Source: an uncultured virus (IMG/VR IMGVR_UViG_3300027754_000076)
Taxonomy: Duplodnaviria; Heunggongvirae; Uroviricota; Caudoviricetes
DNA: 64,000 nt
Reading direction: 5' to 3' (one strand)
IMG/VR virus record: IMGVR_UViG_3300027754_000076
Position 1 is the stretch's first letter. The number at the start of each line of letters is the position of its first letter. Shown here in pieces: positions 1-64,000 of this stretch. The notes beneath the pieces are model-generated. The model was not told the origin of the DNA. It worked only from the letters and a program-made list of their open reading frames with translations, and did no database searches. Made by a program: the position numbers and the translations under genes.

Positions 1-127
1 CTGTGATAGCGGTCACATCGGAAACGCCATCGTTGACAACCGCACCGAACATCTCAGCGGTAAGATTGCCAACGCCATTCCATATCAGCCGCCCGGTGCC
101 CATGCCGGTCGCGGTGAAGATCGTGCC
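1..127. repeat. Exact 127-bp repeat, copy 1
   Basis: ctgtgatagcggtcaca...gaagatcgtgcc is identical to 50854-50980; the copies diverge at 128/50981. Confidence 0.95.
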
Positions 128-463
128 GAGGTTGGTCGTTGCCGAGGACGAGGACGAATAATAGACCGTGGACCCACCCCCGTCGCCCGCTGTGGTTCGG
201 CCTGCGATCTGGATGAGGTCGTTGTTTACAAGATTGGTCAGAGCTTGTGCGGCAGCAACGTTAGAAGATTGAAAAACACGTTTATCAACGTATCTTTTAG
301 TTGCCAATCCAAAAGCTGTTGTTGGGTCTGCTGTTGCATAAGATGTATCAAGATACAATTGCGGAGGGGCAATGACTCTTGTCCCCGTATTGTAAGTAAC
401 ACCCAAGTTGGACTGACCAAACACGGAAAACGAAATCAGAAGAAATGTTAGAAGATATTTCAT
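1..463 (-). CDS. Tailspike of phage A, 5' part (runs off the window start; continues at 50853->48503 if the genome is circular)
   Basis: Not in the ORF track. Manual translation from ATG 463 gives MKYLLTFLLISFSVFGQSNLG...GRTTAGDGGGSTVYYSSSS...EMFGAVVNDGVSDVTAIT; the last 127 nt are identical to 50854-50980 and in frame with the 986-aa ORF. Confidence 0.85.
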   Translation of the reverse strand, partial: MKYLLTFLLISFSVFGQSNLGVTYNTGTRVIAPPQLYLDTSYATADPTTAFGLATKRYVDKRVFQSSNVAAAQALTNLVNNDLIQIAGRTTAGDGGGSTVYYSSSSSATTNLGTIFTATGMGTGRLIWNGVGNLTAEMFGAVVNDGVSDVTAIT

Positions 464-464
464 T

Positions 465-770
465 TTAATCAGGAATTGCTGCAAATGTGTAACCAGTATC
501 CTCCAATCCCAGTTGCGGGAATCCAGGTGTAAACTCGGATGTTGAAAATTGTTTGTAGTAAAGACCAGTGAAACTATCACGAACATACACATTCCCAATC
601 GGCCTTACGACGTTCTGGCCATTGGAACCCCATACCGCACCACCACTTCCGCCACCACCCATGTTGCAAAGAAGCTGGTTCGCAACCGCCCAAGCATCCT
701 GACGTTCAAGCCGGTTAAAACCAGCCGTTGCCGCCGATGTCATCAAAGATTGAACATTGCAAGAACTCAT
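465..770 (-). CDS. Small putative virion protein (paralogous N-terminal motif)
   Basis: In the capsid operon; the motif QSL..A.GF.RL...DA.AV..QLLCN is shared with 767-1000. Confidence 0.6.
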   Translation of the reverse strand: MSSCNVQSLMTSAATAGFNRLERQDAWAVANQLLCNMGGGGSGGAVWGSNGQNVVRPIGNVYVRDSFTGLYYKQFSTSEFTPGFPQLGLEDTGYTFAAIPD

Positions 771-1000
771 GGGTTTCCTCCTGTAAGATTACACAATTGC
801 TGGTTGAAAACCGCTTCAGCATCGGCGGGTTCCAAATACCGAAACTGACCAGATGCAGTCAATAACTGCTGAACAGTCTGGCCAGTTCCGGCAATGTTAG
901 AAAGCTGATACAACATGACGGCCATTGCGTCGCCATCGTTTACCAGCCGCTCGAACCCGATCCCCGCGTTCAGCAGCGATTGCGGTGAGCATGTGGACAT
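767..1000 (-). CDS. Small putative virion protein with two copies of the same motif
   Basis: Coupled overlap with 465-770; internal duplication QSLL..GFERL..DAMAV / QQLL..QFRYL..DAEAV. Confidence 0.6.
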   Translation of the reverse strand: MSTCSPQSLLNAGIGFERLVNDGDAMAVMLYQLSNIAGTGQTVQQLLTASGQFRYLEPADAEAVFNQQLCNLTGGNP

Positions 1001-1003
1001 GGC

Positions 1004-1423
1004 TTAGGTGACGGTCCAACCCGTTTTGGTTCCGTCTCCGGTGTTCTTCACATAAAAACGCGAAGTAAGACCATACGCGGCAATGTCGATATACAAGTCA
1101 CCAACGGTTCCGTAAGCGACATTTTCAGGGGTGCCAGAACCATAGATGACCTGAGAACGGCCCGTGGTTCCACCAAGGATACCAACCAAAAGCTGAAGCA
1201 AAATTGCATTTAGAATCTTGGGGCTTTCAATCTGGCCAAGCAACGATGCGTTGCTCTCAATTAAAGTCAGTGAAGGCGCATTGGTCACGCTCGACCCGGC
1301 ATTGATTTTGTTCAGTGCTCCAATTGCCCAACGAATCACGTCGGATTCGGCAACCGGAGTGAAATTGCTTGCCCCCGAAATCAGGGTTGAAGCCGGTGTA
1401 ATTGTTCCGCTGTTTGAAGCCAT
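1004..1423 (-). CDS. Putative head fibre/decoration protein
   Basis: C-terminal GSGTPE..YGTVGDLYID...FYVK..GTKTGW resembles small fibre-tip domains; downstream of the capsid gene. Confidence 0.55.
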   Translation of the reverse strand: MASNSGTITPASTLISGASNFTPVAESDVIRWAIGALNKINAGSSVTNAPSLTLIESNASLLGQIESPKILNAILLQLLVGILGGTTGRSQVIYGSGTPENVAYGTVGDLYIDIAAYGLTSRFYVKNTGDGTKTGWTVT

Positions 1424-1426
1424 AAA

Positions 1427-1711
1427 TTATTCCTCGGTTTCTTGATCCATTCCAGCCTGTTCGTCCGCACTTTCTTCGTCTTTGTTCTCCGTCGCTTCGT
1501 GGTCGGCATATTTGCCAATCGAAACTCCGTTGATTGCCGTGATGCAAATCTTCCCATCCGGGGTGCGCTCCCAAGAGCATTCAGCCTGGCCGTTTTCGCC
1601 CTTGAGGTCTGAATCAAGATCAGACGTGGGGCTGAAGGACAAGTCACCCTGTTCTGCTTCCGACCTCGCCTGTTGGGCCATTCGGCCAGATGCCATTGCG
1701 TAGCGTGCCAT
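1427..1711 (-). CDS. Acidic hypothetical protein
   Basis: Fills the operon gap after the capsid-gene hairpin. Confidence 0.55.
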   Translation of the reverse strand: MARYAMASGRMAQQARSEAEQGDLSFSPTSDLDSDLKGENGQAECSWERTPDGKICITAINGVSIGKYADHEATENKDEESADEQAGMDQETEE

Positions 1712-1720
1712 AATTTGTAG

Positions 1721-1749
1721 AAGGGGCGGCGTTTTACCGCCGCCCCTTG
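1721..1749 (-). terminator. Hairpin/terminator after the major capsid gene
   Basis: aaggggcggcg-tttta-ccgccgcccctt inverted repeat just past the capsid stop codon. Confidence 0.6.
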
Positions 1750-1759
1750 TCGGTTTGGT

Positions 1760-3430
1760 TTAGTTGGTCTGGAAGAAGATTTCCACCGTGTTGGTGGCTC
1801 CAACCGCTTCAGTAAGCTGAAGCAGCGTTCCAGTGGAATCTGCCGCCCATGTCCCAAGCGTTCCGAGATACGCATTGAGGTTGAGGTTTGTAACCAGTGC
1901 GGCGAGGGTTGCGCCCGTAACCTGAGCGTGCGTGGTGCGAGCACCGTTGACCAGCGTGCTGTTCGCCGGAATGACGTAGGTGTTGCCAGCCGCCGAATCC
2001 AGCACCGGAATCCATTGAAGGACATACGGGCAATAGGTGGGCGAACTGGAGTAGCTCTGAGCGGGATAGCCCGGAGATGCATTGGTGGTGGTCACGCCAT
2101 ACACGGCAGGCTGTTCGCGGAGGTGGAACACCGGAATCAACCATTCGGGATGTTCCGGTTTCACCGACAATTTGAAGTCGGCGATGAACCGTCCCTTGTT
2201 GACGCGCGTGTTGTCGATTGCCTTGCCGTTGCAGTCAGAACCAAGGTTGTTGACTGCGAAAATCCATTTGCCCGCGTAATCACGGACCATGAACGGCATG
2301 TTCTTGTTCACCGCTTCCGGTTTGAACGGCTTCACCATCAAAGCGCGGGGGTGATTGATGTAGCTCAACTGGTATTGCGCCAGATTGTATGCCGTGTTGT
2401 AGGCATCACCGGAACCCGTGGTCGTAGTGCTGTTCACATACGGCTGAACCACTTGGTAGCGGCCTGCTGACACCTGGTTGAACCGAAGCAGGTTGGGCAT
2501 ACACTTGACCATGTAATCGCCCACCGTGCCGGAGAAGCCGTATTTGTAGAACTCACGGGCACCCGTGGTGAAAGCGGCGGCGTCATTGAAACGCACCCGG
2601 TCATTCACGGTCGGATTGCCCTGAACCATAGAATACAGCGAATCGTTGTCGGTGTGATACTGGAGCTTGCCCAGCATCCCTTCGTCACCGGCAAACGCAT
2701 TGCCAAGCGCACCAAGCGCAAGCTGCGGATTCACCTGAGTCTGAAGGTGCAGCGGCGTAACCTTGGAAGTCGGGTCCGCCGTGGTGTTGAAATACTGGAA
2801 CCCGTTGGCACCAGTCACACTGGCACTGCCACCGCTATCCCAAGAGTAGGTGAACGGCGAGAAACCAGTTGCCGTGGCCACCTGTGGCCCGATGCCGCCA
2901 ACACTGGTGGCGGTAAGCGAGTTGTAAAGTGCCAGCTTGTAAAGGAAGTCGTTGATGATGGCGCGGCTGGCGTTGGGTAGGATTTCACCAACGATCTGCG
3001 TCAAATGCTGCTTGGCCTGCGTCTTCGACATGATTTCGTCGAAGCACAGAAGCTTGGTATTCCACTGTTGCGCCCACAGACCATACGCGAGCCGGGTGGA
3101 ACCCCAGTTCATCGTGTTCTGCGGAAGGTCGCAGTTTGTGGTGGAACAATCCTGAGCGTTTTCACCATTGGTGATCGCACCACTTGCACCAACGGCAGGT
3201 TGGGCGGCGGGCTGATACCACGCCTGGGTCGTGTCAGGATACACTGACCGGAAACGGTCAAATGCGTGCTGACTGTCGGTGTAGGCATCATAAGATGCCG
3301 TCTGGTAGTAACCCAAAAGACCGGCCCATGCAGGGCGCATGTCTTTTACGATTTCCTTGTCGAAAAACGGGGTCTGAGTGACCAGCGAATCAATGAACGT
3401 AGCGCAACCGATGTTATTTCCTGCGGCCAT
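1760..3430 (-). CDS. Major capsid protein, phage A
   Basis: 556 aa, T/S/N/G-rich, first gene of a late operon, followed by a hairpin; C-terminal KGRF.ADFK...KPEHPEW segment typical of podophage coat proteins, plus an extra C-terminal domain. Confidence 0.75.
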   Translation of the reverse strand: MAAGNNIGCATFIDSLVTQTPFFDKEIVKDMRPAWAGLLGYYQTASYDAYTDSQHAFDRFRSVYPDTTQAWYQPAAQPAVGASGAITNGENAQDCSTTNCDLPQNTMNWGSTRLAYGLWAQQWNTKLLCFDEIMSKTQAKQHLTQIVGEILPNASRAIINDFLYKLALYNSLTATSVGGIGPQVATATGFSPFTYSWDSGGSASVTGANGFQYFNTTADPTSKVTPLHLQTQVNPQLALGALGNAFAGDEGMLGKLQYHTDNDSLYSMVQGNPTVNDRVRFNDAAAFTTGAREFYKYGFSGTVGDYMVKCMPNLLRFNQVSAGRYQVVQPYVNSTTTTGSGDAYNTAYNLAQYQLSYINHPRALMVKPFKPEAVNKNMPFMVRDYAGKWIFAVNNLGSDCNGKAIDNTRVNKGRFIADFKLSVKPEHPEWLIPVFHLREQPAVYGVTTTNASPGYPAQSYSSSPTYCPYVLQWIPVLDSAAGNTYVIPANSTLVNGARTTHAQVTGATLAALVTNLNLNAYLGTLGTWAADSTGTLLQLTEAVGATNTVEIFFQTN

Positions 3431-3705
3431 AAACGAGTATTTGTTGTCTCGTCATGGGGAAATCGGGTTGGCATCGCGGCACACACCGAAAAGGAACACA
3501 AATTCCCCAACGAGTATTTGCTGTTCATCGGGACCGTATTCCCCGATAAGCCGCGAGGCTTTTGGCGGACAACCCGCCTAGGCATTGGAAGTTCCAATGT
3601 CCAAGTTACCCGCAGTCAGCCGGGAAGAAGCATTACGACCCTATTCACTGCGGTTACTCAGCTTGCCACGAATCATGGACTCGTAACAGTAGGACTAAAG
3701 CACGG

Positions 3706-3740
3706 TTGACTGTTTTTGCATAGTCTAATAAAGTGGACAC
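3706..3740 (+). promoter_or_regulatory. Sigma70-like promoter, probably leaderless transcript
   Basis: TTGACT-17 nt-TAAAGT, 6 nt before ATG 3741. Confidence 0.5.
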
Positions 3741-3971
3741 ATGGAAGCGTTTGACGGATTTGCAGTTGAAGTCGGCAGAACCCTGCATGATGCACAGAAG
3801 ACTTCGGGGGTTTCCGTGGATGAAATAATGAAAAAAACCCGCCTTTCGAGGGCGGGCATATACAACATTTTTGCAGGTAAACCACCTACTTTGCGGTCTC
3901 TGTTCCTGATTTGTCAGGCGATGAACACAAAGCCGGGTATCTGTATCGTGGGGGTTTGTTCGGAGGACTAA
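3741..3971 (+). CDS. XRE-family HTH regulator
   Basis: SVDEIMKKTRLSRAGIYNIFAGK.PTL..L..IC.AM pattern. Confidence 0.75.
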   Translation: MEAFDGFAVEVGRTLHDAQKTSGVSVDEIMKKTRLSRAGIYNIFAGKPPTLRSLFLICQAMNTKPGICIVGVCSED

Positions 3972-3988
3972 TCGTCTCCGAATAAACC

Positions 3989-4396
3989 TCACGACTTATC
4001 AACCGCCCATTTTGATTTCATTTTCCGTTCGGCGGACGTTTTCCCCTTCGGAAACTTGTGGGCCGGGAGCTTCAAGACTGACTTTTTCAACTCTTTGGAT
4101 GGTATGAACGCCACTTTGCACCGGGGCGGGAATATAAACACTTTTCCAGGCTTCCTTGGCATCCCGTGTCGCATCTCGTTCGTGCTGACAACCCGGAATA
4201 CGCCAAAGTTGTTGAACTCAAGGATGTATCCGTTCGCCAGCGCACGCCCCATTTGGGTGATGATATTTCTTATGAACAAATCTACGTCTTTTCGATGCCA
4301 TGTTCTTAAAGAGACCTTGGCTATTTCCTGCCACATGTGATCCGTGAACAGGCTTTGCGATACCCGCGTGTTGGCATGGTCGTTTTCAGTGCTCAT
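3989..4396 (-). CDS. HU/IHF-like DNA-binding protein
   Basis: LEFNNFGVFRV...FIPSKELKKSV matches the HU/IHF signature. Confidence 0.8.
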   Translation of the reverse strand: MSTENDHANTRVSQSLFTDHMWQEIAKVSLRTWHRKDVDLFIRNIITQMGRALANGYILEFNNFGVFRVVSTNEMRHGMPRKPGKVFIFPPRCKVAFIPSKELKKSVLKLPAHKFPKGKTSAERKMKSKWAVDKS

Positions 4397-4403
4397 GGGT
4401 CAA

Positions 4404-4637
4404 TCAACACTTCCCGTTCTTAACCGTGCTGATAAAGCCAAACGATTTGCCGGTAATGGCTGCCACTTCCTTGAACGGCTTTCCCATCCCCAGCAATTCT
4501 TTGACGAAATCGTGTTCGGACTGTGCCGCCCGGTAACGGCGACGCGGTTTTTCCTTGGGCACGCATCCATACCGGGAAAGCAGCGATGCGGTTTCTTGCG
4601 CGGATGAGATTCCGCAATGGGTCAGTGTCTTGTTCAT
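4404..4637 (-). CDS. Small protein with C-terminal HTH
   Basis: ATG 4637 overlaps the helicase stop; GKPFKEVAAITGKSFGFISTVKNG. Confidence 0.55.
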   Translation of the reverse strand: MNKTLTHCGISSAQETASLLSRYGCVPKEKPRRRYRAAQSEHDFVKELLGMGKPFKEVAAITGKSFGFISTVKNGKC

Positions 4638-6016
4638 GCAAATACTGGTTTCTGTCTTTTTCCCCCGCCCTTCGGCATGGCTTTTCTGTTTCTCCAACTG
4701 GTTTTCCAACGTATCCAAGCCCACTTTGGCGAGTATCCCCGTTTCAGTGCGATGGCTTGCAAATCTTCAAGAGTCTTGGCCGCGCGTTCTTCCGCCTTAT
4801 GGTCAATGCGATGGCGCACTTCCAACAAACGCTGCATTTCCCCTTCCTTCTGCTTCAGTTCGCGCGGCGACGGCGCACGCTGGATGCCGCATTGCGAACA
4901 GGCCGCACCCGCAAACACGGCGTAGCATACCTGACAGCGATGGATTTCTTCCAACTTCTCAGGAACCTTCCGCTTCGCCTTGCCTTCAAGTGACCACTCA
5001 CGATCTTCTTCGGCCAGCCCGTGACGGAAGCAGTTCCCGGCATGGTCCAACACAATGCAGTCGGAGTCGGTTGATGGTCTCAAACCCCTTCCAATTTGCT
5101 GCATGTGCATGGTCAAAGAAGCCGTTGGCCGCAACGAAATCACCGCTCCGACCGCTGGCGCGTCAAACCCTTCTGAAATCAATTCGCATGATGTCAGCAC
5201 TTTGGTCCGCCCACTGGCCAACCGCGCCAACCTTTCCGCCCGTTCATCCTTCGACAGTTTTCCATCTACGCTTTCCGAGGTAATTCCCGCCTCGCTAAAC
5301 GCCCGTGCCACACCTTCCGCATGGGCTACGGTGACACAGAATGCCAGTGCAGTGCGTCCGTTCGCCAGCCGTTGATATTCGATGACCGCATTACCCGTCA
5401 CCGAAGGTTTTGCCATCAGCTTTTCAAGATCGGCATGGTTGAAATCACCGCCTGTCTTGCGAAGTCCAGATACGTCCACCAGTTCCTTCGGCGCATAGTA
5501 AATCGGCTGCTTCAACCAACCGTTTGCAATTAACCACTTCATGGACGGTCCCGACACGATGACATCGGCCACCTGATTCAATCCTTTCCCATCCAACCGC
5601 TGCGGAGTGGCGGTCAATCCCAGCACCTTGGCATTCGGAAAAGCTTCGATAACTTTCAAGAAAGTCGTTGAAACCGCATGTTGAAATTCGTCCACAAATA
5701 TGAAATCAGGTGGCGCGTATGTGCCCAACCGGTTGGCCGCAATCCCTATGGTGTCGATATGGCAGGGTGAATCGGTCCCAATATCAGCACAGGGAACTCC
5801 CGCCCCGGTAAAGGCACGGACAAGTTGCCCTTTGATTTCCTGCCGGTGGGTCAGCACCAGCATTTGATTCCCCTTCGCATACGCCCCGGACCCGATGTAG
5901 GCGGCGATGCAAGTTTTGCCACCGCCTGTGGAAAGCTGCATGATGACACGGCGATATTTCCGAAACGCATCGCGCGTCAGTTCCACCAGGTCCAGTTGGT
6001 AGGGACGGAGGGTCAC
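4634..6016 (-). CDS. SF2 DEAD/DEAH-like helicase
   Basis: LRPYQ, LSTGGGKT, VDEFQH, GLTATP, EGFD, QQIGRGLR motifs and a C-terminal CxxC..CxxC. Confidence 0.92.
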   Translation of the reverse strand: MTLRPYQLDLVELTRDAFRKYRRVIMQLSTGGGKTCIAAYIGSGAYAKGNQMLVLTHRQEIKGQLVRAFTGAGVPCADIGTDSPCHIDTIGIAANRLGTYAPPDFIFVDEFQHAVSTTFLKVIEAFPNAKVLGLTATPQRLDGKGLNQVADVIVSGPSMKWLIANGWLKQPIYYAPKELVDVSGLRKTGGDFNHADLEKLMAKPSVTGNAVIEYQRLANGRTALAFCVTVAHAEGVARAFSEAGITSESVDGKLSKDERAERLARLASGRTKVLTSCELISEGFDAPAVGAVISLRPTASLTMHMQQIGRGLRPSTDSDCIVLDHAGNCFRHGLAEEDREWSLEGKAKRKVPEKLEEIHRCQVCYAVFAGAACSQCGIQRAPSPRELKQKEGEMQRLLEVRHRIDHKAEERAAKTLEDLQAIALKRGYSPKWAWIRWKTSWRNRKAMPKGGGKRQKPVFA

Positions 6017-6019
6017 GGC

Positions 6020-6244
6020 TTACGTCCTGACAAGCTCCCCCTCCCGCTTCTCCAACTCCGCAATCCGTTTCCGGCATTCGCTCCGCAACAGCGGGTAAAA
6101 CACCTTCTCATGCTTTTCCTTAATCTTTTGCTCGCCCCGTTCCATCTTGGAGATGGACACCAGTTGGAACCCGGACAGCACCGACATCCGGTAAAGGGAC
6201 ACCCCCAGCATCTTCCGCGTTGTTCTGAGAATCTTGGCAGTCAT
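6020..6244 (-). CDS. Cro/XRE HTH protein
   Basis: LRTTRKMLGVSLYRMSVLSG...SISKMERGE; likely start ATG 6244. Confidence 0.7.
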   Translation of the reverse strand: MTAKILRTTRKMLGVSLYRMSVLSGFQLVSISKMERGEQKIKEKHEKVFYPLLRSECRKRIAELEKREGELVRT

Positions 6245-6343
6245 CGGCACAAGAAATACACCCGTCACCCTCCGTTGCAACAATATAAAAATATATTTTT
6301 CATGGTTGACCGATCCGCGCTCCCGTGGTCTTCTGAATCCGAC

Positions 6344-6787
6344 ATGGCTAATTTTAACAAGGTAATACTCGCTGGCAACCTTACCCGCGACCCGGAACTT
6401 AAACATACCCCCAAGGGAACGGCGGTGGCCAAGCTGGGGCTGGCAATCAACCGCAACTGGACCACCGAATCCGGCGAGAAACGCGAGGAAGTGACGTTCG
6501 TGGACGTGACCGCTTTCGGAAAGCAGGCCGAAGTCCTCGCCCAATATCTTCGCAAGGGTCGTTCCGTCCTGATCGAAGGCCGGTTGAATCTGGAGACGTG
6601 GGATGACAAAACGACCGGCCAGAAGAAATCGAAGCTGGGTGTGGTCATGGAATCGTTCTCATTCCTTGGCGGTGCAGCCGGGGAGAACAAGCCAGCGGAA
6701 ACAGCACGGGCAGCCGCTCCCGGACCTGCGAGTGCAGCCGCTCTAAAGCCTGCTGGTGTGGTGGAACAGGATGACATTCCTTTTTGA
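6344..6787 (+). CDS. ssb: Single-stranded DNA-binding protein
   Basis: MANFNKVILAGNLTRDPEL... with acidic DDIPF tail; true start ATG 6344. Confidence 0.97.
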   Translation: MANFNKVILAGNLTRDPELKHTPKGTAVAKLGLAINRNWTTESGEKREEVTFVDVTAFGKQAEVLAQYLRKGRSVLIEGRLNLETWDDKTTGQKKSKLGVVMESFSFLGGAAGENKPAETARAAAPGPASAAALKPAGVVEQDDIPF

Positions 6788-6805
6788 ACTATTACCCCTC
6801 CAACT

Positions 6806-7255
6806 ATGACCCCTACTGATTCATGTTTCACGCGCAAATGGGTTCCCGGTATCGAACCGTGGATCGCAATCCATCGCGATTCTGCCCTTAAACTGTTGAA
6901 GGACTATGACCTGACAGATGCACAGAAAAACTCCATTGACGCGCTGATGCTTGAATACTGCATCGTGTTGAATAACGCCGGATTGATTCACTACGGAAAG
7001 ACCGAAGGCGAGGCCATAATGAAGGCGTGCGGCATGAGTTTTCCGACCGAAGACAGTGGTGATGGATTCACAATCCAAACAAAAATCACACAACGGCAAC
7101 TTGAAGACATCCTGATAAATGAAGGCATTATTCAGGCTGCTGCTGTTGAAGACCCTTTCGGCTACGATGGTGGTAAAACGGAACTGGCTATCACCATTGC
7201 AGCCCAACAGATAAACAAACTGCTTTGTCCAAGACCGGAAGTTTCCAAACCATGA
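6806..7255 (+). CDS. Hypothetical protein
   Basis: ORF in the replication operon, coupled to the next gene. Confidence 0.6.
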   Translation: MTPTDSCFTRKWVPGIEPWIAIHRDSALKLLKDYDLTDAQKNSIDALMLEYCIVLNNAGLIHYGKTEGEAIMKACGMSFPTEDSGDGFTIQTKITQRQLEDILINEGIIQAAAVEDPFGYDGGKTELAITIAAQQINKLLCPRPEVSKP

Positions 7256-7402
7256 CCCCCTCCGACATCAACGCCGAAATCACCTACCGTTCCGAAGAAC
7301 GTCTGGCCTTGCTGGGGTTCCTGAACGGTCCTGACACGCCGCGTTTCATTTCCTCACGGGTCCGCCGCGAAGTCATGGACGAGGTAAAGTCCAAGTGGCC
7401 CG

Positions 7403-8700
7403 TTCAAATTCCTCGCCCTAAAGGGCGGGGATTGAGCCAGAACCTACACCACAACCAGCATGTCGAGTAACCGAACATTCCAGATGCGATATTGGCAGTT
7501 CCGAGCTTTCGAGGGTTTGAATGTTCCTCGTGGCGGAAGCGCAGTGCGCAGCTACCACAGACCGCAGGCGAATATTCTTACTGGCCTGACGGTCGGCATC
7601 ATCTTTTTGACCGCACTTCTGACAGCAGAAGTGCAGGCCCTTCCGATTGGACGCCGAGACGAATCCACATTCCGAGCAACCCCGGCTTGTGTTTCTTGGG
7701 TCAACCATTTCCACTCCGATGCCAACCGCAGCGGCCTTGTAGGTCACAAAGAATTGCCCTTGTGCATACGGCCAGCGGTGGACTTTGGAGCGCAGGTCTT
7801 TCCCTTTGCTCAGAGAACTGTCTCTTATGTTCCCCAAGTTTTCCAAGCAGATCGTCCTTGCATCATTCGCGACAGCGTAGGCCACCAGTTTTTTGCTCGC
7901 TCGATGGAGCAAGTTTACCGTTACGGCAGCTTCGTGGCCGCTCATGCGTCTAAGGAGACGCCGAGCACTACGAGTGCCAACGGACTGAATGGCCGCGCGT
8001 TCGCGGCGAATACAGGAACGGCGATGGTTTTCCATCCCTCCCTTGAAAAAGAATGTGCGGTTGTTCGCGGAATTGGTAGCGACCATCAAACGCTTGATTC
8101 CAAAATCCACGCCGACGATGCAGCCTTCGGTTTTCGGTTCTACGATCTCGACTTCGTGCGCGAGGCACAGATACCACACCTTTCCAACCCGCTTCACCTT
8201 GGAATCCTTCCAGCCGTTCGCCGGGATGTTCGGATGCTGCAAGACGACTGGCTTGCCGAGAACAGTCACGCCCTTCTTGTTTCGAGCGAAGTCCCTCTCG
8301 TGCGTCAGCGGCATCGTGGGCCGCTTGTAGATGCACAAATCCCATTTGCCGAGAGCCTTCAACGTCTTGTAGCTGGCGGTCACTTGGCGGAACAGGGAGC
8401 ATGTCAACTGCGAGGGGATGCCGAACTTCTCACGAACGACGGCGTAGAAGGCGCGGGAGAGTCGGTTCGAGTTCATCTCCTTCGACTCAAAAACCTGCTT
8501 CGACACCCAGCAAGCAGCCGCGAGGTAGCGAACGGCAATCTCATCGAGATGCTCCGATTTGCCAACTTTGCACTTGATTGTCCGTATCGCTTTCAATACC
8601 TTTCACTAGAACAGATTCTCTTGAACACGTCAATACAAATCGCAACCAACAACGGAAAAGACGGGCTAAAGCCCGTGGTTTCCACCCAAAGGATATTTTG
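7403..8700 (-). mobile_element. Non-autonomous IS200/IS605-family element (tnpB only)
   Basis: Subterminal hairpins cctcgccc-taaa-gggcgggg (7411-7430) and acgggc-taaa-gcccgt (8661-8676); no target-site duplication; no tnpA in the window. Confidence 0.85.
7418..8596 (-). CDS. tnpB: RNA-guided endonuclease TnpB
   Basis: RuvC-I GVDFG, RuvC-II LENL, VDPRNTSRGCSECG..CQKCG zinc finger, RuvC-III DADRQASKNI. Confidence 0.95.
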   Translation of the reverse strand: MKAIRTIKCKVGKSEHLDEIAVRYLAAACWVSKQVFESKEMNSNRLSRAFYAVVREKFGIPSQLTCSLFRQVTASYKTLKALGKWDLCIYKRPTMPLTHERDFARNKKGVTVLGKPVVLQHPNIPANGWKDSKVKRVGKVWYLCLAHEVEIVEPKTEGCIVGVDFGIKRLMVATNSANNRTFFFKGGMENHRRSCIRRERAAIQSVGTRSARRLLRRMSGHEAAVTVNLLHRASKKLVAYAVANDARTICLENLGNIRDSSLSKGKDLRSKVHRWPYAQGQFFVTYKAAAVGIGVEMVDPRNTSRGCSECGFVSASNRKGLHFCCQKCGQKDDADRQASKNIRLRSVVAAHCASATRNIQTLESSELPISHLECSVTRHAGCGVGSGSIPAL

Positions 8701-8740
8701 ATGAGTATGCCAAGGCGGTGGAGATCGGGATACTGACACC

Positions 8741-9082
8741 GTGAAACCGCACACCAACCTGCTTAACGAGATACTGCTTTCCTGTCCTCCCAACGTGCGC
8801 CTGTTCCGCAACGACGTGGGCCTGGCCGAACTCGTTGATGGTCGCCGGTTGCGCTATGGTCTGCTCCCCGGTTCCGGCGACCTCATCGGATTCTCAATCA
8901 TTCGTGGGGTCGCCGTCTTTACTTCCGTCGAAGCCAAGGTGGGTCGCGACCAACTGAGGCCCATGCAGGAAACCTGGCGCGATAACGTGACCAAGGCGGG
9001 CGGAATCGCCATCGTTTGCCGTTCCGCCGATGAATGCTGGAAAGCGTATCGCGAACAGGCGGTGGCGTTTCCGAGACATTGA
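8741..9082 (+). CDS. VRR-NUC domain nuclease
   Basis: LFRNDVG, GSGDLIG, VEAK..RPMQETW...GGIAIVCRS. Confidence 0.88.
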   Translation: MKPHTNLLNEILLSCPPNVRLFRNDVGLAELVDGRRLRYGLLPGSGDLIGFSIIRGVAVFTSVEAKVGRDQLRPMQETWRDNVTKAGGIAIVCRSADECWKAYREQAVAFPRH

Positions 9083-9102
9083 TCCCCAAAGACCATCATC
9101 CC

Positions 9103-9333
9103 ATGACCATAACCTACCACTGCCCCAATTGCGATGCGCCCAACGAGGTTGAATGCATCCCCGGAGTCGAAGCCCAACTATACGGGCCACCGGAAAGATG
9201 CTATCCAGCCGAACCGCCCGAAATCGACCCCGGTTCCTGCAACTCCTGCGACCACGAATTCGACCTCGAAAATGTGTTCGCTGCGTTGCCCAAGCCGGAC
9301 GATTATGACGATGATGAACGGACCGAGGACTGA
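9103..9333 (+). CDS. Small zinc-ribbon protein
   Basis: CPNC...CNSC; AQLYGPPERCYPAEPPEI motif common in phages. Confidence 0.65.
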   Translation: MTITYHCPNCDAPNEVECIPGVEAQLYGPPERCYPAEPPEIDPGSCNSCDHEFDLENVFAALPKPDDYDDDERTED

Positions 9334-9394
9334 GCGACGATTCCCTTCGATTTTTTTTGACATCATTGTTCCCCCGTGTTCCCTTCAGTGCCCT

Positions 9395-9673
9395 ATGAAC
9401 CTAGCCAATGAACAACGAATGGAAATTGCCACCCTGACTTCCGCTCTTTTGGCGGATGGTTGTGATAGAAAAATATCGTCTCTCTTAGCCGTTGAGGCAT
9501 GGGAAGCCATGTGTGTCGAAATCGAGCGTCTGGAAAAACGGATCGATGAACGGAGGGTATCGTTTCCGTTAAACGACCCGCCCGATGGATATTTCGGTAA
9601 AATGAAAGCGCAATTCGCTGCGGAATTAGCCTTGGAGGCTCATAAAGCATCACTGGCCAAACTCAACCGATGA
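9395..9673 (+). CDS. Hypothetical protein
   Basis: ATG 9395; stop overlaps the next start. Confidence 0.55.
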   Translation: MNLANEQRMEIATLTSALLADGCDRKISSLLAVEAWEAMCVEIERLEKRIDERRVSFPLNDPPDGYFGKMKAQFAAELALEAHKASLAKLNR

Positions 9674-9837
9674 CCCCCCGTCTTAACGCCCAGGAAACCG
9701 CCCGTTGGCTGGGTTTGCATATCCGCTCCCTGCGTCGTCTGGCCAGGCAGGGCAAAATACCCTGCTTGCGAGTCGGAAACCGATGGTCCTTCGATCCCAT
9801 TGAAATCATGAACTCCGGACGGAGGCCGCGCGCATGA
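9670..9837 (+). CDS. Excisionase-like (HTH_17) DNA-binding protein
   Basis: Below the ORF-track cutoff: MTPRLNAQETARWLGLHIRSLRRLARQGKIPCLRVGNRWSFDP; ATGA-coupled on both sides. Confidence 0.8.
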   Translation: MTPRLNAQETARWLGLHIRSLRRLARQGKIPCLRVGNRWSFDPIEIMNSGRRPRA

Positions 9838-11312
9838 CCTCCCTCGCCGATGCCGAACGCATCATCGTCGCTTCCGCCCTTCAGGCACTCGGCAACGGCT
9901 GGTCTCCCGGAGTCGAACGAATCCTGCGTGATTCCTCCCATTTTATCTGCGACCCGCAGCTTCAGGGTATAGCTCTAAACCTCGTCCAGTGCCGCGACAA
10001 CGGGGTTCCCGAAGAATTCGGTCCCCACGATTTCTTGCGCGTTTACCCGCAGTGGTCCGGCTTGGCCACATCCCTTTCCGGCATGGACCTGCCCATGTCC
10101 GTCGCCGAGATGGAAGCCGCTCCGCTGATCGAAGCTGCCACGGGTCGCGAAACCGCCCGCCAGCTTCAGGACGTTGTTTCCAAACTGGTCGCGCATCCCG
10201 AAAAAGCCCATCAGATAACCGCCTTTGCCGCCAAGGCACTTCAGGAAGCCAGCGACCGCGCCAACCCGCGTCCAGGACTTTCCCACCGTTCGCCCGACGA
10301 AATTCTCGCCCTGCCCGAAGACCCTTCCGAAAATTTGCTCGGTGAACGGCTCCTGACCCGTGGCGGCAAACTCGTCATCGCCGGGGCGGGCGGAACCGGC
10401 AAGTCACGGCTCGGTCTGCAACTCGCCGCTTCCGTGGTTTCCCAACGCCCTTTCATCACGTTTCCAACCAACGGGCACAACCTCAAGTGGCTCATCCTCC
10501 AAGGCGAAAATGACAACACCCGCCTCAAATGCGACCTTAACGGCATAAAACGCTGGCTAGGTCCCGCCTGGCCCGCCTTCCAATCCAACGTCGTCCTCCA
10601 CACGCTCGAAACCGAACTCGACGCCTGGCTTTCCGTCGAAGACGATTCCGCCACTTCCGCCATCCGCCGTTTGCTCGCCCATGTAAAACCCGATGTGGTC
10701 GTGCTTGACGCGCTCTACACATTCGGGGCCGGTGACTTGAACAAGGACGCCGACATGCGGGCAACCCTAACCCTAATCCAACAGCTTATCCACCGGGGAA
10801 ACCCCAAGCGCGCCATCGTCGTAATTCATCACGCCGCCACCGGAAAAGCCGGTCTCGCCAAGATGACCGGCCACGACCGCGCCTCTTTCGGTCGTAATTC
10901 CAAAGTCCTCCACTCCTGGACCCGTGGCCAGATCAACGTTGCACCCCTCGACCCCGAAAACAACGACCTCCTTGGATTTTCATGCGGCAAAGCCTCCAAC
11001 GGTCGCGAGTTCCTTCCATTCGCCGCCCGTCTGACCGAGGACATGATTTACGAGCACGACGAATCCATAGACGTAAATGACAAGATCGTCGAAGCATCCG
11101 GTGATTCCACCTGCCGCATTACCACCGAAGAAGTGGCCGACTTCTGCCCCGGTGAAGGAATCTCCAAGACCAAACTGGTAAAAATCATCAGGGAACAGTC
11201 CGGCGTCGGAAAATCAATGGCTTACAAGGTAATAGACAAAGCCATGGACCAAAAACTTATTCGCCAGCATACCGTCACCAAGATTATTCAGGATATACGG
11301 CTCATGCCGTAA
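9834..11312 (+). CDS. RepA-like (AAA_25, RecA-family) replicative helicase
   Basis: Walker A GAGGTGKS, LQGEN, VVVLDA, IHHAATGK..GR; DnaB-like N-terminus and winged-helix C-terminus. Confidence 0.85.
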   Translation: MTSLADAERIIVASALQALGNGWSPGVERILRDSSHFICDPQLQGIALNLVQCRDNGVPEEFGPHDFLRVYPQWSGLATSLSGMDLPMSVAEMEAAPLIEAATGRETARQLQDVVSKLVAHPEKAHQITAFAAKALQEASDRANPRPGLSHRSPDEILALPEDPSENLLGERLLTRGGKLVIAGAGGTGKSRLGLQLAASVVSQRPFITFPTNGHNLKWLILQGENDNTRLKCDLNGIKRWLGPAWPAFQSNVVLHTLETELDAWLSVEDDSATSAIRRLLAHVKPDVVVLDALYTFGAGDLNKDADMRATLTLIQQLIHRGNPKRAIVVIHHAATGKAGLAKMTGHDRASFGRNSKVLHSWTRGQINVAPLDPENNDLLGFSCGKASNGREFLPFAARLTEDMIYEHDESIDVNDKIVEASGDSTCRITTEEVADFCPGEGISKTKLVKIIREQSGVGKSMAYKVIDKAMDQKLIRQHTVTKIIQDIRLMP

Positions 11313-11366
11313 CCTACACGGTCGCCGTAACCACCACGGTTGGACTTCAGCACGGTTTGCTGCCAG

Positions 11367-11732
11367 CTATTCCTGAACGGCAGGTTCCTGTATCGCTGGT
11401 TCCTGTATCGCTGGCCAAAACTTTCCATCTTTGTTTTTGAACATTCCACCCTTGAAAAGCAAAGGGTGCAAGGATGTCATTGGCGTAACTGTGGCAAAGG
11501 TATAACCCGTCCCTTTAACCGCTTCCAGTATCTCCCGTTTCGTAAGCGGTTTGTCGGCAGTGGCAATAAGAACAGCTTCAGCCAAGGTCAACGAATTCCG
11601 TGGCCGTTTATGCTTTGCCGATTTCTCTAGGGTAATTATCCGGTCAAATTCATCAAGCTCTTTAGCCAGCGCAGCCCTTTTGGCAATCAGGCTTTGAAGT
11701 TCCATTGATACAGACACCAGTGTTTCACTCAT
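11367..11732 (-). CDS. Winged-helix hypothetical protein
   Basis: KPLTKREILEAV..GY.F motif; preceded by TTGACT-16/17-TATAGT on the minus strand. Confidence 0.6.
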   Translation of the reverse strand: MSETLVSVSMELQSLIAKRAALAKELDEFDRIITLEKSAKHKRPRNSLTLAEAVLIATADKPLTKREILEAVKGTGYTFATVTPMTSLHPLLFKGGMFKNKDGKFWPAIQEPAIQEPAVQE

Positions 11733-11754
11733 AGGCAACAACTATAACCACTTA

Positions 11755-12057
11755 GTGGAACCAGTCAAGTCCAAGACCGTTGCGGTAGATACCTATGTCA
11801 TCAATCTCAAATTCTTCCACCACTTCCGATCAATGTTCATCGGGTGGAAACGCACTTTTGAGCCTAACAAGTAAATCAACAATTCTTTAAAAGCCCAATG
11901 AAATGGCATTTTCCACCATTTTCCGCTGGTGGAAAAATGGCGGAAGTTCTAGGCGTTTTCCACTTCCACTCTCGCTCCCGTAGGGGCGAGTGGAATGGAA
12001 AAAGACTTGAGGACACCGGAAACTCAAAAAACCGACAAGAAATCCAAAGGAGTGGAA
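11755..12057. repeat. Cluster of GTGGAA/TTCCAC motifs (putative replication origin iterons)
   Basis: Nine copies in both orientations at 11755, 11815, 11844, 11911, 11929, 11958, 11964, 11990 and 12052. Confidence 0.6.
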
Positions 12058-12517
12058 ACCGGAATCAGGTCACCCCCACCAAATCCACGGTCCAACCCCA
12101 AAGCGCAACCCGTCAGCAAACGCTCTATCCGCCTCACCACGACGTTTTGATGCCTCTTTGGTATGTCCATAGACCCCAGATAGTCTCCTGAGCCTCCTGA
12201 AGCCTTCCATGCTAGGCAAATCTTGCCGGTCTTTCCCCAAAAAATGGCGGCACTTTTTGAGGGGGCTTGGAAACAGCCACGGCCCCCAACGCGGGGTGTG
12301 CGGGGTAGGGGGTGGGGACGGCCTGGGGATGGCCTGGAAGGATAGGACGGGAGAACCTGGATCACATAGCCAGCGACAGACAGACGACAGACGGACGGCG
12401 GACGGAGGCTAGGCGCATCCCTTAGTTGATCGCCCTCCGTTGCTGCTGCTAGAATACAATTAAATATAACACACAGTGTGCATCACAGGAAACTCCTTAG
12501 CTTTGCTAGTCCTGAGT

Positions 12518-12826
12518 CTAGGATTCCATAGGAAGCACCGGCCTCGCGTTGTCGCCTGGCTTTGCGGCTGTGCCTTTGGGGGCGAGCGCAACGCCAGCGA
12601 ATCGGGCCGTTGTATCGGCTAGTTTGCAGACTGCGCCGACTATGGCAACGCGGTCGGTTTCTTCGTCTGCGCTGTCTAAATCATGCTCTAATGCTTTGCG
12701 TGCTTTACGCAATAAAAGCATTATGTGAGCTGGTTCAGAATTGCGAAAAAGAAAAGCTACTTGGTCATATCTCCTGGTCCTATGCGCTAAGTGTAGATTA
12801 TTCCGCGAGGGAAGTTCATCAGTCAT
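12518..12826 (-). CDS. Hypothetical protein (possible terminase small subunit)
   Basis: Isolated helical ORF next to the G-rich noncoding region; function inferred from position only. Confidence 0.4.
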   Translation of the reverse strand: MTDELPSRNNLHLAHRTRRYDQVAFLFRNSEPAHIMLLLRKARKALEHDLDSADEETDRVAIVGAVCKLADTTARFAGVALAPKGTAAKPGDNARPVLPMES

Positions 12827-13170
12827 CCGCCTATCCGAATGCGTTGATGCGATAGATTCAATGCCAATTGTGGGGAAATTTAAAGGTATTAGCTTTTCTA
12901 ATCCCCACCATAACCGTTTACATACATAAACGAACGCTCTAGGATTCGATATGACGGGCTTTTATTTGTCGGCAGGGTGGTAGCATGGTGTTTTTCAGCC
13001 TAGGGCAACGGACAGTCACGTTGATAGTCAACGGTTTACAGAAGCGAAATGGCCGGAATGCCGGTGATCCATGCGGAAACAAAGTGAAAAAAGTTGTCGA
13101 TTTATCTTGTGCTCTAACGTTGTCCAGAGTAACTTCACCTTGTCGCCGGTGAAAGGCGACCAACAAAAAT

Positions 13171-13368
13171 ATGACGAACAAATCGAAAGTTGAAGCGGCC
13201 CTGAAAAACAAAAATCTCCGCCAATATGTCAACGGCATCAACAGCAACGGCTACGCGACTACCGGCGAGGTAGTTCTCTGGATCAACGGCATGGGGCATC
13301 CCGTGTATAGCGTCAAGCAGGCGACGACTCTGGTCGAAAAAATCGCTGCGGAGAAACAAAGCACATGA
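13171..13368 (+). CDS. Early hypothetical protein
   Basis: First gene of a run of coupled small + strand ORFs. Confidence 0.55.
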   Translation: MTNKSKVEAALKNKNLRQYVNGINSNGYATTGEVVLWINGMGHPVYSVKQATTLVEKIAAEKQST

Positions 13369-13712
13369 AAACGAAATCTTGGACAATTAACGGCACATGG
13401 AATCCCGGTATCAACCGTGTGAACAAAATCACGCTGTGGCTTGAACGTCGGCAAGCAAAGCAAGCAAAAGCGGTGGCGCAGCTTGCTTTTTACTACGCCA
13501 AAAAATCCGGCGTCTTTGGCGATTCGGAGCCATGTGGCGAGTGGTTTCATTTGTTGCACAATTGGACACTGGGAGATGGTCCGGCAGTGGGAAACGTATT
13601 TGCACACAAAGCTTTGGATGCTTGGAATCGTAGGCTTGACGGCCACTATGAGCGCAAGTCACGCGTTTACGGATTAGCTTACACACGGTATATTCAAGGA
13701 GGTGTGCTGTGA
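13365..13712 (+). CDS. Early hypothetical protein
   Basis: ATGA coupling. Confidence 0.55.
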   Translation: MKTKSWTINGTWNPGINRVNKITLWLERRQAKQAKAVAQLAFYYAKKSGVFGDSEPCGEWFHLLHNWTLGDGPAVGNVFAHKALDAWNRRLDGHYERKSRVYGLAYTRYIQGGVL

Positions 13713-14077
13713 ACATAACGCTAGAAAGCAACCCGGAGGACTTAGTGAAGCTTAAAACTCCAAGCGGTCTTAGTTTCGCCCCGTCTGTCAAGGCAATGGT
13801 TTCTTCGCTTTTTAATCCGGGCGGAACGGATTCGGGTTTTTACCGGGTAAAAGCGGGCGGCATTCTGTTTTGCCGTGGCAATGGTGAACCTTGGTTTTTC
13901 TATGTCGCCAACCGTCACGGCGAATTTTTCCCGGTTAGTTGCGGAAAGCAATCGGACGGAAGGACGGTTTACTTCCACGCCCTGTCGTCAAACGACGATG
14001 AACTTACCGGCTTTGGTTCAATGGGAATGAACGCAACTGGGGAATTTGTTAAGGAACAAGTGACGAAACTCCGTTGA
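13709..14077 (+). CDS. Early hypothetical protein
   Basis: GTGA coupling; GGAGG RBS. Confidence 0.55.
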   Translation: MNITLESNPEDLVKLKTPSGLSFAPSVKAMVSSLFNPGGTDSGFYRVKAGGILFCRGNGEPWFFYVANRHGEFFPVSCGKQSDGRTVYFHALSSNDDELTGFGSMGMNATGEFVKEQVTKLR

Positions 14078-14132
14078 TCCCCCGCCCGCTTGCCAGGTTC
14101 ACGCTTGGCAAGGTGGCGGTGAATTAACACCG
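14078..14132 (+). repeat. Intergenic double-hairpin element, copy 1
   Basis: ccgcc-cttgccagg/cttggcaag-tggcgg, then cggtg/caccg. Confidence 0.65.
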
Positions 14133-14151
14133 ATTAACATAAAAGCATAAC

Positions 14152-14472
14152 ATGAAAACACAACACACACAAGGGCCGTGGACAAATGATCCAACGCAAC
14201 CGACAATCTGGGCAAATGACGGCGACTTGAAAGTTGCCACAGTTTCCGATTTACCTTGGGTCAACGGAAAATCCGATTGGCAAACTGAACAGGCCAACGC
14301 GCGACTAATTGCCGCCGCCCCGGAATTGCTGGCGGCGTTACAGTTTATCGCAACCACGGCGGGACTTTGTGCCATCACGTTTACACGCCCCAAGACGCCG
14401 GAAAACGAGGATTTGCAAGCCATTGTTCGGGCGGCCCGCGCCGCCATCGCCAAAGCGAAAGGGACCAAGTGA
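14152..14472 (+). CDS. Phage protein of the HTPGPW...ANARLIAAAPELL family
   Basis: HTQGPW and ANARLIAAAPELLAAL motifs. Confidence 0.8.
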   Translation: MKTQHTQGPWTNDPTQPTIWANDGDLKVATVSDLPWVNGKSDWQTEQANARLIAAAPELLAALQFIATTAGLCAITFTRPKTPENEDLQAIVRAARAAIAKAKGTK

Positions 14473-14696
14473 ACTCCTACGCGGGAGACCCCCGCTTCAT
14501 CGTCGCCAAGGTTTCCTCCGTTTGTGCTGGCACAAAAGACGGTAAAGCTTGCGGGCAGGCAATCCGCAAAGGTGACCGCGTGTTTTACTATCCAACCGGG
14601 AAGCGAGTCTTGGCCAGGGCTTGCGGCTGCGCGGACAAAGCCTATCGTGAATTTTTCAGCATGGCGGCGGATGAATGCGGGGAATGCTGTTATTGA
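14469..14696 (+). CDS. Small Cys-rich protein
   Basis: GTG 14469; GDPRFI.AK..S.C...CG..IRKGD.V.YYP. Confidence 0.6.
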   Translation: MNSYAGDPRFIVAKVSSVCAGTKDGKACGQAIRKGDRVFYYPTGKRVLARACGCADKAYREFFSMAADECGECCY

Positions 14697-14751
14697 ATAA
14701 ATTCATTTTCTCCTTGCCTTAACGTGTAACCTCAAGCAACATCTCCTTGTA

Positions 14752-14949
14752 ATGAACGCATACAAAACCATGAAACAAACCTCATCCGATTGGTCCGCCC
14801 TTGACCGGGCCGAAAAAAACCTTGCAACGATTCGCGCCACCCTTGACCGGCTGGCAGCGGATAACCAACGGCACAAGCTAGCCCTTGACCGGGTAGCGGT
14901 GCGCGTGGTCTCGCCGTGGTCCCGTCTGTGGCTCTGCCGTTGGTTCTAA
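14752..14949 (+). CDS. Hypothetical protein
   Basis: Coiled-coil-like ORF in the early region. Confidence 0.45.
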   Translation: MNAYKTMKQTSSDWSALDRAEKNLATIRATLDRLAADNQRHKLALDRVAVRVVSPWSRLWLCRWF

Positions 14950-14950
14950 A

Positions 14951-15005
14951 TCCCCCGCCTTGAGTCCGGGGCAACTCGGATTCATGGCGGGCGATAACCG
15001 CCCGC
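14951..15005 (+). repeat. Intergenic double-hairpin element, copy 2
   Basis: ccgcc-tgagtccggg(gcaa)ctcggattca-tggcgg, then gcgggcg/cgcccgc. Confidence 0.65.
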
Positions 15006-15023
15006 GATTAAAACACAAAACAT

Positions 15024-15641
15024 ATGAACATTAACGGACTGTCAGTCTATCCCTCACAGATGCAGGCGCAGCATTGCACGCCGGTTTCCATGCTGGAACA
15101 TCACGTCACCGGCGCAATTGAACGCGGGGAAGCCGGGGCAATCGTCGCCAAGCCGGTTGGCGACAAACCCGCAATAATCTCCGCCCTTCGGGCATTCATC
15201 CGCCAACGGCCAGGCCTTGAGTTTCAGAACTATTGCAGCAGCTACGACGACAAGGCGGGCCGTTCCGCTTATTTCAAGGAGCTTCGCGGGATCACTAAGA
15301 CGCTGCATGAAGCAAAGGCGTTGCTCGTCGCCGTTGAATCTGAACAAGGCATAACGGGCCAGGCTTTGGCTTATGCGTTCTCTGCATATTCTGGCCGGTT
15401 GTCTTGGGATGGCGCGCGGCTTGACTACGTTACCGGGCAATACTGGCCGACTGAATACCGTTCCGCCGTGTGTGCTGTGCTGGCGTCGGCTTTGTGGAAT
15501 CACAAGCGGGACACGTTAAGCATCGACGAAACGGAAGTTTGCCCGGATCACGCGCCAGGCGTTAAGAATGTCGGCGAGGTAATTCGCCGCTCGTTCCGCG
15601 AACGTTTCGGGCGGGGTATTGCTTCGCGTTGGTTTAATTGA
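15024..15641 (+). CDS. Conserved phage hypothetical protein
   Basis: FIRQRPGLEF.NY...YSGRLSW...GQYWPTEYR.AVC...FGRGIASRWFN. Confidence 0.7.
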   Translation: MNINGLSVYPSQMQAQHCTPVSMLEHHVTGAIERGEAGAIVAKPVGDKPAIISALRAFIRQRPGLEFQNYCSSYDDKAGRSAYFKELRGITKTLHEAKALLVAVESEQGITGQALAYAFSAYSGRLSWDGARLDYVTGQYWPTEYRSAVCAVLASALWNHKRDTLSIDETEVCPDHAPGVKNVGEVIRRSFRERFGRGIASRWFN

Positions 15642-15696
15642 CCCTCCGTCCTGCCGCCTCGGGAAACCGGGACGGCATGGCGGGGAATCAGCCCCG
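15642..15696 (+). repeat. Intergenic double-hairpin element, copy 3
   Basis: ccgtc-tgccgcctcgg(gaaa)ccgggacggca-tggcgg, then cgggg/ccccg. Confidence 0.6.
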
Positions 15697-15744
15697 GAGG
15701 CGGGCATGAAGTCCGTTGGTTAATGGAAAAATGTTATGATCACT

Positions 15745-16179
15745 ATGTCCTACACTATCAAAAAACTTGAGGCGCACGTTGTCGCCGAATGCCAACCCGT
15801 TGACCGTGAATAGTTGTTCGATTCCATGCTTGACGAATGCTATTCGTTCTCATCCGTTGGCGGTCCGTTTGCTTATATGTCGCCGTCGTCGGTGCTTAAA
15901 TCCGAAGACCCTACCGCCTACCGTTGCGGGGTGAACGACTGGGCGGACGGCGAGGACTTCGTTGAGGTTGACGGCGAGACTTACAACAGGCAAGACGTTG
16001 AGGAAGCGCGGGAAGAATTCGTTGCGGAGCTTGAAACGGAGCTTGCCACGCTGGAAAAGGACCAGGAGGAAAACACGGACGCGGAAGAATCATCCGACGC
16101 GGACGCAGGCGACGGAATCCAGAAACAGATTGACGACCTCAAGGCACAGATTGACGAAGCGCGGGATCACTCTTTTTGA
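15745..16179 (+). CDS. Highly acidic protein (Ocr-like DNA-mimic candidate) with in-frame TAG at 15811
   Basis: MSYTIKKLEAHVVAECQPVDRE*LFDSMLDECY...SPSSVLKSEDPTAYRCG; very D/E-rich. Confidence 0.55.
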
Positions 16180-16183
16180 TAAC

Positions 16184-16933
16184 ATGAAAACACTGATATT
16201 TAAGGATCGCGCCGCCTTTGACGCGCGCAAAGACAAAGATTGTAACGGCGTTTCTCGGAAATTCGCGCAAAACCATTCTGATTTTGAGAAGCAAAATGAA
16301 AACAATTTGCGTTGCTGGGATTGCTGGGGTTGCTCGCGTTGCTCGGATTGCTCGGATTGCTGGGTTTGCTCGCGTTGCTCGGATTGCTCGGATTGCTCGC
16401 GTTGCTCGGGTTGCTCGGATTGCTGGGGTTGCTCGGATTGCTCGGGTTGCTGGCGTTGCTCGGATTGCTCGGATTGCTGGGGTTGCTCGGATTGCTCGGA
16501 TTGCTGGGGTTGCTCGCGTTGCTCGGATTGCTCGGGTTGCTCGCGTTGCTCGGGTTGCTCGCGTTGCTCGCGTTGCTCGCGTTGCTCGGATTGCTCGGAT
16601 TGCTGGGGTCAATCAAAATCATTCACCGTTCCTAGAATCCCAAAAATACACGCCGCTATTTTGTCGGCTACCATCGTCGAAAACTCACTAGACATGTCCA
16701 CATGGCACACTTGCGAAACCACTCACTGTCGCGCGGGCTGGGTTGTCCATCTGGCGGGAGAAGCGGGCAAAAAACTGGAATCGGAAACTTCAACCCTGTT
16801 TGCCGCAATGAAAATTTATCACCTGTCATCACCTGAAATTCCGGTTTCGCCGTGCCGGTTTTTTGAGGACAACAAAACGGTGATGCAAGACATCCGTCGA
16901 TGCGCGAAGCTTGAGGAAGGAGGTGAGAAGTGA
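16184..16933 (+). CDS. Cys-X-X repeat protein
   Basis: 33 CxX triplets, then a LDMSTWHTCETTHCRAGWVVHLAG domain often seen fused to repeat solenoids in phages. Confidence 0.8.
   Translation: MKTLIFKDRAAFDARKDKDCNGVSRKFAQNHSDFEKQNENNLRCWDCWGCSRCSDCSDCWVCSRCSDCSDCSRCSGCSDCWGCSDCSGCWRCSDCSDCWGCSDCSDCWGCSRCSDCSGCSRCSGCSRCSRCSRCSDCSDCWGQSKSFTVPRIPKIHAAILSATIVENSLDMSTWHTCETTHCRAGWVVHLAGEAGKKLESETSTLFAAMKIYHLSSPEIPVSPCRFFEDNKTVMQDIRRCAKLEEGGEK
16313..16609 (+). repeat. 33 x 9-bp coding tandem repeat
   Basis: Unit TGC-T[CG]G-[GC][AGT]T. Confidence 0.95.
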
Positions 16934-17316
16934 ACACCGACACGAAAAACTTTTTCGCCGCATTCAAGGAGCTTGAAATAATGCCCTGTCCCGTGAATGC
17001 AGGCAGGCACGTCCAGCACGATCACCGCTACATTGTCACCGCTGGCTCAAAGGTGGATCACGGCGGCAGCATGCCGGAAGATTGGTCGATGGAAGAGGGG
17101 TCAATCCTTTGCACCATGCGGGACGTTCATCCTGCTAACGCGCTCTTGTTCGCCGCCGCTCCTGACCTTCTACGCGAGCGGGACGAGTTGCGGGCGGCGT
17201 TGGAGCAAATGGTTTATTTGCGCGACGCAAGCTTTTCTGCCTCAGGAAAGAAATGGGCTTTGGCTATGGTTTCCGCCCGTGCCGTCCTTGCCCGTTGCGG
17301 AAAGGGGGACAAGTGA
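16930..17316 (+). CDS. Hypothetical protein (ANA.L.AAAPDLL family)
   Basis: Motif related to 14152-14472. Confidence 0.65.
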   Translation: MNTDTKNFFAAFKELEIMPCPVNAGRHVQHDHRYIVTAGSKVDHGGSMPEDWSMEEGSILCTMRDVHPANALLFAAAPDLLRERDELRAALEQMVYLRDASFSASGKKWALAMVSARAVLARCGKGDK

Positions 17317-17516
17317 AAACACCACGTCACACATGGCTTGCGACCCGGCACTTTGAGCCGCGAAACCCAAACCGAAACAACCCGGAAACGTTGGCCGGAA
17401 TTGCATTTGACCGAAAATCTGATGCGTTGGCGTTTGCTCGTCACGAAAACCGGAGATGGTATGACGGTGGTGCTGAATATGTCGTCCTTAAAAAATGTTC
17501 TCGTTCTAACCAATGA
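17313..17516 (+). CDS. Hypothetical protein
   Basis: GTGA/ATGA coupling. Confidence 0.45.
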   Translation: MKTPRHTWLATRHFEPRNPNRNNPETLAGIAFDRKSDALAFARHENRRWYDGGAEYVVLKKCSRSNQ

Positions 17517-17770
17517 AAACTCACCCCTACTCTCTCGTTTACGTCTTAAACGGCCAACATCGGAACATCTCGTTCCGGACCAAGGAAGCAGCCATTGCCA
17601 CCGCTCAAACCATGAGCACGCCCGCGCCAGGTTCTCCCGCGTGGACTTCATGGGAGTTGCTAAAACGCGACCAGCTTGGCGCGCTAACATCCACCCTGCC
17701 GAACTGCGAATATCGTGACTATCTCGTCGGCGACGACGCCGAGGCAAAACGGCTCGGAGGTGTCGCGTGA
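17513..17770 (+). CDS. Hypothetical protein
   Basis: Coupled ORF. Confidence 0.5.
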   Translation: MKTHPYSLVYVLNGQHRNISFRTKEAAIATAQTMSTPAPGSPAWTSWELLKRDQLGALTSTLPNCEYRDYLVGDDAEAKRLGGVA

Positions 17771-18939
17771 GGGTGCCCAAAGTTTTGCTGCTCGGCGGCA
17801 CGGGCTATGTGGGCGATGCGTTCGCGCGCGAACTGTCGCGGCGCGGCTGGGACTCGCGGGTGCTGCGTCGCGCCGACGTGGACTACACACGCTTCGACCG
17901 GCTGCTCGCGGTGCTGCGCGAAGCTCGCTGGGACTTCGTAATCAACTGCGCCGGATACACCGGCAAACCCAATGTGGACGCCTGTGAATCCGCCCCGTCC
18001 GAAACGCTGGTCGGCAACTCGCTGCTGCCGCAGACCGTCGCCCACGCATGTCACGCGGCGGGTGTCGCGTGGGGGCACGTCTCGTCCGGCTGCATCTACA
18101 AGGGGGCGAAGGTCGTCGAGAGTAGCGGCATCCGCATCGAACCCGATCTCACCACGCCGTCCTTCCGCGCGCTGATGGATGGCGACCGGTCCGCGATCCG
18201 CGGCTTCACCGAGACCGACGAGCCGAACTTCTCCTTCCGTCAGGGCGCGTGCAGTTTTTACAGCGGCACCAAGGCGCTCGGCGAAGAGGCGTTGCGCGGC
18301 CTCGACGGCTACCTCTGGCGACTGCGCATCCCGTTTGACGAGGTGGACAACGCGCGCAACTACATCAGCAAGGTCCAGCGCTACGCCAAGGTTTACGACA
18401 ACGTGAACTCGATCTCACACCGCACGGACTTCGTGCGTGCCTGCCTCGACCTCTGGGAGCGCCGCGCGCCCACGGGCATCTACAACGTGGTGAACCCCGG
18501 CTACGTTTCGACGCGCGAAGTCGTCGCCGCGATCCAGCGCGTGCTGAAGCCGTCTCGAAAGTTCGAGTTCTGGGCCGACGACGCGGAGTTTTACCGCGTC
18601 GCCGCGAAGACCCCGCGCTCCAACTGCATCCTCGACACCGCCAAGCTGCTCGCCACCGGCGTGAATATCCGCCCGATGGACGAGGCGCTCGAAGACTCGT
18701 TGCGAAACTGGCAGCCGGAAAGCAAACTCATCTGCGCGTTGAACGCGGCGGGCAGTGGTTCGTGTGCGTCGCCTTGTTCTAAAATTCCGGGAGTGCGACA
18801 CGACCGGAAAACAGGCCAGTATGTGCCAACCATAAACGGCAAAGACACGTCTCCAACATCCTTCGACGAATACGAATCTTTACGCATCGCACAGGCACAA
18901 ATTGCTATTAACACAAAACAACATGACACCCGTGAATAA
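17767..18939 (+). CDS. RmlD-like NAD-dependent sugar-nucleotide reductase/epimerase with a phage-like C-terminal extension
   Basis: GGTGYVG Rossmann motif, INCAGYTGKPNVDACE, YSGTK catalytic YxxxK, PRSNCILD; GC-rich codons to ~18715. Confidence 0.85.
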   Translation: MRVPKVLLLGGTGYVGDAFARELSRRGWDSRVLRRADVDYTRFDRLLAVLREARWDFVINCAGYTGKPNVDACESAPSETLVGNSLLPQTVAHACHAAGVAWGHVSSGCIYKGAKVVESSGIRIEPDLTTPSFRALMDGDRSAIRGFTETDEPNFSFRQGACSFYSGTKALGEEALRGLDGYLWRLRIPFDEVDNARNYISKVQRYAKVYDNVNSISHRTDFVRACLDLWERRAPTGIYNVVNPGYVSTREVVAAIQRVLKPSRKFEFWADDAEFYRVAAKTPRSNCILDTAKLLATGVNIRPMDEALEDSLRNWQPESKLICALNAAGSGSCASPCSKIPGVRHDRKTGQYVPTINGKDTSPTSFDEYESLRIAQAQIAINTKQHDTRE

Positions 18940-19189
18940 AACACCATTAGGCGCATCCGTTGGCATGGATAAACACCCCGACGACCCCGGCATTAACTTC
19001 GACCCGTTGCCGATGCGCTGGCAAGGCAAGGTGGTTGTCTGGTCCGGTATGGTCGGCATGGCGGTAATCATCGCCATCGTCCTTGTGCTGGTGATCCGCT
19101 GGTTTCCTAAATGCGCCACCGTTGGCCTTAGTGCGGCCATCCTTGCGGTTTTCTATCGCATGGTGTGGCTGACGGAGGGCAAACGATGA
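18923..19189 (+). CDS. Two-TM membrane protein
   Basis: Two hydrophobic stretches. Confidence 0.5.
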   Translation: MTPVNKTPLGASVGMDKHPDDPGINFDPLPMRWQGKVVVWSGMVGMAVIIAIVLVLVIRWFPKCATVGLSAAILAVFYRMVWLTEGKR

Positions 19190-19352
19190 GCGCGCACAGT
19201 GCTGGCAAGCTGATTAAGCGCGCCAAGAAATGGGTTGACCCTCTTCGCGTGCGCGGAGCGATTACCGAAATCAAAGAATGCGCGCGGATGTCTGAACCGG
19301 ATGACAGGCCGAAGGTTAAGGGGCGAAGGTTTGCTTATGGGAAGGGGGGAGA

Positions 19353-19538
19353 GTGAAACTGTTCATGGCGACAACGACGGTTAAGGGAAAATTCTTCGTG
19401 GACTGGTTTGAGGCGGAAACTATCGAAGCTGCCAAGGCTCAATGTGACTCCCTAGCCTTAGAGTGCGGCCTGCCGATGGATGAACGGCGCACGGTGGTTT
19501 ATGCGGAGTGTGACCGGGAGACTTTGAAACCGGTATGA
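19353..19538 (+). CDS. Hypothetical protein
   Basis: G-rich RBS; coupled to the methyltransferase. Confidence 0.5.
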   Translation: MKLFMATTTVKGKFFVDWFEAETIEAAKAQCDSLALECGLPMDERRTVVYAECDRETLKPV

Positions 19539-20356
19539 AAACCCATCTTGACCTGTTCAGTGGAATTGGTGGCTTCAAGCTGGCGGCAGAGTGGAACGGG
19601 TTAAAGACAATTGGATTCTGTGAGACTGACGAATATGCAAACACCATCCTCAAAAAACATTGGCCGGAAATCGAAAACTTTGGAGATGTCCGAAACATTG
19701 CCGTTGATATTGGAGAATATCCACAATGCGAATGCTGTGATGATCGGTGGTGCGAAAGGCACCAAGCGCACCTCGGTGAATGCCCGTGCATCACGCCAAT
19801 GGGATGGGAACTCGACAGGGAAAGACCATACCTCATTACCGCTGGATGGCCATGCCAGCCTTTCAGTGTCGCCGGGAAGCAAAGAGGCAGGCATGATGAC
19901 CGTGCGCTCTGGCCTCAAGTGCTTAGAATTGTTGAAGCATTACAACCGAGATTATTTCTTGGCGAAAACGTGCCTGGGATCATAGGTATGGAACTCGACA
20001 CGGTGTTATCTGACTTGGAAGGCGTCGGCTACTCCTGCGGGGCGTTTGATATTCCAGCTTCAGGAATCGGAGCTTATCACAGACGACATCGGGTGTGGGT
20101 GGTTGCCCACTCCTTGCAAGAACGAGGATGCCGCTGGAAGTCCGAAAGGTGTGATGCAAGTGATGCTATCAAATCATCCGTGGATTCGGAAACCTGGCGG
20201 CTTTCTTTCCCCAATGTTCACCGAACAGTTGATGGGATATCCGGCAGGCTGGTCAGAATCGGTGCAATCGGCAACGCCATCGTCCCGCAAATCGCGGCGC
20301 ACTTAATCAAGATGATGATTCAGCACGATACCAACCCTGATGTTCCTACTAACTAA
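19535..20356 (+). CDS. DNA (cytosine-5) methyltransferase, alpha polypeptide
   Basis: DLFSGIGG (I), GWPCQPFS (IV), ENV (VI), HRRHRVW (VIII), GNAIVPQ (X); motif IX not evident in this frame. Confidence 0.92.
   Translation: MKTHLDLFSGIGGFKLAAEWNGLKTIGFCETDEYANTILKKHWPEIENFGDVRNIAVDIGEYPQCECCDDRWCERHQAHLGECPCITPMGWELDRERPYLITAGWPCQPFSVAGKQRGRHDDRALWPQVLRIVEALQPRLFLGENVPGIIGMELDTVLSDLEGVGYSCGAFDIPASGIGAYHRRHRVWVVAHSLQERGCRWKSERCDASDAIKSSVDSETWRLSFPNVHRTVDGISGRLVRIGAIGNAIVPQIAAHLIKMMIQHDTNPDVPTN
20046..20306 (+). CDS. Nested alternative-frame polypeptide supplying C5-MTase motif IX (beta polypeptide)
   Basis: WLPTP...LSPMFTEQLMGYPAGW resembles motif IX; same arrangement as M.EcoHK31I. Confidence 0.6.
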   Translation: MIFQLQESELITDDIGCGWLPTPCKNEDAAGSPKGVMQVMLSNHPWIRKPGGFLSPMFTEQLMGYPAGWSESVQSATPSSRKSRRT

Positions 20357-20370
20357 AACACGATAACCCT

Positions 20371-20649
20371 ATGAAATGCGAATGCAAAGAATGCTACGGA
20401 ACCGGCAAAGTTACATGCGAAGAATGCAACGGCGACGGTTCTATAAAAGTCACCATCGAAAACCTTATGCTTCGTAAAGGAATGAAGAACGAGGATGAAT
20501 TGAGAGAATTGAAAAATGACTTCCACCGCGTAACGCGACAAGCGGAAGCACTTACCAAGCTGCAACCTGAAAGAGCTTCATCCTATCAAGCACAACTCAA
20601 AGCCTGCTTGTCCGTCATCGAAGCGGAAGCGGAAAAACTGATGAAGTGA
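20371..20649 (+). CDS. DnaJ-type zinc-finger small protein
   Basis: CKECYGTGKVTCEECNGDG (CxxCxGxG repeats). Confidence 0.7.
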   Translation: MKCECKECYGTGKVTCEECNGDGSIKVTIENLMLRKGMKNEDELRELKNDFHRVTRQAEALTKLQPERASSYQAQLKACLSVIEAEAEKLMK

Positions 20650-20816
20650 CATGAAATCGCACCCCCTAACCCTCTGGAAAATCGTCCTGCTAACCCATCG
20701 CGGATGGACGTGGACAGTCAACGGACTGAAATCTCCGCGCGGAACCCAGTGGCAAATACGCCAGCAAAACCGTATTTTTTACGCTCAAATAAAATAACCT
20801 TTGACAACCTGTAACT

Positions 20817-21143
20817 TTGAACAACACTAACGCCGTGACCTTTATTGAACACTTCGCACAGACAATCCGCCGCTGGCGGTTATCGCAAAAGCCGATCATG
20901 CTCCAGAAGGATGCCGCCGCTTTCGTGGGTGTGACCCGCAACCGCTGGTGTCTTTGGGAGAACGGACGAACGCCGTCCAAGGAATCAGAATTCATGGTTC
21001 GGACCAAGATAGCCGCTCTGGCAACGCCGACCACTCAGCCAAAAATCTCCACTCAGCCAAAAATCTCCACCCGTGCCGGAACGGAATCCAATCCGACCGC
21101 CTGCATCTCCGCAGCCTCGCAACCACCAACTAAGCGCAAATAA
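20817..21143 (+). CDS. Cro-like HTH protein
   Basis: LQKDAAAFVGVTRNRWCLWENGRTP; TTGACA at 20801. Confidence 0.65.
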   Translation: MNNTNAVTFIEHFAQTIRRWRLSQKPIMLQKDAAAFVGVTRNRWCLWENGRTPSKESEFMVRTKIAALATPTTQPKISTQPKISTRAGTESNPTACISAASQPPTKRK

Positions 21144-21228
21144 GTAGCAACTGACATAACAAGAGGAATCATAAGAAGGTTGTGGCGGATTCGGCACGGG
21201 ACTCTTTTAACAAATCTAACTTCAAAAC

Positions 21229-22248
21229 ATGAGCAACGAACTGACAGTATCAAACGCAAAACAGCTTGGGGATTACCTAGGCAAATCACGGACGGCAATC
21301 GTCAACGCCCTCCCTTCGCACCTGAAGGCCGACCGCATGATCCGGCTGGCGCAAACGTGTTACAGCACCAACGCGGAACTCAAGAAATGCACTCCGCAAA
21401 GCATTCTTTCATCGCTGGTCGTCGCCGCGCAGATTGGCCTTGAGCCAGGTGTAGCGGGTCAGTGCTATCTAATTCCATACAAAGGAACCTGCACGATGGT
21501 TCCGGGCTGGCAGGGGTTGGTCGGACTTCTGAACAACACGGGACGCGCGACGGCATGGACCGGGGCGGTGTTTGAAGGCGACGTGTGGGAATTTGAGTTG
21601 GGCAGCCGTCCGAAGTGCCGTCATCTGCCGGGACCGAACTATGGCGACCCCGATTCTTTGACGTGGGTTTATGCCTGCGGCAAGGTCAACGGTTCGGAAC
21701 AAGAAGTCATCGAAGCGTGGCCCGTGTCGCGCGTGATTAAACACCGGGACCGCTACAACAAGGTCGGGCAACGGCACTATTCGTATGCCAACTTTGAGAT
21801 GTATGCCCGCAAGGTGGTGTTGCTCCAGGTTCTCAAGTATATGCCGCGCAGCATTGAGTTGAACAACGCCATTGTTGCGGCTGATGCGGCGGAAATCGGG
21901 CATACCACGATGGTTGATAACGGCGTGGTAATCGAAATGGAGACGGGCGACGGGCCGGTAACAGATGCACCGTCGTTTCAGGCCGCTCCGGTGACTATGG
22001 CAACTGCAACTGCATCGGCAACGAAATCAAAACCTGACACGGACATTACCAAGACCGTGATTCGGCTTTTGGCATCGGCCAAGCCACCGATTCAGGTTGA
22101 AACGTTCCTCGGTTGGTGGCGAACGGTTGGCGGACCTGAATCCACGGCGAACGCGAAAACCATCGACGAAATTGCGTCCATTTCCAGCCATTCGCTTGAG
22201 GCCATGATTGGCGATTGGGAAAACGCGGTGAAGTCGATAAGGGGATAA
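21229..22248 (+). CDS. recT: RecT-family recombinase
   Basis: LKKCTPQSI..S...AAQIGLEP...GQCYLIPY, GWQGL, EMYARKVVL...KYMPRS. Confidence 0.92.
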   Translation: MSNELTVSNAKQLGDYLGKSRTAIVNALPSHLKADRMIRLAQTCYSTNAELKKCTPQSILSSLVVAAQIGLEPGVAGQCYLIPYKGTCTMVPGWQGLVGLLNNTGRATAWTGAVFEGDVWEFELGSRPKCRHLPGPNYGDPDSLTWVYACGKVNGSEQEVIEAWPVSRVIKHRDRYNKVGQRHYSYANFEMYARKVVLLQVLKYMPRSIELNNAIVAADAAEIGHTTMVDNGVVIEMETGDGPVTDAPSFQAAPVTMATATASATKSKPDTDITKTVIRLLASAKPPIQVETFLGWWRTVGGPESTANAKTIDEIASISSHSLEAMIGDWENAVKSIRG

Positions 22249-22443
22249 GGGTATGAGTCACGAACGAGCAGACGGGAAGTTCCACGAAATGTGTGACGGC
22301 GAATATATTCTTCAAGGAGAACCAAGAATAGAAACAGTGGACACATTTCCGATGGGGCCAATTAAGTTATTGGTTGGGAATTTTAAGTGCAATAAATGCC
22401 AAGGTGTCTTAACCGGACTTGTAACAGATAAAGGGGTAAACCC

Positions 22444-23301
22444 ATGACCACCGACTTCAAAACCCTTATCGGCGTCCACGAAGGAATGCCAGCGGAGCAA
22501 TATCACGCTTTGCCGGGTGCATCCGCGTCAATACTTCGGACGCTGTGGCAAGGCACTCCCGCTCATTTGCGGCTGTATCTGGACAAGCGCGAGGAACCGT
22601 CACCTGCGATGATAGCGGGCACACTGGCGCATCACTACGCACTGGAACCGTTGGCGGAACCGCCGATGATTATCAAGAAACCGGAAACCTACACGGACGA
22701 TAACGGAAATCAGAAGCCGTGGCACGGAGCGTCAAAGGTTTGCAAGACATGGGAGCAAATGAAGAAGGATCAGGGTTTCCAAGTGCTATCATCCACTGAC
22801 TTCGACAACGCCGTGAACGCGGCCAAGGCGTTGTCGGACCATCCGATTACCGGCCCGGTTCTGCGGGACTGCAAAACAGAACTGTCGCTTCTAACTTGGG
22901 ACCAGACCAACGACGTTGGTGTTCGTTGCCGCATGGACATCATCCCGTCGCAACGGTTTGATTTCTTGGCCGATTGCAAATTTACTAACTCAGTGGACGA
23001 CCACCAGTTTCCGCGTCACGCCTACGACATGGGCTATCACATCCAAGCTGCGCTATATCTGTTTGTGTGGAATGCGCTCTGTGGGTCGGAAGATCGTAAG
23101 CGGGGTTTCAAATTCTTCTCCGTGGAATCGAAACCTCCGCATGACGTTAAGGTGTTCGCGTGCTCAGACGAATTCATTGCGAAAGGTTGGGAGGAAGTTT
23201 GTCAACTTCTGCCAGTCTTTGCCAAGTGCTCGCGCGAAAACATCTGGCCTGGTTCGCCCGCGACTGAGGTTGTATGCACGGTGCCGAAGTGGGTGTCCTA
23301 A
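22444..23301 (+). CDS. RecE/exonuclease VIII-like PD-(D/E)XK nuclease
   Basis: QYHA..SAS, GT.AH...LEP, RCRMD, ADCK, YHIQAALY. Confidence 0.88.
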   Translation: MTTDFKTLIGVHEGMPAEQYHALPGASASILRTLWQGTPAHLRLYLDKREEPSPAMIAGTLAHHYALEPLAEPPMIIKKPETYTDDNGNQKPWHGASKVCKTWEQMKKDQGFQVLSSTDFDNAVNAAKALSDHPITGPVLRDCKTELSLLTWDQTNDVGVRCRMDIIPSQRFDFLADCKFTNSVDDHQFPRHAYDMGYHIQAALYLFVWNALCGSEDRKRGFKFFSVESKPPHDVKVFACSDEFIAKGWEEVCQLLPVFAKCSRENIWPGSPATEVVCTVPKWVS

Positions 23302-23382
23302 CGCACATCCTCATCGTAGAACCACTTTGACTATGAAAACTATTGCAAATCCAGAGCGTTGTTCTGTGGCGTCTGGTTCGTG
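23295..23382 (+). other. Degenerate attC-like site 1
   Basis: Begins TCCTAAC (contains the exonuclease stop), ends GTTCGTG; internal AGAAC/GTTCT complementarity. Confidence 0.4.
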
Positions 23383-23635
23383 TCCGTCGTCTTTCTTTTA
23401 CCCTCTTTTTGAACTCATGAGCCGCGAGCATGGACTGACGCTTTTGGAATCGGAACTTGCGGAAATCGTGAGCGTCTCCGAACAACTCGCTGGCGTTCCG
23501 GGAGAACTCGACGGCGGCGACATTCGCGAAGGCTGGATCATGGTAAAGTTGAATGTTTCGCCTGCTGGCTTACGCATTGGGCAACCCGTCCGCGTGATTT
23601 TGCCGAAAGCAAGCTCATCAGCGACCAGACCATGA
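23333..23635 (+). CDS. Cassette-like hypothetical protein
   Basis: Starts inside attC-like site 1 and stops inside site 2. Confidence 0.55.
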   Translation: MKTIANPERCSVASGSCPSSFFYPLFELMSREHGLTLLESELAEIVSVSEQLAGVPGELDGGDIREGWIMVKLNVSPAGLRIGQPVRVILPKASSSATRP

Positions 23636-23693
23636 GTGACGCAAATTGCAATAAGAGCGAAGTGGCCGGGTTCGCTGAAGCGTATGGTTAGGG
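23602..23693 (+). other. attC-like site 2
   Basis: GCCGAAA..CAGCGACC...TTGCAA...GGTTCGCTG..GTTAGGG imperfect palindrome; the bottom strand reads CCTAACCATACGCTTCAGCGAACCCGG, typical of integron attC. Confidence 0.6.
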
Positions 23694-23699
23694 CTTTTT

Positions 23700-23990
23700 A
23701 TGCAAAACGTAACACTCAGAACACACGACGAATCGCAATGCAGCGGCGAACACTGCTGCATCCACAACCCGTCCGACCACCACATGAGGACGTGGCCGCT
23801 GAACTGGCGCGACGATAAGGGCGTGATGGAGCGAATCTGCCCGCACGGTGTCGGCCATCCCGACCCGGACGACGCCGCGCACAATGTCCGAATCGGTCGT
23901 GAACATCTGACGATTCATGGATGCGATGGATGCTGTCGTCCTAACATAAGAATATGCGACGTGACTCGGCAAAAAGACTGTCGGTTGTGA
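23700..23990 (+). CDS. Cys/His-rich cassette-like protein
   Basis: CCIHNPSDHHM...MERICPHGVGHPDPD...HGCDGCC; ends with a TCCTAAC half-site (23939). Confidence 0.7.
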   Translation: MQNVTLRTHDESQCSGEHCCIHNPSDHHMRTWPLNWRDDKGVMERICPHGVGHPDPDDAAHNVRIGREHLTIHGCDGCCRPNIRICDVTRQKDCRL

Positions 23991-24027
23991 TGAAATTCTA
24001 TTTCTGAAGAACTCAAGAAACAAAAAC

Positions 24028-24438
24028 ATGACCTTTACATCAACACCACCGACCACTACTGGGTTCTACGCCTGGAAAGCGCGAGAAGACATAAGCGACG
24101 AAGACGTGCGCGGAAGACGCCTTATCGTCCTAAAGAAATGCACGTTCAAAGGGGTGGTTGACGAACTATCATACGAAGAACCATCAGAGATTAAAGGTCT
24201 CTGGTGCCGACTAGTGCCCGCAGAGGAATTGGAGAAGGCTTACGCGGAAGGACACTATCACTGCTCATCGGAAATCATCGAATCCTACGAACAGTTTCGA
24301 GCTAACCAAGCCGTTGAACTACGCGCCGAGAACGAGAAGCTTCGGCAGGTGGTGGATGATGCTCTGAATTACTGCCTAGGAGACCTTCAGTATAATCACC
24401 AAGACATTGAACATCTTATACAACTTCTAAAGAAATGA
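24028..24438 (+). CDS. Hypothetical protein
   Basis: PTTTGFYAW motif; operon context. Confidence 0.55.
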
Positions 24439-24445
24439 ACAAACA

Positions 24446-24655
24446 ATGACCACCACCGAACACCTCCATCAACTTAGCACCCACACCTTCGACATCGGCA
24501 CGCGCGTAAGGAAAAAGTCCGGCTCACAGTGGGAGGGCTTTGTGTGTGGTTACTACTCCACAAGCCTCACTCCTAATGGCGTGTGTGTCGAATCGTCCAC
24601 ACACAAAGGCAGCGTTCAAATCTATCCGGCGAAGGCGTTGGAGATTGTTAAGTAA
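24446..24655 (+). CDS. dfrB: DfrB/R67-type dihydrofolate reductase homologue
   Basis: [33 protein letters not shown] aligns to R67 DHFR, including the VQIY active-site motif. Confidence 0.88.
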
Positions 24656-24662
24656 AGACCAT

Positions 24663-24917
24663 ATGACCACCACCGAACACCTCGAAAAGATCAAGGCCAA
24701 GTGCCAAGAGCGCATTGATATATGCGAAGGTAGGCTTATATACGCCGAAGCGGGCTGGAAGTCCACCATCGCGGCGATTGAGGGGTTACAGAAAATGTAT
24801 GGCTTACTTGGCGAGCCGGGAATCTCCATTGCCGATGCGGCCATACGATTTGAGTGCAACGTAATCCGTGACGCCATCCTCGCCTCATGGCCGGAGTCAA
24901 CTTTAGCCATCGTGTGA
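24663..24917 (+). CDS. Hypothetical protein (shares its first 21 nt with dfrB)
   Basis: ATG 24663, MTTTEHLEKIKAKC. Confidence 0.65.
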   Translation: MTTTEHLEKIKAKCQERIDICEGRLIYAEAGWKSTIAAIEGLQKMYGLLGEPGISIADAAIRFECNVIRDAILASWPESTLAIV

Positions 24918-25007
24918 TGGCAACCGTCCATAATCCGTTATACTATTGGTCGTAGAACTGGCGGGTTTTGGGCGGGTTAAATTTGAAACACCAAACAAAA
25001 CACAAAC

Positions 25008-25382
25008 ATGAGCAATAAACATCCATTAGAAACAGCACTCGAAGAATTGATTGAAGCCAAGAACCTGCAAGGCCGCGCCCCGGTTGAATTCTGGAAACGC
25101 GCGTCAGCCAGTTTGGAAGCTTACAAAGCCAACCTGCCAACCGAATCTGTTCAAGTTGAATCCAACACCGATGAGTTGAACGACCTCCGCAACATGCGGG
25201 TTGCCGTTGAACGCGCCTTGCGGTGGGCACCACCTGAACCGCCTCAACGCCCCAGCATGGCTTCTGCCGTGGCTCAGGCGGTGGTGCAGTCCTTTGAGGC
25301 GCAAGGACTCCCCACTGGACTTGTTCGGGCACAACAGGTCAGTGCGCCGCGCATGGTGCAGGCGCAGGCGGTGGTTCAATGA
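25008..25382 (+). CDS. Hypothetical protein
   Basis: A-rich leader, clean ORF. Confidence 0.6.
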   Translation: MSNKHPLETALEELIEAKNLQGRAPVEFWKRASASLEAYKANLPTESVQVESNTDELNDLRNMRVAVERALRWAPPEPPQRPSMASAVAQAVVQSFEAQGLPTGLVRAQQVSAPRMVQAQAVVQ

Positions 25383-25407
25383 TAATCGGCGCGGTGAACG
25401 AGAAGTT

Positions 25408-25656
25408 ATGAAAACGACACAAAAAGAACCGATAGAAAATATGGAAGAAATTACCGATGCAATCGAAGAGGCAATGGGCATCCGAACTCATGTGGACATT
25501 AAAAGTCCGCATGACCCTAAGATGGAATTGTCCAAGCAAGCTAAAAACAACGCAAAGCTGATTGAGATTTATAAAACTCCATTTGGAAAAATGTTCGTGG
25601 ACAACTTTTGTGATTTTTCGCGGAATCCAAACATTCGTAATTTGCTAGGAATTTAA
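25408..25656 (+). CDS. Hypothetical protein
   Basis: Last gene before the convergent hairpin. Confidence 0.5.
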   Translation: MKTTQKEPIENMEEITDAIEEAMGIRTHVDIKSPHDPKMELSKQAKNNAKLIEIYKTPFGKMFVDNFCDFSRNPNIRNLLGI

Positions 25657-25672
25657 TGCCTATTCTGAGCCG

Positions 25673-25705
25673 AAGCGCGTCAGGAATCCAAACCTGGCGC
25701 GCTTT
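25673..25705. terminator. Hairpin between convergent operons
   Basis: aagcgcgtcagg...cctggcgcgctt. Confidence 0.6.
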
Positions 25706-25707
25706 GA

Positions 25708-28443
25708 TTAGGGGACTTCGGAAACGGCTTTCGCAAGTTCCCTGGCCTGCGGTTCCGTCAGTTTTGAAAACGGTGTGGCCGCAATCTTTCTGAGCGAATT
25801 GTTGTTGAGAATCTTACCGGCAATTTCAAGTTTCAGACGGGGAATTCCAAGATTGACACGCAGAAACGCAAGTCTTCCGGCCTGTGGAGCGCGCGCCACT
25901 TCTTCAGCATTGATTCCATCGCTTCCCAACATGGACAGCATGGACTCTTTTGCCGTTGGACCGGTTCCTTTCAAAAGTTGCGCCGCTTCAATCAGGTCTT
26001 TTGTCTTTGTCGGTCCAAGTATTTTGCTGGCGATTTCACCCCTGCGTTTTTCCGTAAGCAGGTTCAACAACTCGTCAGGGTCGATAACTTTTCCACCCAG
26101 CTTGGTTGATTTTCTGGCATCATTTATCAACGACTCCAAATATGTTTCCTGAAGCCGTGATGCCAGTTGCGGGTCTTGGCGATGAATGGAGTCCATCATC
26201 TGACCAACTAAGTCCGGGGAATAACCACCCGATCCACCCGAAGGTTTCATGCCGGGTCCAACTTTGAAATCACCACCGATGATTTTGTTAATCAGCGTGT
26301 GCGGGTCGCTTTCGGCGGATGTCGTCTTTCCGCCCATCACATCGGCGTAAATCTGATTTGAAAGAGCTTTCTCCCTGAGTGCGTTGGCTGAAATTGCATT
26401 GGCGGCTGATCTGGCTATTTCGGGACGCGACACAGGTTCAAGCAAGTCCGCTATCTCGCTTGGATTTGCCTGAAGCGATTTCAAAGCATCTGCGGGCGAC
26501 AGTTTACCGGAAGACTCAATCAACGCCTGACGTTTTGCCAGATTAACCACGTTGTCGTAGTTGGGAAACATGGACCCAAATTCTTTGGGCGCATTGGATT
26601 TGAATTCGTCCAACCGTTTAACCACCTGTCCCAAATTGTATTTTCCAGAGACAGAATTGAAGGCGTCTTCATGTATCTCCTGGGCCAAACCACGGCGGAC
26701 GGATTCCAAAACTTTGGGGTAATCATCACCGGAAATCTGCTTCAACCGATCAAAGTTCGATTGCGCGTTTCCACCTGTCAGTTGGGAGTAAACCTCGGAA
26801 GGCTGAGTTCCCTTTGCAACCCCAACATCACGGCTCAAACTTTGAACGAACGGGTCTTTGTAGGAATCCGCAGTTTCAGCATAAAGCTTGTTGGCCGCTT
26901 GAAGCCGGTTTTTAAGGCCGGTGGTTGGCAGGCTGGAAACAATACGGTCAATGTCCTTGGTCAGCGCAGAGACCAGTTTCCATTTATCCCGCTCTGGAAT
27001 TCCAACCATTCTGGCCGGGTCATTTACGGAATCACGAACCAAAGTCCTATACCTGAGCAAGTCTTCCAAACTTTGATCTGTGTCTGCAAAACGCTTTATC
27101 TGTCCAACCTCTCTCTGAATTGCGCCAAGAGTTGCCGGAATCGGAGCCACGGATTCAGTGGAAATCGCTTCCCCTTTGGGTCCGACGATTTTGTTTTCGT
27201 TTACAACTGTTTCTTTCAGGGCTTGCGATTCAAGTTCTTTGGCAATCTGCGAAGTGAACGTGGCTTTACCCTTCACCTTGACGAACGGATGGTCACGAAA
27301 CTCATCGTATGCTTTTGTCACCGCTGCATCTCGCCGTTCCAAGCCTTCACCGGCAAGAGTTTTGACCGCATCACCCGCACTGTGCCGGTCGGTTCCGGGT
27401 CCAATAAGCGAGGCACCACGGGCAGAAGTTGCCACACCTGAAGCTTCAAGGTGGTCGGCTATTTCCTTTGAAAACATATCAATCGCAGCGTTGGCATTGG
27501 CATCAATTGGAGCCAACTGGCTTTTGAGCAAGTCACGGGTTGCGGTGGCTATCTGTGAAGGGGACGCACCGGGCGGCGCTATCTTGGTGGCCGCGTAAAT
27601 TACCGCCTGCCTTGCGCCATCCATCTCTTGGGGCGAAACGCTTCCAGAAATTGGCTTCTTGAGTTCTTGAACGTATTTTCCAACGGCATCGCCTGGAGTT
27701 GTTGGCACTTCGATTCCGTATGCCGATTGGATGGCTTCACGGGCTGCACGGCGTCCGGCAGATTCCACCGGTTCAACCAAGGGCTTAATCAAACCGCCAA
27801 TCGCACCCCTCATTCCAGATGCAATCCGCGACCCCGCTGCTTCCGGGGCAATGGCTGATGCAATTCCGCCACCAACAGCATTGGCGGCTTTTCCGATGAT
27901 TGGACCCGCAACAGCATTTGCCACTGCACCACCGGCTATGTTTCGACCCAATTCGGCTGGGTTGGAGCGGCCTTCCAAAGCTTGTTCGGTTGCATTCTGC
28001 GCTCCGGTAAATGTGCCACCGGCCAATGCGCTACGGACAATATATCCGGCCAATGATTTTGCAGCGCCAATGGCATATTTTGCGGGCAATGCTTCGGAGG
28101 CAAGCGCACCGGCAACGTAAGGGGCCGCCATCCTTCCAACTTTCTCGTTGGATTTTACATCTTCTTCAGTTGTTGGAACAGGCAAAGCCAATCCTGCCGG
28201 TGAAAGATTCTGAGGCGATGCTGCCGACATGGTTTCCAGAAACGTTCTCTCCCTGCGAGGCTTGCTTGCCGCAATCTCGCCCTGTCCCTCACGTCGGCGC
28301 AGTTCGCCTACACCGGGTTTCGATTCTTCGGTTTTTACGCCGTGCATTCCAACAGCTTTGAGCACGTCTTCATGCGAAAGCTCTTTCTCGCTTTCAATGT
28401 TATACGTTTCCCCATTCTGCCCACTGACTTGGTAGGTAGGCAT
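25708..28443 (-). CDS. Large internal virion/DNA-ejection protein
   Basis: 911 aa, Ala/Gly-rich helical N-terminus, last of three ejection-like genes as in P22 gp7/gp20/gp16. Confidence 0.65.
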   Translation of the reverse strand: MPTYQVSGQNGETYNIESEKELSHEDVLKAVGMHGVKTEESKPGVGELRRREGQGEIAASKPRRERTFLETMSAASPQNLSPAGLALPVPTTEEDVKSNEKVGRMAAPYVAGALASEALPAKYAIGAAKSLAGYIVRSALAGGTFTGAQNATEQALEGRSNPAELGRNIAGGAVANAVAGPIIGKAANAVGGGIASAIAPEAAGSRIASGMRGAIGGLIKPLVEPVESAGRRAAREAIQSAYGIEVPTTPGDAVGKYVQELKKPISGSVSPQEMDGARQAVIYAATKIAPPGASPSQIATATRDLLKSQLAPIDANANAAIDMFSKEIADHLEASGVATSARGASLIGPGTDRHSAGDAVKTLAGEGLERRDAAVTKAYDEFRDHPFVKVKGKATFTSQIAKELESQALKETVVNENKIVGPKGEAISTESVAPIPATLGAIQREVGQIKRFADTDQSLEDLLRYRTLVRDSVNDPARMVGIPERDKWKLVSALTKDIDRIVSSLPTTGLKNRLQAANKLYAETADSYKDPFVQSLSRDVGVAKGTQPSEVYSQLTGGNAQSNFDRLKQISGDDYPKVLESVRRGLAQEIHEDAFNSVSGKYNLGQVVKRLDEFKSNAPKEFGSMFPNYDNVVNLAKRQALIESSGKLSPADALKSLQANPSEIADLLEPVSRPEIARSAANAISANALREKALSNQIYADVMGGKTTSAESDPHTLINKIIGGDFKVGPGMKPSGGSGGYSPDLVGQMMDSIHRQDPQLASRLQETYLESLINDARKSTKLGGKVIDPDELLNLLTEKRRGEIASKILGPTKTKDLIEAAQLLKGTGPTAKESMLSMLGSDGINAEEVARAPQAGRLAFLRVNLGIPRLKLEIAGKILNNNSLRKIAATPFSKLTEPQARELAKAVSEVP

Positions 28444-29816
28444 TATTTTACCCTTTTCACGGTTACTTTTTGACCGCCAATATCGTAGGTTGACGCTTCG
28501 GTTTTGGCATCGCCGGGAGGATACGCATCGGAAGCGGGAACTCCGATATTCTTGGCCGTCTTGTCGTAAAGGGACTTCATGGTGACGTATCGGTCGCGAA
28601 TCTTTGGGTTGTTCTGAATTCCCAAGTCCTCTATTTCTTTCAGCTTCTCGCCAAGCTGTTCCAGTTGGTTCACCCGGAAACTCTTGAAACGGTTTCTGAA
28701 ATCTGAATCGTTTGGATTGCCAATCTGTTCAAGGATTGCGTCCTTCTCATTCTGAGTCAGGGTTTTGCCGCCAAATGTAAATGCGCGACCTGTGGCAAGT
28801 GTCTGATATTCTTGCAGCAATTCCCGCTCTTTCGGATACGCTCCGGTCGCCTTGCCTGCCAGATTCTTTGCGCGCGTCCAGATGGGACCAAAATCACCTT
28901 CGTAACCCTTCAGCTTTTCCTCAAGCTTTTCGGTTCCGCGAAGCGTATTTTCAAACAGGCCCAAATCCTTGACCTGTTCTTTGGACAGGTCCGGGAATTT
29001 TCCACCATTGGCAACAATCAGTGAAAGCACTTTCGCTTTCTCGTCCTTTGGCAAAGATGCAAGGTTATTATCCGAACTGATTATTTTGTCCGCCTGCCGT
29101 TCGGCCGCAGTCATTGTCTTGTTGAATTCAAAAGACGTTCCCGCCTTCTTGAGTGCTCTCTGATACGCTTCAGGATCAAATTCACCAGTCTCCGGGTCGA
29201 AAATAGGTTCTCCGGTGGAAGTCTGCAATGAACGCAACTGAGTCATCTGTCCGCTCTTAATGGCTGAACGGCGAAGATCGTTTCTTTCCTGACCCTGGTT
29301 TTCCAATACCGAATCACGATATTGTTTTTCCGTAAGCATCCCATTTCGATATTCAATCAACGCCTGTTGTGCGGGAGTAATAAACTGCCTCTGCATCATC
29401 GGAGCCAGCTTCTCCAACACCGGAGCGGGAGCGCGCGGCAACCATCGTGACAGCACCTCGTTTTGAATCTGTTGCGGTGTGCGCGTCGGTTGCGGTGTGC
29501 GCGTCGGTTGCGAGAATGCGTTGTTCACGTCCGCGCCCAATCCCATGTCCTTGTTCTTGGACGATTCCTTTTCAAGTTCACTCTGGAAATCTGTGGCGAA
29601 ACCTTTCTGCCAGTCCTGGGTGTCTTGGAACTCCTTGGCCTGACGTGCGGCCTGTGCGTTTTGAATCCCCTCGGTGAACTGAGATTCCCGCTTCTTTTCG
29701 GCCAACGATTGCATGAACTGCTGACGGTCCTGCTGTTGCCGCGCCAGCCCTAGTCCGATTTGCAATCCGGCACCCATCGGAGCGACATACGATGCTGCGT
29801 CTGGAATGTTTGGCAT
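28443..29816 (-). CDS. Internal virion/ejection protein
   Basis: Gln-rich helical protein in the podovirus ejection position. Confidence 0.6.
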   Translation of the reverse strand: MPNIPDAASYVAPMGAGLQIGLGLARQQQDRQQFMQSLAEKKRESQFTEGIQNAQAARQAKEFQDTQDWQKGFATDFQSELEKESSKNKDMGLGADVNNAFSQPTRTPQPTRTPQQIQNEVLSRWLPRAPAPVLEKLAPMMQRQFITPAQQALIEYRNGMLTEKQYRDSVLENQGQERNDLRRSAIKSGQMTQLRSLQTSTGEPIFDPETGEFDPEAYQRALKKAGTSFEFNKTMTAAERQADKIISSDNNLASLPKDEKAKVLSLIVANGGKFPDLSKEQVKDLGLFENTLRGTEKLEEKLKGYEGDFGPIWTRAKNLAGKATGAYPKERELLQEYQTLATGRAFTFGGKTLTQNEKDAILEQIGNPNDSDFRNRFKSFRVNQLEQLGEKLKEIEDLGIQNNPKIRDRYVTMKSLYDKTAKNIGVPASDAYPPGDAKTEASTYDIGGQKVTVKRVK

Positions 29817-29819
29817 AAA

Positions 29820-30602
29820 TTAGTAGGAGCTTACAGGCGCGTAGTTTTGGTTTCCGAAGCTGTCTGCCGCGCCAACGTATGAACCGCCGACCGAAGGGGC
29901 CACGGCACCACGACCACCGAAACCGCCACTCATAAGCCCGTAGCCCAACAATGCGCCTCCAAGTTGCTGTCCAGCCGCTCCCAGCGTTCCCAGCGCACCT
30001 GGAGCCACCGCCGCATTTGCCGCCGCTTCCATGTTCTGGCCGCGCTGCTGTTCGCTTCCGCCGTAGAGCAACGACGGGTTGATACCCAACTGTTGGGCGA
30101 TGCTAATCGGCGTGGACATCGGGGTTCCAGAAATCAATTGTTGCGCCTGCTGTTGACCGCTGTTCATCAGACCAAGTGAGGTGGTTCCAAGATCGCGGGC
30201 GGTAAGGTTCCTACCGGCCTGCGACCCGCCAAAGCCGCCGCTCAAACCATGCGCCGCGCCCGACCGTTCAATTGCCGCCTGAACATCGGGCGGAATTCGT
30301 CCGGCCAATTCATCCTGAATCTGGCTTGACCGCGCCCCTTGGATGGCACTGTAACCGGGGATGCTCTTGTTAAGCGCATCCTGCATCTGTTGCTGGTTAT
30401 AGACGTTCTCCTGACTGGTCAGGTTTTGCGCCTGTGGCAGTGCCGCCAACGAGGCGTTCAACGAATCGGTGTAAGCCTTGTTTGGATCAACGTAGGGCGT
30501 GTTGGCTATTTTACCGAGACCGCTCTTGGTCTGGCTGGATGACACAAGTGAGCCGACCGTTCCCACGGCGGATAATCCGATAGCTGCTGCTAGGGCTGAC
30601 AT
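29820..30602 (-). CDS. Pilot/ejection protein (gp7-like)
   Basis: Gly/Ala/Gln-rich with a hydrophobic N-terminus. Confidence 0.6.
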   Translation of the reverse strand: MSALAAAIGLSAVGTVGSLVSSSQTKSGLGKIANTPYVDPNKAYTDSLNASLAALPQAQNLTSQENVYNQQQMQDALNKSIPGYSAIQGARSSQIQDELAGRIPPDVQAAIERSGAAHGLSGGFGGSQAGRNLTARDLGTTSLGLMNSGQQQAQQLISGTPMSTPISIAQQLGINPSLLYGGSEQQRGQNMEAAANAAVAPGALGTLGAAGQQLGGALLGYGLMSGGFGGRGAVAPSVGGSYVGAADSFGNQNYAPVSSY

Positions 30603-31012
30603 AGTTCCTTTCGTTTATGAAATTCCAACCAAGTGTTTGATTTTTCAAACAGTTCATCTTCCAGTGTTTCCACGTTGGTTTCAGTGGTGATGTGGAAGGT
30701 GGCGAACTCCACGTCTTCAAGCGTTACCGCAACCTTCCTCGACCCGGCGACCGATTCAAATATGTGCGGAGCCTCAATGTCTTGAACAATCCCGTTCATC
30801 CAAAGGCGCATTCTTCCTTTAAGCAACAAGTTTGGATGCGTGGTCTTGTGCCTGTGCCCCAGCAACAACATCCCTGCCGGGGCGGACATGTGCCGGATAT
30901 ACATGCCGCTCAAAAAGTGATGGGTTGCCGACGCCATATCGACGGTTGAATTCGGAAGCAACAGTGCCTCCATCTGTTCCACCGGGTCAATGACGGCAAG
31001 TTCGTTCATATA
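30590..31012 (-). CDS. Cupin-like protein
   Basis: HHF..GMYIR...PAG..LLGH.HKT.H...L.KG...GSRK...LEDV motif; start approximate (MNELAV). Confidence 0.7.
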   Translation of the reverse strand, partial: YMNELAVIDPVEQMEALLLPNSTVDMASATHHFLSGMYIRHMSAPAGMLLLGHRHKTTHPNLLLKGRMRLWMNGIVQDIEAPHIFESVAGSRKVAVTLEDVEFATFHITTETNVETLEDELFEKSNTWLEFHKRKELCQP

Positions 31013-32061
31013 AACGCCCCGAACACTCGCCGGGGATGGGCGTCTCCCCACGGCTGACAGTTCACCGTGATCTGTTGTGGTGGTTGATACTTGTCCAATT
31101 CGTTTCGGAGAAGCTGAATCGCAATGGCATGGTGTTGACTGGCCAAGTCAAACTGATGCTGGTCCCGTGAATTCAACGCCATCATTTCTTCCCGGACAGC
31201 CTCGATGTTCTGGATAAACATCCAGTCGGTAGGCACCAGCACGGGGACAAATTCGCGGCGCACCAAGAACGTGGCGGCAATTCCGTTCTGACAGTTTGTC
31301 AGTGCGGGAGCGCAACCCGTGCCGTAATCGGTGCAGCAATTACCTCCGGTGACAGGTGCATTTGAAGCGCAATACGTCGGGAAGTTCAGCAGGTAACGGC
31401 GAATATACCAAGGGTCGGTTTCGGATGCCTCCCAAATCGCAATCGGTGCAGACTGCGTGCTGGTCGGGTAATAGGCGGTGACGTTGATCTGACCCACCGT
31501 AACCGGCTTCTGAACTCCGGTAAGCCCTGGAGGAAGATACTGGTAGGCAGACTGTGCATACGGCAACGCCAGTGTGACCGATTCTTGAACCGGTTGCAGC
31601 GTGGAAGAGTCGATACCTTGAAGCAAAATAATCTTGCCCACGTCAGCCGCCGACTGCGGGTAAAGCTGGATGTAAGCCGGTGAACCGGTAACGTCTTGGA
31701 ACGTGCAGACGTTATTTCTCGGTAATAGCTCCGGCGTCCATCCCTGTTGCTGTTGCTTGCTTTGCCCGACCGGTGGCACCGGATAATCAGTCTGGAACTC
31801 CCACCATTGATTGCGGATGTAAACGGATTCCCGGCAAATATCCATCTTCTCCACTACGGCCACGTCACGCGGGAAAGTGATGCACCCGTTGTATTGGCAG
31901 AACCGCATTACCACGATGGTTCCATACCAGCGTCCGGCATCGGCCAGCGTGCGTTGCGCCCGGTTGGCCAAGGCGATGAACCGCGCGTTGCAGGGCGGAA
32001 GGTTAAGGGTGTCCCCAACCCCGGAGTTTTGAAGATCGGCAAATGTAGTTCGGATTGGCAT
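31006..32061 (-). CDS. Head-tail adaptor/tail tubular protein A-like
   Basis: Size, position and helical ends; Cys-rich insert. Confidence 0.5.
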   Translation of the reverse strand: MPIRTTFADLQNSGVGDTLNLPPCNARFIALANRAQRTLADAGRWYGTIVVMRFCQYNGCITFPRDVAVVEKMDICRESVYIRNQWWEFQTDYPVPPVGQSKQQQQGWTPELLPRNNVCTFQDVTGSPAYIQLYPQSAADVGKIILLQGIDSSTLQPVQESVTLALPYAQSAYQYLPPGLTGVQKPVTVGQINVTAYYPTSTQSAPIAIWEASETDPWYIRRYLLNFPTYCASNAPVTGGNCCTDYGTGCAPALTNCQNGIAATFLVRREFVPVLVPTDWMFIQNIEAVREEMMALNSRDQHQFDLASQHHAIAIQLLRNELDKYQPPQQITVNCQPWGDAHPRRVFGAFI

Positions 32062-32069
32062 AGTGACCT

Positions 32070-33002
32070 TTAAGGAACGTAACCCATCGAAACGTAGAAT
32101 TGCCAGTCTGTTTCCAAAGTGGCAACGCCTGAATAATCACCACCCTTGTTGATTACCTTGAAAACGGTTCCGGCACAGTTCTTTTGAAACAGAGTAAATG
32201 CCGTGGTGGTAACTTGCCAATAAAGGGCAGGCGTTCCCGACACGCTGGAACCGCCTCCGTTGTCATCGCTTACAAACGCATCTGGAGACACGATGTCACC
32301 AGTAACCCAGCCGTTGTTATTGTTTACACAGCGCAACCATACGTTACAGAAACTCGGAAGCTGTGCCAGAGTGTGGGCAACCGAAGTGTTGGCACCCGCC
32401 ACCGGAACCGCCGAAAGCGCGGAAACAAACTTGGTCGTCAACAGATAACCAAAAGAAGGGTTCAGAAGTTGGAAGTGTGCTCCATCGTAAAGCACCAGAT
32501 ACCAGTTACCGGCCACAATCTGACCTGCCGTGGTTGCCGCAGAACCAACTAGAAGTGTTTGCAACGTATAGGCGTTTACTTGAAACGTGCTGGCAGCCGT
32601 GTTGGAATGTGCGGCCAGAAATACGAAGGTCATGCCCGCAACCAGTCCAGTGGCAGGGGTTCCATCCGGGTTTACGGAAACCGGAATCGTGACGCTTGTG
32701 ACCTGATACGAATTGGCCGCGCCTATGTCGGACAGGCCGGGGAAGAAGAACGTCGGTTGGTTCGGAACCCATACACCACCACTCGCCCGGTAAAGTTGCA
32801 ACGGCGTTCCTCCACCGGAGATTTGCAACCACAGGTAGTTTGTGCTGATGGCCGGGGTGGAACTGGAAACGAGAATCTGTGCGTTATCCAGACCGTTGAC
32901 CGTCGCGCTCAAGGCATTGACGAACGCCTGAAACGTCAACTGCCATGTCGCCGGACAGAAGTTGGGCGGAAGCGTTCCAGCGGTGAAGGTAAGGGTAATC
33001 AT
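32070..33002 (-). CDS. Tail fibre-like protein, paralog 2
   Basis: GAANSY...GMTF.F.A.H.NT.AST..VN...L.YDG..FQLLNP; N-terminus paralogous to 33006-34028. Confidence 0.7.
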   Translation of the reverse strand: MITLTFTAGTLPPNFCPATWQLTFQAFVNALSATVNGLDNAQILVSSSTPAISTNYLWLQISGGGTPLQLYRASGGVWVPNQPTFFFPGLSDIGAANSYQVTSVTIPVSVNPDGTPATGLVAGMTFVFLAAHSNTAASTFQVNAYTLQTLLVGSAATTAGQIVAGNWYLVLYDGAHFQLLNPSFGYLLTTKFVSALSAVPVAGANTSVAHTLAQLPSFCNVWLRCVNNNNGWVTGDIVSPDAFVSDDNGGGSSVSGTPALYWQVTTTAFTLFQKNCAGTVFKVINKGGDYSGVATLETDWQFYVSMGYVP

Positions 33003-33005
33003 GGA

Positions 33006-34028
33006 TTAGTGGGCGACATACACCTTGTATTTCCAGTTGGCTGGAGTCACTGGATAAAGGTTTGGAACAAGACCAGCAGCACCATCTCCAACGGCAAAGA
33101 TTTTATGCGTGGCCGGAAATCCCGTTGTGTCAAACGTTTGATAGGTTTTAACACTAACCGAAGTGGTCCTAACTGAAAATGCAGAAGAGGAAACAGCCAA
33201 TGTAGACGTGTTCACATTGACTACAAAAAGATCAGCATCAACTTCATCGTCCTTCAGATAGGAGGCATCGTCAGCCTGACAAACCATTACTGGACGAACA
33301 AAGGCTGGAACTGCTCCAAAACCGTGGTTGTATGTCTGAAGCAGTTGCGGCGGCGCAACCCCAGCCAGCAAGTCAATCAACGGGGAACTTTCCAGAACCG
33401 CAAACGCAATGGCTGGCGTAGGCGGAATCAACGGCGTCACAATCGCCGTTATATCCGGGTTCAACAGTTGGAAATTAGTCCCATCATACTGAACCAGATA
33501 CCAACCGTTGGCGACGATGTAACCGGCACCAATCTGCGCCGCTATAATCTTAATCGGAGCCGCCGCATACGCCGATGCACCCACCTTGACCTGAAACGTG
33601 GAGTTGCCCGTGTTCGCGTGCGTCGCCTTGAACAGAAACGTCATGCCCGTGGTAAGGCCCGACGTGGCAATGCCTCCCGTGGTCTGACTGATGGGCAGAT
33701 ACGACAGCGTGACAACATAGGCGTTGGCCGCGCCCGTGTCCGTGTAGCCCGAAAAGAACCAGTTCTGTTGGACCGGTTCCCAACTGCCAGCTATCACCGA
33801 ATAGACGTAAAGTTGAACTGGAATTCCAGTATCCGTGATCTGAAGCCACAAGTTTGATGGGTTTACCAAGTCCGTAACGGGCACATCTTTACTCACTATT
33901 ACCTGCGAGTAATTCAGCCCGTTTACCGTTCCCGTCAGCGCATTAACGAACCCGGTGAACGTCTGCTGCCATGTCGTGGGGCAGAACCCATTCGGCAAAG
34001 TTCCCGCGTTGAAAGTGATGGTCGCCAT
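33006..34028 (-). CDS. Tail fibre-like protein, paralog 1
   Basis: Shares TF.AGTLP..FCP.TWQ.TF..FVNAL and the downstream fibre motif. Confidence 0.7.
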   Translation of the reverse strand: MATITFNAGTLPNGFCPTTWQQTFTGFVNALTGTVNGLNYSQVIVSKDVPVTDLVNPSNLWLQITDTGIPVQLYVYSVIAGSWEPVQQNWFFSGYTDTGAANAYVVTLSYLPISQTTGGIATSGLTTGMTFLFKATHANTGNSTFQVKVGASAYAAAPIKIIAAQIGAGYIVANGWYLVQYDGTNFQLLNPDITAIVTPLIPPTPAIAFAVLESSPLIDLLAGVAPPQLLQTYNHGFGAVPAFVRPVMVCQADDASYLKDDEVDADLFVVNVNTSTLAVSSSAFSVRTTSVSVKTYQTFDTTGFPATHKIFAVGDGAAGLVPNLYPVTPANWKYKVYVAH

Positions 34029-34029
34029 A

Positions 34030-35874
34030 TCAGTAGTAATCGTTCACGTCGCAAACTTGCACCACCGGACAAACGCCAGCCGCCGTGCATTGCGTGGTGT
34101 TTGCGGTGAGACAAACACTCCTGTCCAAATCGCCTGAAGGCTTTTCCGGCTTCTTGTGCGCCCATGCCCGCATTTCCTTGAATCGGACAGCCCCGGAACC
34201 GGCAACCCGAACTTGGAAGTTGTAACCCCAGCTTGCCGACGTGTTCTGTGCCGGATTAACAGCCGGGTCAGGAGTTTGGAATGAAACCCGATTAAAAGCC
34301 AACGGGTCAGGAAACACAGGCGGATAACACCCAAGATTGGAACAGGCTCCGGTTATGGCGCACGCCGACGTGGTGGCCCAAGGTGTCCATGCCGGTCCAA
34401 GGGATGAACGGTAGTATCCGTTTATGGATACGCTCCCGGCCACCTGGTCGAACCATAGGTCGCACCCAAGCAACTGTTTCAAATCCAAGGAAGACGTTTC
34501 CTGGTTGGCGAAATCAAATGCCCGCGTTTCAAAGGACCATTGAATCGGAACGTAGGCGGTTCCGTTGTAATCCTGTCTGGCGTTGGGGTCGAATTCCCAT
34601 AGCTCAATCTGGTTGGTGGATGAATTACGGACCCACGCAAAAGCGCGTTCCAAGTTGTTCACCGTAGCCTTGAAAACTCCGTAGAACTGGTGTCCGGTCC
34701 AGATTCCATCCCAAGCCGGTGGACTGGTCTTGCCGACGCCACCAACGTTGAAGAAGTCCAAGCTGCCAAGACCGAGGTAATAGATGCCGGTGGTCTGGTC
34801 GCGTTGCGGCTGGACGGTGAACAGGTAGCGGTTCTGCCATGTCATTCCGCTGCTTCCGTAAAGCCATACCGCAGCCTCGCCTTCAATGGCCCGAACCAGT
34901 TGACGGCTCAACGGGATGTTGCCCCATTGATGGACGAAATCGCGACGGGCGTAGAAATAGGAGCGTATCTGCGAATCGCTGGACCGGAAGAACATGTCTC
35001 CGTTCACGTTGTCAAAGCACTCCTGAGATACGGGTCCGAAACCAATCAACGCATACTGTTGAATGGGTTGCTGGAGATTTTTCCAAACGGTTCGGTCGGT
35101 CGGAGCGTTGAACGCAAAGATGCCCTGTGACGTGCCAACCAAAAGGCTGCCTTCACCAAGGGATGTGTCAATGTTCGCCGAATACGTTATGGCGGTGATG
35201 CCGCCCTGAATTCCCGGCACAGCGAATGAACCGCCTTCATTCAGGAAGTCATTCTCAGTGCATTGCAATACGGAGTCGCGGGGATCGGCCAGTTCCAAAT
35301 TCCCGTTTACGATGTCGCCACCAATGTAGTTGCTTCCTTCCGCCACCCACACCCGTCCTTGGTAATAAGCCGTTGGTCCTCCAGGGGGCAGTTCGTGAAC
35401 GTTCAGTGTCGTCTGATTTCCGTTGCTTCTGCGGGAGATGACACCGTTCCAAAAGATAGGCAGGTTTACGTTGTTCTGAACAATCAGGTTTCGTTCAGCC
35501 TGACAGAACCAGACGTGCGGAGCGGTCGGGTCGTTTACAATCGTTCCCGACGTTAGCTCAGTAACCGTGTAGTTGTTGTCGTTCAGGTTGGTCAGATAGA
35601 CGCGACCCGCAATCGAAACGGCGGCAAAGACCTGACCGGAATCCGAAGTGTAAGTGCCAAATCCTTGAAAAAGTCCCTGCAAATAACCGGTCTTTCTCTG
35701 AACCATCCCCGGTCGAATATCGTTGTAGCTGGATCGGAAAACCCGGTTGGTAGCCCACGAAGACTGATTCCGGCTGATAATCGTGGCAGGCAAAGACGAG
35801 TCCACCCCGCCATCCCATGCGGTGATTCCATCGTAAACCCGGTTGGGGTCGTTAATGCCTGAACCCATTTCCAT
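34030..35874 (-). CDS. Tail hub/DNA stabilization protein (P22 gp10 / tubular B-like beta-propeller)
   Basis: 614 aa, beta-rich, YQGRVWV and W.FETR.FDF motifs. Confidence 0.7.
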   Translation of the reverse strand: MEMGSGINDPNRVYDGITAWDGGVDSSLPATIISRNQSSWATNRVFRSSYNDIRPGMVQRKTGYLQGLFQGFGTYTSDSGQVFAAVSIAGRVYLTNLNDNNYTVTELTSGTIVNDPTAPHVWFCQAERNLIVQNNVNLPIFWNGVISRRSNGNQTTLNVHELPPGGPTAYYQGRVWVAEGSNYIGGDIVNGNLELADPRDSVLQCTENDFLNEGGSFAVPGIQGGITAITYSANIDTSLGEGSLLVGTSQGIFAFNAPTDRTVWKNLQQPIQQYALIGFGPVSQECFDNVNGDMFFRSSDSQIRSYFYARRDFVHQWGNIPLSRQLVRAIEGEAAVWLYGSSGMTWQNRYLFTVQPQRDQTTGIYYLGLGSLDFFNVGGVGKTSPPAWDGIWTGHQFYGVFKATVNNLERAFAWVRNSSTNQIELWEFDPNARQDYNGTAYVPIQWSFETRAFDFANQETSSLDLKQLLGCDLWFDQVAGSVSINGYYRSSLGPAWTPWATTSACAITGACSNLGCYPPVFPDPLAFNRVSFQTPDPAVNPAQNTSASWGYNFQVRVAGSGAVRFKEMRAWAHKKPEKPSGDLDRSVCLTANTTQCTAAGVCPVVQVCDVNDYY

Positions 35875-35915
35875 TGAAACTTGACACAGCCAAGGTTATA
35901 GTTCAAGCGGCAATG
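35872..35915. promoter_or_regulatory. Symmetric divergent control region between the tail and packaging operons
   Basis: CATTG-aaa-CTTGA...TCAAG-cgg-CAATG dyad spanning both start codons; contains TTGACA. Confidence 0.5.
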
Positions 35916-37697
35916 GAAATATCTCGCGCAGAAAAAAAAGGTTCCTTCACCCTTTACGGTCGCACGTTCCCGATTGGGACCGACCGGTTTCTGATAGAGC
36001 GCGAAATCATCCGTAAGCCGTCCTATGTCCCGGAACGCAAAGATGATTTGCACCATTACCGCGAGGCGTTGACCGCCCTGATGCCCAAGTTTGAATGGCA
36101 CCGATGGTCCGAACTCCTTTTCGAGAACTTCGTAAAGCATGACCAGATTGCCATCTGCGGACCCGGCAGCTCTGGCAAAACCTACACGTCCGCCGCGTGG
36201 GCATATCTGAACTTCCAGATATGGGGAAAAGACCTGACTTGTCTTGTTTCGACAACTACCCGCGAGCTATTGCCGCAACGTGTGTGGGGTGAAATCTGCG
36301 GCATCCATCGTGCCTGCAAAGAAAACCGCCCTTGGCTGGACGGTCATATCACTGACGCAAACTATTCCCTGACGGTATCCGGTTCAGTCGAAGGCGAAGG
36401 CCGAAGCTTCAAAGGCGGAATCAAGGGTGTCGCCTGCAAAGTTGGTCCCGACCAATGGACCGGCATGAGCAATTACGTCGGCGTGAAAAACGAGAGGTTG
36501 CTGGTCATCATGGATGAGTTGTCCCTGATGGGTTCGGGTGCCATTGACGCGATGGCAAACCTGGCCACAGGTGGTGCCATAAGCGTTCAGTTCATCGGCA
36601 TGGGCAACCCAAAAGACCCGCTTGATTCGTTGGGTAAACTCGGTGAACCCGTAGGCGGCTGGTCGTCCATAGGTCAGGAGAAACGAACCCGGACATGGGC
36701 AACCCGTGACGGCGGTGTGGGGATTCAGATTTACGGGCCGGACACTCCCAACGGTGACTTCCCGCGTGGCATCAATCCGTGGCACGGCATTTTGAAGCCG
36801 GAAACGATTGAGCGAAAACTGGCTTACTACAAAGACGTGAACGACATCAACATGACCATGATGTATTATGGCATCATGCCCATTCTGTCGCTCGACAAGC
36901 GGGTTCTGACGATGCAGCTATGCGAAGACGGCATGGCTTTCAACGATGTCACATGGTCAAGCAGCCCGCTCAAGAAGGTGGCCGCGCTGGACCCCGGCAA
37001 GGTGGCTGATGGCGACCGCAAGGTTCTTACGATTGGAACGTTCGGAGATGACGCCAACGGGGTCATGGTTTTGAAGCCTGAGTTGCAAGTGAACATTCCC
37101 ATCGTGAATTCTTCAGAGGATGTGGACACACAGATCGTAAAGTTCGTGATGAAAGAATGCCTGAACCGCGACATACCCCCGGAGAACTTCGGTTACGACT
37201 CAACCGGCAACGCCACTCTGGCTTCCGAGTTCGCGCACCTGTGGAGCCATAAATGCGTGCCGATTGATTTTGGAGGTTCCGCCCCTGACCGCCCGGTTCG
37301 TGCCGGTTCGCCCGACATGGAATCGCAAGCCTATCGGAATCGCGTGACCGGCCTTTGGTTCGCCGTTCGTGAGGCAATCAAGCTGGGGCAGATACGGGGA
37401 CTTCCGCGTGACTGCGCTCAAGAAGGTTGCCAGCGAATCTACAAGGAGACCGGAAAGGTGTCCGGCTTCGTGCAAGTCCAGGTTGAACCCAAGGTTGAAA
37501 TGAAAGAGCGCACCAAGGAATCACCCGATTTGATGGACTCGTTCGTGATTCTTTTGGAGATGGCCAGACGGCATGGATTCCAGCTTGGCCGCGCAAAAGT
37601 AATGAAGAAATCCGGCGAGAATCCGTTGCTTAAAGTAGCGGAACGGATACGCAAAACCATCCGTGGCCATGACCTTGTTCCGATGCGTAGTGTCTAA
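35913..37697 (+). CDS. terL: Terminase large subunit
   Basis: Walker A GPGSSGKT, Walker B VIMDE, GMGNP coupling motif, RNase H-like ALDPG and SPDLMDS. Confidence 0.88.
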   Translation: MEISRAEKKGSFTLYGRTFPIGTDRFLIEREIIRKPSYVPERKDDLHHYREALTALMPKFEWHRWSELLFENFVKHDQIAICGPGSSGKTYTSAAWAYLNFQIWGKDLTCLVSTTTRELLPQRVWGEICGIHRACKENRPWLDGHITDANYSLTVSGSVEGEGRSFKGGIKGVACKVGPDQWTGMSNYVGVKNERLLVIMDELSLMGSGAIDAMANLATGGAISVQFIGMGNPKDPLDSLGKLGEPVGGWSSIGQEKRTRTWATRDGGVGIQIYGPDTPNGDFPRGINPWHGILKPETIERKLAYYKDVNDINMTMMYYGIMPILSLDKRVLTMQLCEDGMAFNDVTWSSSPLKKVAALDPGKVADGDRKVLTIGTFGDDANGVMVLKPELQVNIPIVNSSEDVDTQIVKFVMKECLNRDIPPENFGYDSTGNATLASEFAHLWSHKCVPIDFGGSAPDRPVRAGSPDMESQAYRNRVTGLWFAVREAIKLGQIRGLPRDCAQEGCQRIYKETGKVSGFVQVQVEPKVEMKERTKESPDLMDSFVILLEMARRHGFQLGRAKVMKKSGENPLLKVAERIRKTIRGHDLVPMRSV

Positions 37698-37745
37698 AAG
37701 AGTTGACAGTCGGTCGTGGAGGTGAAAAAAGTTATTCCGTCATTT

Positions 37746-38033
37746 ATGGCTCAAGGTTTATTCAGGTTTCGACCCACCGGAAAAAAAGTTCTGGTCAAGA
37801 TGGAAGAGTTGCCAACCGTTGTTAATGGACTCCATATCGTTCCCCAAAGCGGGCACATGGCGGAACGTCCGCAAGTGGGTCGACTGATGATTCACGGGAC
37901 CAACAGCAAGTGCGAAGCGAAGGTTGGTAATCGCGTGGTGGTGAATCCCTACAACGGCAAGGACGTGGTGGTGGATGGCATCCCGTTCAAGATATACGAT
38001 GACTTCGCTGTGTTGGCGGTGGTGGAATCCTAA
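37746..38033 (+). CDS. groES: GroES/Cpn10 co-chaperonin
   Basis: FRPTGKKVLVK...GL.I...KVGNRV....YNGK.V.VDG.....DDFAVLAVVE. Confidence 0.8.
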   Translation: MAQGLFRFRPTGKKVLVKMEELPTVVNGLHIVPQSGHMAERPQVGRLMIHGTNSKCEAKVGNRVVVNPYNGKDVVVDGIPFKIYDDFAVLAVVES

Positions 38034-38039
38034 CCCCTG

Positions 38040-40265
38040 ATGAACTTCCGAATCAAAAACTGTTACGGTGTATTTCCGCCCGGTGGCTGGATGTATTCGG
38101 AAGAAGGCTGGAACGCACCGGCTCCATTGGGCACAGGTTTCCGGGATCAGATTGTCAACATCGCCAACTTTCGCCGCCAGAATCCACGGCTGAACCTGAG
38201 TCCGAATCTGGCCGACTGTGAACAGGCACTTCACAACTTCACCGCCGCCCGTCTCAACTACCATGTGAACTGGTGCGAGGCGTTTGACGAAGACTCAAAA
38301 AAAAACTCACCGACTCACCAGACTTACTCCCCAAAGGATTCAAAAGATGTTCAACCGGGTGTCGTTGAGCGTTTTTGGAATCGCTTCAAAAACGATGCGC
38401 GCGGGCTGGCTATCCTTGGCCGATGGATTGGTGATGGCGCGGTTCCCGTTGACCAGTCGGTAGCCGACGAACGCGCACGCGCCTGTCTTCGCGGCAATGG
38501 TGGAAACACGTGCCCGCACAATCAACCGGGTGGCCACATTGAAACGGCCATCGCCGAAGAGATTTTGGCGCAGACTTCCTTCCGAAAGGAAATCAAACTG
38601 GTGGTTCCGGGAGAACCTGGACTTAAAACATGCGAGCTTTGCGGGTGTCATCTGCCGTTGAAAGTGTGGGTTCCAAACGTCCCGGCAATGGATGGTCGTC
38701 CGACATGGTGTTGGCAAAAGGGGGATAGCAAGCCAACTTCAGTTCGCCCCAAGATCAACGTTCATCGCGGCGGCGCATTCGGTGATGTGATTCAATCTAC
38801 GACCATTGCCGACGCTCTGTGTGAACATGGTTACGATGTTCATTTCATGGCCGGTGAAGTGGAAGGCGTGGTTCTAAAGGGGCATCCGTCCATCGCATCA
38901 AACACGCCTGCGCCTAATGTTCCAACCATTGAACTGGATTGGGCTTATGAACGGTCGCCTGATTTCCCCACGACCAGCATTCAGACGTTGTTGCATCGCA
39001 AGAACGGTCATGGCTTGCAACACCAACGGGTTCCCCAACTGTTTCTGACCGAGGAAGAGAAGAAGGAAGCGTTCAATGCGTTGATCGGTTTGAAGCGTCC
39101 CATTATCGGAATCGCTGCCGCCTCCGGGTCATGGAAGAATCGTCAAACGCACACCGAAGACTGGCGCAAGGTTGCGGAGACCATGCCGGAAGCAACCTTC
39201 ATAAGCCTTGGACCGTGGCCATTGCCGCATCCCGTTCGCAATCTGAACGTGAACGGTTTCCGAAGGGTCATGGCGTTAATCAACGAATGCGATGCGTTCG
39301 TGGGTGTTGATACCGGTCTTCTTCATGTCGCTGCTGCGTTCAGGAAGCCGATAGGCGTCATTGAAGGACCGTTCCGAAGTGAGTTGCGGGTTACGGACGG
39401 TTCCGATTTCTTGGCGGTCAAGGCACCGGTTGATTGCCTGTATTGTTCCACCTACACCTGTCAGAAATTCGACAAGGAAAAGCCGCCCTGCCAACGGCTG
39501 GATGTAAATGAAATGGCCAGAGTCATGCGGATGAAGGTGTTTCCGCATGGAGTTTCCGCACTAGTCCCAACAATGACGGGACTTCCAAGAATGGAGCGGT
39601 TGGCCAAGACGCTGGATAAGTCGATGGGCCAGATCGAATACGAACTGTTGATCGGTCTGGACGGGGACGCATCACCGGAACCCTATCGTCAATATGGCCA
39701 CCCGGTTCCCAACATATCCAAGAAACGAAACGGATTCGGCAAGACGTGCAACCGGATGGCCCGTCATAGCATGGGTGAATTCCTGTTCTTCCTGAATGAC
39801 GACTGCTACATGGACCCCGGTTCCGTTTCTGAGATGTTGAAGCATTTTGTTGACCCGTCTGTTGCAGTGGTCGGTTGCAAGACCCGGTATCCCAACGGGA
39901 AGCTTTATTTCGCGGGAAGTCACCGGCCACACGGAGCCACGAACTTCGGACACATTCAGGACAACCGGTTCACTGAACCAACTGAAATGGAGTTCATCAA
40001 CTTTGCCGCCGCCATCGTTCGCCGAAAGGCATTCTATCAGGTTGGAGGTTTTGACGAACGATACGACTGCTATTCCGAAGATGCCGATCTTTGCATTCGT
40101 TTGAAAAAGGCCGGGTGGAAACTGATTTACGAACCGAAAGCGACCGGGATACATGACGAATCCCAAACCACATCCCCAATGAAAATGAAGCTGCTTCAGG
40201 AAGGTGAAGCGTTGTTCGCGAAACGTTGGGGGACTTACCTGACGGAAACAAAACCACTACGATGA
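38040..40265 (+). CDS. Fusion: Cys-rich N-domain + GT9-like + GT2 glycosyltransferase
   Basis: GAFGDVI and VDTGLLHVAAA (GT9); GFGKTCN, FLNDD, GGFDERY, EDADLC (GT2). Confidence 0.88.
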   Translation: MNFRIKNCYGVFPPGGWMYSEEGWNAPAPLGTGFRDQIVNIANFRRQNPRLNLSPNLADCEQALHNFTAARLNYHVNWCEAFDEDSKKNSPTHQTYSPKDSKDVQPGVVERFWNRFKNDARGLAILGRWIGDGAVPVDQSVADERARACLRGNGGNTCPHNQPGGHIETAIAEEILAQTSFRKEIKLVVPGEPGLKTCELCGCHLPLKVWVPNVPAMDGRPTWCWQKGDSKPTSVRPKINVHRGGAFGDVIQSTTIADALCEHGYDVHFMAGEVEGVVLKGHPSIASNTPAPNVPTIELDWAYERSPDFPTTSIQTLLHRKNGHGLQHQRVPQLFLTEEEKKEAFNALIGLKRPIIGIAAASGSWKNRQTHTEDWRKVAETMPEATFISLGPWPLPHPVRNLNVNGFRRVMALINECDAFVGVDTGLLHVAAAFRKPIGVIEGPFRSELRVTDGSDFLAVKAPVDCLYCSTYTCQKFDKEKPPCQRLDVNEMARVMRMKVFPHGVSALVPTMTGLPRMERLAKTLDKSMGQIEYELLIGLDGDASPEPYRQYGHPVPNISKKRNGFGKTCNRMARHSMGEFLFFLNDDCYMDPGSVSEMLKHFVDPSVAVVGCKTRYPNGKLYFAGSHRPHGATNFGHIQDNRFTEPTEMEFINFAAAIVRRKAFYQVGGFDERYDCYSEDADLCIRLKKAGWKLIYEPKATGIHDESQTTSPMKMKLLQEGEALFAKRWGTYLTETKPLR

Positions 40266-40813
40266 CCATCACTGACAGGGTTGGAGACCCCAAGGAGTCT
40301 TCCCGAATTGTATGGGAGCTTTACAAGTCACCCGGCATTGACCTTGGATGTTGCAATGCAAGCCATACCCGGCTTCTTCCGCAGATGACGTTTGTTGACC
40401 TCATTCGTCATACCAATCCGCCAGATAACTTAGTGGAAATGGACATCTTGGATGTTCCAAAGGTTTACGAAGGCCGGAAGTTTGGCGTGGCATATATGCT
40501 GGATTCCGTGGAGCATCTTTACCAGCAACCGGCCCTGAAGCTGTTGAAGGAACTGGAGTCGATTTCGGAACGGATTGTTGTGTTTACTCCCATCGGAGAA
40601 CTGTGGATGAACAACGATTCGGGTCCAGACGGGCATCATTCGGGCTGGACCCCGGACATGTTTGAGGCGATGGGATACGAAACATGGACGTGGCCGAAAT
40701 ATCATCTGTTTCCCAGCGGCGAAACCCACGGCGCATTTTGGGCGTGGAAAGACATCGGCAAAGAAAACATGACGGTCGAAAAACTGTCCAAGAATGCGAG
40801 GGTAAAAGTATGA
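40262..40813 (+). CDS. Class I SAM methyltransferase-like protein
   Basis: IDLGC, LDSVEHL, VVFTP, HHSGWT. Confidence 0.7.
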   Translation: MTITDRVGDPKESSRIVWELYKSPGIDLGCCNASHTRLLPQMTFVDLIRHTNPPDNLVEMDILDVPKVYEGRKFGVAYMLDSVEHLYQQPALKLLKELESISERIVVFTPIGELWMNNDSGPDGHHSGWTPDMFEAMGYETWTWPKYHLFPSGETHGAFWAWKDIGKENMTVEKLSKNARVKV

Positions 40814-41421
40814 ATATGGTTGCTGTTTTTGACATGGTGGTGGCGCACGGCGGCAGAAAGTCCGAACTCACCCCGGAAGTCATGGGTGCAGTTGGAGGCT
40901 TCTGCGGAGACCGGTTCCGTCACCTGATGAACAACTTTGGTTCAGTTTGCGAATGCTACCTTGAGATTGGTTCACTTCACGGCGCATCGCTCACTTCCAC
41001 TTGTTACGGCAACGATATTGAAGCCTACGCCATTGAGAACTTCAGCGAGTTCGATGGAAACCGCGAGACACTGACCGGAAATGTCACCAAGTTTGCTCCG
41101 CAAGCGAAACTAATCTTTGGCGACTGTTGGTTGCCCGAAACCATCGCACAGATACCCGATGGCAAAGTGGACCTGTATTTCTACGACGGCTGCCATTCGG
41201 TTGAATCGCAGGAGAAGGCATTGACGGTCTATGCCTCCAAAATGTCGGACCAATTTATCTACATCGTGGATGATTGGAACTGGCCACAGGTTCAAGAAGG
41301 TGCAAGGCGTGGAATAGCTGCCAGTGGGTTGAAGATTCTCCGGTCGCACGAACAGCCGTGCCCCGATGGTGACGCTTCCGGGTGGTGGAACGGTGTCGGT
41401 ATTTTCGTATTACAAAAATGA
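40810..41421 (+). CDS. Methyltransferase_24-like SAM methyltransferase
   Basis: YLEIGSLHGAS, YDGCH, IVDDWNW, WWNG. Confidence 0.8.
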   Translation: MNMVAVFDMVVAHGGRKSELTPEVMGAVGGFCGDRFRHLMNNFGSVCECYLEIGSLHGASLTSTCYGNDIEAYAIENFSEFDGNRETLTGNVTKFAPQAKLIFGDCWLPETIAQIPDGKVDLYFYDGCHSVESQEKALTVYASKMSDQFIYIVDDWNWPQVQEGARRGIAASGLKILRSHEQPCPDGDASGWWNGVGIFVLQK

Positions 41422-42167
41422 AACTCGGCGGCTCCATGATAATCCATAACGCAGTCGAATTTGACTACTGCGTTGAAATTGCACTTCGTTCACTGCTTCC
41501 CGTCTGTGACGAGGTGGTAATCGTGGATGCGGAATCCGATGACGGAACCCGAAGCATCCTCATGGAACTGGCGGTGGAGTTTCCCAAGCTTCGCGTCCTG
41601 TCTGCCCCTTGGCGTCCCAACCCAGGCGGGTGGGGTTCTTGGTTGTCCGACCTTTCCAACATGTCGCGTGAGGCGTTGAAGGCGTCCGGTTGCACGCATC
41701 ACATTGGAATTCAGGCGGACGAAGTATTGGAGGCGGTTGACCCAAAATGGTTGCGTAACTACATTGAGGAAGCCCCTTGCGCCCTTTATCGGTTGAACTT
41801 CTGGATTGACCACCGGCATCTGGTTCCTCGCGGACGGGTCTGCAATGACCAGGTTATACGCTGCGGCCCCATAGATGCCGCTTACGTCGGTGACGCCGAA
41901 TCCATCTTGGCCGAACGTCCGGTTCTTCTGGATCGTCCGCAGATATTTCATTACGGCTTCATTCGTCGCACCAAGGAGTATGTGGCCAAGGCGAAGCCGA
42001 TGCACCTGGCGTTCACGGGTAGCAATTATGACCCGGCTTTGGACACGATGCTGGAAGACAAGCGAAAAGGGTTTGAACAGCATATCCCTTTGTCGGAATG
42101 CAAAAAGTTTACGGGCGACCATCCCAACATTGCCAAACAATGGCTTTCGGAAAGAGGTTACAACTGA
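41418..42167 (+). CDS. GT2-family glycosyltransferase
   Basis: SLLPVCDEVVIVD..SDDGT, QADE, IFHYGF. Confidence 0.82.
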   Translation: MKLGGSMIIHNAVEFDYCVEIALRSLLPVCDEVVIVDAESDDGTRSILMELAVEFPKLRVLSAPWRPNPGGWGSWLSDLSNMSREALKASGCTHHIGIQADEVLEAVDPKWLRNYIEEAPCALYRLNFWIDHRHLVPRGRVCNDQVIRCGPIDAAYVGDAESILAERPVLLDRPQIFHYGFIRRTKEYVAKAKPMHLAFTGSNYDPALDTMLEDKRKGFEQHIPLSECKKFTGDHPNIAKQWLSERGYN

Positions 42168-43078
42168 TGAGAATTGCATGGTCAGGCCGTCATACCCCTT
42201 ACGCCTACATGTTCATGCGGGCGTTTCCTGAACTGAGTTTTACCGTCGATGCTTGGGATGAAATCTTCAGACCTTTGCCAGAGAACGCCAAATGGGAACC
42301 GTGGTCCGGTGATTATGACGTGCTGATTACCGACCATTGGGATTTGACCCCGTTGGACGTGTCGGCAAAGCGCAAGGTGTTCATCGACCACAACGAGTAT
42401 TCCCATTCGGAAACCGGTGGCCAGCATGTGATCGACAACGTTGATGCGTTCGTATCGGTCTCGGAACACAAGCTGTGGACGCACCGGGAACTTTGCTTCA
42501 ACCCGAAGGTCCATTGGATATGGTTCTGTTTCGATGAAGCCATGTTTCCAGAACGCCGATACGACCTTCCAAAGAAAGTCGGGTTCGTTCACAACGGACT
42601 TAACGGCGAACAGGCAATCATCGCAAATGGAGTCCTGTGGGGGCACGACTCGGTTGGTATCGGGCATGGCAACACGCTGTTCATGGGCAAGCTTTCTTCT
42701 CCCTGTGGATTGGATGGGATGTTGGATGAAACCGGTTCCCTGTCGGCGGCTATCAACATCGTGAATGGTGATTCATGCGGCATGTCGCCACTGGAACTAA
42801 TGGCTCAGGGCGTTCCCGTGGTGTTCGGAGCCTCGCTTGATCTTCCAAGATTTCTGTTCTCTGGATGGAACTGTTTCATCACCCGGAACCGGGCAACGGA
42901 TTCCCTTGAGGAAATGCGCGAGTATGTAAGCCGTCTTGTGAACGACCAAGACTTTAACCGGCGCATGGGAGCTATGGCGCGCAAGACAGTGCTTCAGGAA
43001 TTAAGCGTTGACTTGTTTCGTCGTAAATGGTCTGCGGTATTGCAACTAAAGCTTCCAACCGATAATAATACCCCATGA
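42167..43078 (+). CDS. GT4 (GT-B) glycosyltransferase
   Basis: CGMSPLELMAQGVPVV...MGAMARKTV. Confidence 0.8.
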   Translation: MRIAWSGRHTPYAYMFMRAFPELSFTVDAWDEIFRPLPENAKWEPWSGDYDVLITDHWDLTPLDVSAKRKVFIDHNEYSHSETGGQHVIDNVDAFVSVSEHKLWTHRELCFNPKVHWIWFCFDEAMFPERRYDLPKKVGFVHNGLNGEQAIIANGVLWGHDSVGIGHGNTLFMGKLSSPCGLDGMLDETGSLSAAINIVNGDSCGMSPLELMAQGVPVVFGASLDLPRFLFSGWNCFITRNRATDSLEEMREYVSRLVNDQDFNRRMGAMARKTVLQELSVDLFRRKWSAVLQLKLPTDNNTP

Positions 43079-45405
43079 GCTTCAAAAACGCAGACGAAAT
43101 CTGGTTCACAATTTACCAGATGATAATCGCGGACATTCCGCGAGCGCAGAACCGTGAACGCATCAACGCCCTCATGGTTGGTGCGCCGCCATTCACGGAA
43201 CGCGAGGCGACAGACAACAAGATTTTCACCAACGTCAACTTCCTTGACCCTCGACGCGCTCTGGCAACTGCACAGCTTCAGACCCGTCAGGCGTATCTGA
43301 AGCCACCCCGATACTTCGATTGGTCACTAGACACCGGCCCGCAAGCGAAGCGCATGGAATGGGGTCTTACCATATCCAACGAGATTAACCGGGTTCTGAA
43401 ACGGAGTCACAAGCTGACCGAGGTAATCAAAAGCAAGGTTGGCAGTGCCGTCCTGCATGGACCTGGACCTTCGGTGTGGACCAAACGTCAGGAATGGTGT
43501 CCCCACACTCGCGGCGTTGAAGACATCTTGGTTCCGTCTTTAACGTTACGCGACCGGTCCAACTTGGACTATTTCGCAGTCTTTACCACGTTCACGCTGG
43601 CGGAACTTCGCCGAATGACCACCGGAGACTTTGTTGACCCTGGATGGAACATGCCTTTGGTGCAGGCTCTTTGCGACAAGATGGAAAGGGAGCTTGGTTC
43701 CGTTTCCTACACGTCGCAGCTTCAGAACTGGCAGTATCCTGAGAAGTGGGGTCAGGACGTGGTGGAAAACAGTGCCTACATTGGCATTGATTCCGCACCG
43801 CGCGTCCGTTGCTACGACTTCTATTTCCGCAAGGAAATCAAAGGCAAGGAAGTGTGGGTTCGACGCATCCTGTTGGACCGGGTGAACGAACCGTATATCG
43901 GTATCAGCCAGAAAGACGGTGGACCGAATCAGAACAGTTTCTTGTTCAATCCTGGAAATCGGTCTTACGCGGATTCCTTGGAATCGTTGATGCACGTTCT
44001 GTTCATCGACAACAACCCGGTTTCTCCGTATCGGTGGCATAACGCCCGTTCGACCGGCATGATGCTCTACGCCATCGGTCATCTGGTGAACCGCGCCAAG
44101 TGCAAGATGATGGACGCCTTTTGGGAGTCGCAGAACATGTATTTCCGGGTGGACGGAACCGGCGACAAGGAACGGGTTCAGAACATTGACCTCTACAACT
44201 ACGGGGTTATTCCCGATGGCGTTACCGTGATTCCACAGGGGGAACGGCTTAACCTGAACTGGCCGAATATCCTTTCCGTCATTGGTGGCATGACTCGCAG
44301 CATTACCGACATGACTTCGGTAATCGCCGATTCCAACGAGAATGCCGGTGGCCAGCCTCCTACGGCGACGCAAATCGTGGCCGATGCCAATAACCGGAAT
44401 GCGATGCAGAATGACACCATTTCGGACGGCATGGACGACATGGAGATTTTCTATCAGGAACTTGCGCGTCGTTTTGCCACGTTGGACCATCCTGACTGCA
44501 AAAAGTTCCGCCGCAAATGCGAAGAACAGGGCGTTGACAAGGCTATCTGGAAAGACCCCGATTCATGGGTTATCAAGGCGCAACGCACGGTCGGTGGCGG
44601 CAACAAAGCCATTGAAATGGCGATGATTTCTGAGTTGCGCGGACTTCAACCCCGGCTTTCCCCTCCCGCCCAACGCATCATCGACCAGCTTGCGGCCACG
44701 GCTTACACGGACAACGCCGGACTGGCACTTCAACTGGTTCCCGATGCAGACGTTTCCCCGTCTTCGTCCGTCATGTATGCCACGATGGCATGGGGCACCC
44801 TTATGGATCAGCAGCCGGTGGCACTCACCACTGCCGTTGACCACAAGGATTACACGTCAACGTTGATTACGTTGCTGTTCGGAGCGGTTCAGAAAACGGG
44901 TCAGTCCATGCAGGCCGGTCAGCTTCCTACGATGGAAACACTCATGGGCTATGCCTTCATTTCCCAAACCATCCAGCACGAAATGCAGATGATAGCCGCC
45001 GACCTGTCTTCTTCCGCATGGGTCAAGACTGCCAAGGACACGATGGCTCAGATTAACAACGAGTTAAAGGCACTCATCCAGCGCACGCAACAGGCCATGA
45101 AGGCGCAGCAGCCGCAACAAGACCCCAAGGCGGCGATTGAAGCAGCCAAGGCACAACAGGAAATGCAGTTCAAGGCTCAGTCGCATCAGTTGTCGCTTCA
45201 GAATCAGGCTCAAGAACACGCGCTGACATTCCAGCATCGCCAACAGGGACATGCTCTTGATACGGCTGCCAAGGTTCAGAAAATCAGTCAGGACAACCGG
45301 GAACATCACGTCGATGTCGCCTTGGATTCGGCACAGGCCGCTAACGACATGGAGATAAAGCGCGGAAGCGCAAAACAGGCACAACAACTGACCAAACCGG
45401 AATAA
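43075..45405 (+). CDS. Portal protein
   Basis: 776 aa, helical, Gln-rich C-terminal barrel (P22-like); lies between the terminase operon and the scaffold. Confidence 0.75.
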   Translation: MSFKNADEIWFTIYQMIIADIPRAQNRERINALMVGAPPFTEREATDNKIFTNVNFLDPRRALATAQLQTRQAYLKPPRYFDWSLDTGPQAKRMEWGLTISNEINRVLKRSHKLTEVIKSKVGSAVLHGPGPSVWTKRQEWCPHTRGVEDILVPSLTLRDRSNLDYFAVFTTFTLAELRRMTTGDFVDPGWNMPLVQALCDKMERELGSVSYTSQLQNWQYPEKWGQDVVENSAYIGIDSAPRVRCYDFYFRKEIKGKEVWVRRILLDRVNEPYIGISQKDGGPNQNSFLFNPGNRSYADSLESLMHVLFIDNNPVSPYRWHNARSTGMMLYAIGHLVNRAKCKMMDAFWESQNMYFRVDGTGDKERVQNIDLYNYGVIPDGVTVIPQGERLNLNWPNILSVIGGMTRSITDMTSVIADSNENAGGQPPTATQIVADANNRNAMQNDTISDGMDDMEIFYQELARRFATLDHPDCKKFRRKCEEQGVDKAIWKDPDSWVIKAQRTVGGGNKAIEMAMISELRGLQPRLSPPAQRIIDQLAATAYTDNAGLALQLVPDADVSPSSSVMYATMAWGTLMDQQPVALTTAVDHKDYTSTLITLLFGAVQKTGQSMQAGQLPTMETLMGYAFISQTIQHEMQMIAADLSSSAWVKTAKDTMAQINNELKALIQRTQQAMKAQQPQQDPKAAIEAAKAQQEMQFKAQSHQLSLQNQAQEHALTFQHRQQGHALDTAAKVQKISQDNREHHVDVALDSAQAANDMEIKRGSAKQAQQLTKPE

Positions 45406-45723
45406 ATGACCCCGCAAGCACTATACCTCGCCAACGATGAACGCCGTAAGTGGTATGCCTCGACGTTTCAGAATGCACAGTCCGAAGAAGCCATTTTTGC
45501 CGTCTTCTCCCAGTATTGCCACGATCTTGGAAGTGCCGTTGATGGGGGAACCGCCATCGCCTTGAACGCCAAACGTCAGGGGGCACTTGAACTGGCTCAA
45601 CGCATCGCCAGCTTTACGGTCCCGCAGAAACCGGTGAAGCATAACAGTCTGGATACACCGCTCCAAGATACCACAATTCGTGGCGGACCCACTTTTCCAG
45701 TCAGTAAACCAAAAACGCAGTAA
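45406..45723 (+). CDS. Hypothetical protein after portal
   Basis: RQGAL motif and position typical of small post-portal genes. Confidence 0.55.
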   Translation: MTPQALYLANDERRKWYASTFQNAQSEEAIFAVFSQYCHDLGSAVDGGTAIALNAKRQGALELAQRIASFTVPQKPVKHNSLDTPLQDTTIRGGPTFPVSKPKTQ

Positions 45724-45729
45724 CATATC

Positions 45730-47070
45730 ATGCCAGACGAAATTGAGGGCGCATCAGCCGTCGCGTCCCCCTCACGCGAAAACCAAACACCAGAACCGTC
45801 ATTCCTTGATTCGATGGTGGACAACATGGCCACCACGGAATCAACCAGGATTCAACCGGGAGAAACACCCCCTGTTTCAACCAGTGACCCGGTGGAAGAA
45901 GCTCCAAGCGCAACACCTCCCGAAGCTGTTGAAAAGCCGGTTTCTAAAACTGAGGTTTCGGAAGAACCGGATGAACTTGGTATTTCCAAGCTGATTCCCA
46001 AGAAGAAACCGACACCGCCTCCAGTGGCTCCGTCAAAACCGGATGCAAAACAGGCCAAGGCGTCATCAGAAGAGAAAATCACATGGCAAAAGGCTCCTGA
46101 TAAACTTCGTGAAGCGTTTTATACGGCCAAGTCAAAGGCGGATGAACTGGAATCCAAGGTTGCCGCGTTGACCAAGGAAAAGGAAGAGTGGTCCAAGAAG
46201 TCCGCTCCCCCTGAACTTGAAGCCAAGTGGAAATCGGAAGTTGAAAACGAACGCAAACGCGCGGAGTCCGCTGAAGAAAACCTTCGCATCGTCTCCTACG
46301 AAAAGTCTCCAGAGTTTGAACGTGAACACATCAAACCGCTGGAGAAAGCCTGGACTGATTCGCTTCAGGAATTGGTGGATCAGGATATTGAAGTGGACGG
46401 TATTCCTCGTAAAACCACTTCGGATGATGTTCAAACTGTGGTCGGCATTGCCAACACGATTCAGGCGACCCGCAAGGCGCGTGAACTGTTTGGTCCCGAT
46501 GCTGTGCAGGCTGTTTTGGAATCTCGCACGAAAATTCGTGGGTTGATTGCAAAACGCGATGAAGCGGTTTCAACATGGCGAACCAAGGGAACCGAACATC
46601 AGCAGTCCAAAGCGCGGGAAAACGAAGAGTTGGAAGCACTCGGTAAATCCGTTTACGAGAATCGTTACAACGCCTACGCCAAGGAATACCCGGAAATTTG
46701 GGCACCGACCGACCCAAAGGAAAAGGAGGCGATGGACGCGGTGAAGCCAATAGTTGACGTAGCCCTGTTCGGACGCGGAGTTCCCAAGTTCGATACCACC
46801 AAGCAGGCGTATGACTTTTGGGGCAAGGCCAAGGCGGACGTGGCGGCGCGTGTGGCTGCCCTTCCGGTTGTCCTCATGCGAAACGCCACGCTCGCTGCAC
46901 AGGTCGAAGAGTTGCAATCGAAGCTCAAAGGCTACGACACCAGCGAGCCAACCGTTGGCAACAAGGGTGAAGGCGAAGGCCGCAAGGCTCCGCGCGGCAA
47001 GGAGTCCGGTGAATCAGGCGGGTTGGCATCCATGCTGGCTCAAATTGATGCGGCTCCTTCGTTGCGGTAA
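45730..47070 (+). CDS. Capsid scaffolding protein (putative)
   Basis: Pro/Glu-rich disordered N-terminus, coiled coil, after portal. Confidence 0.6.
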   Translation: MPDEIEGASAVASPSRENQTPEPSFLDSMVDNMATTESTRIQPGETPPVSTSDPVEEAPSATPPEAVEKPVSKTEVSEEPDELGISKLIPKKKPTPPPVAPSKPDAKQAKASSEEKITWQKAPDKLREAFYTAKSKADELESKVAALTKEKEEWSKKSAPPELEAKWKSEVENERKRAESAEENLRIVSYEKSPEFEREHIKPLEKAWTDSLQELVDQDIEVDGIPRKTTSDDVQTVVGIANTIQATRKARELFGPDAVQAVLESRTKIRGLIAKRDEAVSTWRTKGTEHQQSKARENEELEALGKSVYENRYNAYAKEYPEIWAPTDPKEKEAMDAVKPIVDVALFGRGVPKFDTTKQAYDFWGKAKADVAARVAALPVVLMRNATLAAQVEELQSKLKGYDTSEPTVGNKGEGEGRKAPRGKESGESGGLASMLAQIDAAPSLR

Positions 47071-47082
47071 CTCCGTTAAAAC

Positions 47083-47117
47083 AAAGACCCCCGGCCCATC
47101 ACTGGGCCGGGGGTTTG
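47083..47117. terminator. Bidirectional terminator
   Basis: acccccggccca-tcac-tgggccgggggt between convergent operons. Confidence 0.75.
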
Positions 47118-47135
47118 TCATATGCCATACTAACC

Positions 47136-47393
47136 TCAAATCGTATCCGCCATCACGTCAACCTGCATGATGAGCTCATTTTCCGCCGCTAGCAACTCAC
47201 CAATCGTAATGTGCTTTACGTTGGAGAACCCGGCAATGGCATCGGCAATAGCGGGTTCGTGGTCGGCTAAACTGCCAAGCGTTACGGACGCTAAACCAAC
47301 GTAAGGAATAGGTGCAAGCTGAATCAATGCACCAACGGTTTTTAGGACAATCTGAAGGTTGTTCAGCGGCGGTTTATCGGTGGGTAAGGACAT
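47136..47393 (-). CDS. Hypothetical membrane-associated protein (lysis region)
   Basis: Hydrophobic segment; overlaps the lipoprotein gene. Confidence 0.5.
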   Translation of the reverse strand: MSLPTDKPPLNNLQIVLKTVGALIQLAPIPYVGLASVTLGSLADHEPAIADAIAGFSNVKHITIGELLAAENELIMQVDVMADTI

Positions 47394-47727
47394 TTAGAAG
47401 TTCCCCTTTCATGGCCAGCAATTCAGCGACGTTGATTTCTGTGATTCCTGCGTTGACAGCCGCTTCGGCAGCTTTTATGGCAGTTCGATGGGCTGACTGG
47501 TAGTCCGATATGAGAACAGCAACCCGATCCCTTTCGGCCAACAGCGAGGGCGAAGAACCTTCGTTGGTGCGCCTCTGCTTCCATCCCGCAAGCCACGCTT
47601 GATAGGCGGCATTCAAAGCGGCATCGCCTGTATTGACGGTTGATAACGCAATGCGATCGGGAGGCGTCTGGCAGCCAGCGAAGGCCATTGCCAAACAGAA
47701 TAGCATGGCGAGTGTGAAGCGTTTCAT
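47374..47727 (-). CDS. Lipoprotein (spanin-like candidate)
   Basis: Signal peptide with lipobox FAGC. Confidence 0.65.
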   Translation of the reverse strand: MKRFTLAMLFCLAMAFAGCQTPPDRIALSTVNTGDAALNAAYQAWLAGWKQRRTNEGSSPSLLAERDRVAVLISDYQSAHRTAIKAAEAAVNAGITEINVAELLAMKGELLNVLTHR

Positions 47728-47945
47728 GGCTTGGTGATAACCGAGGTAGCGGAACGGAGTTCTTCAATCTCAGCCTTGAGTTTTGGGTCGGTGTTGGTGC
47801 CGCACCAGACCGCATTGATAATCCCCTTCAAACCACCTCCGTTACGGAGCGCATGATAGGCACGGGTCAGGTAAGGAGAAATAGCGATCAGGAAAAGCAG
47901 AGTCCCGCGATACTTCTCAGGAATGAAATGAATGATGTCGTCCAT
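47724..47945 (-). CDS. Small membrane protein (holin-like)
   Basis: One TM segment; lysis-region position. Confidence 0.5.
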   Translation of the reverse strand: MDDIIHFIPEKYRGTLLFLIAISPYLTRAYHALRNGGGLKGIINAVWCGTNTDPKLKAEIEELRSATSVITKP

Positions 47946-47946
47946 A

Positions 47947-48141
47947 TTAGGGGTTCTCCCGTTTGTCGCGGATGGCTTTGCGGACGATCAGCCACAGGCC
48001 GACCAGCGCGGCCAGGGCACCCGCGCCGTGGGCGATGAAGAGGAACAGTTCGTCGAACCCATGCACCCACTGGATCAGCATTCCCGAGATCAACATTGCG
48101 CTCCCTCCGATGGCGTCATGGTGTTCTTGCACTGGTTTCAA
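47947..48141 (-). CDS. Two-TM small protein (holin-like)
   Basis: Two hydrophobic helices and a basic C-terminus. Confidence 0.55.
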   Translation of the reverse strand: MKPVQEHHDAIGGSAMLISGMLIQWVHGFDELFLFIAHGAGALAALVGLWLIVRKAIRDKRENP

Positions 48142-48153
48142 ATCTTTCTTGGG

Positions 48154-48492
48154 TTAGGGATTGGCCAACAGAGTCGGCAACGCGGCCTGCAACTGTTCGC
48201 GGGCCTGCACCATTGCCGGGGCGATGGCGATGACCTCGGCCCACGTCGCATGGACTTCACGGAGCGGCTTGATTACCACCGTCGTCCCGCTGGGGCCGAC
48301 TTTGCGGGTGTATTCAAAATACTCCGCGACGGCGGAATACTCGCCCGTCTTATCGTCCTGCACGATATGCAGACCGCCAAGCGATTTCGTTACTGTGGTG
48401 GTCACGGTCTCGCTCGTTGAACTGACAATAATACCGTCTGCGATGACCGCACAAGCCGCCAGAGCGGAGATTATTAACATTGGTTTCTTCAT
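48154..48492 (-). CDS. Signal-peptide-bearing tailspike partner, paralog 1
   Basis: MKKPMLIISALAACAVIA-DG...QAALPTLLANP; paralog of 51476-51817. Confidence 0.75.
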   Translation of the reverse strand: MKKPMLIISALAACAVIADGIIVSSTSETVTTTVTKSLGGLHIVQDDKTGEYSAVAEYFEYTRKVGPSGTTVVIKPLREVHATWAEVIAIAPAMVQAREQLQAALPTLLANP

Positions 48493-48502
48493 AGTTGTCT
48501 TC

Positions 48503-51463
48503 TTAGTTTACAATTCGCAGTTGTCTAAATCCGGCCCCGGCACTGTCCGCCGCGCCGATTGTGACTTGGTAGAACGTGCCGTTGACATCGAGCCATAGCG
48601 CGGTGGTTGAGGCCGCTTTGTCATCCGTAATGCGGACCCGCTCCGTCATCGTCTGGAGCGTGGACGAGCTAGCGCCCGCCGTGGGAGTCGCCAACCGAAT
48701 CCATGAGCTGGCAGTTGATGCGTTTCCAGTGCCTTGACCCGAATGTATCCAGAGGTCGTTGCCCGCGATATTGGAGCCGCTGGCAATTTCTCCGGTCAGG
48801 TAGGCGTCAACCGGCGAGGCGTTGGCGGTATTACCAATCGTCATCCTCGGGTTTGAGCCGGTCCATTCCGCTCGATAAATACCTTTACCAGCCGTCTCGT
48901 CGTAGGCGTAAAAGCCGCCTGTGTTTCTAAAGCCAAGCGTGTTGAACCCACTACGAACAAACTGCATGATTGATACACCACCTGAGCCACCAGTAAAGGT
49001 CGCCACGTTTCCGCTACCAGTTGCACCGACGGCCAGCGTTCCGGCGTTGACCGCGCCGGATGCAGTAACCGCAGTGGTTGTCAATCCGCCCGTGAACGTC
49101 GCACTTCCATCGCCACTGAAAGTGTGAGTCGTCGTGCTGTTGGTCTGGATTCGCAGCAGTGCGGTGGTGCCTCCGAGCACGTTCAATCGCAATCCACTGC
49201 TGCCGTTGTTGGCCGTCGCGGTCAGAACTGGTGCGGTTCCCGTGAGATTAAGATCGGTCCCGGACACTGCACCCGACCCCGTAATGGTAGTGCCACTGAC
49301 CGGGCCGGAAGACGTGACCGCCGTAGTAGTAAGCCCGCCCGTGAAGGTTGCACTGCCGTCCCCGTTGAACGTATGGGTAGTGGTTCCGTTGGTCTGGAAA
49401 CGGACCAAGTTCGACGCGCCGCCGAGCACGTTTATACGAAGGCCACTGGTGCCATTACCTGCCGTCACGGTCAGAGTTGGCGCACTATTAGAATAAGCCA
49501 CGGTGCCCGTGAAGGTTGCGACTCCAGATACAGGATGACTGCCACCAAAAACCCCCTGAGACATCCAACTGTTTAATAGCCCTGCCGTAGAATCAGTCAC
49601 GTCATTCGTTGGGGAGTTGCCGAAGGAATTCATTGTCACGTAGTTGTAATATCCGGCGTTCGTGAACAGGACTCCGCCGAAACCACCTTGCACTGCTACG
49701 CTGTTTAGCGTGTTGCCGGTGGCTCCATCGAGCGTGACGGCGTAGGTGTTGCTGTTCGTCTCCGAATTGTAAGAGCCGTAATTCAGTGACGCGATCACCG
49801 ATGAAAACTGGTTGAGCGTCACGCCTGACCCATCAAGATAGATTCCCCCATCGCTCGACTGGTCGGCGCGCGTGCTGGAAAACACGTTGGCGTTAGCTCC
49901 GTCTGACATATACAAGCCCACTGCTGGGCCAACTGTTTGATACAGATTTCCCGACCCGGAAGACGCGTAGCTGGAAACATAGGCCCCGTTGGTGGCGTTC
50001 ATCCATGTCGGGCTTACCCCGAAGGTGGTGCTGCTCAGTTTAGTGACCCAACTTATGCCAGATTTCGTAAGCCCAGTCGGCATGGTGCCGTCAGTGACCC
50101 ATCGCACCGGGTCGCCAGTCTCCAGCCCGTGAGCATTGGCCGTGGTGAAGATTCCCGATGCGGGACCAGTTACCAGATGCGAACTGTTGGTTCGCACTGC
50201 GTTGTAGTTCATCGTGTTGTTGAAGAGGTTGTAAGCAGATGACGCCCCACCAATCCACAGTGTCGGACCCATGGTGCCACCAAATATAGAATCCGAAAAG
50301 ATGCTGTCGGCACTACCCCACAGAAAAAGCCCTTTTCCAAAACCTGTTTGGTCGCCGACCACCTGATTGCCCTCCCACTTGAGATAATTCAGGTCCATAA
50401 ACCGCGCGGAATAGCCTTTCGCTGCGAAAAAGGTGCAGTTGCGGACGGTCAGATTCCACTTGGCCGCAAAATCGAGAATGTCGCAGTTATAGGATGTCTG
50501 ATTAGACCCGTTCCCCATGAATACGATACCTTCTATGGAAGAAGACTGATAGACGGAATTGTAAGGTCCGCTTCCATCTTCCCATGTTTCATTAGCCTGA
50601 CGGACATATCCGTTCGTGGCATAATCGCCGATGAGCATCTTGCAGTTTGCGCCGTTGCCAAGACGCCAAACCGTTGAACCGGCGTAGAGTTTATTCGTCC
50701 CCGCAGCAACGGAAGTCACATCTGTAAATTTGTTATCATTTATACCCACCAGTGACGTGCGGATTGGCAGTCGGATGGTGGAATCAATCAGGTATTCACC
50801 GACACCAAAATACAGCACCCCGGAAGTCTGCGTGGTAAGATAGGCCAGTCCTGCTGTGATAGCGGTCACATCGGAAACGCCATCGTTGACAACCGCACCG
50901 AACATCTCAGCGGTAAGATTGCCAACGCCATTCCATATCAGCCGCCCGGTGCCCATGCCGGTCGCGGTGAAGATCGTGCCTAGGTTGGTAGTAAGAACTG
51001 ATGAGGCTGAGTAGTAAAAGGTAGCTCCGCCACCAGTTCCAGCGGTAGCCCGATCAACCGTCAACACAGCTTGACCATCACGTAAGCCTTTCAATGCCTG
51101 CATTGCAGCGACATTAGCGACGTAGATCGGCACGTTTACAGATGGAATCGTAACCTGCGCCCAAGCAAACCAGCTCGCGGGGCTAGCGATCAGCGTGGTC
51201 GTGTTGGTGCCAGTCCAACTTGCGCCCATATTCGTGATCGAATAGTTCGCATTCACTGATTGGACGAACACGGTAAGCGTGTAAGAACCGTTCGTGCTTA
51301 ACGCTCCATACGAACGCGGGTCCATCGCGGCCAACGTAGCTAGGGAGGTGGTGGAGCGGGAAGTGTTGATCTCGGAAGTGGCAAAGGCGGCGAGGCTGCT
51401 TAAAAAGAAAAGGATCGCCTTAATCAATTTGCAACGGGTGATTTTTGAACTCACAACATTCAT
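48503..51463 (-). CDS. Tailspike (pectate-lyase-like beta-helix) with phage-B N-terminus; 48503-50980 shared with phage A
   Basis: Signal-peptide-like start, GGGATFYY domain, FGAVVNDGVSDVTAI beta-helix cap, N/S/T/G-rich, internal ~60-aa duplication. Confidence 0.85.
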   Translation of the reverse strand: MNVVSSKITRCKLIKAILFFLSSLAAFATSEINTSRSTTSLATLAAMDPRSYGALSTNGSYTLTVFVQSVNANYSITNMGASWTGTNTTTLIASPASWFAWAQVTIPSVNVPIYVANVAAMQALKGLRDGQAVLTVDRATAGTGGGATFYYSASSVLTTNLGTIFTATGMGTGRLIWNGVGNLTAEMFGAVVNDGVSDVTAITAGLAYLTTQTSGVLYFGVGEYLIDSTIRLPIRTSLVGINDNKFTDVTSVAAGTNKLYAGSTVWRLGNGANCKMLIGDYATNGYVRQANETWEDGSGPYNSVYQSSSIEGIVFMGNGSNQTSYNCDILDFAAKWNLTVRNCTFFAAKGYSARFMDLNYLKWEGNQVVGDQTGFGKGLFLWGSADSIFSDSIFGGTMGPTLWIGGASSAYNLFNNTMNYNAVRTNSSHLVTGPASGIFTTANAHGLETGDPVRWVTDGTMPTGLTKSGISWVTKLSSTTFGVSPTWMNATNGAYVSSYASSGSGNLYQTVGPAVGLYMSDGANANVFSSTRADQSSDGGIYLDGSGVTLNQFSSVIASLNYGSYNSETNSNTYAVTLDGATGNTLNSVAVQGGFGGVLFTNAGYYNYVTMNSFGNSPTNDVTDSTAGLLNSWMSQGVFGGSHPVSGVATFTGTVAYSNSAPTLTVTAGNGTSGLRINVLGGASNLVRFQTNGTTTHTFNGDGSATFTGGLTTTAVTSSGPVSGTTITGSGAVSGTDLNLTGTAPVLTATANNGSSGLRLNVLGGTTALLRIQTNSTTTHTFSGDGSATFTGGLTTTAVTASGAVNAGTLAVGATGSGNVATFTGGSGGVSIMQFVRSGFNTLGFRNTGGFYAYDETAGKGIYRAEWTGSNPRMTIGNTANASPVDAYLTGEIASGSNIAGNDLWIHSGQGTGNASTASSWIRLATPTAGASSSTLQTMTERVRITDDKAASTTALWLDVNGTFYQVTIGAADSAGAGFRQLRIVN
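50854..50980. repeat. Exact 127-bp repeat, copy 2 (phage A/phage B junction)
   Basis: Identical to 1-127. Confidence 0.95.
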
Positions 51464-51475
51464 GTCTTTCTTGGG

Positions 51476-51817
51476 TTAGGGATTGGCCAGCAACGTCGGT
51501 AACGCTGTTTGCATCTGTGTCCGCATCGCACCGAGCGCTGGAATCAAGTTTGTCGCCGTGTCCCATGGCACTGTGGATTGCTTGAGCGCAGTAGCGGACA
51601 ACACGTTGATAGTGTCGCCGTCCACTGAACGGACCACGCGTTCGTAGTTCACGGTCACCGTGATCGCGCCACTCACTCGGTTCACATCAATCGTGGCTTG
51701 ACGCAGTTCGTCGGTGATGGTTTCGGTCACAGTCTTCGATGTGCTGCTAACGAGCAAACCGTCGGCCAGCATTGCAGTGGCGGCCAAGGCCGCGCAGAGG
51801 ATGAGTTTATTCTTCAT
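51476..51817 (-). CDS. Signal-peptide-bearing tailspike partner, paralog 2
   Basis: True start ATG 51817: MKNKLILCAALAATAMLA-DG...QTALPTLLANP. Confidence 0.75.
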   Translation of the reverse strand: MKNKLILCAALAATAMLADGLLVSSTSKTVTETITDELRQATIDVNRVSGAITVTVNYERVVRSVDGDTINVLSATALKQSTVPWDTATNLIPALGAMRTQMQTALPTLLANP

Positions 51818-51821
51818 AGAC

Positions 51822-54812
51822 TTAGTTCTTCTTGATTGCGGTCCAAACGTAGGTTCCGGCGTCCGTGGCGACAGTGGTGATAGTTGCACTTCCAGCCGAA
51901 ACGATGACATCCAGCGCGCCCGTGCGAACACCGCTGGAAGTTTGAACTGTCAGGTCAATCACCGTGCTAGTGGTGATCGCCGAGCTTGTGATTGTGTTCG
52001 TTCCGTTGACCAGCGTCACCGTGCCAGACAGCGCGTTGGCTCCGCTGGTAATGGTCAGCGTCTTGCCTGCGGTAGAGCCATTCAAGTTTCCGTAGAAATT
52101 CAGGTCAGGGTTGCCGGACGAATACGGGCTTACATACCAACCAGTCGAGACCGATGACGTGTTGTTCAGGTTGACCTGCGCTGTAAGCGATGCGCCGTTG
52201 GTTCCACCAACCAACCATGACTGCTCCACGGTGGAATAGATGCGTGATCCGCGCGCAAAGTATGAGCCGTTGTAACCATTAAACTGAATTGAACCTAGGT
52301 CGCCTGTAACAACTGTCGGCGAGGCATAAGTTCCGATGGCGTGGTTCAGTGATATAATCGGAGCCGTGGCCCCGTAGTTATAGAAGGCCGCAACCGGATT
52401 TTGCCCTTGGGCGTAAAACGAAGGAACGCCCCAGATTGTGTGCGTTGCGGAGGCAATGTTTCCAGATGCGCCCATGACGACATTTCCTGCGAGGGTGGCA
52501 GTAGTGCCGTTGGCGGTCAGGTTTCCAGTCAACGTGGTCGCTCCCGTGACTGCGAGCGTGCCGCCAACCGTGGCGGCACCAGCCACGGTGATCGTGCTGG
52601 GGAAGGTTGCCGTATTCAGAATGACCGCGTTGGCCGTGCTGTCGAATGCCTGCGATGAATACGGTCTAGAATAGGTGCCAAGGACGGTTCCGGCGACGAC
52701 TGGATAATTTCCTGCCGTTACCAGCGAAAGATTAAGCGTTCCACCCGCTTTGGCGTAGTCGCTTATCTTCACCGGGCCGATGCTCATGGACGACCCAGCA
52801 TAGTTGGGGTTGCACAGGGTCGCCGTGTAGCCCGGCCCGACGCCGGAACTGATAAGCTGCATCGCCCCGACACTCATCCCTCCCGCCGCCGATTGCTTGA
52901 AAATCTGATAACTGCCCGTGGATGTAATACACTCAAGATGAAGTTGGTCGAACGAAAGCACATTGGCTGACGAGTCGATGAATGGACCCGCCGGGAAATT
53001 GACATGCTCGAAGTCTGCACCAATAAACGAAACGGTGGTATTGACTCCGAGTTGTATGGGCGCTTCGGCAAGGATTCCATCCGCGAAGGCGATTGTGCCG
53101 GTAGTTCCGGTGATAGTTCCGGGGTCGGAGTTCATCGACAGGCCGATCTGATTGCCGCTGATCGTGCTGATGAAATAGCGGTTGTTGATCGCGCTCTGAG
53201 AAGTCGTCAGAGTGACCAGCAGGTTAGTGTTGAACACCGGAGGAATCGTGCCCGTAAAATACACTGTCAGATTCGTGCCCGCCGACTTGACAACGTTTGT
53301 TACCGTTACGCTGTTTGATGTTATGTTAGCGCCGCCTTGAAAGTATGGGTGGTTGAATTGAAGCGTGGTTCCAGCTCCGGGCCATTTAATCCACGCACGC
53401 TTGACATTGTTGACGTATAGATTGTTAAAGGTGTGCTGCCATGTGCTGTCCGTAGAAAGGCAACCAACGCTGTAATTATGGCCACTAAGACCAACTCCAT
53501 TCACCTCGTTTTCAGAACTAAGAGACTCAAAATAAACCCCGAAAGAGTTTGTTTCGGTTGAGGCAGGATTAGATAAAATGGTCAGGTAAACGTCTTCCAG
53601 TTTTGATTTGATCGTGTTGGCAGCGAAAACCCAGTTCGGACTGTTGGCGGTCGTGATTGTGATCGTGGTGGTTCCGGGGTCTTGATATTTCCCGCCCGCA
53701 CCCTTGAACCAAAGCCCGGCGCGGTTGGTCGGTGTCAGAGATGTATAAAAGTTTCCCGGCCCAGCCGCGAGCTTGGCAGTCACGCCTGCCGTGGATGCGC
53801 CATGATAGGCCAGCGCGTTGGTAAAGGCCGTGGCGTTGTCCGTCGCCCCGTCGCCGACGGCCCCATACCATTCGATGTAGGCCGGGCCGTTGTATTTCGC
53901 AAGGAATCGCCCGCTTCCCATTGCTGTGGCGACAAAGATTTCCCCAAGGTTAGCCGTGGCCGTCGATGACGAAGAATAAAGAAACAGGGGCATCTTGGTG
54001 TCGCCGGATGCGGTTCTGCCCTGCGGTTGCACAAGATCTCCGTTGATCAGGCCGGTCAATGCCTGCATCGCAGCGACGGTGGCGACTTGGCGCACACGGG
54101 CGGCTGCGGCCGCCGACGTGGTGGTCGCACTGGCCACGTCGGTCACGTCCACCGTGCCGCTGACGATGGACTTGGTGGTCGAGTGTTTGCCGATGATCTT
54201 GCCCGAGGTTACGGTCGTGCCAAGTTGCAACGATTCGAGCGGGACAAACTTCACCTGCCCCGTGGTCGGGTCGGTCAATACCGGGACCGCATTGGTGGTC
54301 AATGAGAAGCTCGCGATTTCCGGCGTGTTGAAATAGAGATTCGTGTAACTGGTGATAAAGAGATTACCGCCGGCGATGGTCGCGTCCTGCACGCCATACC
54401 AGTTGATATGGTTCGCCTGGCTGTTCTGGATGTAGTCGAAGTTTTGCAGCGAGAAGCTGCGCGGCCAGGTGCCGCCGCCGCCGCCGGGGATGCCGTCAAA
54501 GGTCAGGCTGCCGTTGGTCACGATGACCGTGCCCCAGATCTTGGGGGCGTAAAGCAGGGCGTTGGTGGTGGTGAGCCCATTGGTGGCGGCGACGGAATTG
54601 AGCGTCGATGCCAGGGTGAGCAGCGAGATTCCCTTGAGACCGTAGGTGGCGTCATCGAGGGCCACGCGGCCGTTGGTGGTCGTGGTGGTGGCGAGCGGGA
54701 GATCCTTGATGCGGGTCTGCGCGGCCACGCGCGGGCAGCCGGGCGCGAGCGCAGACAGGAGCACGGCGAGCCGGAAAATCCACGCGGAGAAAGGACGGAC
54801 GGCGCAAGGCAT
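51822..54812 (-). CDS. Second tailspike (beta-helix), phage B
   Basis: Signal-peptide-like N-terminus (..VAA-QTRIKDLP), VATVAAMQAL domain, WYGAVGDGATDNATAF. Confidence 0.85.
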   Translation of the reverse strand: MPCAVRPFSAWIFRLAVLLSALAPGCPRVAAQTRIKDLPLATTTTTNGRVALDDATYGLKGISLLTLASTLNSVAATNGLTTTNALLYAPKIWGTVIVTNGSLTFDGIPGGGGGTWPRSFSLQNFDYIQNSQANHINWYGVQDATIAGGNLFITSYTNLYFNTPEIASFSLTTNAVPVLTDPTTGQVKFVPLESLQLGTTVTSGKIIGKHSTTKSIVSGTVDVTDVASATTTSAAAAARVRQVATVAAMQALTGLINGDLVQPQGRTASGDTKMPLFLYSSSSTATANLGEIFVATAMGSGRFLAKYNGPAYIEWYGAVGDGATDNATAFTNALAYHGASTAGVTAKLAAGPGNFYTSLTPTNRAGLWFKGAGGKYQDPGTTTITITTANSPNWVFAANTIKSKLEDVYLTILSNPASTETNSFGVYFESLSSENEVNGVGLSGHNYSVGCLSTDSTWQHTFNNLYVNNVKRAWIKWPGAGTTLQFNHPYFQGGANITSNSVTVTNVVKSAGTNLTVYFTGTIPPVFNTNLLVTLTTSQSAINNRYFISTISGNQIGLSMNSDPGTITGTTGTIAFADGILAEAPIQLGVNTTVSFIGADFEHVNFPAGPFIDSSANVLSFDQLHLECITSTGSYQIFKQSAAGGMSVGAMQLISSGVGPGYTATLCNPNYAGSSMSIGPVKISDYAKAGGTLNLSLVTAGNYPVVAGTVLGTYSRPYSSQAFDSTANAVILNTATFPSTITVAGAATVGGTLAVTGATTLTGNLTANGTTATLAGNVVMGASGNIASATHTIWGVPSFYAQGQNPVAAFYNYGATAPIISLNHAIGTYASPTVVTGDLGSIQFNGYNGSYFARGSRIYSTVEQSWLVGGTNGASLTAQVNLNNTSSVSTGWYVSPYSSGNPDLNFYGNLNGSTAGKTLTITSGANALSGTVTLVNGTNTITSSAITTSTVIDLTVQTSSGVRTGALDVIVSAGSATITTVATDAGTYVWTAIKKN

Positions 54813-54831
54813 CTTAATGGATGCGGCGCGT

Positions 54832-54842
54832 GTATAGGGTCG
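54832..54842 (-). promoter_or_regulatory. CGACCCTATAC motif, copy 1
   Basis: Motif edge 20 nt from ATG 54812. Confidence 0.6.
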
Positions 54843-54856
54843 GGCGGCGGGGGAAG

Positions 54857-54936
54857 AAGTAATCAGTGGTCAGTGATCAGTGGTCAGTAAACAGTGGTGC
54901 GGCGGCTGATTACTGATTACTGATCACTGATTACTT
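54857..54936. repeat. Heptamer (CAGTGAT-like) repeats arranged as an inverted pair
   Basis: aagtaatcagtggtcagtgatcag...ctgattactgatcactgattactt. Confidence 0.8.
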
Positions 54937-54945
54937 CCCCTCTTC

Positions 54946-55146
54946 TCACCACAGGGCGGCAGGGCAGGAGCGCTGCTTGCGCCATGGTTGGACGCGCACG
55001 GCGTTGGTCGGGCAACCGCAGGACCGGGAGGGATGGCGGCAGATTTCAGCGGCCAGCCATTCGCAGCCCTGGCAGATTTTCTCGCGTTCGAGCGTGCGGT
55101 CGATCTGCCGGCCCAGGCGGGCGGTGCCGCGGAAGATCAGTTTCAT
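54946..55146 (-). CDS. Small Cys-rich protein
   Basis: R..IC.GC...C......CGC........CP...W; coupled to the 1296-aa gene. Confidence 0.6.
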   Translation of the reverse strand: MKLIFRGTARLGRQIDRTLEREKICQGCEWLAAEICRHPSRSCGCPTNAVRVQPWRKQRSCPAALW

Positions 55147-58100
55147 GCGAGGGGCACGTTGAGGATGATGGCGTCCTGGTCGATGGGCGCGAAATACAGA
55201 GAGGCATTGCTAGCCGTGCAACAGTCGGTGGGGCCGGCCACGTTCTTGGCGATGACGAAGACGCCGGACGGACCGACCGCGGTGTGCAGCGTGCCCGTGG
55301 CGGACACGAAACGGCACGTCGTCACGTCCACGACCTCGGTGGAGTATTTCCAAGCATAGACGCCGCCGTTGACCGTCAGCCAGGCGCCCGCGCTGTTGCA
55401 GGCCGTGCCGTCGGCCAGGAGCACGATGGATGATTTCGGCGTCTCGGTGGTGACGGTGTATTTCGTGAGCAGCTCGCCGTTGGTCGCGAGCATGTCGGAC
55501 CACGCGGGCTGAAAGGCGTTGGCGGCGTTGGCATCGACCAGCGACCAGCGCCATTTCTGATCACGGCGAAAGGCATTCAAATACCACGCACCGCCACCGG
55601 GGCAGACCGTCAGATCGGGTCGGGCGCCGGCGGTGGACTGGCAATAGGTCGCGGCGGAATAGCCCACGTCCGCGCCGGTGGCGACATCGCCCGGTGTGGC
55701 GCTGCCGTAGCCGCGCAGATTGCCGATGGTCGTGCAGGAGAGCGCGGAGCCGTCGGCGGCGTTGTAGCCGTTGAACGTGACCGGCAGGCCCGTGTTGGTC
55801 GTGCCCACGTCGGTCTCGAACTGATACGGCACCATCACCCGGAAACGGGTCAGCAGATTGCAGATGCGCGCGAGCCAGTTGAACTGCTCGGCGGCGCAGA
55901 GGGTGGCGGGCACCACGCCGTAACCGCTCGGGGCATCGGTGCGGGCATCGGCGGCAGGGATGCGCGTGGTGGGCGTGGCCGCGAGCGCGGGCACCCAGGC
56001 GAGGCCGTTGGCATCGAAACAGGCATTCGGCCACGTGTAGTCAAACACGCTCTCGTAGCCCAGCGTGCAGCCCATCTCTTCGGTCGTGCGGCCATCGACG
56101 CAGCCTTCGCACATCAGCCGCAGATAAAGCTCCGCCGTGCTCAGGGCATCAGAGCGCAACGGCGAGTCGGCATCGCTGGGGCTGTTGTTCGTGTCCTCGT
56201 AGGGTTTTTCGAGCAGCTTGACGAAGTAGAACGACGGGTAGCAGGTCGCCGTGGGCTTGTCCGGGTAAGTCTGCACCACGGAGTTCTTCGCCTGGTCGCC
56301 GAGTTTCCATGTGGGCGTGTGGGCGTGCTCGCTGGCGAGGTAGTCGCGGAGGCCATTCTCGTCGGTGCGGTAGGCTTCGGCATCGAGGTTGGCCAGATTC
56401 CACGTGGTGTAATCCGAAGAAATATCCCCGGCAGCCAGAGCGGTCGGCGTGCAGTGAAGCCGGCCCGAAAGCGTGACCTTGACCAGCGTGGTGTTGCCTT
56501 CGCCGGCCACGGTCTCGGTCTTCTCGACTTGGAGGCAGGGCTCGTAAAGGCGGCAGCTTGAATAAAAGTCCGCCGTGGCGGAGGCGTTGGTCGCGTAGCC
56601 TCCGGCCTTGGCGTAGCGGTAGGAGGTCGGCGCTTCCGGGGCGAGCCAGATTTTCTCGCCCTGGGCAAACTGCCAGCGGAGATCCGCGGGCAGTGTGGTG
56701 GCGTTGTAGTCGGGGTAAAACTGGCAGCGCTCGGAAAACGCGAAGTAGTCCGAATATGCGCCCGGCTTCCAGATCGAGGATTCGTTCGCCCGGTAGGCTT
56801 TCAGTTGCAGGCCCATGACCCATTCGCGGGATTCGCCGGTCGGCTCGGCGTTCGCGCGGATGCCGTTGGCCTCATACACCAGCCCGTTGCCGGTGTAGTT
56901 CAGATCGTCGCGCCCGGCGGTGAAGGTGGTGCCGGCGGGATAATACGCGCCCGCATAGCCGACGCCGCCGGTGGTCACTTTGTAGGTGCGACCCCATACC
57001 AGCGAACCGCTCGCGATGGGCGTGAGCGCGGGGCCGAGATCGTCGAAAATATCACCCGCCACCGGCGTGGACAGCGACGGCGGCAGCGTGATGGGCGCGG
57101 ACAGGAACACCTTGGACCCGGCAAAGTTGACCGTGTAGCCGGTGACCGCGGCGAGGCCGGTGAAAGTCTGCCCGTCGGTGTAGGTCACGGCGTTGTAATC
57201 AATCGATGAACTCGCGCCGGCGCCGCCCACGATGTAGATAGTGTCGGCCGAGATTTCGCCGGTGGGCACTTCGTTGCTGGGCGGGGCCGTGCCGCCGCTC
57301 TGATACGCGCCGAGGCCGTAGCCGTAGGCGAAGCGATTGAACCACAGGCACGACTTGCCATTCTCGACGGCGTAGGCGGTGAGCTGGAAACGGTTCAGCA
57401 GGCGCACGCGCTTCGAGAGCTGGCGGGCGGATTCCATCACGGCGTTGGTGTTGATTTCGCCGAGCCCTTCGTAAAGTTGGACCGCATCATCGCGGTTGAT
57501 GATGGCGCCCCACCGGAAATAATTGTCGCCGAGGGTCTTCGCCGATTCTTCGGTCAGACCGCTGCCGTCGGTGCCGTCGGTGGGCACCGTGCGCGCGCCG
57601 GCGAGGCGCAGGACAAGCGTCCAGTCGTGATGTTGCGGCAGATAGTCGAGCAGCTCGGCCAGCTCCACCAGGAGGCCGCCGGAGGCGCTGGTGAGCCGGG
57701 CGCCGCTCTCCACCTTGAACGTCAGCGCGCCGGTGGCGGGGGCATCGAGGACGAGCACGTCCTCGGCATGGCCTCCCGCGTCCGGGGTCAGGGTAACTCT
57801 CCCAACCTCGACCCCGGCCGCGAAAATGACAATGGTCGCCGCTTCGGCGAGCTTCTCCGCCCCGAACAGCACCGCCGGCACGACGAAGCCCGCAGCGACA
57901 TAGTGCGTGGTGGCCCCGGTGGCGCGGTTGTGCAGCGCCTGATTGCCGGGCACGTTGGTGGCCCCGGTGAACTCATACACCGGATACTCCACCGCGACCG
58001 TCTCGGGGTCGGTCTGCACGCCGAGCGCGGGGGCGAGCAGGTATTGCGAGGTAAAGAAACCCTGCGTCCAGAAGCCGACTTTGCGAACGGAGGAGGTGAG

Positions 58101-59033
58101 CCGTTGCGCCTCGGTGCCGCGGAACTGGCTGGCGAAATGATTCAGCACGCGCGCAGGGAATTCCCCGTCGTGCTTCATCAGCCGGGCGCCGCTGGCATAG
58201 GGCCCCTCGATGTAGTAACGGCGATCGAGGTAATCCACCGCGCCGGAATTCAGCACCACCACGAAGGCCCACGGGTAACGATAGACGAAGGCCACGTCGG
58301 TGCTGGGGCCGTAGGGATCGAGGCAGCTTCCGGTGTAGGTCTTGGTGGCGTAACCGGCGGCAATCCCCGCGGCGGTCGCGGTGAAAAAGTAGGCGTAAGA
58401 CCGCGTGCCCACGTTGGTGCTGGTGGCGTCGCCGCACGGGCCGAGGTCTTCCGGCGTGGGCGCATATCCGCCGTAGCTTTTGCCGTGGGGCGAGGTGGCG
58501 GCGGTGACAATGCGGAACTGCGAACGGGCCGCGGTGAAGCTCGGCGAATTAAGCAGGCCCGTGGCGGGGTCGTAACCGCCGCGCTGTTCCTTCGCGAGCT
58601 GCCAGTAATACTGCGCCGTGCCTTTCGCCGCGGTGGTGGCCTGCGGGATGAGCGGCACGCCGCCCGCGCCGGGATCGCTCAGGCGGATGGATTCGCTGTC
58701 GAGATCGGCGGCCTCCACCCCGAAGACAAAGGCGGGCATGATGCTCGCCACGTTGACGCCGGCGGGATCACCGGGGCCGGTCTCCGGCCACGTCGCATCG
58801 GTGGGCGCGATGCTCTGATAGAATTCGAGGAATTCGCCCCGGGCGGGCCAGAGGTAGCCGTCGGGGTTGCGGATCTGCGAGAGGCAGGAATAGAAGTAAT
58901 ACGCGATCCGCCAGGGTTCGCAGAGGCCGGAGGTGAGGCGGGCGTTGATGCCATTCGCCAGAGCGACGAGTTGCGCACTGTCGAAGACCTCGCCCGCCGC
59001 CACGGTGGGCACGCGCGGGAAGGTGATGGCCAC
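55143..59033 (-). CDS. Large virion structural protein (tail/baseplate candidate)
   Basis: 1296 aa with strong GC3 bias; lies between neck genes and tailspikes. Confidence 0.65.
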   Translation of the reverse strand: MAITFPRVPTVAAGEVFDSAQLVALANGINARLTSGLCEPWRIAYYFYSCLSQIRNPDGYLWPARGEFLEFYQSIAPTDATWPETGPGDPAGVNVASIMPAFVFGVEAADLDSESIRLSDPGAGGVPLIPQATTAAKGTAQYYWQLAKEQRGGYDPATGLLNSPSFTAARSQFRIVTAATSPHGKSYGGYAPTPEDLGPCGDATSTNVGTRSYAYFFTATAAGIAAGYATKTYTGSCLDPYGPSTDVAFVYRYPWAFVVVLNSGAVDYLDRRYYIEGPYASGARLMKHDGEFPARVLNHFASQFRGTEAQRLTSSVRKVGFWTQGFFTSQYLLAPALGVQTDPETVAVEYPVYEFTGATNVPGNQALHNRATGATTHYVAAGFVVPAVLFGAEKLAEAATIVIFAAGVEVGRVTLTPDAGGHAEDVLVLDAPATGALTFKVESGARLTSASGGLLVELAELLDYLPQHHDWTLVLRLAGARTVPTDGTDGSGLTEESAKTLGDNYFRWGAIINRDDAVQLYEGLGEINTNAVMESARQLSKRVRLLNRFQLTAYAVENGKSCLWFNRFAYGYGLGAYQSGGTAPPSNEVPTGEISADTIYIVGGAGASSSIDYNAVTYTDGQTFTGLAAVTGYTVNFAGSKVFLSAPITLPPSLSTPVAGDIFDDLGPALTPIASGSLVWGRTYKVTTGGVGYAGAYYPAGTTFTAGRDDLNYTGNGLVYEANGIRANAEPTGESREWVMGLQLKAYRANESSIWKPGAYSDYFAFSERCQFYPDYNATTLPADLRWQFAQGEKIWLAPEAPTSYRYAKAGGYATNASATADFYSSCRLYEPCLQVEKTETVAGEGNTTLVKVTLSGRLHCTPTALAAGDISSDYTTWNLANLDAEAYRTDENGLRDYLASEHAHTPTWKLGDQAKNSVVQTYPDKPTATCYPSFYFVKLLEKPYEDTNNSPSDADSPLRSDALSTAELYLRLMCEGCVDGRTTEEMGCTLGYESVFDYTWPNACFDANGLAWVPALAATPTTRIPAADARTDAPSGYGVVPATLCAAEQFNWLARICNLLTRFRVMVPYQFETDVGTTNTGLPVTFNGYNAADGSALSCTTIGNLRGYGSATPGDVATGADVGYSAATYCQSTAGARPDLTVCPGGGAWYLNAFRRDQKWRWSLVDANAANAFQPAWSDMLATNGELLTKYTVTTETPKSSIVLLADGTACNSAGAWLTVNGGVYAWKYSTEVVDVTTCRFVSATGTLHTAVGPSGVFVIAKNVAGPTDCCTASNASLYFAPIDQDAIILNVPLA

Positions 59034-59037
59034 GGGA

Positions 59038-59424
59038 TCAGAAGCCTTCGACGACGATCACATTGAGGCGCGCCGCGAGGGTGACGGCATAGACTTTGAC
59101 GATCTTGGATGCCTCCACGCGGAACGGGCCGCAGGTTTCGCCACCGAACAGGATCAGCGGATAGGTGGCGCCGTCGTCAAAGGTCACTTTGACGTAATCG
59201 GTGGAGAGCGCGTTCTGATTGCGGAGCAGCACCCAGAACTGGGAGGCGGGAGCCACGGTGCCGACCGGGATGGCGGTCTTCGTGGCGAGGGCGAAGTCAT
59301 AGACATCGCCGACCATGTTATTGCCCGTCGTCATGGTCACGCTGCCCACGCTGGTGGCGTTGGTGACCGAGGAGCCGCCCTTGCTGGCTTCCAGTTTCGC
59401 CGTTACCTTAATCTCGTTTGCCAT
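59038..59424 (-). CDS. Putative virion protein
   Basis: MANEIKVTAKL; beta-rich; preceded by the conserved motif. Confidence 0.65.
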   Translation of the reverse strand: MANEIKVTAKLEASKGGSSVTNATSVGSVTMTTGNNMVGDVYDFALATKTAIPVGTVAPASQFWVLLRNQNALSTDYVKVTFDDGATYPLILFGGETCGPFRVEASKIVKVYAVTLAARLNVIVVEGF

Positions 59425-59443
59425 CTTAACCGATGGCGCGGGC

Positions 59444-59454
59444 GTATAGGGTCG
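59444..59454 (-). promoter_or_regulatory. CGACCCTATAC motif, copy 2
   Basis: Motif edge 20 nt from ATG 59424. Confidence 0.6.
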
Positions 59455-59501
59455 GGCGGGCGGAAGGAATCAGTGATCACTTTCTGACCACTGGCCACTG
59501 A

Positions 59502-60341
59502 TCACTTCTTCCCTACACGCTCTTTGCGGATCAGGGCGCGGATGGTGCGCTCGATGTATTGGGGAAAACTGCGGTGCATGCCGGCGGTCGCCATCTCCAT
59601 GATGCGGAGTTCGGCGCCGGTGGCCTGCAACCAGCCGATGGTGTTGCCGACTTTGACGGCGGGCTTCTCGTTGCCGCCGCTGCGTTGGAAGAGTCCGTGC
59701 CCGTGCTCCTGCCGCAGCCAGCCGGGGAGTTTGCCGCCGAGCGCGAGGTAGGCGCGCGCCCAGCCGCTCTTGGCGTAGCCGATGAATTTCAGTTTTCGTT
59801 TTGTGAAATCCGCGGCCGAGCCGGCGTGCTGCACGAAGAAAGATTTTCCACCCTGCCCGCGCGTGAGCACGCGGCCGCGCCGGTTACGGTTGGCGTCGTG
59901 CAACGGGCGCGTGACCCAGCCGACGGCGCGCTCTTTCCAGTGGCCCCGCTCCAACAGTTGGTTGGCGAGCGTGACATTCCCCTGACGCAACGCCTGGGCG
60001 ATGGCCCGCGAAAGCCGTTTGCCTTTTTCGGTGCCGCCTTCGCTGCGGAACACGCCCGCTTTTTCCCACGCCTTGAACAGCTTTCCGAGATCCTTGCTGA
60101 CCGCATTATTGCCCACGGCGCGCTGCTCGCCCCAGCTCGCGGGCTTCTCGGTGTCGAGCCCCTGGGCGGCGCGGTTCTCCTTGCGCTTGGGATCGAAGGG
60201 CGGCGTGAGCATGATGGCGTTTCGCACCACCACGCGGGCGGCCTGGTCGAGCACGGCGGGCAGCGTCTTCTTCGTCGCCGCGGCGAGCCGGCGGAGATCG
60301 TTCTCAAACTGCGCGCTGTCGAGCCGGGCTTTGAAACTCAT
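59502..60341 (-). CDS. Neck/tail-completion protein (HK97 gp10-like, basic)
   Basis: Arg/Lys-rich, TPP motif, GYAKSGW; follows the head-tail joining gene. Confidence 0.55.
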   Translation of the reverse strand: MSFKARLDSAQFENDLRRLAAATKKTLPAVLDQAARVVVRNAIMLTPPFDPKRKENRAAQGLDTEKPASWGEQRAVGNNAVSKDLGKLFKAWEKAGVFRSEGGTEKGKRLSRAIAQALRQGNVTLANQLLERGHWKERAVGWVTRPLHDANRNRRGRVLTRGQGGKSFFVQHAGSAADFTKRKLKFIGYAKSGWARAYLALGGKLPGWLRQEHGHGLFQRSGGNEKPAVKVGNTIGWLQATGAELRIMEMATAGMHRSFPQYIERTIRALIRKERVGKK

Positions 60342-60353
60342 ATGGGGAGGAGA

Positions 60354-60408
60354 AGTAATCAGTGATCAGTGGTCAGTGATCAGTGGTCAGTGATCAGTGA
60401 TCAGTGAT
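60354..60408. repeat. Tandem heptamer CAGTG[AG]T array
   Basis: About seven tandem units. Confidence 0.85.
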
Positions 60409-60411
60409 CTT

Positions 60412-60729
60412 TTACTGGTTCACGCCTTGGAGGAGAAAGACCCAGCCGCTGCCGTCGCGGTGGAGTTCGGCGATGGTGTAGGTGTGGCCGTCGCAGTAAA
60501 GACGGGTGCCGGTGCGGGGCAGGGTGAGGCCGTCGAACTGGCTGGCGTGCGCCATGAGGGTGGCGTCGATCTGCAGCTCGAAGCCGCCGGCGGCGAGCTT
60601 GGTCCGCTTGCGGTGGGCATCGACCACGCCGGTGTAGAGCGTGGTGGCGCCGTCGAGCTTAAAGGTGCGGCCGGCGACGGCGGCGGCGTGCGCGGTGGCG
60701 GTGTCGCAAAGAGTGTCAAAGGCGTTCAT
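60412..60729 (-). CDS. Head-tail joining protein (gpFII-like)
   Basis: 105 aa, beta-rich, P.TG..L..DG.TYTI, immediately after the capsid gene. Confidence 0.6.
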   Translation of the reverse strand: MNAFDTLCDTATAHAAAVAGRTFKLDGATTLYTGVVDAHRKRTKLAAGGFELQIDATLMAHASQFDGLTLPRTGTRLYCDGHTYTIAELHRDGSGWVFLLQGVNQ

Positions 60730-60805
60730 AGGGAGCGGGGAGCAGAGAGCAGGGAACAGGGAGCGGGGAGCGGGGAGCAGTAAGCAGTGATCAGTAATCA
60801 GATAT

Positions 60806-60844
60806 AAAAAGGCCGCCGAAGGGGGACAAATCCTTCGGCGGCCT
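60806..60844 (-). terminator. Rho-independent terminator after the phage B capsid gene
   Basis: aggccgccgaagg/ccttcggcggcct followed by TTTTT on the minus strand. Confidence 0.75.
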
Positions 60845-60882
60845 GGCCCCGAGGGGCGCGGTGGGTGCGGTGGTGCGGGAGA

Positions 60883-62043
60883 TTAACCGAGGAGTATGGC
60901 GATGTGCTCGGGCTTGACGGCGAGGACACCCCACGCCGCGGCGACTTCATACCGGACCTGCCGGTATTGCGGATACATGGAGATCTCCAGCGAGATGCCC
61001 GAGCGGGCATCGGTGACGACCTGACGGTCCATCGCCATGTCGCCGCTGGAGATGGCGGGCAGACGGGTGGCGAGCACGATGGCGTTGCGGGAGAAGCCCA
61101 CGTTATGCGTGCCCGTCGCGGTGACGGTGATGGCGCGGGTGGCGACGCCCTGGGCCTTGAGCAGGCCGGGCGCGGCGAGGGTGATGGTGTCGCCCGAGGC
61201 CGGATTCGCACCCGCGAACGAGACCGAGGTGACGACATACTTGTTCGTATCGTTGGCGAACGTGATCACGTCACCAGCGGCGACCACGCCGGTGCCGGCG
61301 GTCGCGAGGGGGATGACGGTCTGGCCGACCGTGAAGGCGGCGGAGGTGGACGTGGCGCTCGCCATCGTGCCGCCCGTGAAGCTGGCGACCGCGGCGGATT
61401 CCTTGATGGAGAAGCCGTGAACATTCAGCAGCTCGCCGTCCCGGAGGGTGAGCGTGCTTCCGGATTCGTTGACGTTCGTGAGCTGCGTCAGCGAACGCAG
61501 CGCGGCGCCGGCCGTGGTGTCGATAACCAGTGAACGCGAGCCCATCGGAGCGCCGTTGTCGGTCAGGATCTTCCCGATCTGGGCGGTGAAGGCCAGCTTG
61601 TTGGTGCTGTCAAACGGCGTCGTTCCGGCCGTGCCGTAAGCGCGGGACGCGGCGACGTGGGCCGCGGTCCAGATGTCGGATTCCATCTGGTTGATGATGG
61701 CGCGGATGGCCTGCTCGATCTTGTCGCTGGCCATGTTGCCATACGCGGACCCGAGCGCCTTTTCCTCTTCGCCGGTGAAATAAAAGGAACTGTCCTTGTA
61801 GTTCGAGATGGTCAGCGACTTGCTGGCCATGGTCGCATCGCTCGCGCTGGGCGGATAGGCGCCGGGCGTGATCGTTTCGAGCGAGGCCGCGGGCGCGGCC
61901 CAGGAGTAGAGCGTCTGGCCTTTGGCCACGCGGTCGGCGGTGGCGTCACGGGTGACACCGGGGAGGAAGCCGACGGCCTCGCGAGAGACCAAGTCGAGCC
62001 CCTGCACCACGGTGGGGATGAGGTTTGTGAGTGTATTTGCCAT
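60883..62043 (-). CDS. Major capsid protein, phage B (P22 coat-like)
   Basis: MANTLTNLIP.V...LD.VSRE..G, insertion domain, ..AAWGV.AVKPEHIAILLG. Confidence 0.88.
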   Translation of the reverse strand: MANTLTNLIPTVVQGLDLVSREAVGFLPGVTRDATADRVAKGQTLYSWAAPAASLETITPGAYPPSASDATMASKSLTISNYKDSSFYFTGEEEKALGSAYGNMASDKIEQAIRAIINQMESDIWTAAHVAASRAYGTAGTTPFDSTNKLAFTAQIGKILTDNGAPMGSRSLVIDTTAGAALRSLTQLTNVNESGSTLTLRDGELLNVHGFSIKESAAVASFTGGTMASATSTSAAFTVGQTVIPLATAGTGVVAAGDVITFANDTNKYVVTSVSFAGANPASGDTITLAAPGLLKAQGVATRAITVTATGTHNVGFSRNAIVLATRLPAISSGDMAMDRQVVTDARSGISLEISMYPQYRQVRYEVAAAWGVLAVKPEHIAILLG

Positions 62044-62069
62044 AAGGGGAGCGGATCAGGTTGGGGACG

Positions 62070-62531
62070 TTATTCGGTGAGCCGTCCGTTGCGTTTGCAG
62101 AACGCGAGCTGGTCGGCGGGGGAGAGGGATTTGAACTCGGCGAACGAGAGCACGGCGGCCGCGGCGGGTCCGGCGGGCGGCGCGCCGGCGGGGAGCGGGG
62201 CGATGCCGTGGCCGGCGAGCTGCTCGGCGGCGAGGCGGCTGGTGCGCTCGGTGATCGCCGTGGTGAGATGGGTGGCGTCACCGGCAACCAAGTCGGCATT
62301 CAGCCCGGCTGCGAGCAGCCCGGTTTCCAGCGCGGACAGGCGCGCGGTGACGGTTTGAAGATGTTCCGCGGCGACCGGGTCGGCGGCGACCGCTTCGAGG
62401 GCGTCGCGGAGGAAATTGGGATTGCGCGCTTCGAGCGCGACGGCAAAGGCGGATTCATCGACGCCGGCGGCGGCAAGGGCGGCGAGCGCGAATTGTTCGC
62501 GGGCGGAGGGGCCGAAAGAAAAGAGCTTCAT
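62070..62531 (-). CDS. Scaffold-like protein
   Basis: Ala-rich; C-terminal LSFAEFKSLSPADQLAF motif typical of scaffold tails. Confidence 0.6.
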   Translation of the reverse strand: MKLFSFGPSAREQFALAALAAAGVDESAFAVALEARNPNFLRDALEAVAADPVAAEHLQTVTARLSALETGLLAAGLNADLVAGDATHLTTAITERTSRLAAEQLAGHGIAPLPAGAPPAGPAAAAVLSFAEFKSLSPADQLAFCKRNGRLTE

Positions 62532-62540
62532 TCTTAATGA

Positions 62541-63380
62541 TCAGTTGCGGGCGTATAGGGTCGCGGCTTTTGCGGCCTGAATGCGGGCCAGAAACTCGGC
62601 GCGGCCGGAGACCACGCCATCCACCAGCCCGGCGGTGAGGGCTTCGGCTCCGAGGAAGCCCTGACCTTGCATGGTGTCGCGGGATACCTGCGGGCGGAGG
62701 GCGTTGACATCCTGGGCAAACATTTCGTAGAGCGAGTCCACGCGGCTTTGGATCTGCGCGCGGTCGGTGTCGGAGAGCGGCAGGCCGGCGATGCCCGCGG
62801 CCTTGAACGTGCCGGCCTTCATGAGTTCGAGCTTGAGCCCTTCGTTGGCCCAGGCGCCGGACTCATCGACGAGCGCGCAATAGACACCGATGCTGCCAAG
62901 CTCGGCGCTTGGCGTGCAGGCGATCTGCGAACAGGAGGCCGCGAGCCAGTAGGCGGCGGAGCAGCACATGGAATCGGTGAAGGCGACCACGTGCTTGATC
63001 TGGCCGGCGGCGCGCAACATCGCGGCGGCTTCCGGGATTCCGGTGGTGACGCCGCCGGGACTGTTGAAATCGAGCGCGAGGCATTGCACCGCGGGATCGG
63101 CGAGGGCGGCGGCGACTTGGGCTCCTAGTGTGTCGAGATCGTAACCGCCACACGCCATCTCCATCAGGGAGAGGTGCTGTCCGATGATGCCCCAGACGGG
63201 GATCAGGGCGACGCCGTCGCGGATTTCGTAACCGGGCGCGGCGGGGGCGGATTCGGCGGGGAGATCGGCGCGGGGAGATTCGAGATGCGCCCGCAGGGTG
63301 GCGGTGATGGCGCCGAGCGTCGTGGGGCGGACGGCCCAGATGGAGCCCGCCACGGCGGCAAGGATGTGCGGATAGCGCAT
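62541..63380 (-). CDS. S49/ClpP-like head maturation protease
   Basis: DFNSPGG, CSAAYWLA, GSIGV, AGTFKA. Confidence 0.92.
   Translation of the reverse strand: MRYPHILAAVAGSIWAVRPTTLGAITATLRAHLESPRADLPAESAPAAPGYEIRDGVALIPVWGIIGQHLSLMEMACGGYDLDTLGAQVAAALADPAVQCLALDFNSPGGVTTGIPEAAAMLRAAGQIKHVVAFTDSMCCSAAYWLAASCSQIACTPSAELGSIGVYCALVDESGAWANEGLKLELMKAGTFKAAGIAGLPLSDTDRAQIQSRVDSLYEMFAQDVNALRPQVSRDTMQGQGFLGAEALTAGLVDGVVSGRAEFLARIQAAKAATLYARN
62553..62563 (-). promoter_or_regulatory. CGACCCTATAC motif, copy 3
   Basis: Inside the protease 3' end; motif edge 22 nt from ATG 62531. Confidence 0.55.
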
Positions 63381-63396
63381 ACCCGATGCGCGGTGC

Positions 63397-63407
63397 GTAT
63401 AGGGTCG
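63397..63407 (-). promoter_or_regulatory. CGACCCTATAC motif, copy 4
   Basis: Motif edge 17 nt from ATG 63380. Confidence 0.6.
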
Positions 63408-63445
63408 GGGGAAGGGGGAAGTAATCAGTGATCAGTATTCAGTGA

Positions 63446-63934
63446 TCAGGGGAAGAGGGAGGTGATGGCGGCGTGGAGGTCGGCGAGGGTGCCGGTGTTG
63501 CCGACGGTGTAATCAAGGAAGCCAAAGCCGCGGAGGCAGGCCAGGGCGGCGGCTTCCTCGGGCTCGGCGGGGCGCAGGCCGGGGCGGTGGATCTCGACAA
63601 TCACGCCGCCCAGGGCGCGCCATTGCTTCGCCTCGCGGATTCGCAGCAGGCGGGTGTTGACGCAGCGCGGGGGCAGATTGCCGAAGAAGCGGCGTTCGAC
63701 CTCGTCGTAAAATACGTCGCCGCCGTGGACGAGCAGCGGGCGGATCCGCTCCTTGTCAGGCCGATGCTCGGTGAAGGCGGAGAAGCCGAGCAGCTCGCGG
63801 CATTGGGCGTCAAAGATGCCTTTGATGACATCGCCGAAGCACGCGCGCTGATAGCCGCGGGCGAGCAGGGGTTGCGCGGAGGAATCCTTGCCGCAGCCGG
63901 CGAGGCCGGTGAAGGCGATGCGGGAGGAGGTCAT
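63446..63934 (-). CDS. Deoxynucleoside monophosphate kinase-like P-loop protein
   Basis: IAFTGLAGCGKD, F.D.IK, R.LL...G, GGVIVEIHRP, V.NTGTLADL. Confidence 0.75.
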   Translation of the reverse strand: MTSSRIAFTGLAGCGKDSSAQPLLARGYQRACFGDVIKGIFDAQCRELLGFSAFTEHRPDKERIRPLLVHGGDVFYDEVERRFFGNLPPRCVNTRLLRIREAKQWRALGGVIVEIHRPGLRPAEPEEAAALACLRGFGFLDYTVGNTGTLADLHAAITSLFP

Positions 63935-64000
63935 GGGCGGGAAGAAGTGATCAGTAATCAGTGATCAGAAGGGGATTTGGCCGGGCACGGCGGCGGGCTT

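What the first reader, a model, noticed from the sequence alone, without database searches (positions are those of the whole stretch)
48154..54812. Tailspikes and their partner proteins all carry Sec-type signal peptides: a possible exported spike+chaperone system
Seen: three unrelated spike N-termini look like signal peptides (basic start, hydrophobic core, small-residue cleavage site): MKYLLTFLLISFSVFG|QSN (463->1), MNVVSSKITRCKLIKAILFFLSSLAAFA|TSE (51463) and MPCAVRPFSAWIFRLAVLLSALAPGCPRVAA|QTR (54812). Each spike is followed by a ~112-aa paralog that also has one: MKKPMLIISALAACAVIA|DG and MKNKLILCAALAATAMLA|DG. Established: canonical tailspikes (P22, K1F, CBA120) fold in the cytoplasm, start with virion-anchoring domains and lack signal peptides. 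Inference: these beta-helix receptor-binding/depolymerase proteins are exported and folded in the periplasm with a co-exported chaperone. They would then join virions at lysis, or act from the envelope (capsule removal for release, superinfection exclusion). The feature recurs in two unrelated phages, which argues against chance.
Basis: partly seen in the sequence, partly recalled or inferred. Interest (0 to 1): 0.85.

Follow-up and report, generated by a model that had tools for sequence, protein, structure and literature searches.

The report
Phage tailspikes carrying export signals
Uncultured phages begin their sugar-cutting tailspike proteins, and a small new partner protein encoded after each, with bacterial secretion signals, so these host-recognition parts probably mature outside the cytoplasm where the rest of the virus particle is built.

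Summary
All five N-termini are at the stated coordinates and pass a crude signal-peptide test that flags 9 of 79 window ORFs. No SignalP was available.

Comparative evidence says the leaders are real:
- 8 of 11 close spike homologues and 7 of 11 partner homologues carry one.
- Only 3 of 45 distinct distant spikes sharing the same linker do.
- Leaders diverge faster than the mature N-termini.
- The stretch upstream of an alternative start is under purifying selection.

The spikes are modular: leader, backbone-specific N-domain, conserved linker, then an exchangeable beta-helix glycanase body. The partner is a very rare new secreted family with no fold match.

The cassette sits in at least three phage backbones. 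The window contig itself is probably an assembly join of two phages through the shared cassette.

In cultured Cellulophaga phage phi10:1, four proteins that GenBank marks as structural by MS/MS carry the same kind of leader. Virion association is therefore plausible.

A chaperone role for the partner is inference only. The Verrucomicrobiota host is unsupported; Gln at +1 hints at Bacteroidota. I found no paper describing this.

The parts
51822..54812 (-). Spike 2, 996 aa. Layout: leader aa 1-31 (54720-54812); N-domain NB aa 32-240 (54093-54719, 62-67% GC like the DNA upstream); linker aa 241-344 (53781-54092); body aa 345-996.
   Evidence: ORF and translation. GC step. The match to G002 stops at 54092. 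NB recurs with another body in P0025, 81% identity over 336 aa. An in-frame GTG at codon 28 is an alternative start in this copy; P0025 has Ala there.
51476..51817 (-). Partner 2, 113 aa. Leader aa 1-18 (51764-51817). Starts 4 nt after the spike 2 stop.
   Evidence: 100% match in G002.
48503..51463 (-). Spike 1, 986 aa. Layout: leader aa 1-28 (51380-51463); N-domain N1 aa 29-112; linker aa 113-216 (50816-51127); beta-helix body aa 217-986.
   Evidence: Family profile hits beta-helix glycanases and epimerases in the PDB, E 9e-12 to 4e-8, at profile positions 153-326. Foldseek on a low-confidence model (pLDDT 43) gives 38 matches at E<=0.001; those shown are tailspikes, beta-helix sugar-acting enzymes and one beta-helix adhesin.
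48154..48492 (-). Partner 1, 112 aa. Leader aa 1-18 (48439-48492). The mature part has three long antiparallel strands and two helices.
   Evidence: AF2 model: mean pLDDT 78, about 90 for residues 31-110.
2..463 (-). N-terminus N3 of the phage-A spike. Leader aa 1-16 (416-463), then Gln. Runs off the window.
   Evidence: The same N-terminus heads P0017, P0026, and the L010 and L067 spikes, which have different bodies.
1..139 (.). Copy of the linker DNA, repeated at 50854-50992 (98.6%). The records G001 and G002 both begin at the position matching window 50980, inside the second copy.
48137..48196 (.). Conserved 3' junction of the cassette: the partner's C-terminal codons, its stop and the spacer. 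Repeated at 51459-51518 (83%).
   Evidence: family D3..
47136..48141 (-). Membrane and lipoprotein genes after the cassette, probably the lysis module: 64 aa (47947-48141), 73 aa (47724-47945), 117-aa lipoprotein (47374-47727), 85 aa (47136-47393). A terminator-like hairpin follows at 47087-47114.
   Evidence: PHROG membrane-protein hit for the 64-aa ORF, E 1.5e-4. G002 has a different set of the same kind after its partner 1.
54856..54937 (.). Inverted repeat with 32-nt arms, between the 66-aa ORF of the high-GC phage and the spike 2 start.
   Evidence: pair I1..

Best explanation
These are exchangeable receptor-binding cassettes of tailed phages.

Shown (sequence architecture). Each spike is built as: cleavable Sec-type leader, short backbone-specific N-domain, conserved linker, right-handed beta-helix polysaccharide-cutting body. 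A gene for a small secreted protein of a new family (about 95 mature residues) follows directly.

Inferred (mechanism).
1. Both proteins are exported through Sec late in infection.
2. The spike trimer folds in the periplasm. The partner acts on it there, most likely as a dedicated folding or holding factor, in the way tail-fibre assembly proteins do in the cytoplasm.
3. The mature spike can already cut envelope glycans from inside.
4. It docks by its N-domain onto cytoplasm-built particles once the neighbouring lysis genes breach the membrane.

Recombination at the linker and at the partner's 3' end moves body plus partner between unrelated phages.
For: Leaders:
- 5 of 5 pass the crude test, against 9 of 79 window ORFs.
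- 8 of 11 close homologues pass. Of the three that fail, one is a gene call that starts downstream and one begins part-way into what looks like a leader.
- Only 3 of 45 distinct distant spikes that share the linker pass.
- Leader identity is lower than identity over the first 60 mature residues: 7/16 against 46/60, 5/16 against 36/60, 5/21 against 22/60, 10/34 against 24/60.
- 11 synonymous and 5 non-synonymous changes in the 18 codons upstream of the alternative Met.
- The N3 and NC starts abut the upstream stop codon.

Partner:
- 14 hits among 1.84 billion representatives. Twelve are small proteins, including the window's own partner 1.
- 7 of the other 11 carry leaders.
- The partner follows every distinct cassette seen: body 1, body 2, L010 and L067.
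- None was found in the 51 loci of distant spikes.

Beta-helix body:
- PF12708 in P0023, P0024 and the L010 spike.
- PDB profile hits.
- Foldseek matches to tailspikes.
- The linker region matches annotated tailspikes and depolymerases of cultured phages.

Modularity and transfer.

Virion association:
- N-domains track the backbone while bodies vary.
- phi10:1 gp091-094, structural by MS/MS in the GenBank record, carry Gln+1 leaders.

Cysteine: 4.3 per 1000 aa in 11 leader-bearing spikes, against 14.0 in 38 leaderless ones.
Against: - No signal-peptide predictor was run and there is no experiment. Export, cleavage and compartment are inferred.
- Spike 2 in this window has an in-frame GTG at codon 28. 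Starting there would give a leaderless protein.
- One close homologue, P0027, has no leader.
- Four of 11 partner homologues fail the test, though they may be short gene calls.
- The window spikes have 3 Cys each, an odd number, so there is no disulphide signature of periplasmic folding.
- The Bacteroidota O-glycosylation sequon is not enriched.
- The partner has no match to any chaperone family or fold.
- Partner 1 is nearly unchanged after the L067 spike (about 95% by eye), although that spike's C-terminal part is only 36% identical to spike 1's. Tight co-evolution with the body is therefore not shown.
- The Cysteine contrast is confounded by host and base composition.
- MS/MS detection in phi10:1 shows co-purification, not the route taken. 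Those proteins are not shown to be homologues of the window's spikes.
Confidence: 0.5

Rival explanations
1. Free exported enzymes, not virion parts. The spike-like proteins are secreted depolymerases that strip or remodel the host's capsule or exopolysaccharide from the periplasm or the medium. This would aid release, prevent re-adsorption or exclude superinfection. The partner would be their periplasmic inhibitor or immunity protein, or a separate exclusion factor. The real receptor-binding proteins would be other fibres.
For: - Secretion signals fit an extracytoplasmic site of action.
- Phage A has other fibre-like genes: the paralogues at 32070-33002 and 33006-34028. The high-GC phage has a leaderless 1296-aa protein just upstream.
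- N3 leaves only about 45 residues between the leader and the linker.
- Pantoea WceF is a tailspike-fold trimer exported by bacteria themselves (PMC7949094, passages).
- 5% of prophage CAZymes carry signal peptides (PMC13507307, passage).
Against: - N-domains are conserved per backbone across different bodies. That is the pattern of virion anchors.
- NB is 210 residues long and would have no evident role in a free enzyme.
- The gene sits at the end of the structural module, before the lysis genes.
- Leader-bearing proteins of phi10:1 were found in virions by MS/MS according to the record.
Confidence: 0.25
2. The hydrophobic N-termini are not working export signals. Either the true starts lie downstream, or the segment is an uncleaved helix with another role, such as tethering spikes to the inner membrane until lysis or packing inside the tail.
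For: - The JGI gene call for the G002 relative starts at the downstream Met (P0021).
- Spike 2 has an internal GTG.
- No Shine-Dalgarno-like motif is evident before any start.
- Signal-peptide calls on phage structural proteins can be artefacts. The P. gingivalis phage paper treats major-capsid 'signal peptides' so (PMC10367356, passage).
Against: - Purifying selection upstream of the downstream Met: 11 synonymous against 5 non-synonymous changes.
- P0025 lacks the internal GTG codon but keeps the leader.
- At least six leaders of unrelated sequence keep the same layout: basic start, hydrophobic core of 9-16 residues, small -3/-1 residues.
- That core length fits cleaved signals better than membrane anchors, from general knowledge of signal peptides.
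- Gln at +1 in 8 of 14 leaders, with cleavage sites placed by eye.
Confidence: 0.12
3. The partner has nothing to do with the spike. It would be an envelope protein of the lysis or exclusion module that happens to travel with the spike 3' end.
For: - Partner 1 is immediately followed by holin-like and lipoprotein genes in two backbones.
- It is nearly unchanged behind a diverged spike in L067.
- It has no similarity to tail-fibre assembly proteins.
Against: - Partner 2 lies between two spike genes, far from any lysis gene, 4 nt after spike 2 and 12 nt before spike 1.
- The L010 spike, with a quite different body, has a strongly diverged partner.
- The family was found only next to leader-bearing spikes of this lineage.
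Confidence: 0.15

Closest known systems
Leader-bearing 'structural proteins' of cultured Cellulophaga baltica phages: phi10:1 gp091-094 plus the gp095 'pectate lyase' (KC821618), and phi46:3 gp079-083 (KC821622)
   Same: - Several consecutive large late proteins start with Sec-type leaders and lie directly before holin-like or lysis genes.
- Other structural proteins in the same records lack leaders.
- The genes are shared at 92-94% nucleotide identity between unrelated phage families, like the cassette here.
- RefSeq names some of them pectate lyase or tail fiber.
- Four carry the GenBank note 'experimental MS/MS proteomics'.
   Different: - No sequence relation to the window's spikes was shown, and they have no Pfam hits.
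- No small partner gene follows them.
- All have Gln at +1, against only some here.
- I found no paper that discusses their leaders. The original phage-genome paper is not in the library and was not read.
Canonical leaderless tailspikes and depolymerases: P22 gp9 and K1F endosialidase (recalled); HK620, Det7 ('Dettilon'), Klebsiella K2-2 and Acinetobacter tailspikes (PDB matches)
   Same: - Right-handed beta-helix body after an N-terminal anchor and linker.
- Modular exchange of bodies.
- Position at the end of the structural genes.
- Pfam PF12708 in homologues.
   Different: - Those proteins start with the anchor domain and have no leader. So do 42 of 45 distinct distant relatives examined here.
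- They fold in the cytoplasm (established knowledge, recalled).
- They have no secreted partner.
Pantoea stewartii WceF (PMC7949094)
   Same: A trimeric tailspike-fold glycanase that is exported and acts on the cell's own exopolysaccharide (passages read).
   Different: - It is a bacterial gene in an EPS cluster.
- Its signal is Tat, so it is exported folded. There is no twin arginine here.
- It has no virion-type N-domain and no partner.
Tail-fibre assembly proteins and chaperones: Mu, P2 and lambda Tfa, T4 gp38 and gp57A (recalled)
   Same: A small gene directly downstream of each fibre or spike gene, duplicated along with it and varying with it.
   Different: - Those are cytoplasmic, without leaders.
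- No Pfam or PHROG match to them.
- The fold is different and unmatched.
T5 Llp and Cor-type exclusion lipoproteins beside receptor-binding genes (recalled)
   Same: A small exported protein encoded next to the receptor-binding gene.
   Different: - Those are lipoproteins that block a protein receptor.
- The partner's Cys is not conserved.
- The spikes look glycan-specific.
Secreted and SAR endolysins, for example Oenococcus phage fOg44 Lys44 (PMC6116005)
   Same: A tailed-phage late protein sent through Sec before lysis (passages read).
   Different: These are lysis enzymes, not receptor-binding or virion-type proteins.

Membership tests
Right-handed beta-helix tailspike/depolymerase (Pfam PF12708 Pect-lyase_RHGA_epim and relatives) | Pfam match of the window's own spikes above the gathering score | tested here: not met
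   0 families for spike 1 and spike 2, even at E<=5.
Right-handed beta-helix tailspike/depolymerase (Pfam PF12708 Pect-lyase_RHGA_epim and relatives) | Homologues that share the linker match the family at the position right after the linker | tested here: met
   P0023: PF12708 at 1.3e-7 plus K1-lyase_C at 8.2e-14. P0024: PF12708 at 1.4e-9. L010 spike: PF12708 at 1.2e-11, Beta_helix at 2.2e-8, NosD at 2.6e-7.
Right-handed beta-helix tailspike/depolymerase (Pfam PF12708 Pect-lyase_RHGA_epim and relatives) | A profile of the family finds solved beta-helix glycan enzymes | tested here: met
   Profile A4 gives 14 PDB sequences at E<=0.1, best 9.4e-12. They are beta-1,3-glucanase, mannuronan epimerases, pectin lyase and carrageenase. 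Mostly only 45-85 profile positions are covered.
Right-handed beta-helix tailspike/depolymerase (Pfam PF12708 Pect-lyase_RHGA_epim and relatives) | Beta-helix fold of the body | tested here: inconclusive
   The model of spike 1 has mean pLDDT 43. Foldseek still gives 38 matches at E<=0.001; those shown are tailspikes, beta-helix sugar-acting enzymes and one beta-helix adhesin. Spike 2 was not modelled.
Right-handed beta-helix tailspike/depolymerase (Pfam PF12708 Pect-lyase_RHGA_epim and relatives) | Trimer, catalytic residues, presence in the virion | not testable with these tools
   No experiment and no reliable model.
Sec / signal peptidase I signal peptide | Basic n-region, hydrophobic h-region, small residues at -3/-1, within the first 40 residues or so | tested here: met
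   Crude test: 5 of 5, against 9 of 79 window ORFs. Cleavage sites were placed by eye. No trained predictor was available.
Sec / signal peptidase I signal peptide | The feature is kept in homologues while the sequence drifts | tested here: met
   8 of 11 spike homologues and 7 of 11 partner homologues pass. Leader identity is below mature identity in 5 diverged pairs.
Sec / signal peptidase I signal peptide | Actual translocation and cleavage | not testable with these tools
   Needs reporter fusions or N-terminal proteomics.
Lipoprotein (signal peptidase II) signal | Conserved lipobox Cys at +1 | tested here: not met
   The Cys of partner 1 is not conserved in partner 2, P0004 or others. Leaders N1 and N3 have no Cys at the site. 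NB has a ...GC motif that fits the lipobox better in P0025 than in the window, so that one case stays open.
Tat signal | Twin-arginine motif before the hydrophobic core | tested here: not met
   No RR in any of the five leaders.
Bacteroidota Q-rule substrates (PMC5837995, abstract seen in the listing) | Gln at +1 after cleavage | tested here: inconclusive
   By eye, 8 of 14 leader-bearing spikes have Gln at +1, among them N3, NB, P0018, P0023, L024 and L046. N1, NC and both window partners (Asp) do not. The L010 partner does.
Tail-fibre assembly proteins/chaperones | Sequence or fold match to a known Tfa, gp38 or Caudo_TAP family | tested here: not met
   No Pfam, PHROG or NCBIfam family.
Tail-fibre assembly proteins/chaperones | Gene directly downstream of the fibre gene, one per fibre gene | tested here: met
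   Gaps of 4 and 10 nt. Also in G002, L010 and L067.
Type IX secretion cargo | C-terminal sorting domain | tested here: inconclusive
   No Pfam domain of any kind in the window spikes. No dedicated search was made.

The most novel reading that the evidence does not exclude
Tailed-phage particles finished in two compartments. Capsid and tail are built in the cytoplasm. The receptor-binding tailspikes go through Sec, fold in the periplasm with a dedicated secreted partner, and are added to the particle only when lysis merges the compartments. The unit of linker, body and partner moves as one piece between unrelated phages. Leader-bearing virion proteins of cultured Cellulophaga phages would be the same route in a tractable system.
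Probability: 0.3. Interest if true: 0.85.

Novelty: new variant of a known kind. Interest (0 to 1): 0.68.

Why it matters
Textbook assembly of tailed phages takes place wholly in the cytoplasm, and canonical tailspikes carry no export signal. If these spikes are exported, three things follow.
- The last step of virion assembly would depend on host secretion and on lysis.
- Phage depolymerases would act on the envelope from inside before release.
- Genome annotation, host-range prediction and recombinant production of such depolymerases would need to treat the leader and the partner as functional parts.

The question is directly testable in cultured Cellulophaga phages, whose public records already mark leader-bearing proteins as virion components.

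Tried and rejected
Spike-partner binding. One complex-prediction job was run: spike 1 residues 217-986 with partner residues 26-112, each with its own alignment. Result: no verdict, score 0.00, controls not run. It says nothing either way.

Partner fold.
- Foldseek against the PDB and BFVD: no match at E<=0.001.
- VIA-align over 48,161 chains: best Z 4.7.
- ESM Atlas: best score 0.83, an unnamed viral cluster.
- The profile hits P0013 and P0016 are a HAMP-repeat kinase and a protein with no family; I treat them as spurious.

Direct annotation of the window's proteins.
- No Pfam or NCBIfam family for spikes or partners; one NCBIfam hit far under its cut-off.
- No PHROG for spikes or partners.
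- No PDB sequence match for spike 1, and only E 0.09 for spike 2.
- No tblastn match of spike 1 in 50,697 phage records.

Disulphide signature. Not found: 3 Cys in each window spike and none in the mature partners.

O-glycosylation sequon D[ST][AILVMT]. Not enriched in the spikes or partners. Observed 5, 2, 1, 0 and 2, against shuffle means of 3.7, 3.2, 2.2, 0.3 and 0.8.

Host.
- The phage-A terminase has no match in cultured phages.
- The high-GC phage's capsid protein is about 52% identical to those of Rhizobium and Acinetobacter phages, which does not fix a host.
- The one GTDB hit is a 9.2-kb contig binned in an 'Actinomycetes' MAG. I do not trust that as host evidence.

Rejected readings.
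- Spanin or holin identity for the partner: it occurs twice, once between two spike genes.
- Tat export: there is no RR.

Failed call. The search for related loci with the 12-member partner alignment failed for lack of a conserved stretch. A 4-member alignment was used instead.

Full report
WHAT IS THERE

All genes of the finding lie on the minus strand, tightly packed:
- spike 2: 54812->51822, 996 aa
- partner 2: 51817->51476, 113 aa, 4 nt after spike 2
- spike 1: 51463->48503, 986 aa, 12 nt after partner 2
- partner 1: 48492->48154, 112 aa, 10 nt after spike 1
- then a 64-aa and a 73-aa membrane protein, a 117-aa lipoprotein and an 85-aa ORF
- a strong hairpin at 47087-47114 closes the set

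A third N-terminus starts at 463 and runs off the window.

Database matches for these proteins:
- Neither spike and neither partner matches any Pfam, PHROG or NCBIfam family.
- The partners are paralogues, 35/95 identical.
- The spikes share only a roughly 100-residue linker.

THE WINDOW HOLDS TWO PHAGES

GC content is about 0.53 up to roughly 53,600 and about 0.65 beyond that point. The step lies inside spike 2.

Each side has its own phage genes:
- The low-GC part has a terminase and replication genes.
- The high-GC part has a major head protein and a head protease.

Evidence on how the contig is built:
- Window 1-139 repeats 50854-50992 at 98.6%.
- IMG/VR record G001 (39.6 kb) equals the window at 100% from 50980 downward over the 3,981 nt compared.
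- A 937-aa protein, P0017, on a 50,980-nt contig begins with the 463->1 N-terminus and is 90% identical to spike 1 over the aligned part. It clusters at 90% identity with the window's own spike 1.
- The window's own spike 1 sits on a 72,556-nt contig.

My reading is that the low-GC phage ('A') is a circle of about 50.9 kb. Its spike would be N3 plus body 1. The contig would run from a high-GC phage ('B') into phage A through the shared body 1 and partner 1. I take this to be an assembly join, at about 0.8. It was not tested with reads.

A third backbone, G002, adds to the picture:
- It is 53,993 nt with a 2,057-nt terminal repeat and GC of about 0.59.
- It carries spike 2 body, partner 2, spike 1 and partner 1 at 98% identity to window 54092-48143. 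It matches the window almost nowhere else.
- Its own membrane and lipoprotein genes follow the cassette.

MODULAR SPIKES

N-domains go with the backbone and bodies vary.
- N3 heads body 1 (P0017), a 1196-aa protein (P0026), the L010 spike (a clear Pfam beta-helix) and the L067 spike. A diverged N3 heads P0023, which has a K1-lyase C-domain.
- NB heads body 2 here and another body in P0025.
- N1 and its G002 relative NC head body 1 and body 2.
- The break in the match to G002 falls at the start of the linker, 54092/54093.
- The cassette's 3' end is a conserved 60-nt junction (family D3).

The body is a right-handed beta-helix glycan enzyme, on four lines of evidence:
- PF12708 in three relatives.
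- Profile hits to solved glucanases, epimerases and lyases, E down to 9e-12.
- Tailspike matches to a low-confidence model, pLDDT 43.
- The linker region matches annotated tailspikes and depolymerases of Klebsiella, Acinetobacter, Serratia and Salmonella phages.

ARE THE LEADERS REAL?

SignalP was not available. My crude test flags the five proteins and 9 of 79 window ORFs in all. The stronger evidence is comparative.

1. Frequency. Eight of 11 close homologues pass. One miss is a gene call that starts downstream, one begins part-way into what looks like a leader, and one (P0027) truly lacks a leader. Among 51 loci of more distant spikes with the same linker, 45 distinct N-termini could be read and 3 pass. 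Six loci were dropped: 2 without an N-terminus in the locus and 4 duplicates.

2. Rate of change. Leaders change faster than what follows them:

| Pair | Leader identity | First 60 mature residues |
|---|---|---|
| N1 / NC | 7/16 | 46/60 |
| N3 / P0023 | 5/16 | 36/60 |
| P0018 / P0019 | 5/21 | 22/60 |
| P0020 / P0024 | 10/34 | 24/60 |

3. Translation. N1 and NC both have a Met 18 codons after the predicted cleavage site, and JGI called the G002 gene from there. Those 18 codons differ by 11 synonymous and 5 non-synonymous changes, so they are translated.

4. Gene packing. The N3 and NC start codons abut the upstream stop.

Weak point: the window's spike 2 has an in-frame GTG at codon 28. P0025 has Ala at that position and keeps the leader.

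Other features of the leaders:
- None has a twin arginine.
- With cleavage sites placed by eye, Gln follows in 8 of 14 leader-bearing spikes. This recalls the Bacteroidetes Q-rule (PMC5837995, abstract only). N1, NC and both window partners do not follow it.
- I give a Bacteroidota host for phage A about 0.4. I see nothing that points to Verrucomicrobiota.

THE PARTNER

Distribution:
- A word-indexed search of 5.8 billion proteins found only the partner itself and a 96% copy.
- An exhaustive profile search of 1.84 billion representatives found 14 hits at E<=0.001. Twelve are small proteins of 56-124 aa.
- Seven of the 11 small hits other than the window's own carry leaders.

Structure: the mature part models well, about 90 pLDDT, as three long antiparallel strands and two helices. 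It matches no known fold.

Context:
- A partner follows every distinct cassette with downstream DNA in hand: body 1, body 2, L010 (hmmsearch E 6e-7) and L067.
- No partner is found in the 51 distant loci.
- Partner 2 lies between two spike genes. That ties the family to spikes and not to lysis.
- Partner 1 is nearly unchanged in L067, although the spike C-terminus there is only 36% identical. Strict co-variation with the body is therefore not shown.

A folding or holding role is inferred only from gene position, from the shared leader (hence the same compartment) and from analogy with tail-fibre assembly genes.

DO THE SPIKES REACH THE VIRION?

Backbone-specific N-domains argue that they do.

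Notes from earlier sessions of this scan pointed to cultured Cellulophaga phages, and I checked the records myself:
- In phi10:1 (KC821618), gp091-094 carry the GenBank note 'experimental MS/MS proteomics analysis'. All four, and the gp095 'pectate lyase', start with textbook leaders followed by Gln. Holin-like genes follow them.
- In phi46:3 (KC821622), gp079-083 do the same, while the other structural proteins in the region I read do not.
- These genes are 92-94% identical between different phage families.

This is co-purification in another lineage, and those proteins have no shown homology to the window's spikes. It still raises my odds of virion association to about 0.6.

Those earlier notes also report paired cysteines and glycosylation sequons. 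Neither is seen here. Cysteine is instead three times rarer than in the leaderless relatives.

LITERATURE

Five full-text searches found no paper that describes tailspikes or tail fibres with Sec leaders. The relevant papers, of which I read passages only:
- WceF, a Tat-exported bacterial protein with a tailspike fold (PMC7949094).
- Secreted and SAR endolysins (PMC6116005).
- Phage DGR target proteins lack signal peptides (PMC6199706).
- Q-rule leaders on five P. gingivalis phage genes of unknown function (PMC10367356).
- 5% of prophage CAZymes have signal peptides, with tail fibres excluded from that set (PMC13507307).

The paper that first described the Cellulophaga phage genomes is not in the library. 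Its supplements may bear on this.

VERDICT

The export reading is well supported by comparison, but it is untested. The chaperone reading is a reasonable guess. Relative to what is in print, this is a new variant of the tailspike theme.

Noticed in passing
window 1-139, 50854-50992 and about 53600-54100: The 64-kb window probably joins two phage genomes (GC 0.53 and 0.65) through a shared spike-body and partner segment. The linker repeat marks where the low-GC phage's circle would close. Other public assemblies break at the same spot.
   Followed up: partly
window 38040-43078 and 17767-18939: Phage A carries sugar-related genes. Between terminase and the portal-like gene lie a 741-aa GT2/GT9 glycosyltransferase, a methyltransferase and a GT1-like protein. 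Elsewhere there is an RmlD-like epimerase. They could modify the host surface or glycosylate virion proteins.
   Followed up: no
L054:4078-5772 and L063:4558-6651: Two IMG/VR tail-fibre genes have in-frame upstream extensions that look like Tat signals (..TRRxV..LTGAA..). They precede an N-terminus that three relatives use as their start.
   Followed up: no
L067:2272-4993: In a 9.7-kb metagenome contig with the phage-A backbone, the N3 spike is split over three overlapping frames. This is either frameshifts or sequencing errors. An intact partner and lysis genes follow.
   Followed up: no
window 54856-54937: A long inverted repeat with 32-nt arms (88% complementary), made of short TCAGT/TGATC-like units, lies just upstream of spike 2.
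   Followed up: no
window 32070-33002 and 33006-34028: Two adjacent paralogous genes (310 and 340 aa) have near-identical N-termini and no leader. They are possibly the phage's other fibres.
   Followed up: no
window 47136-48141: The presumed lysis module has membrane proteins and a lipoprotein, but no recognisable endolysin among the ORFs scanned.
   Followed up: partly
KC821622, KC821608, KC821607, KC821618, MT732443 (L070:2344-8748): The leader-bearing structural genes of Cellulophaga phages are 92-94% identical at the DNA level across different phage families (Pachyviridae, Assiduviridae and the Nekkels phages). This points to recent exchange of these cassettes.
   Followed up: partly
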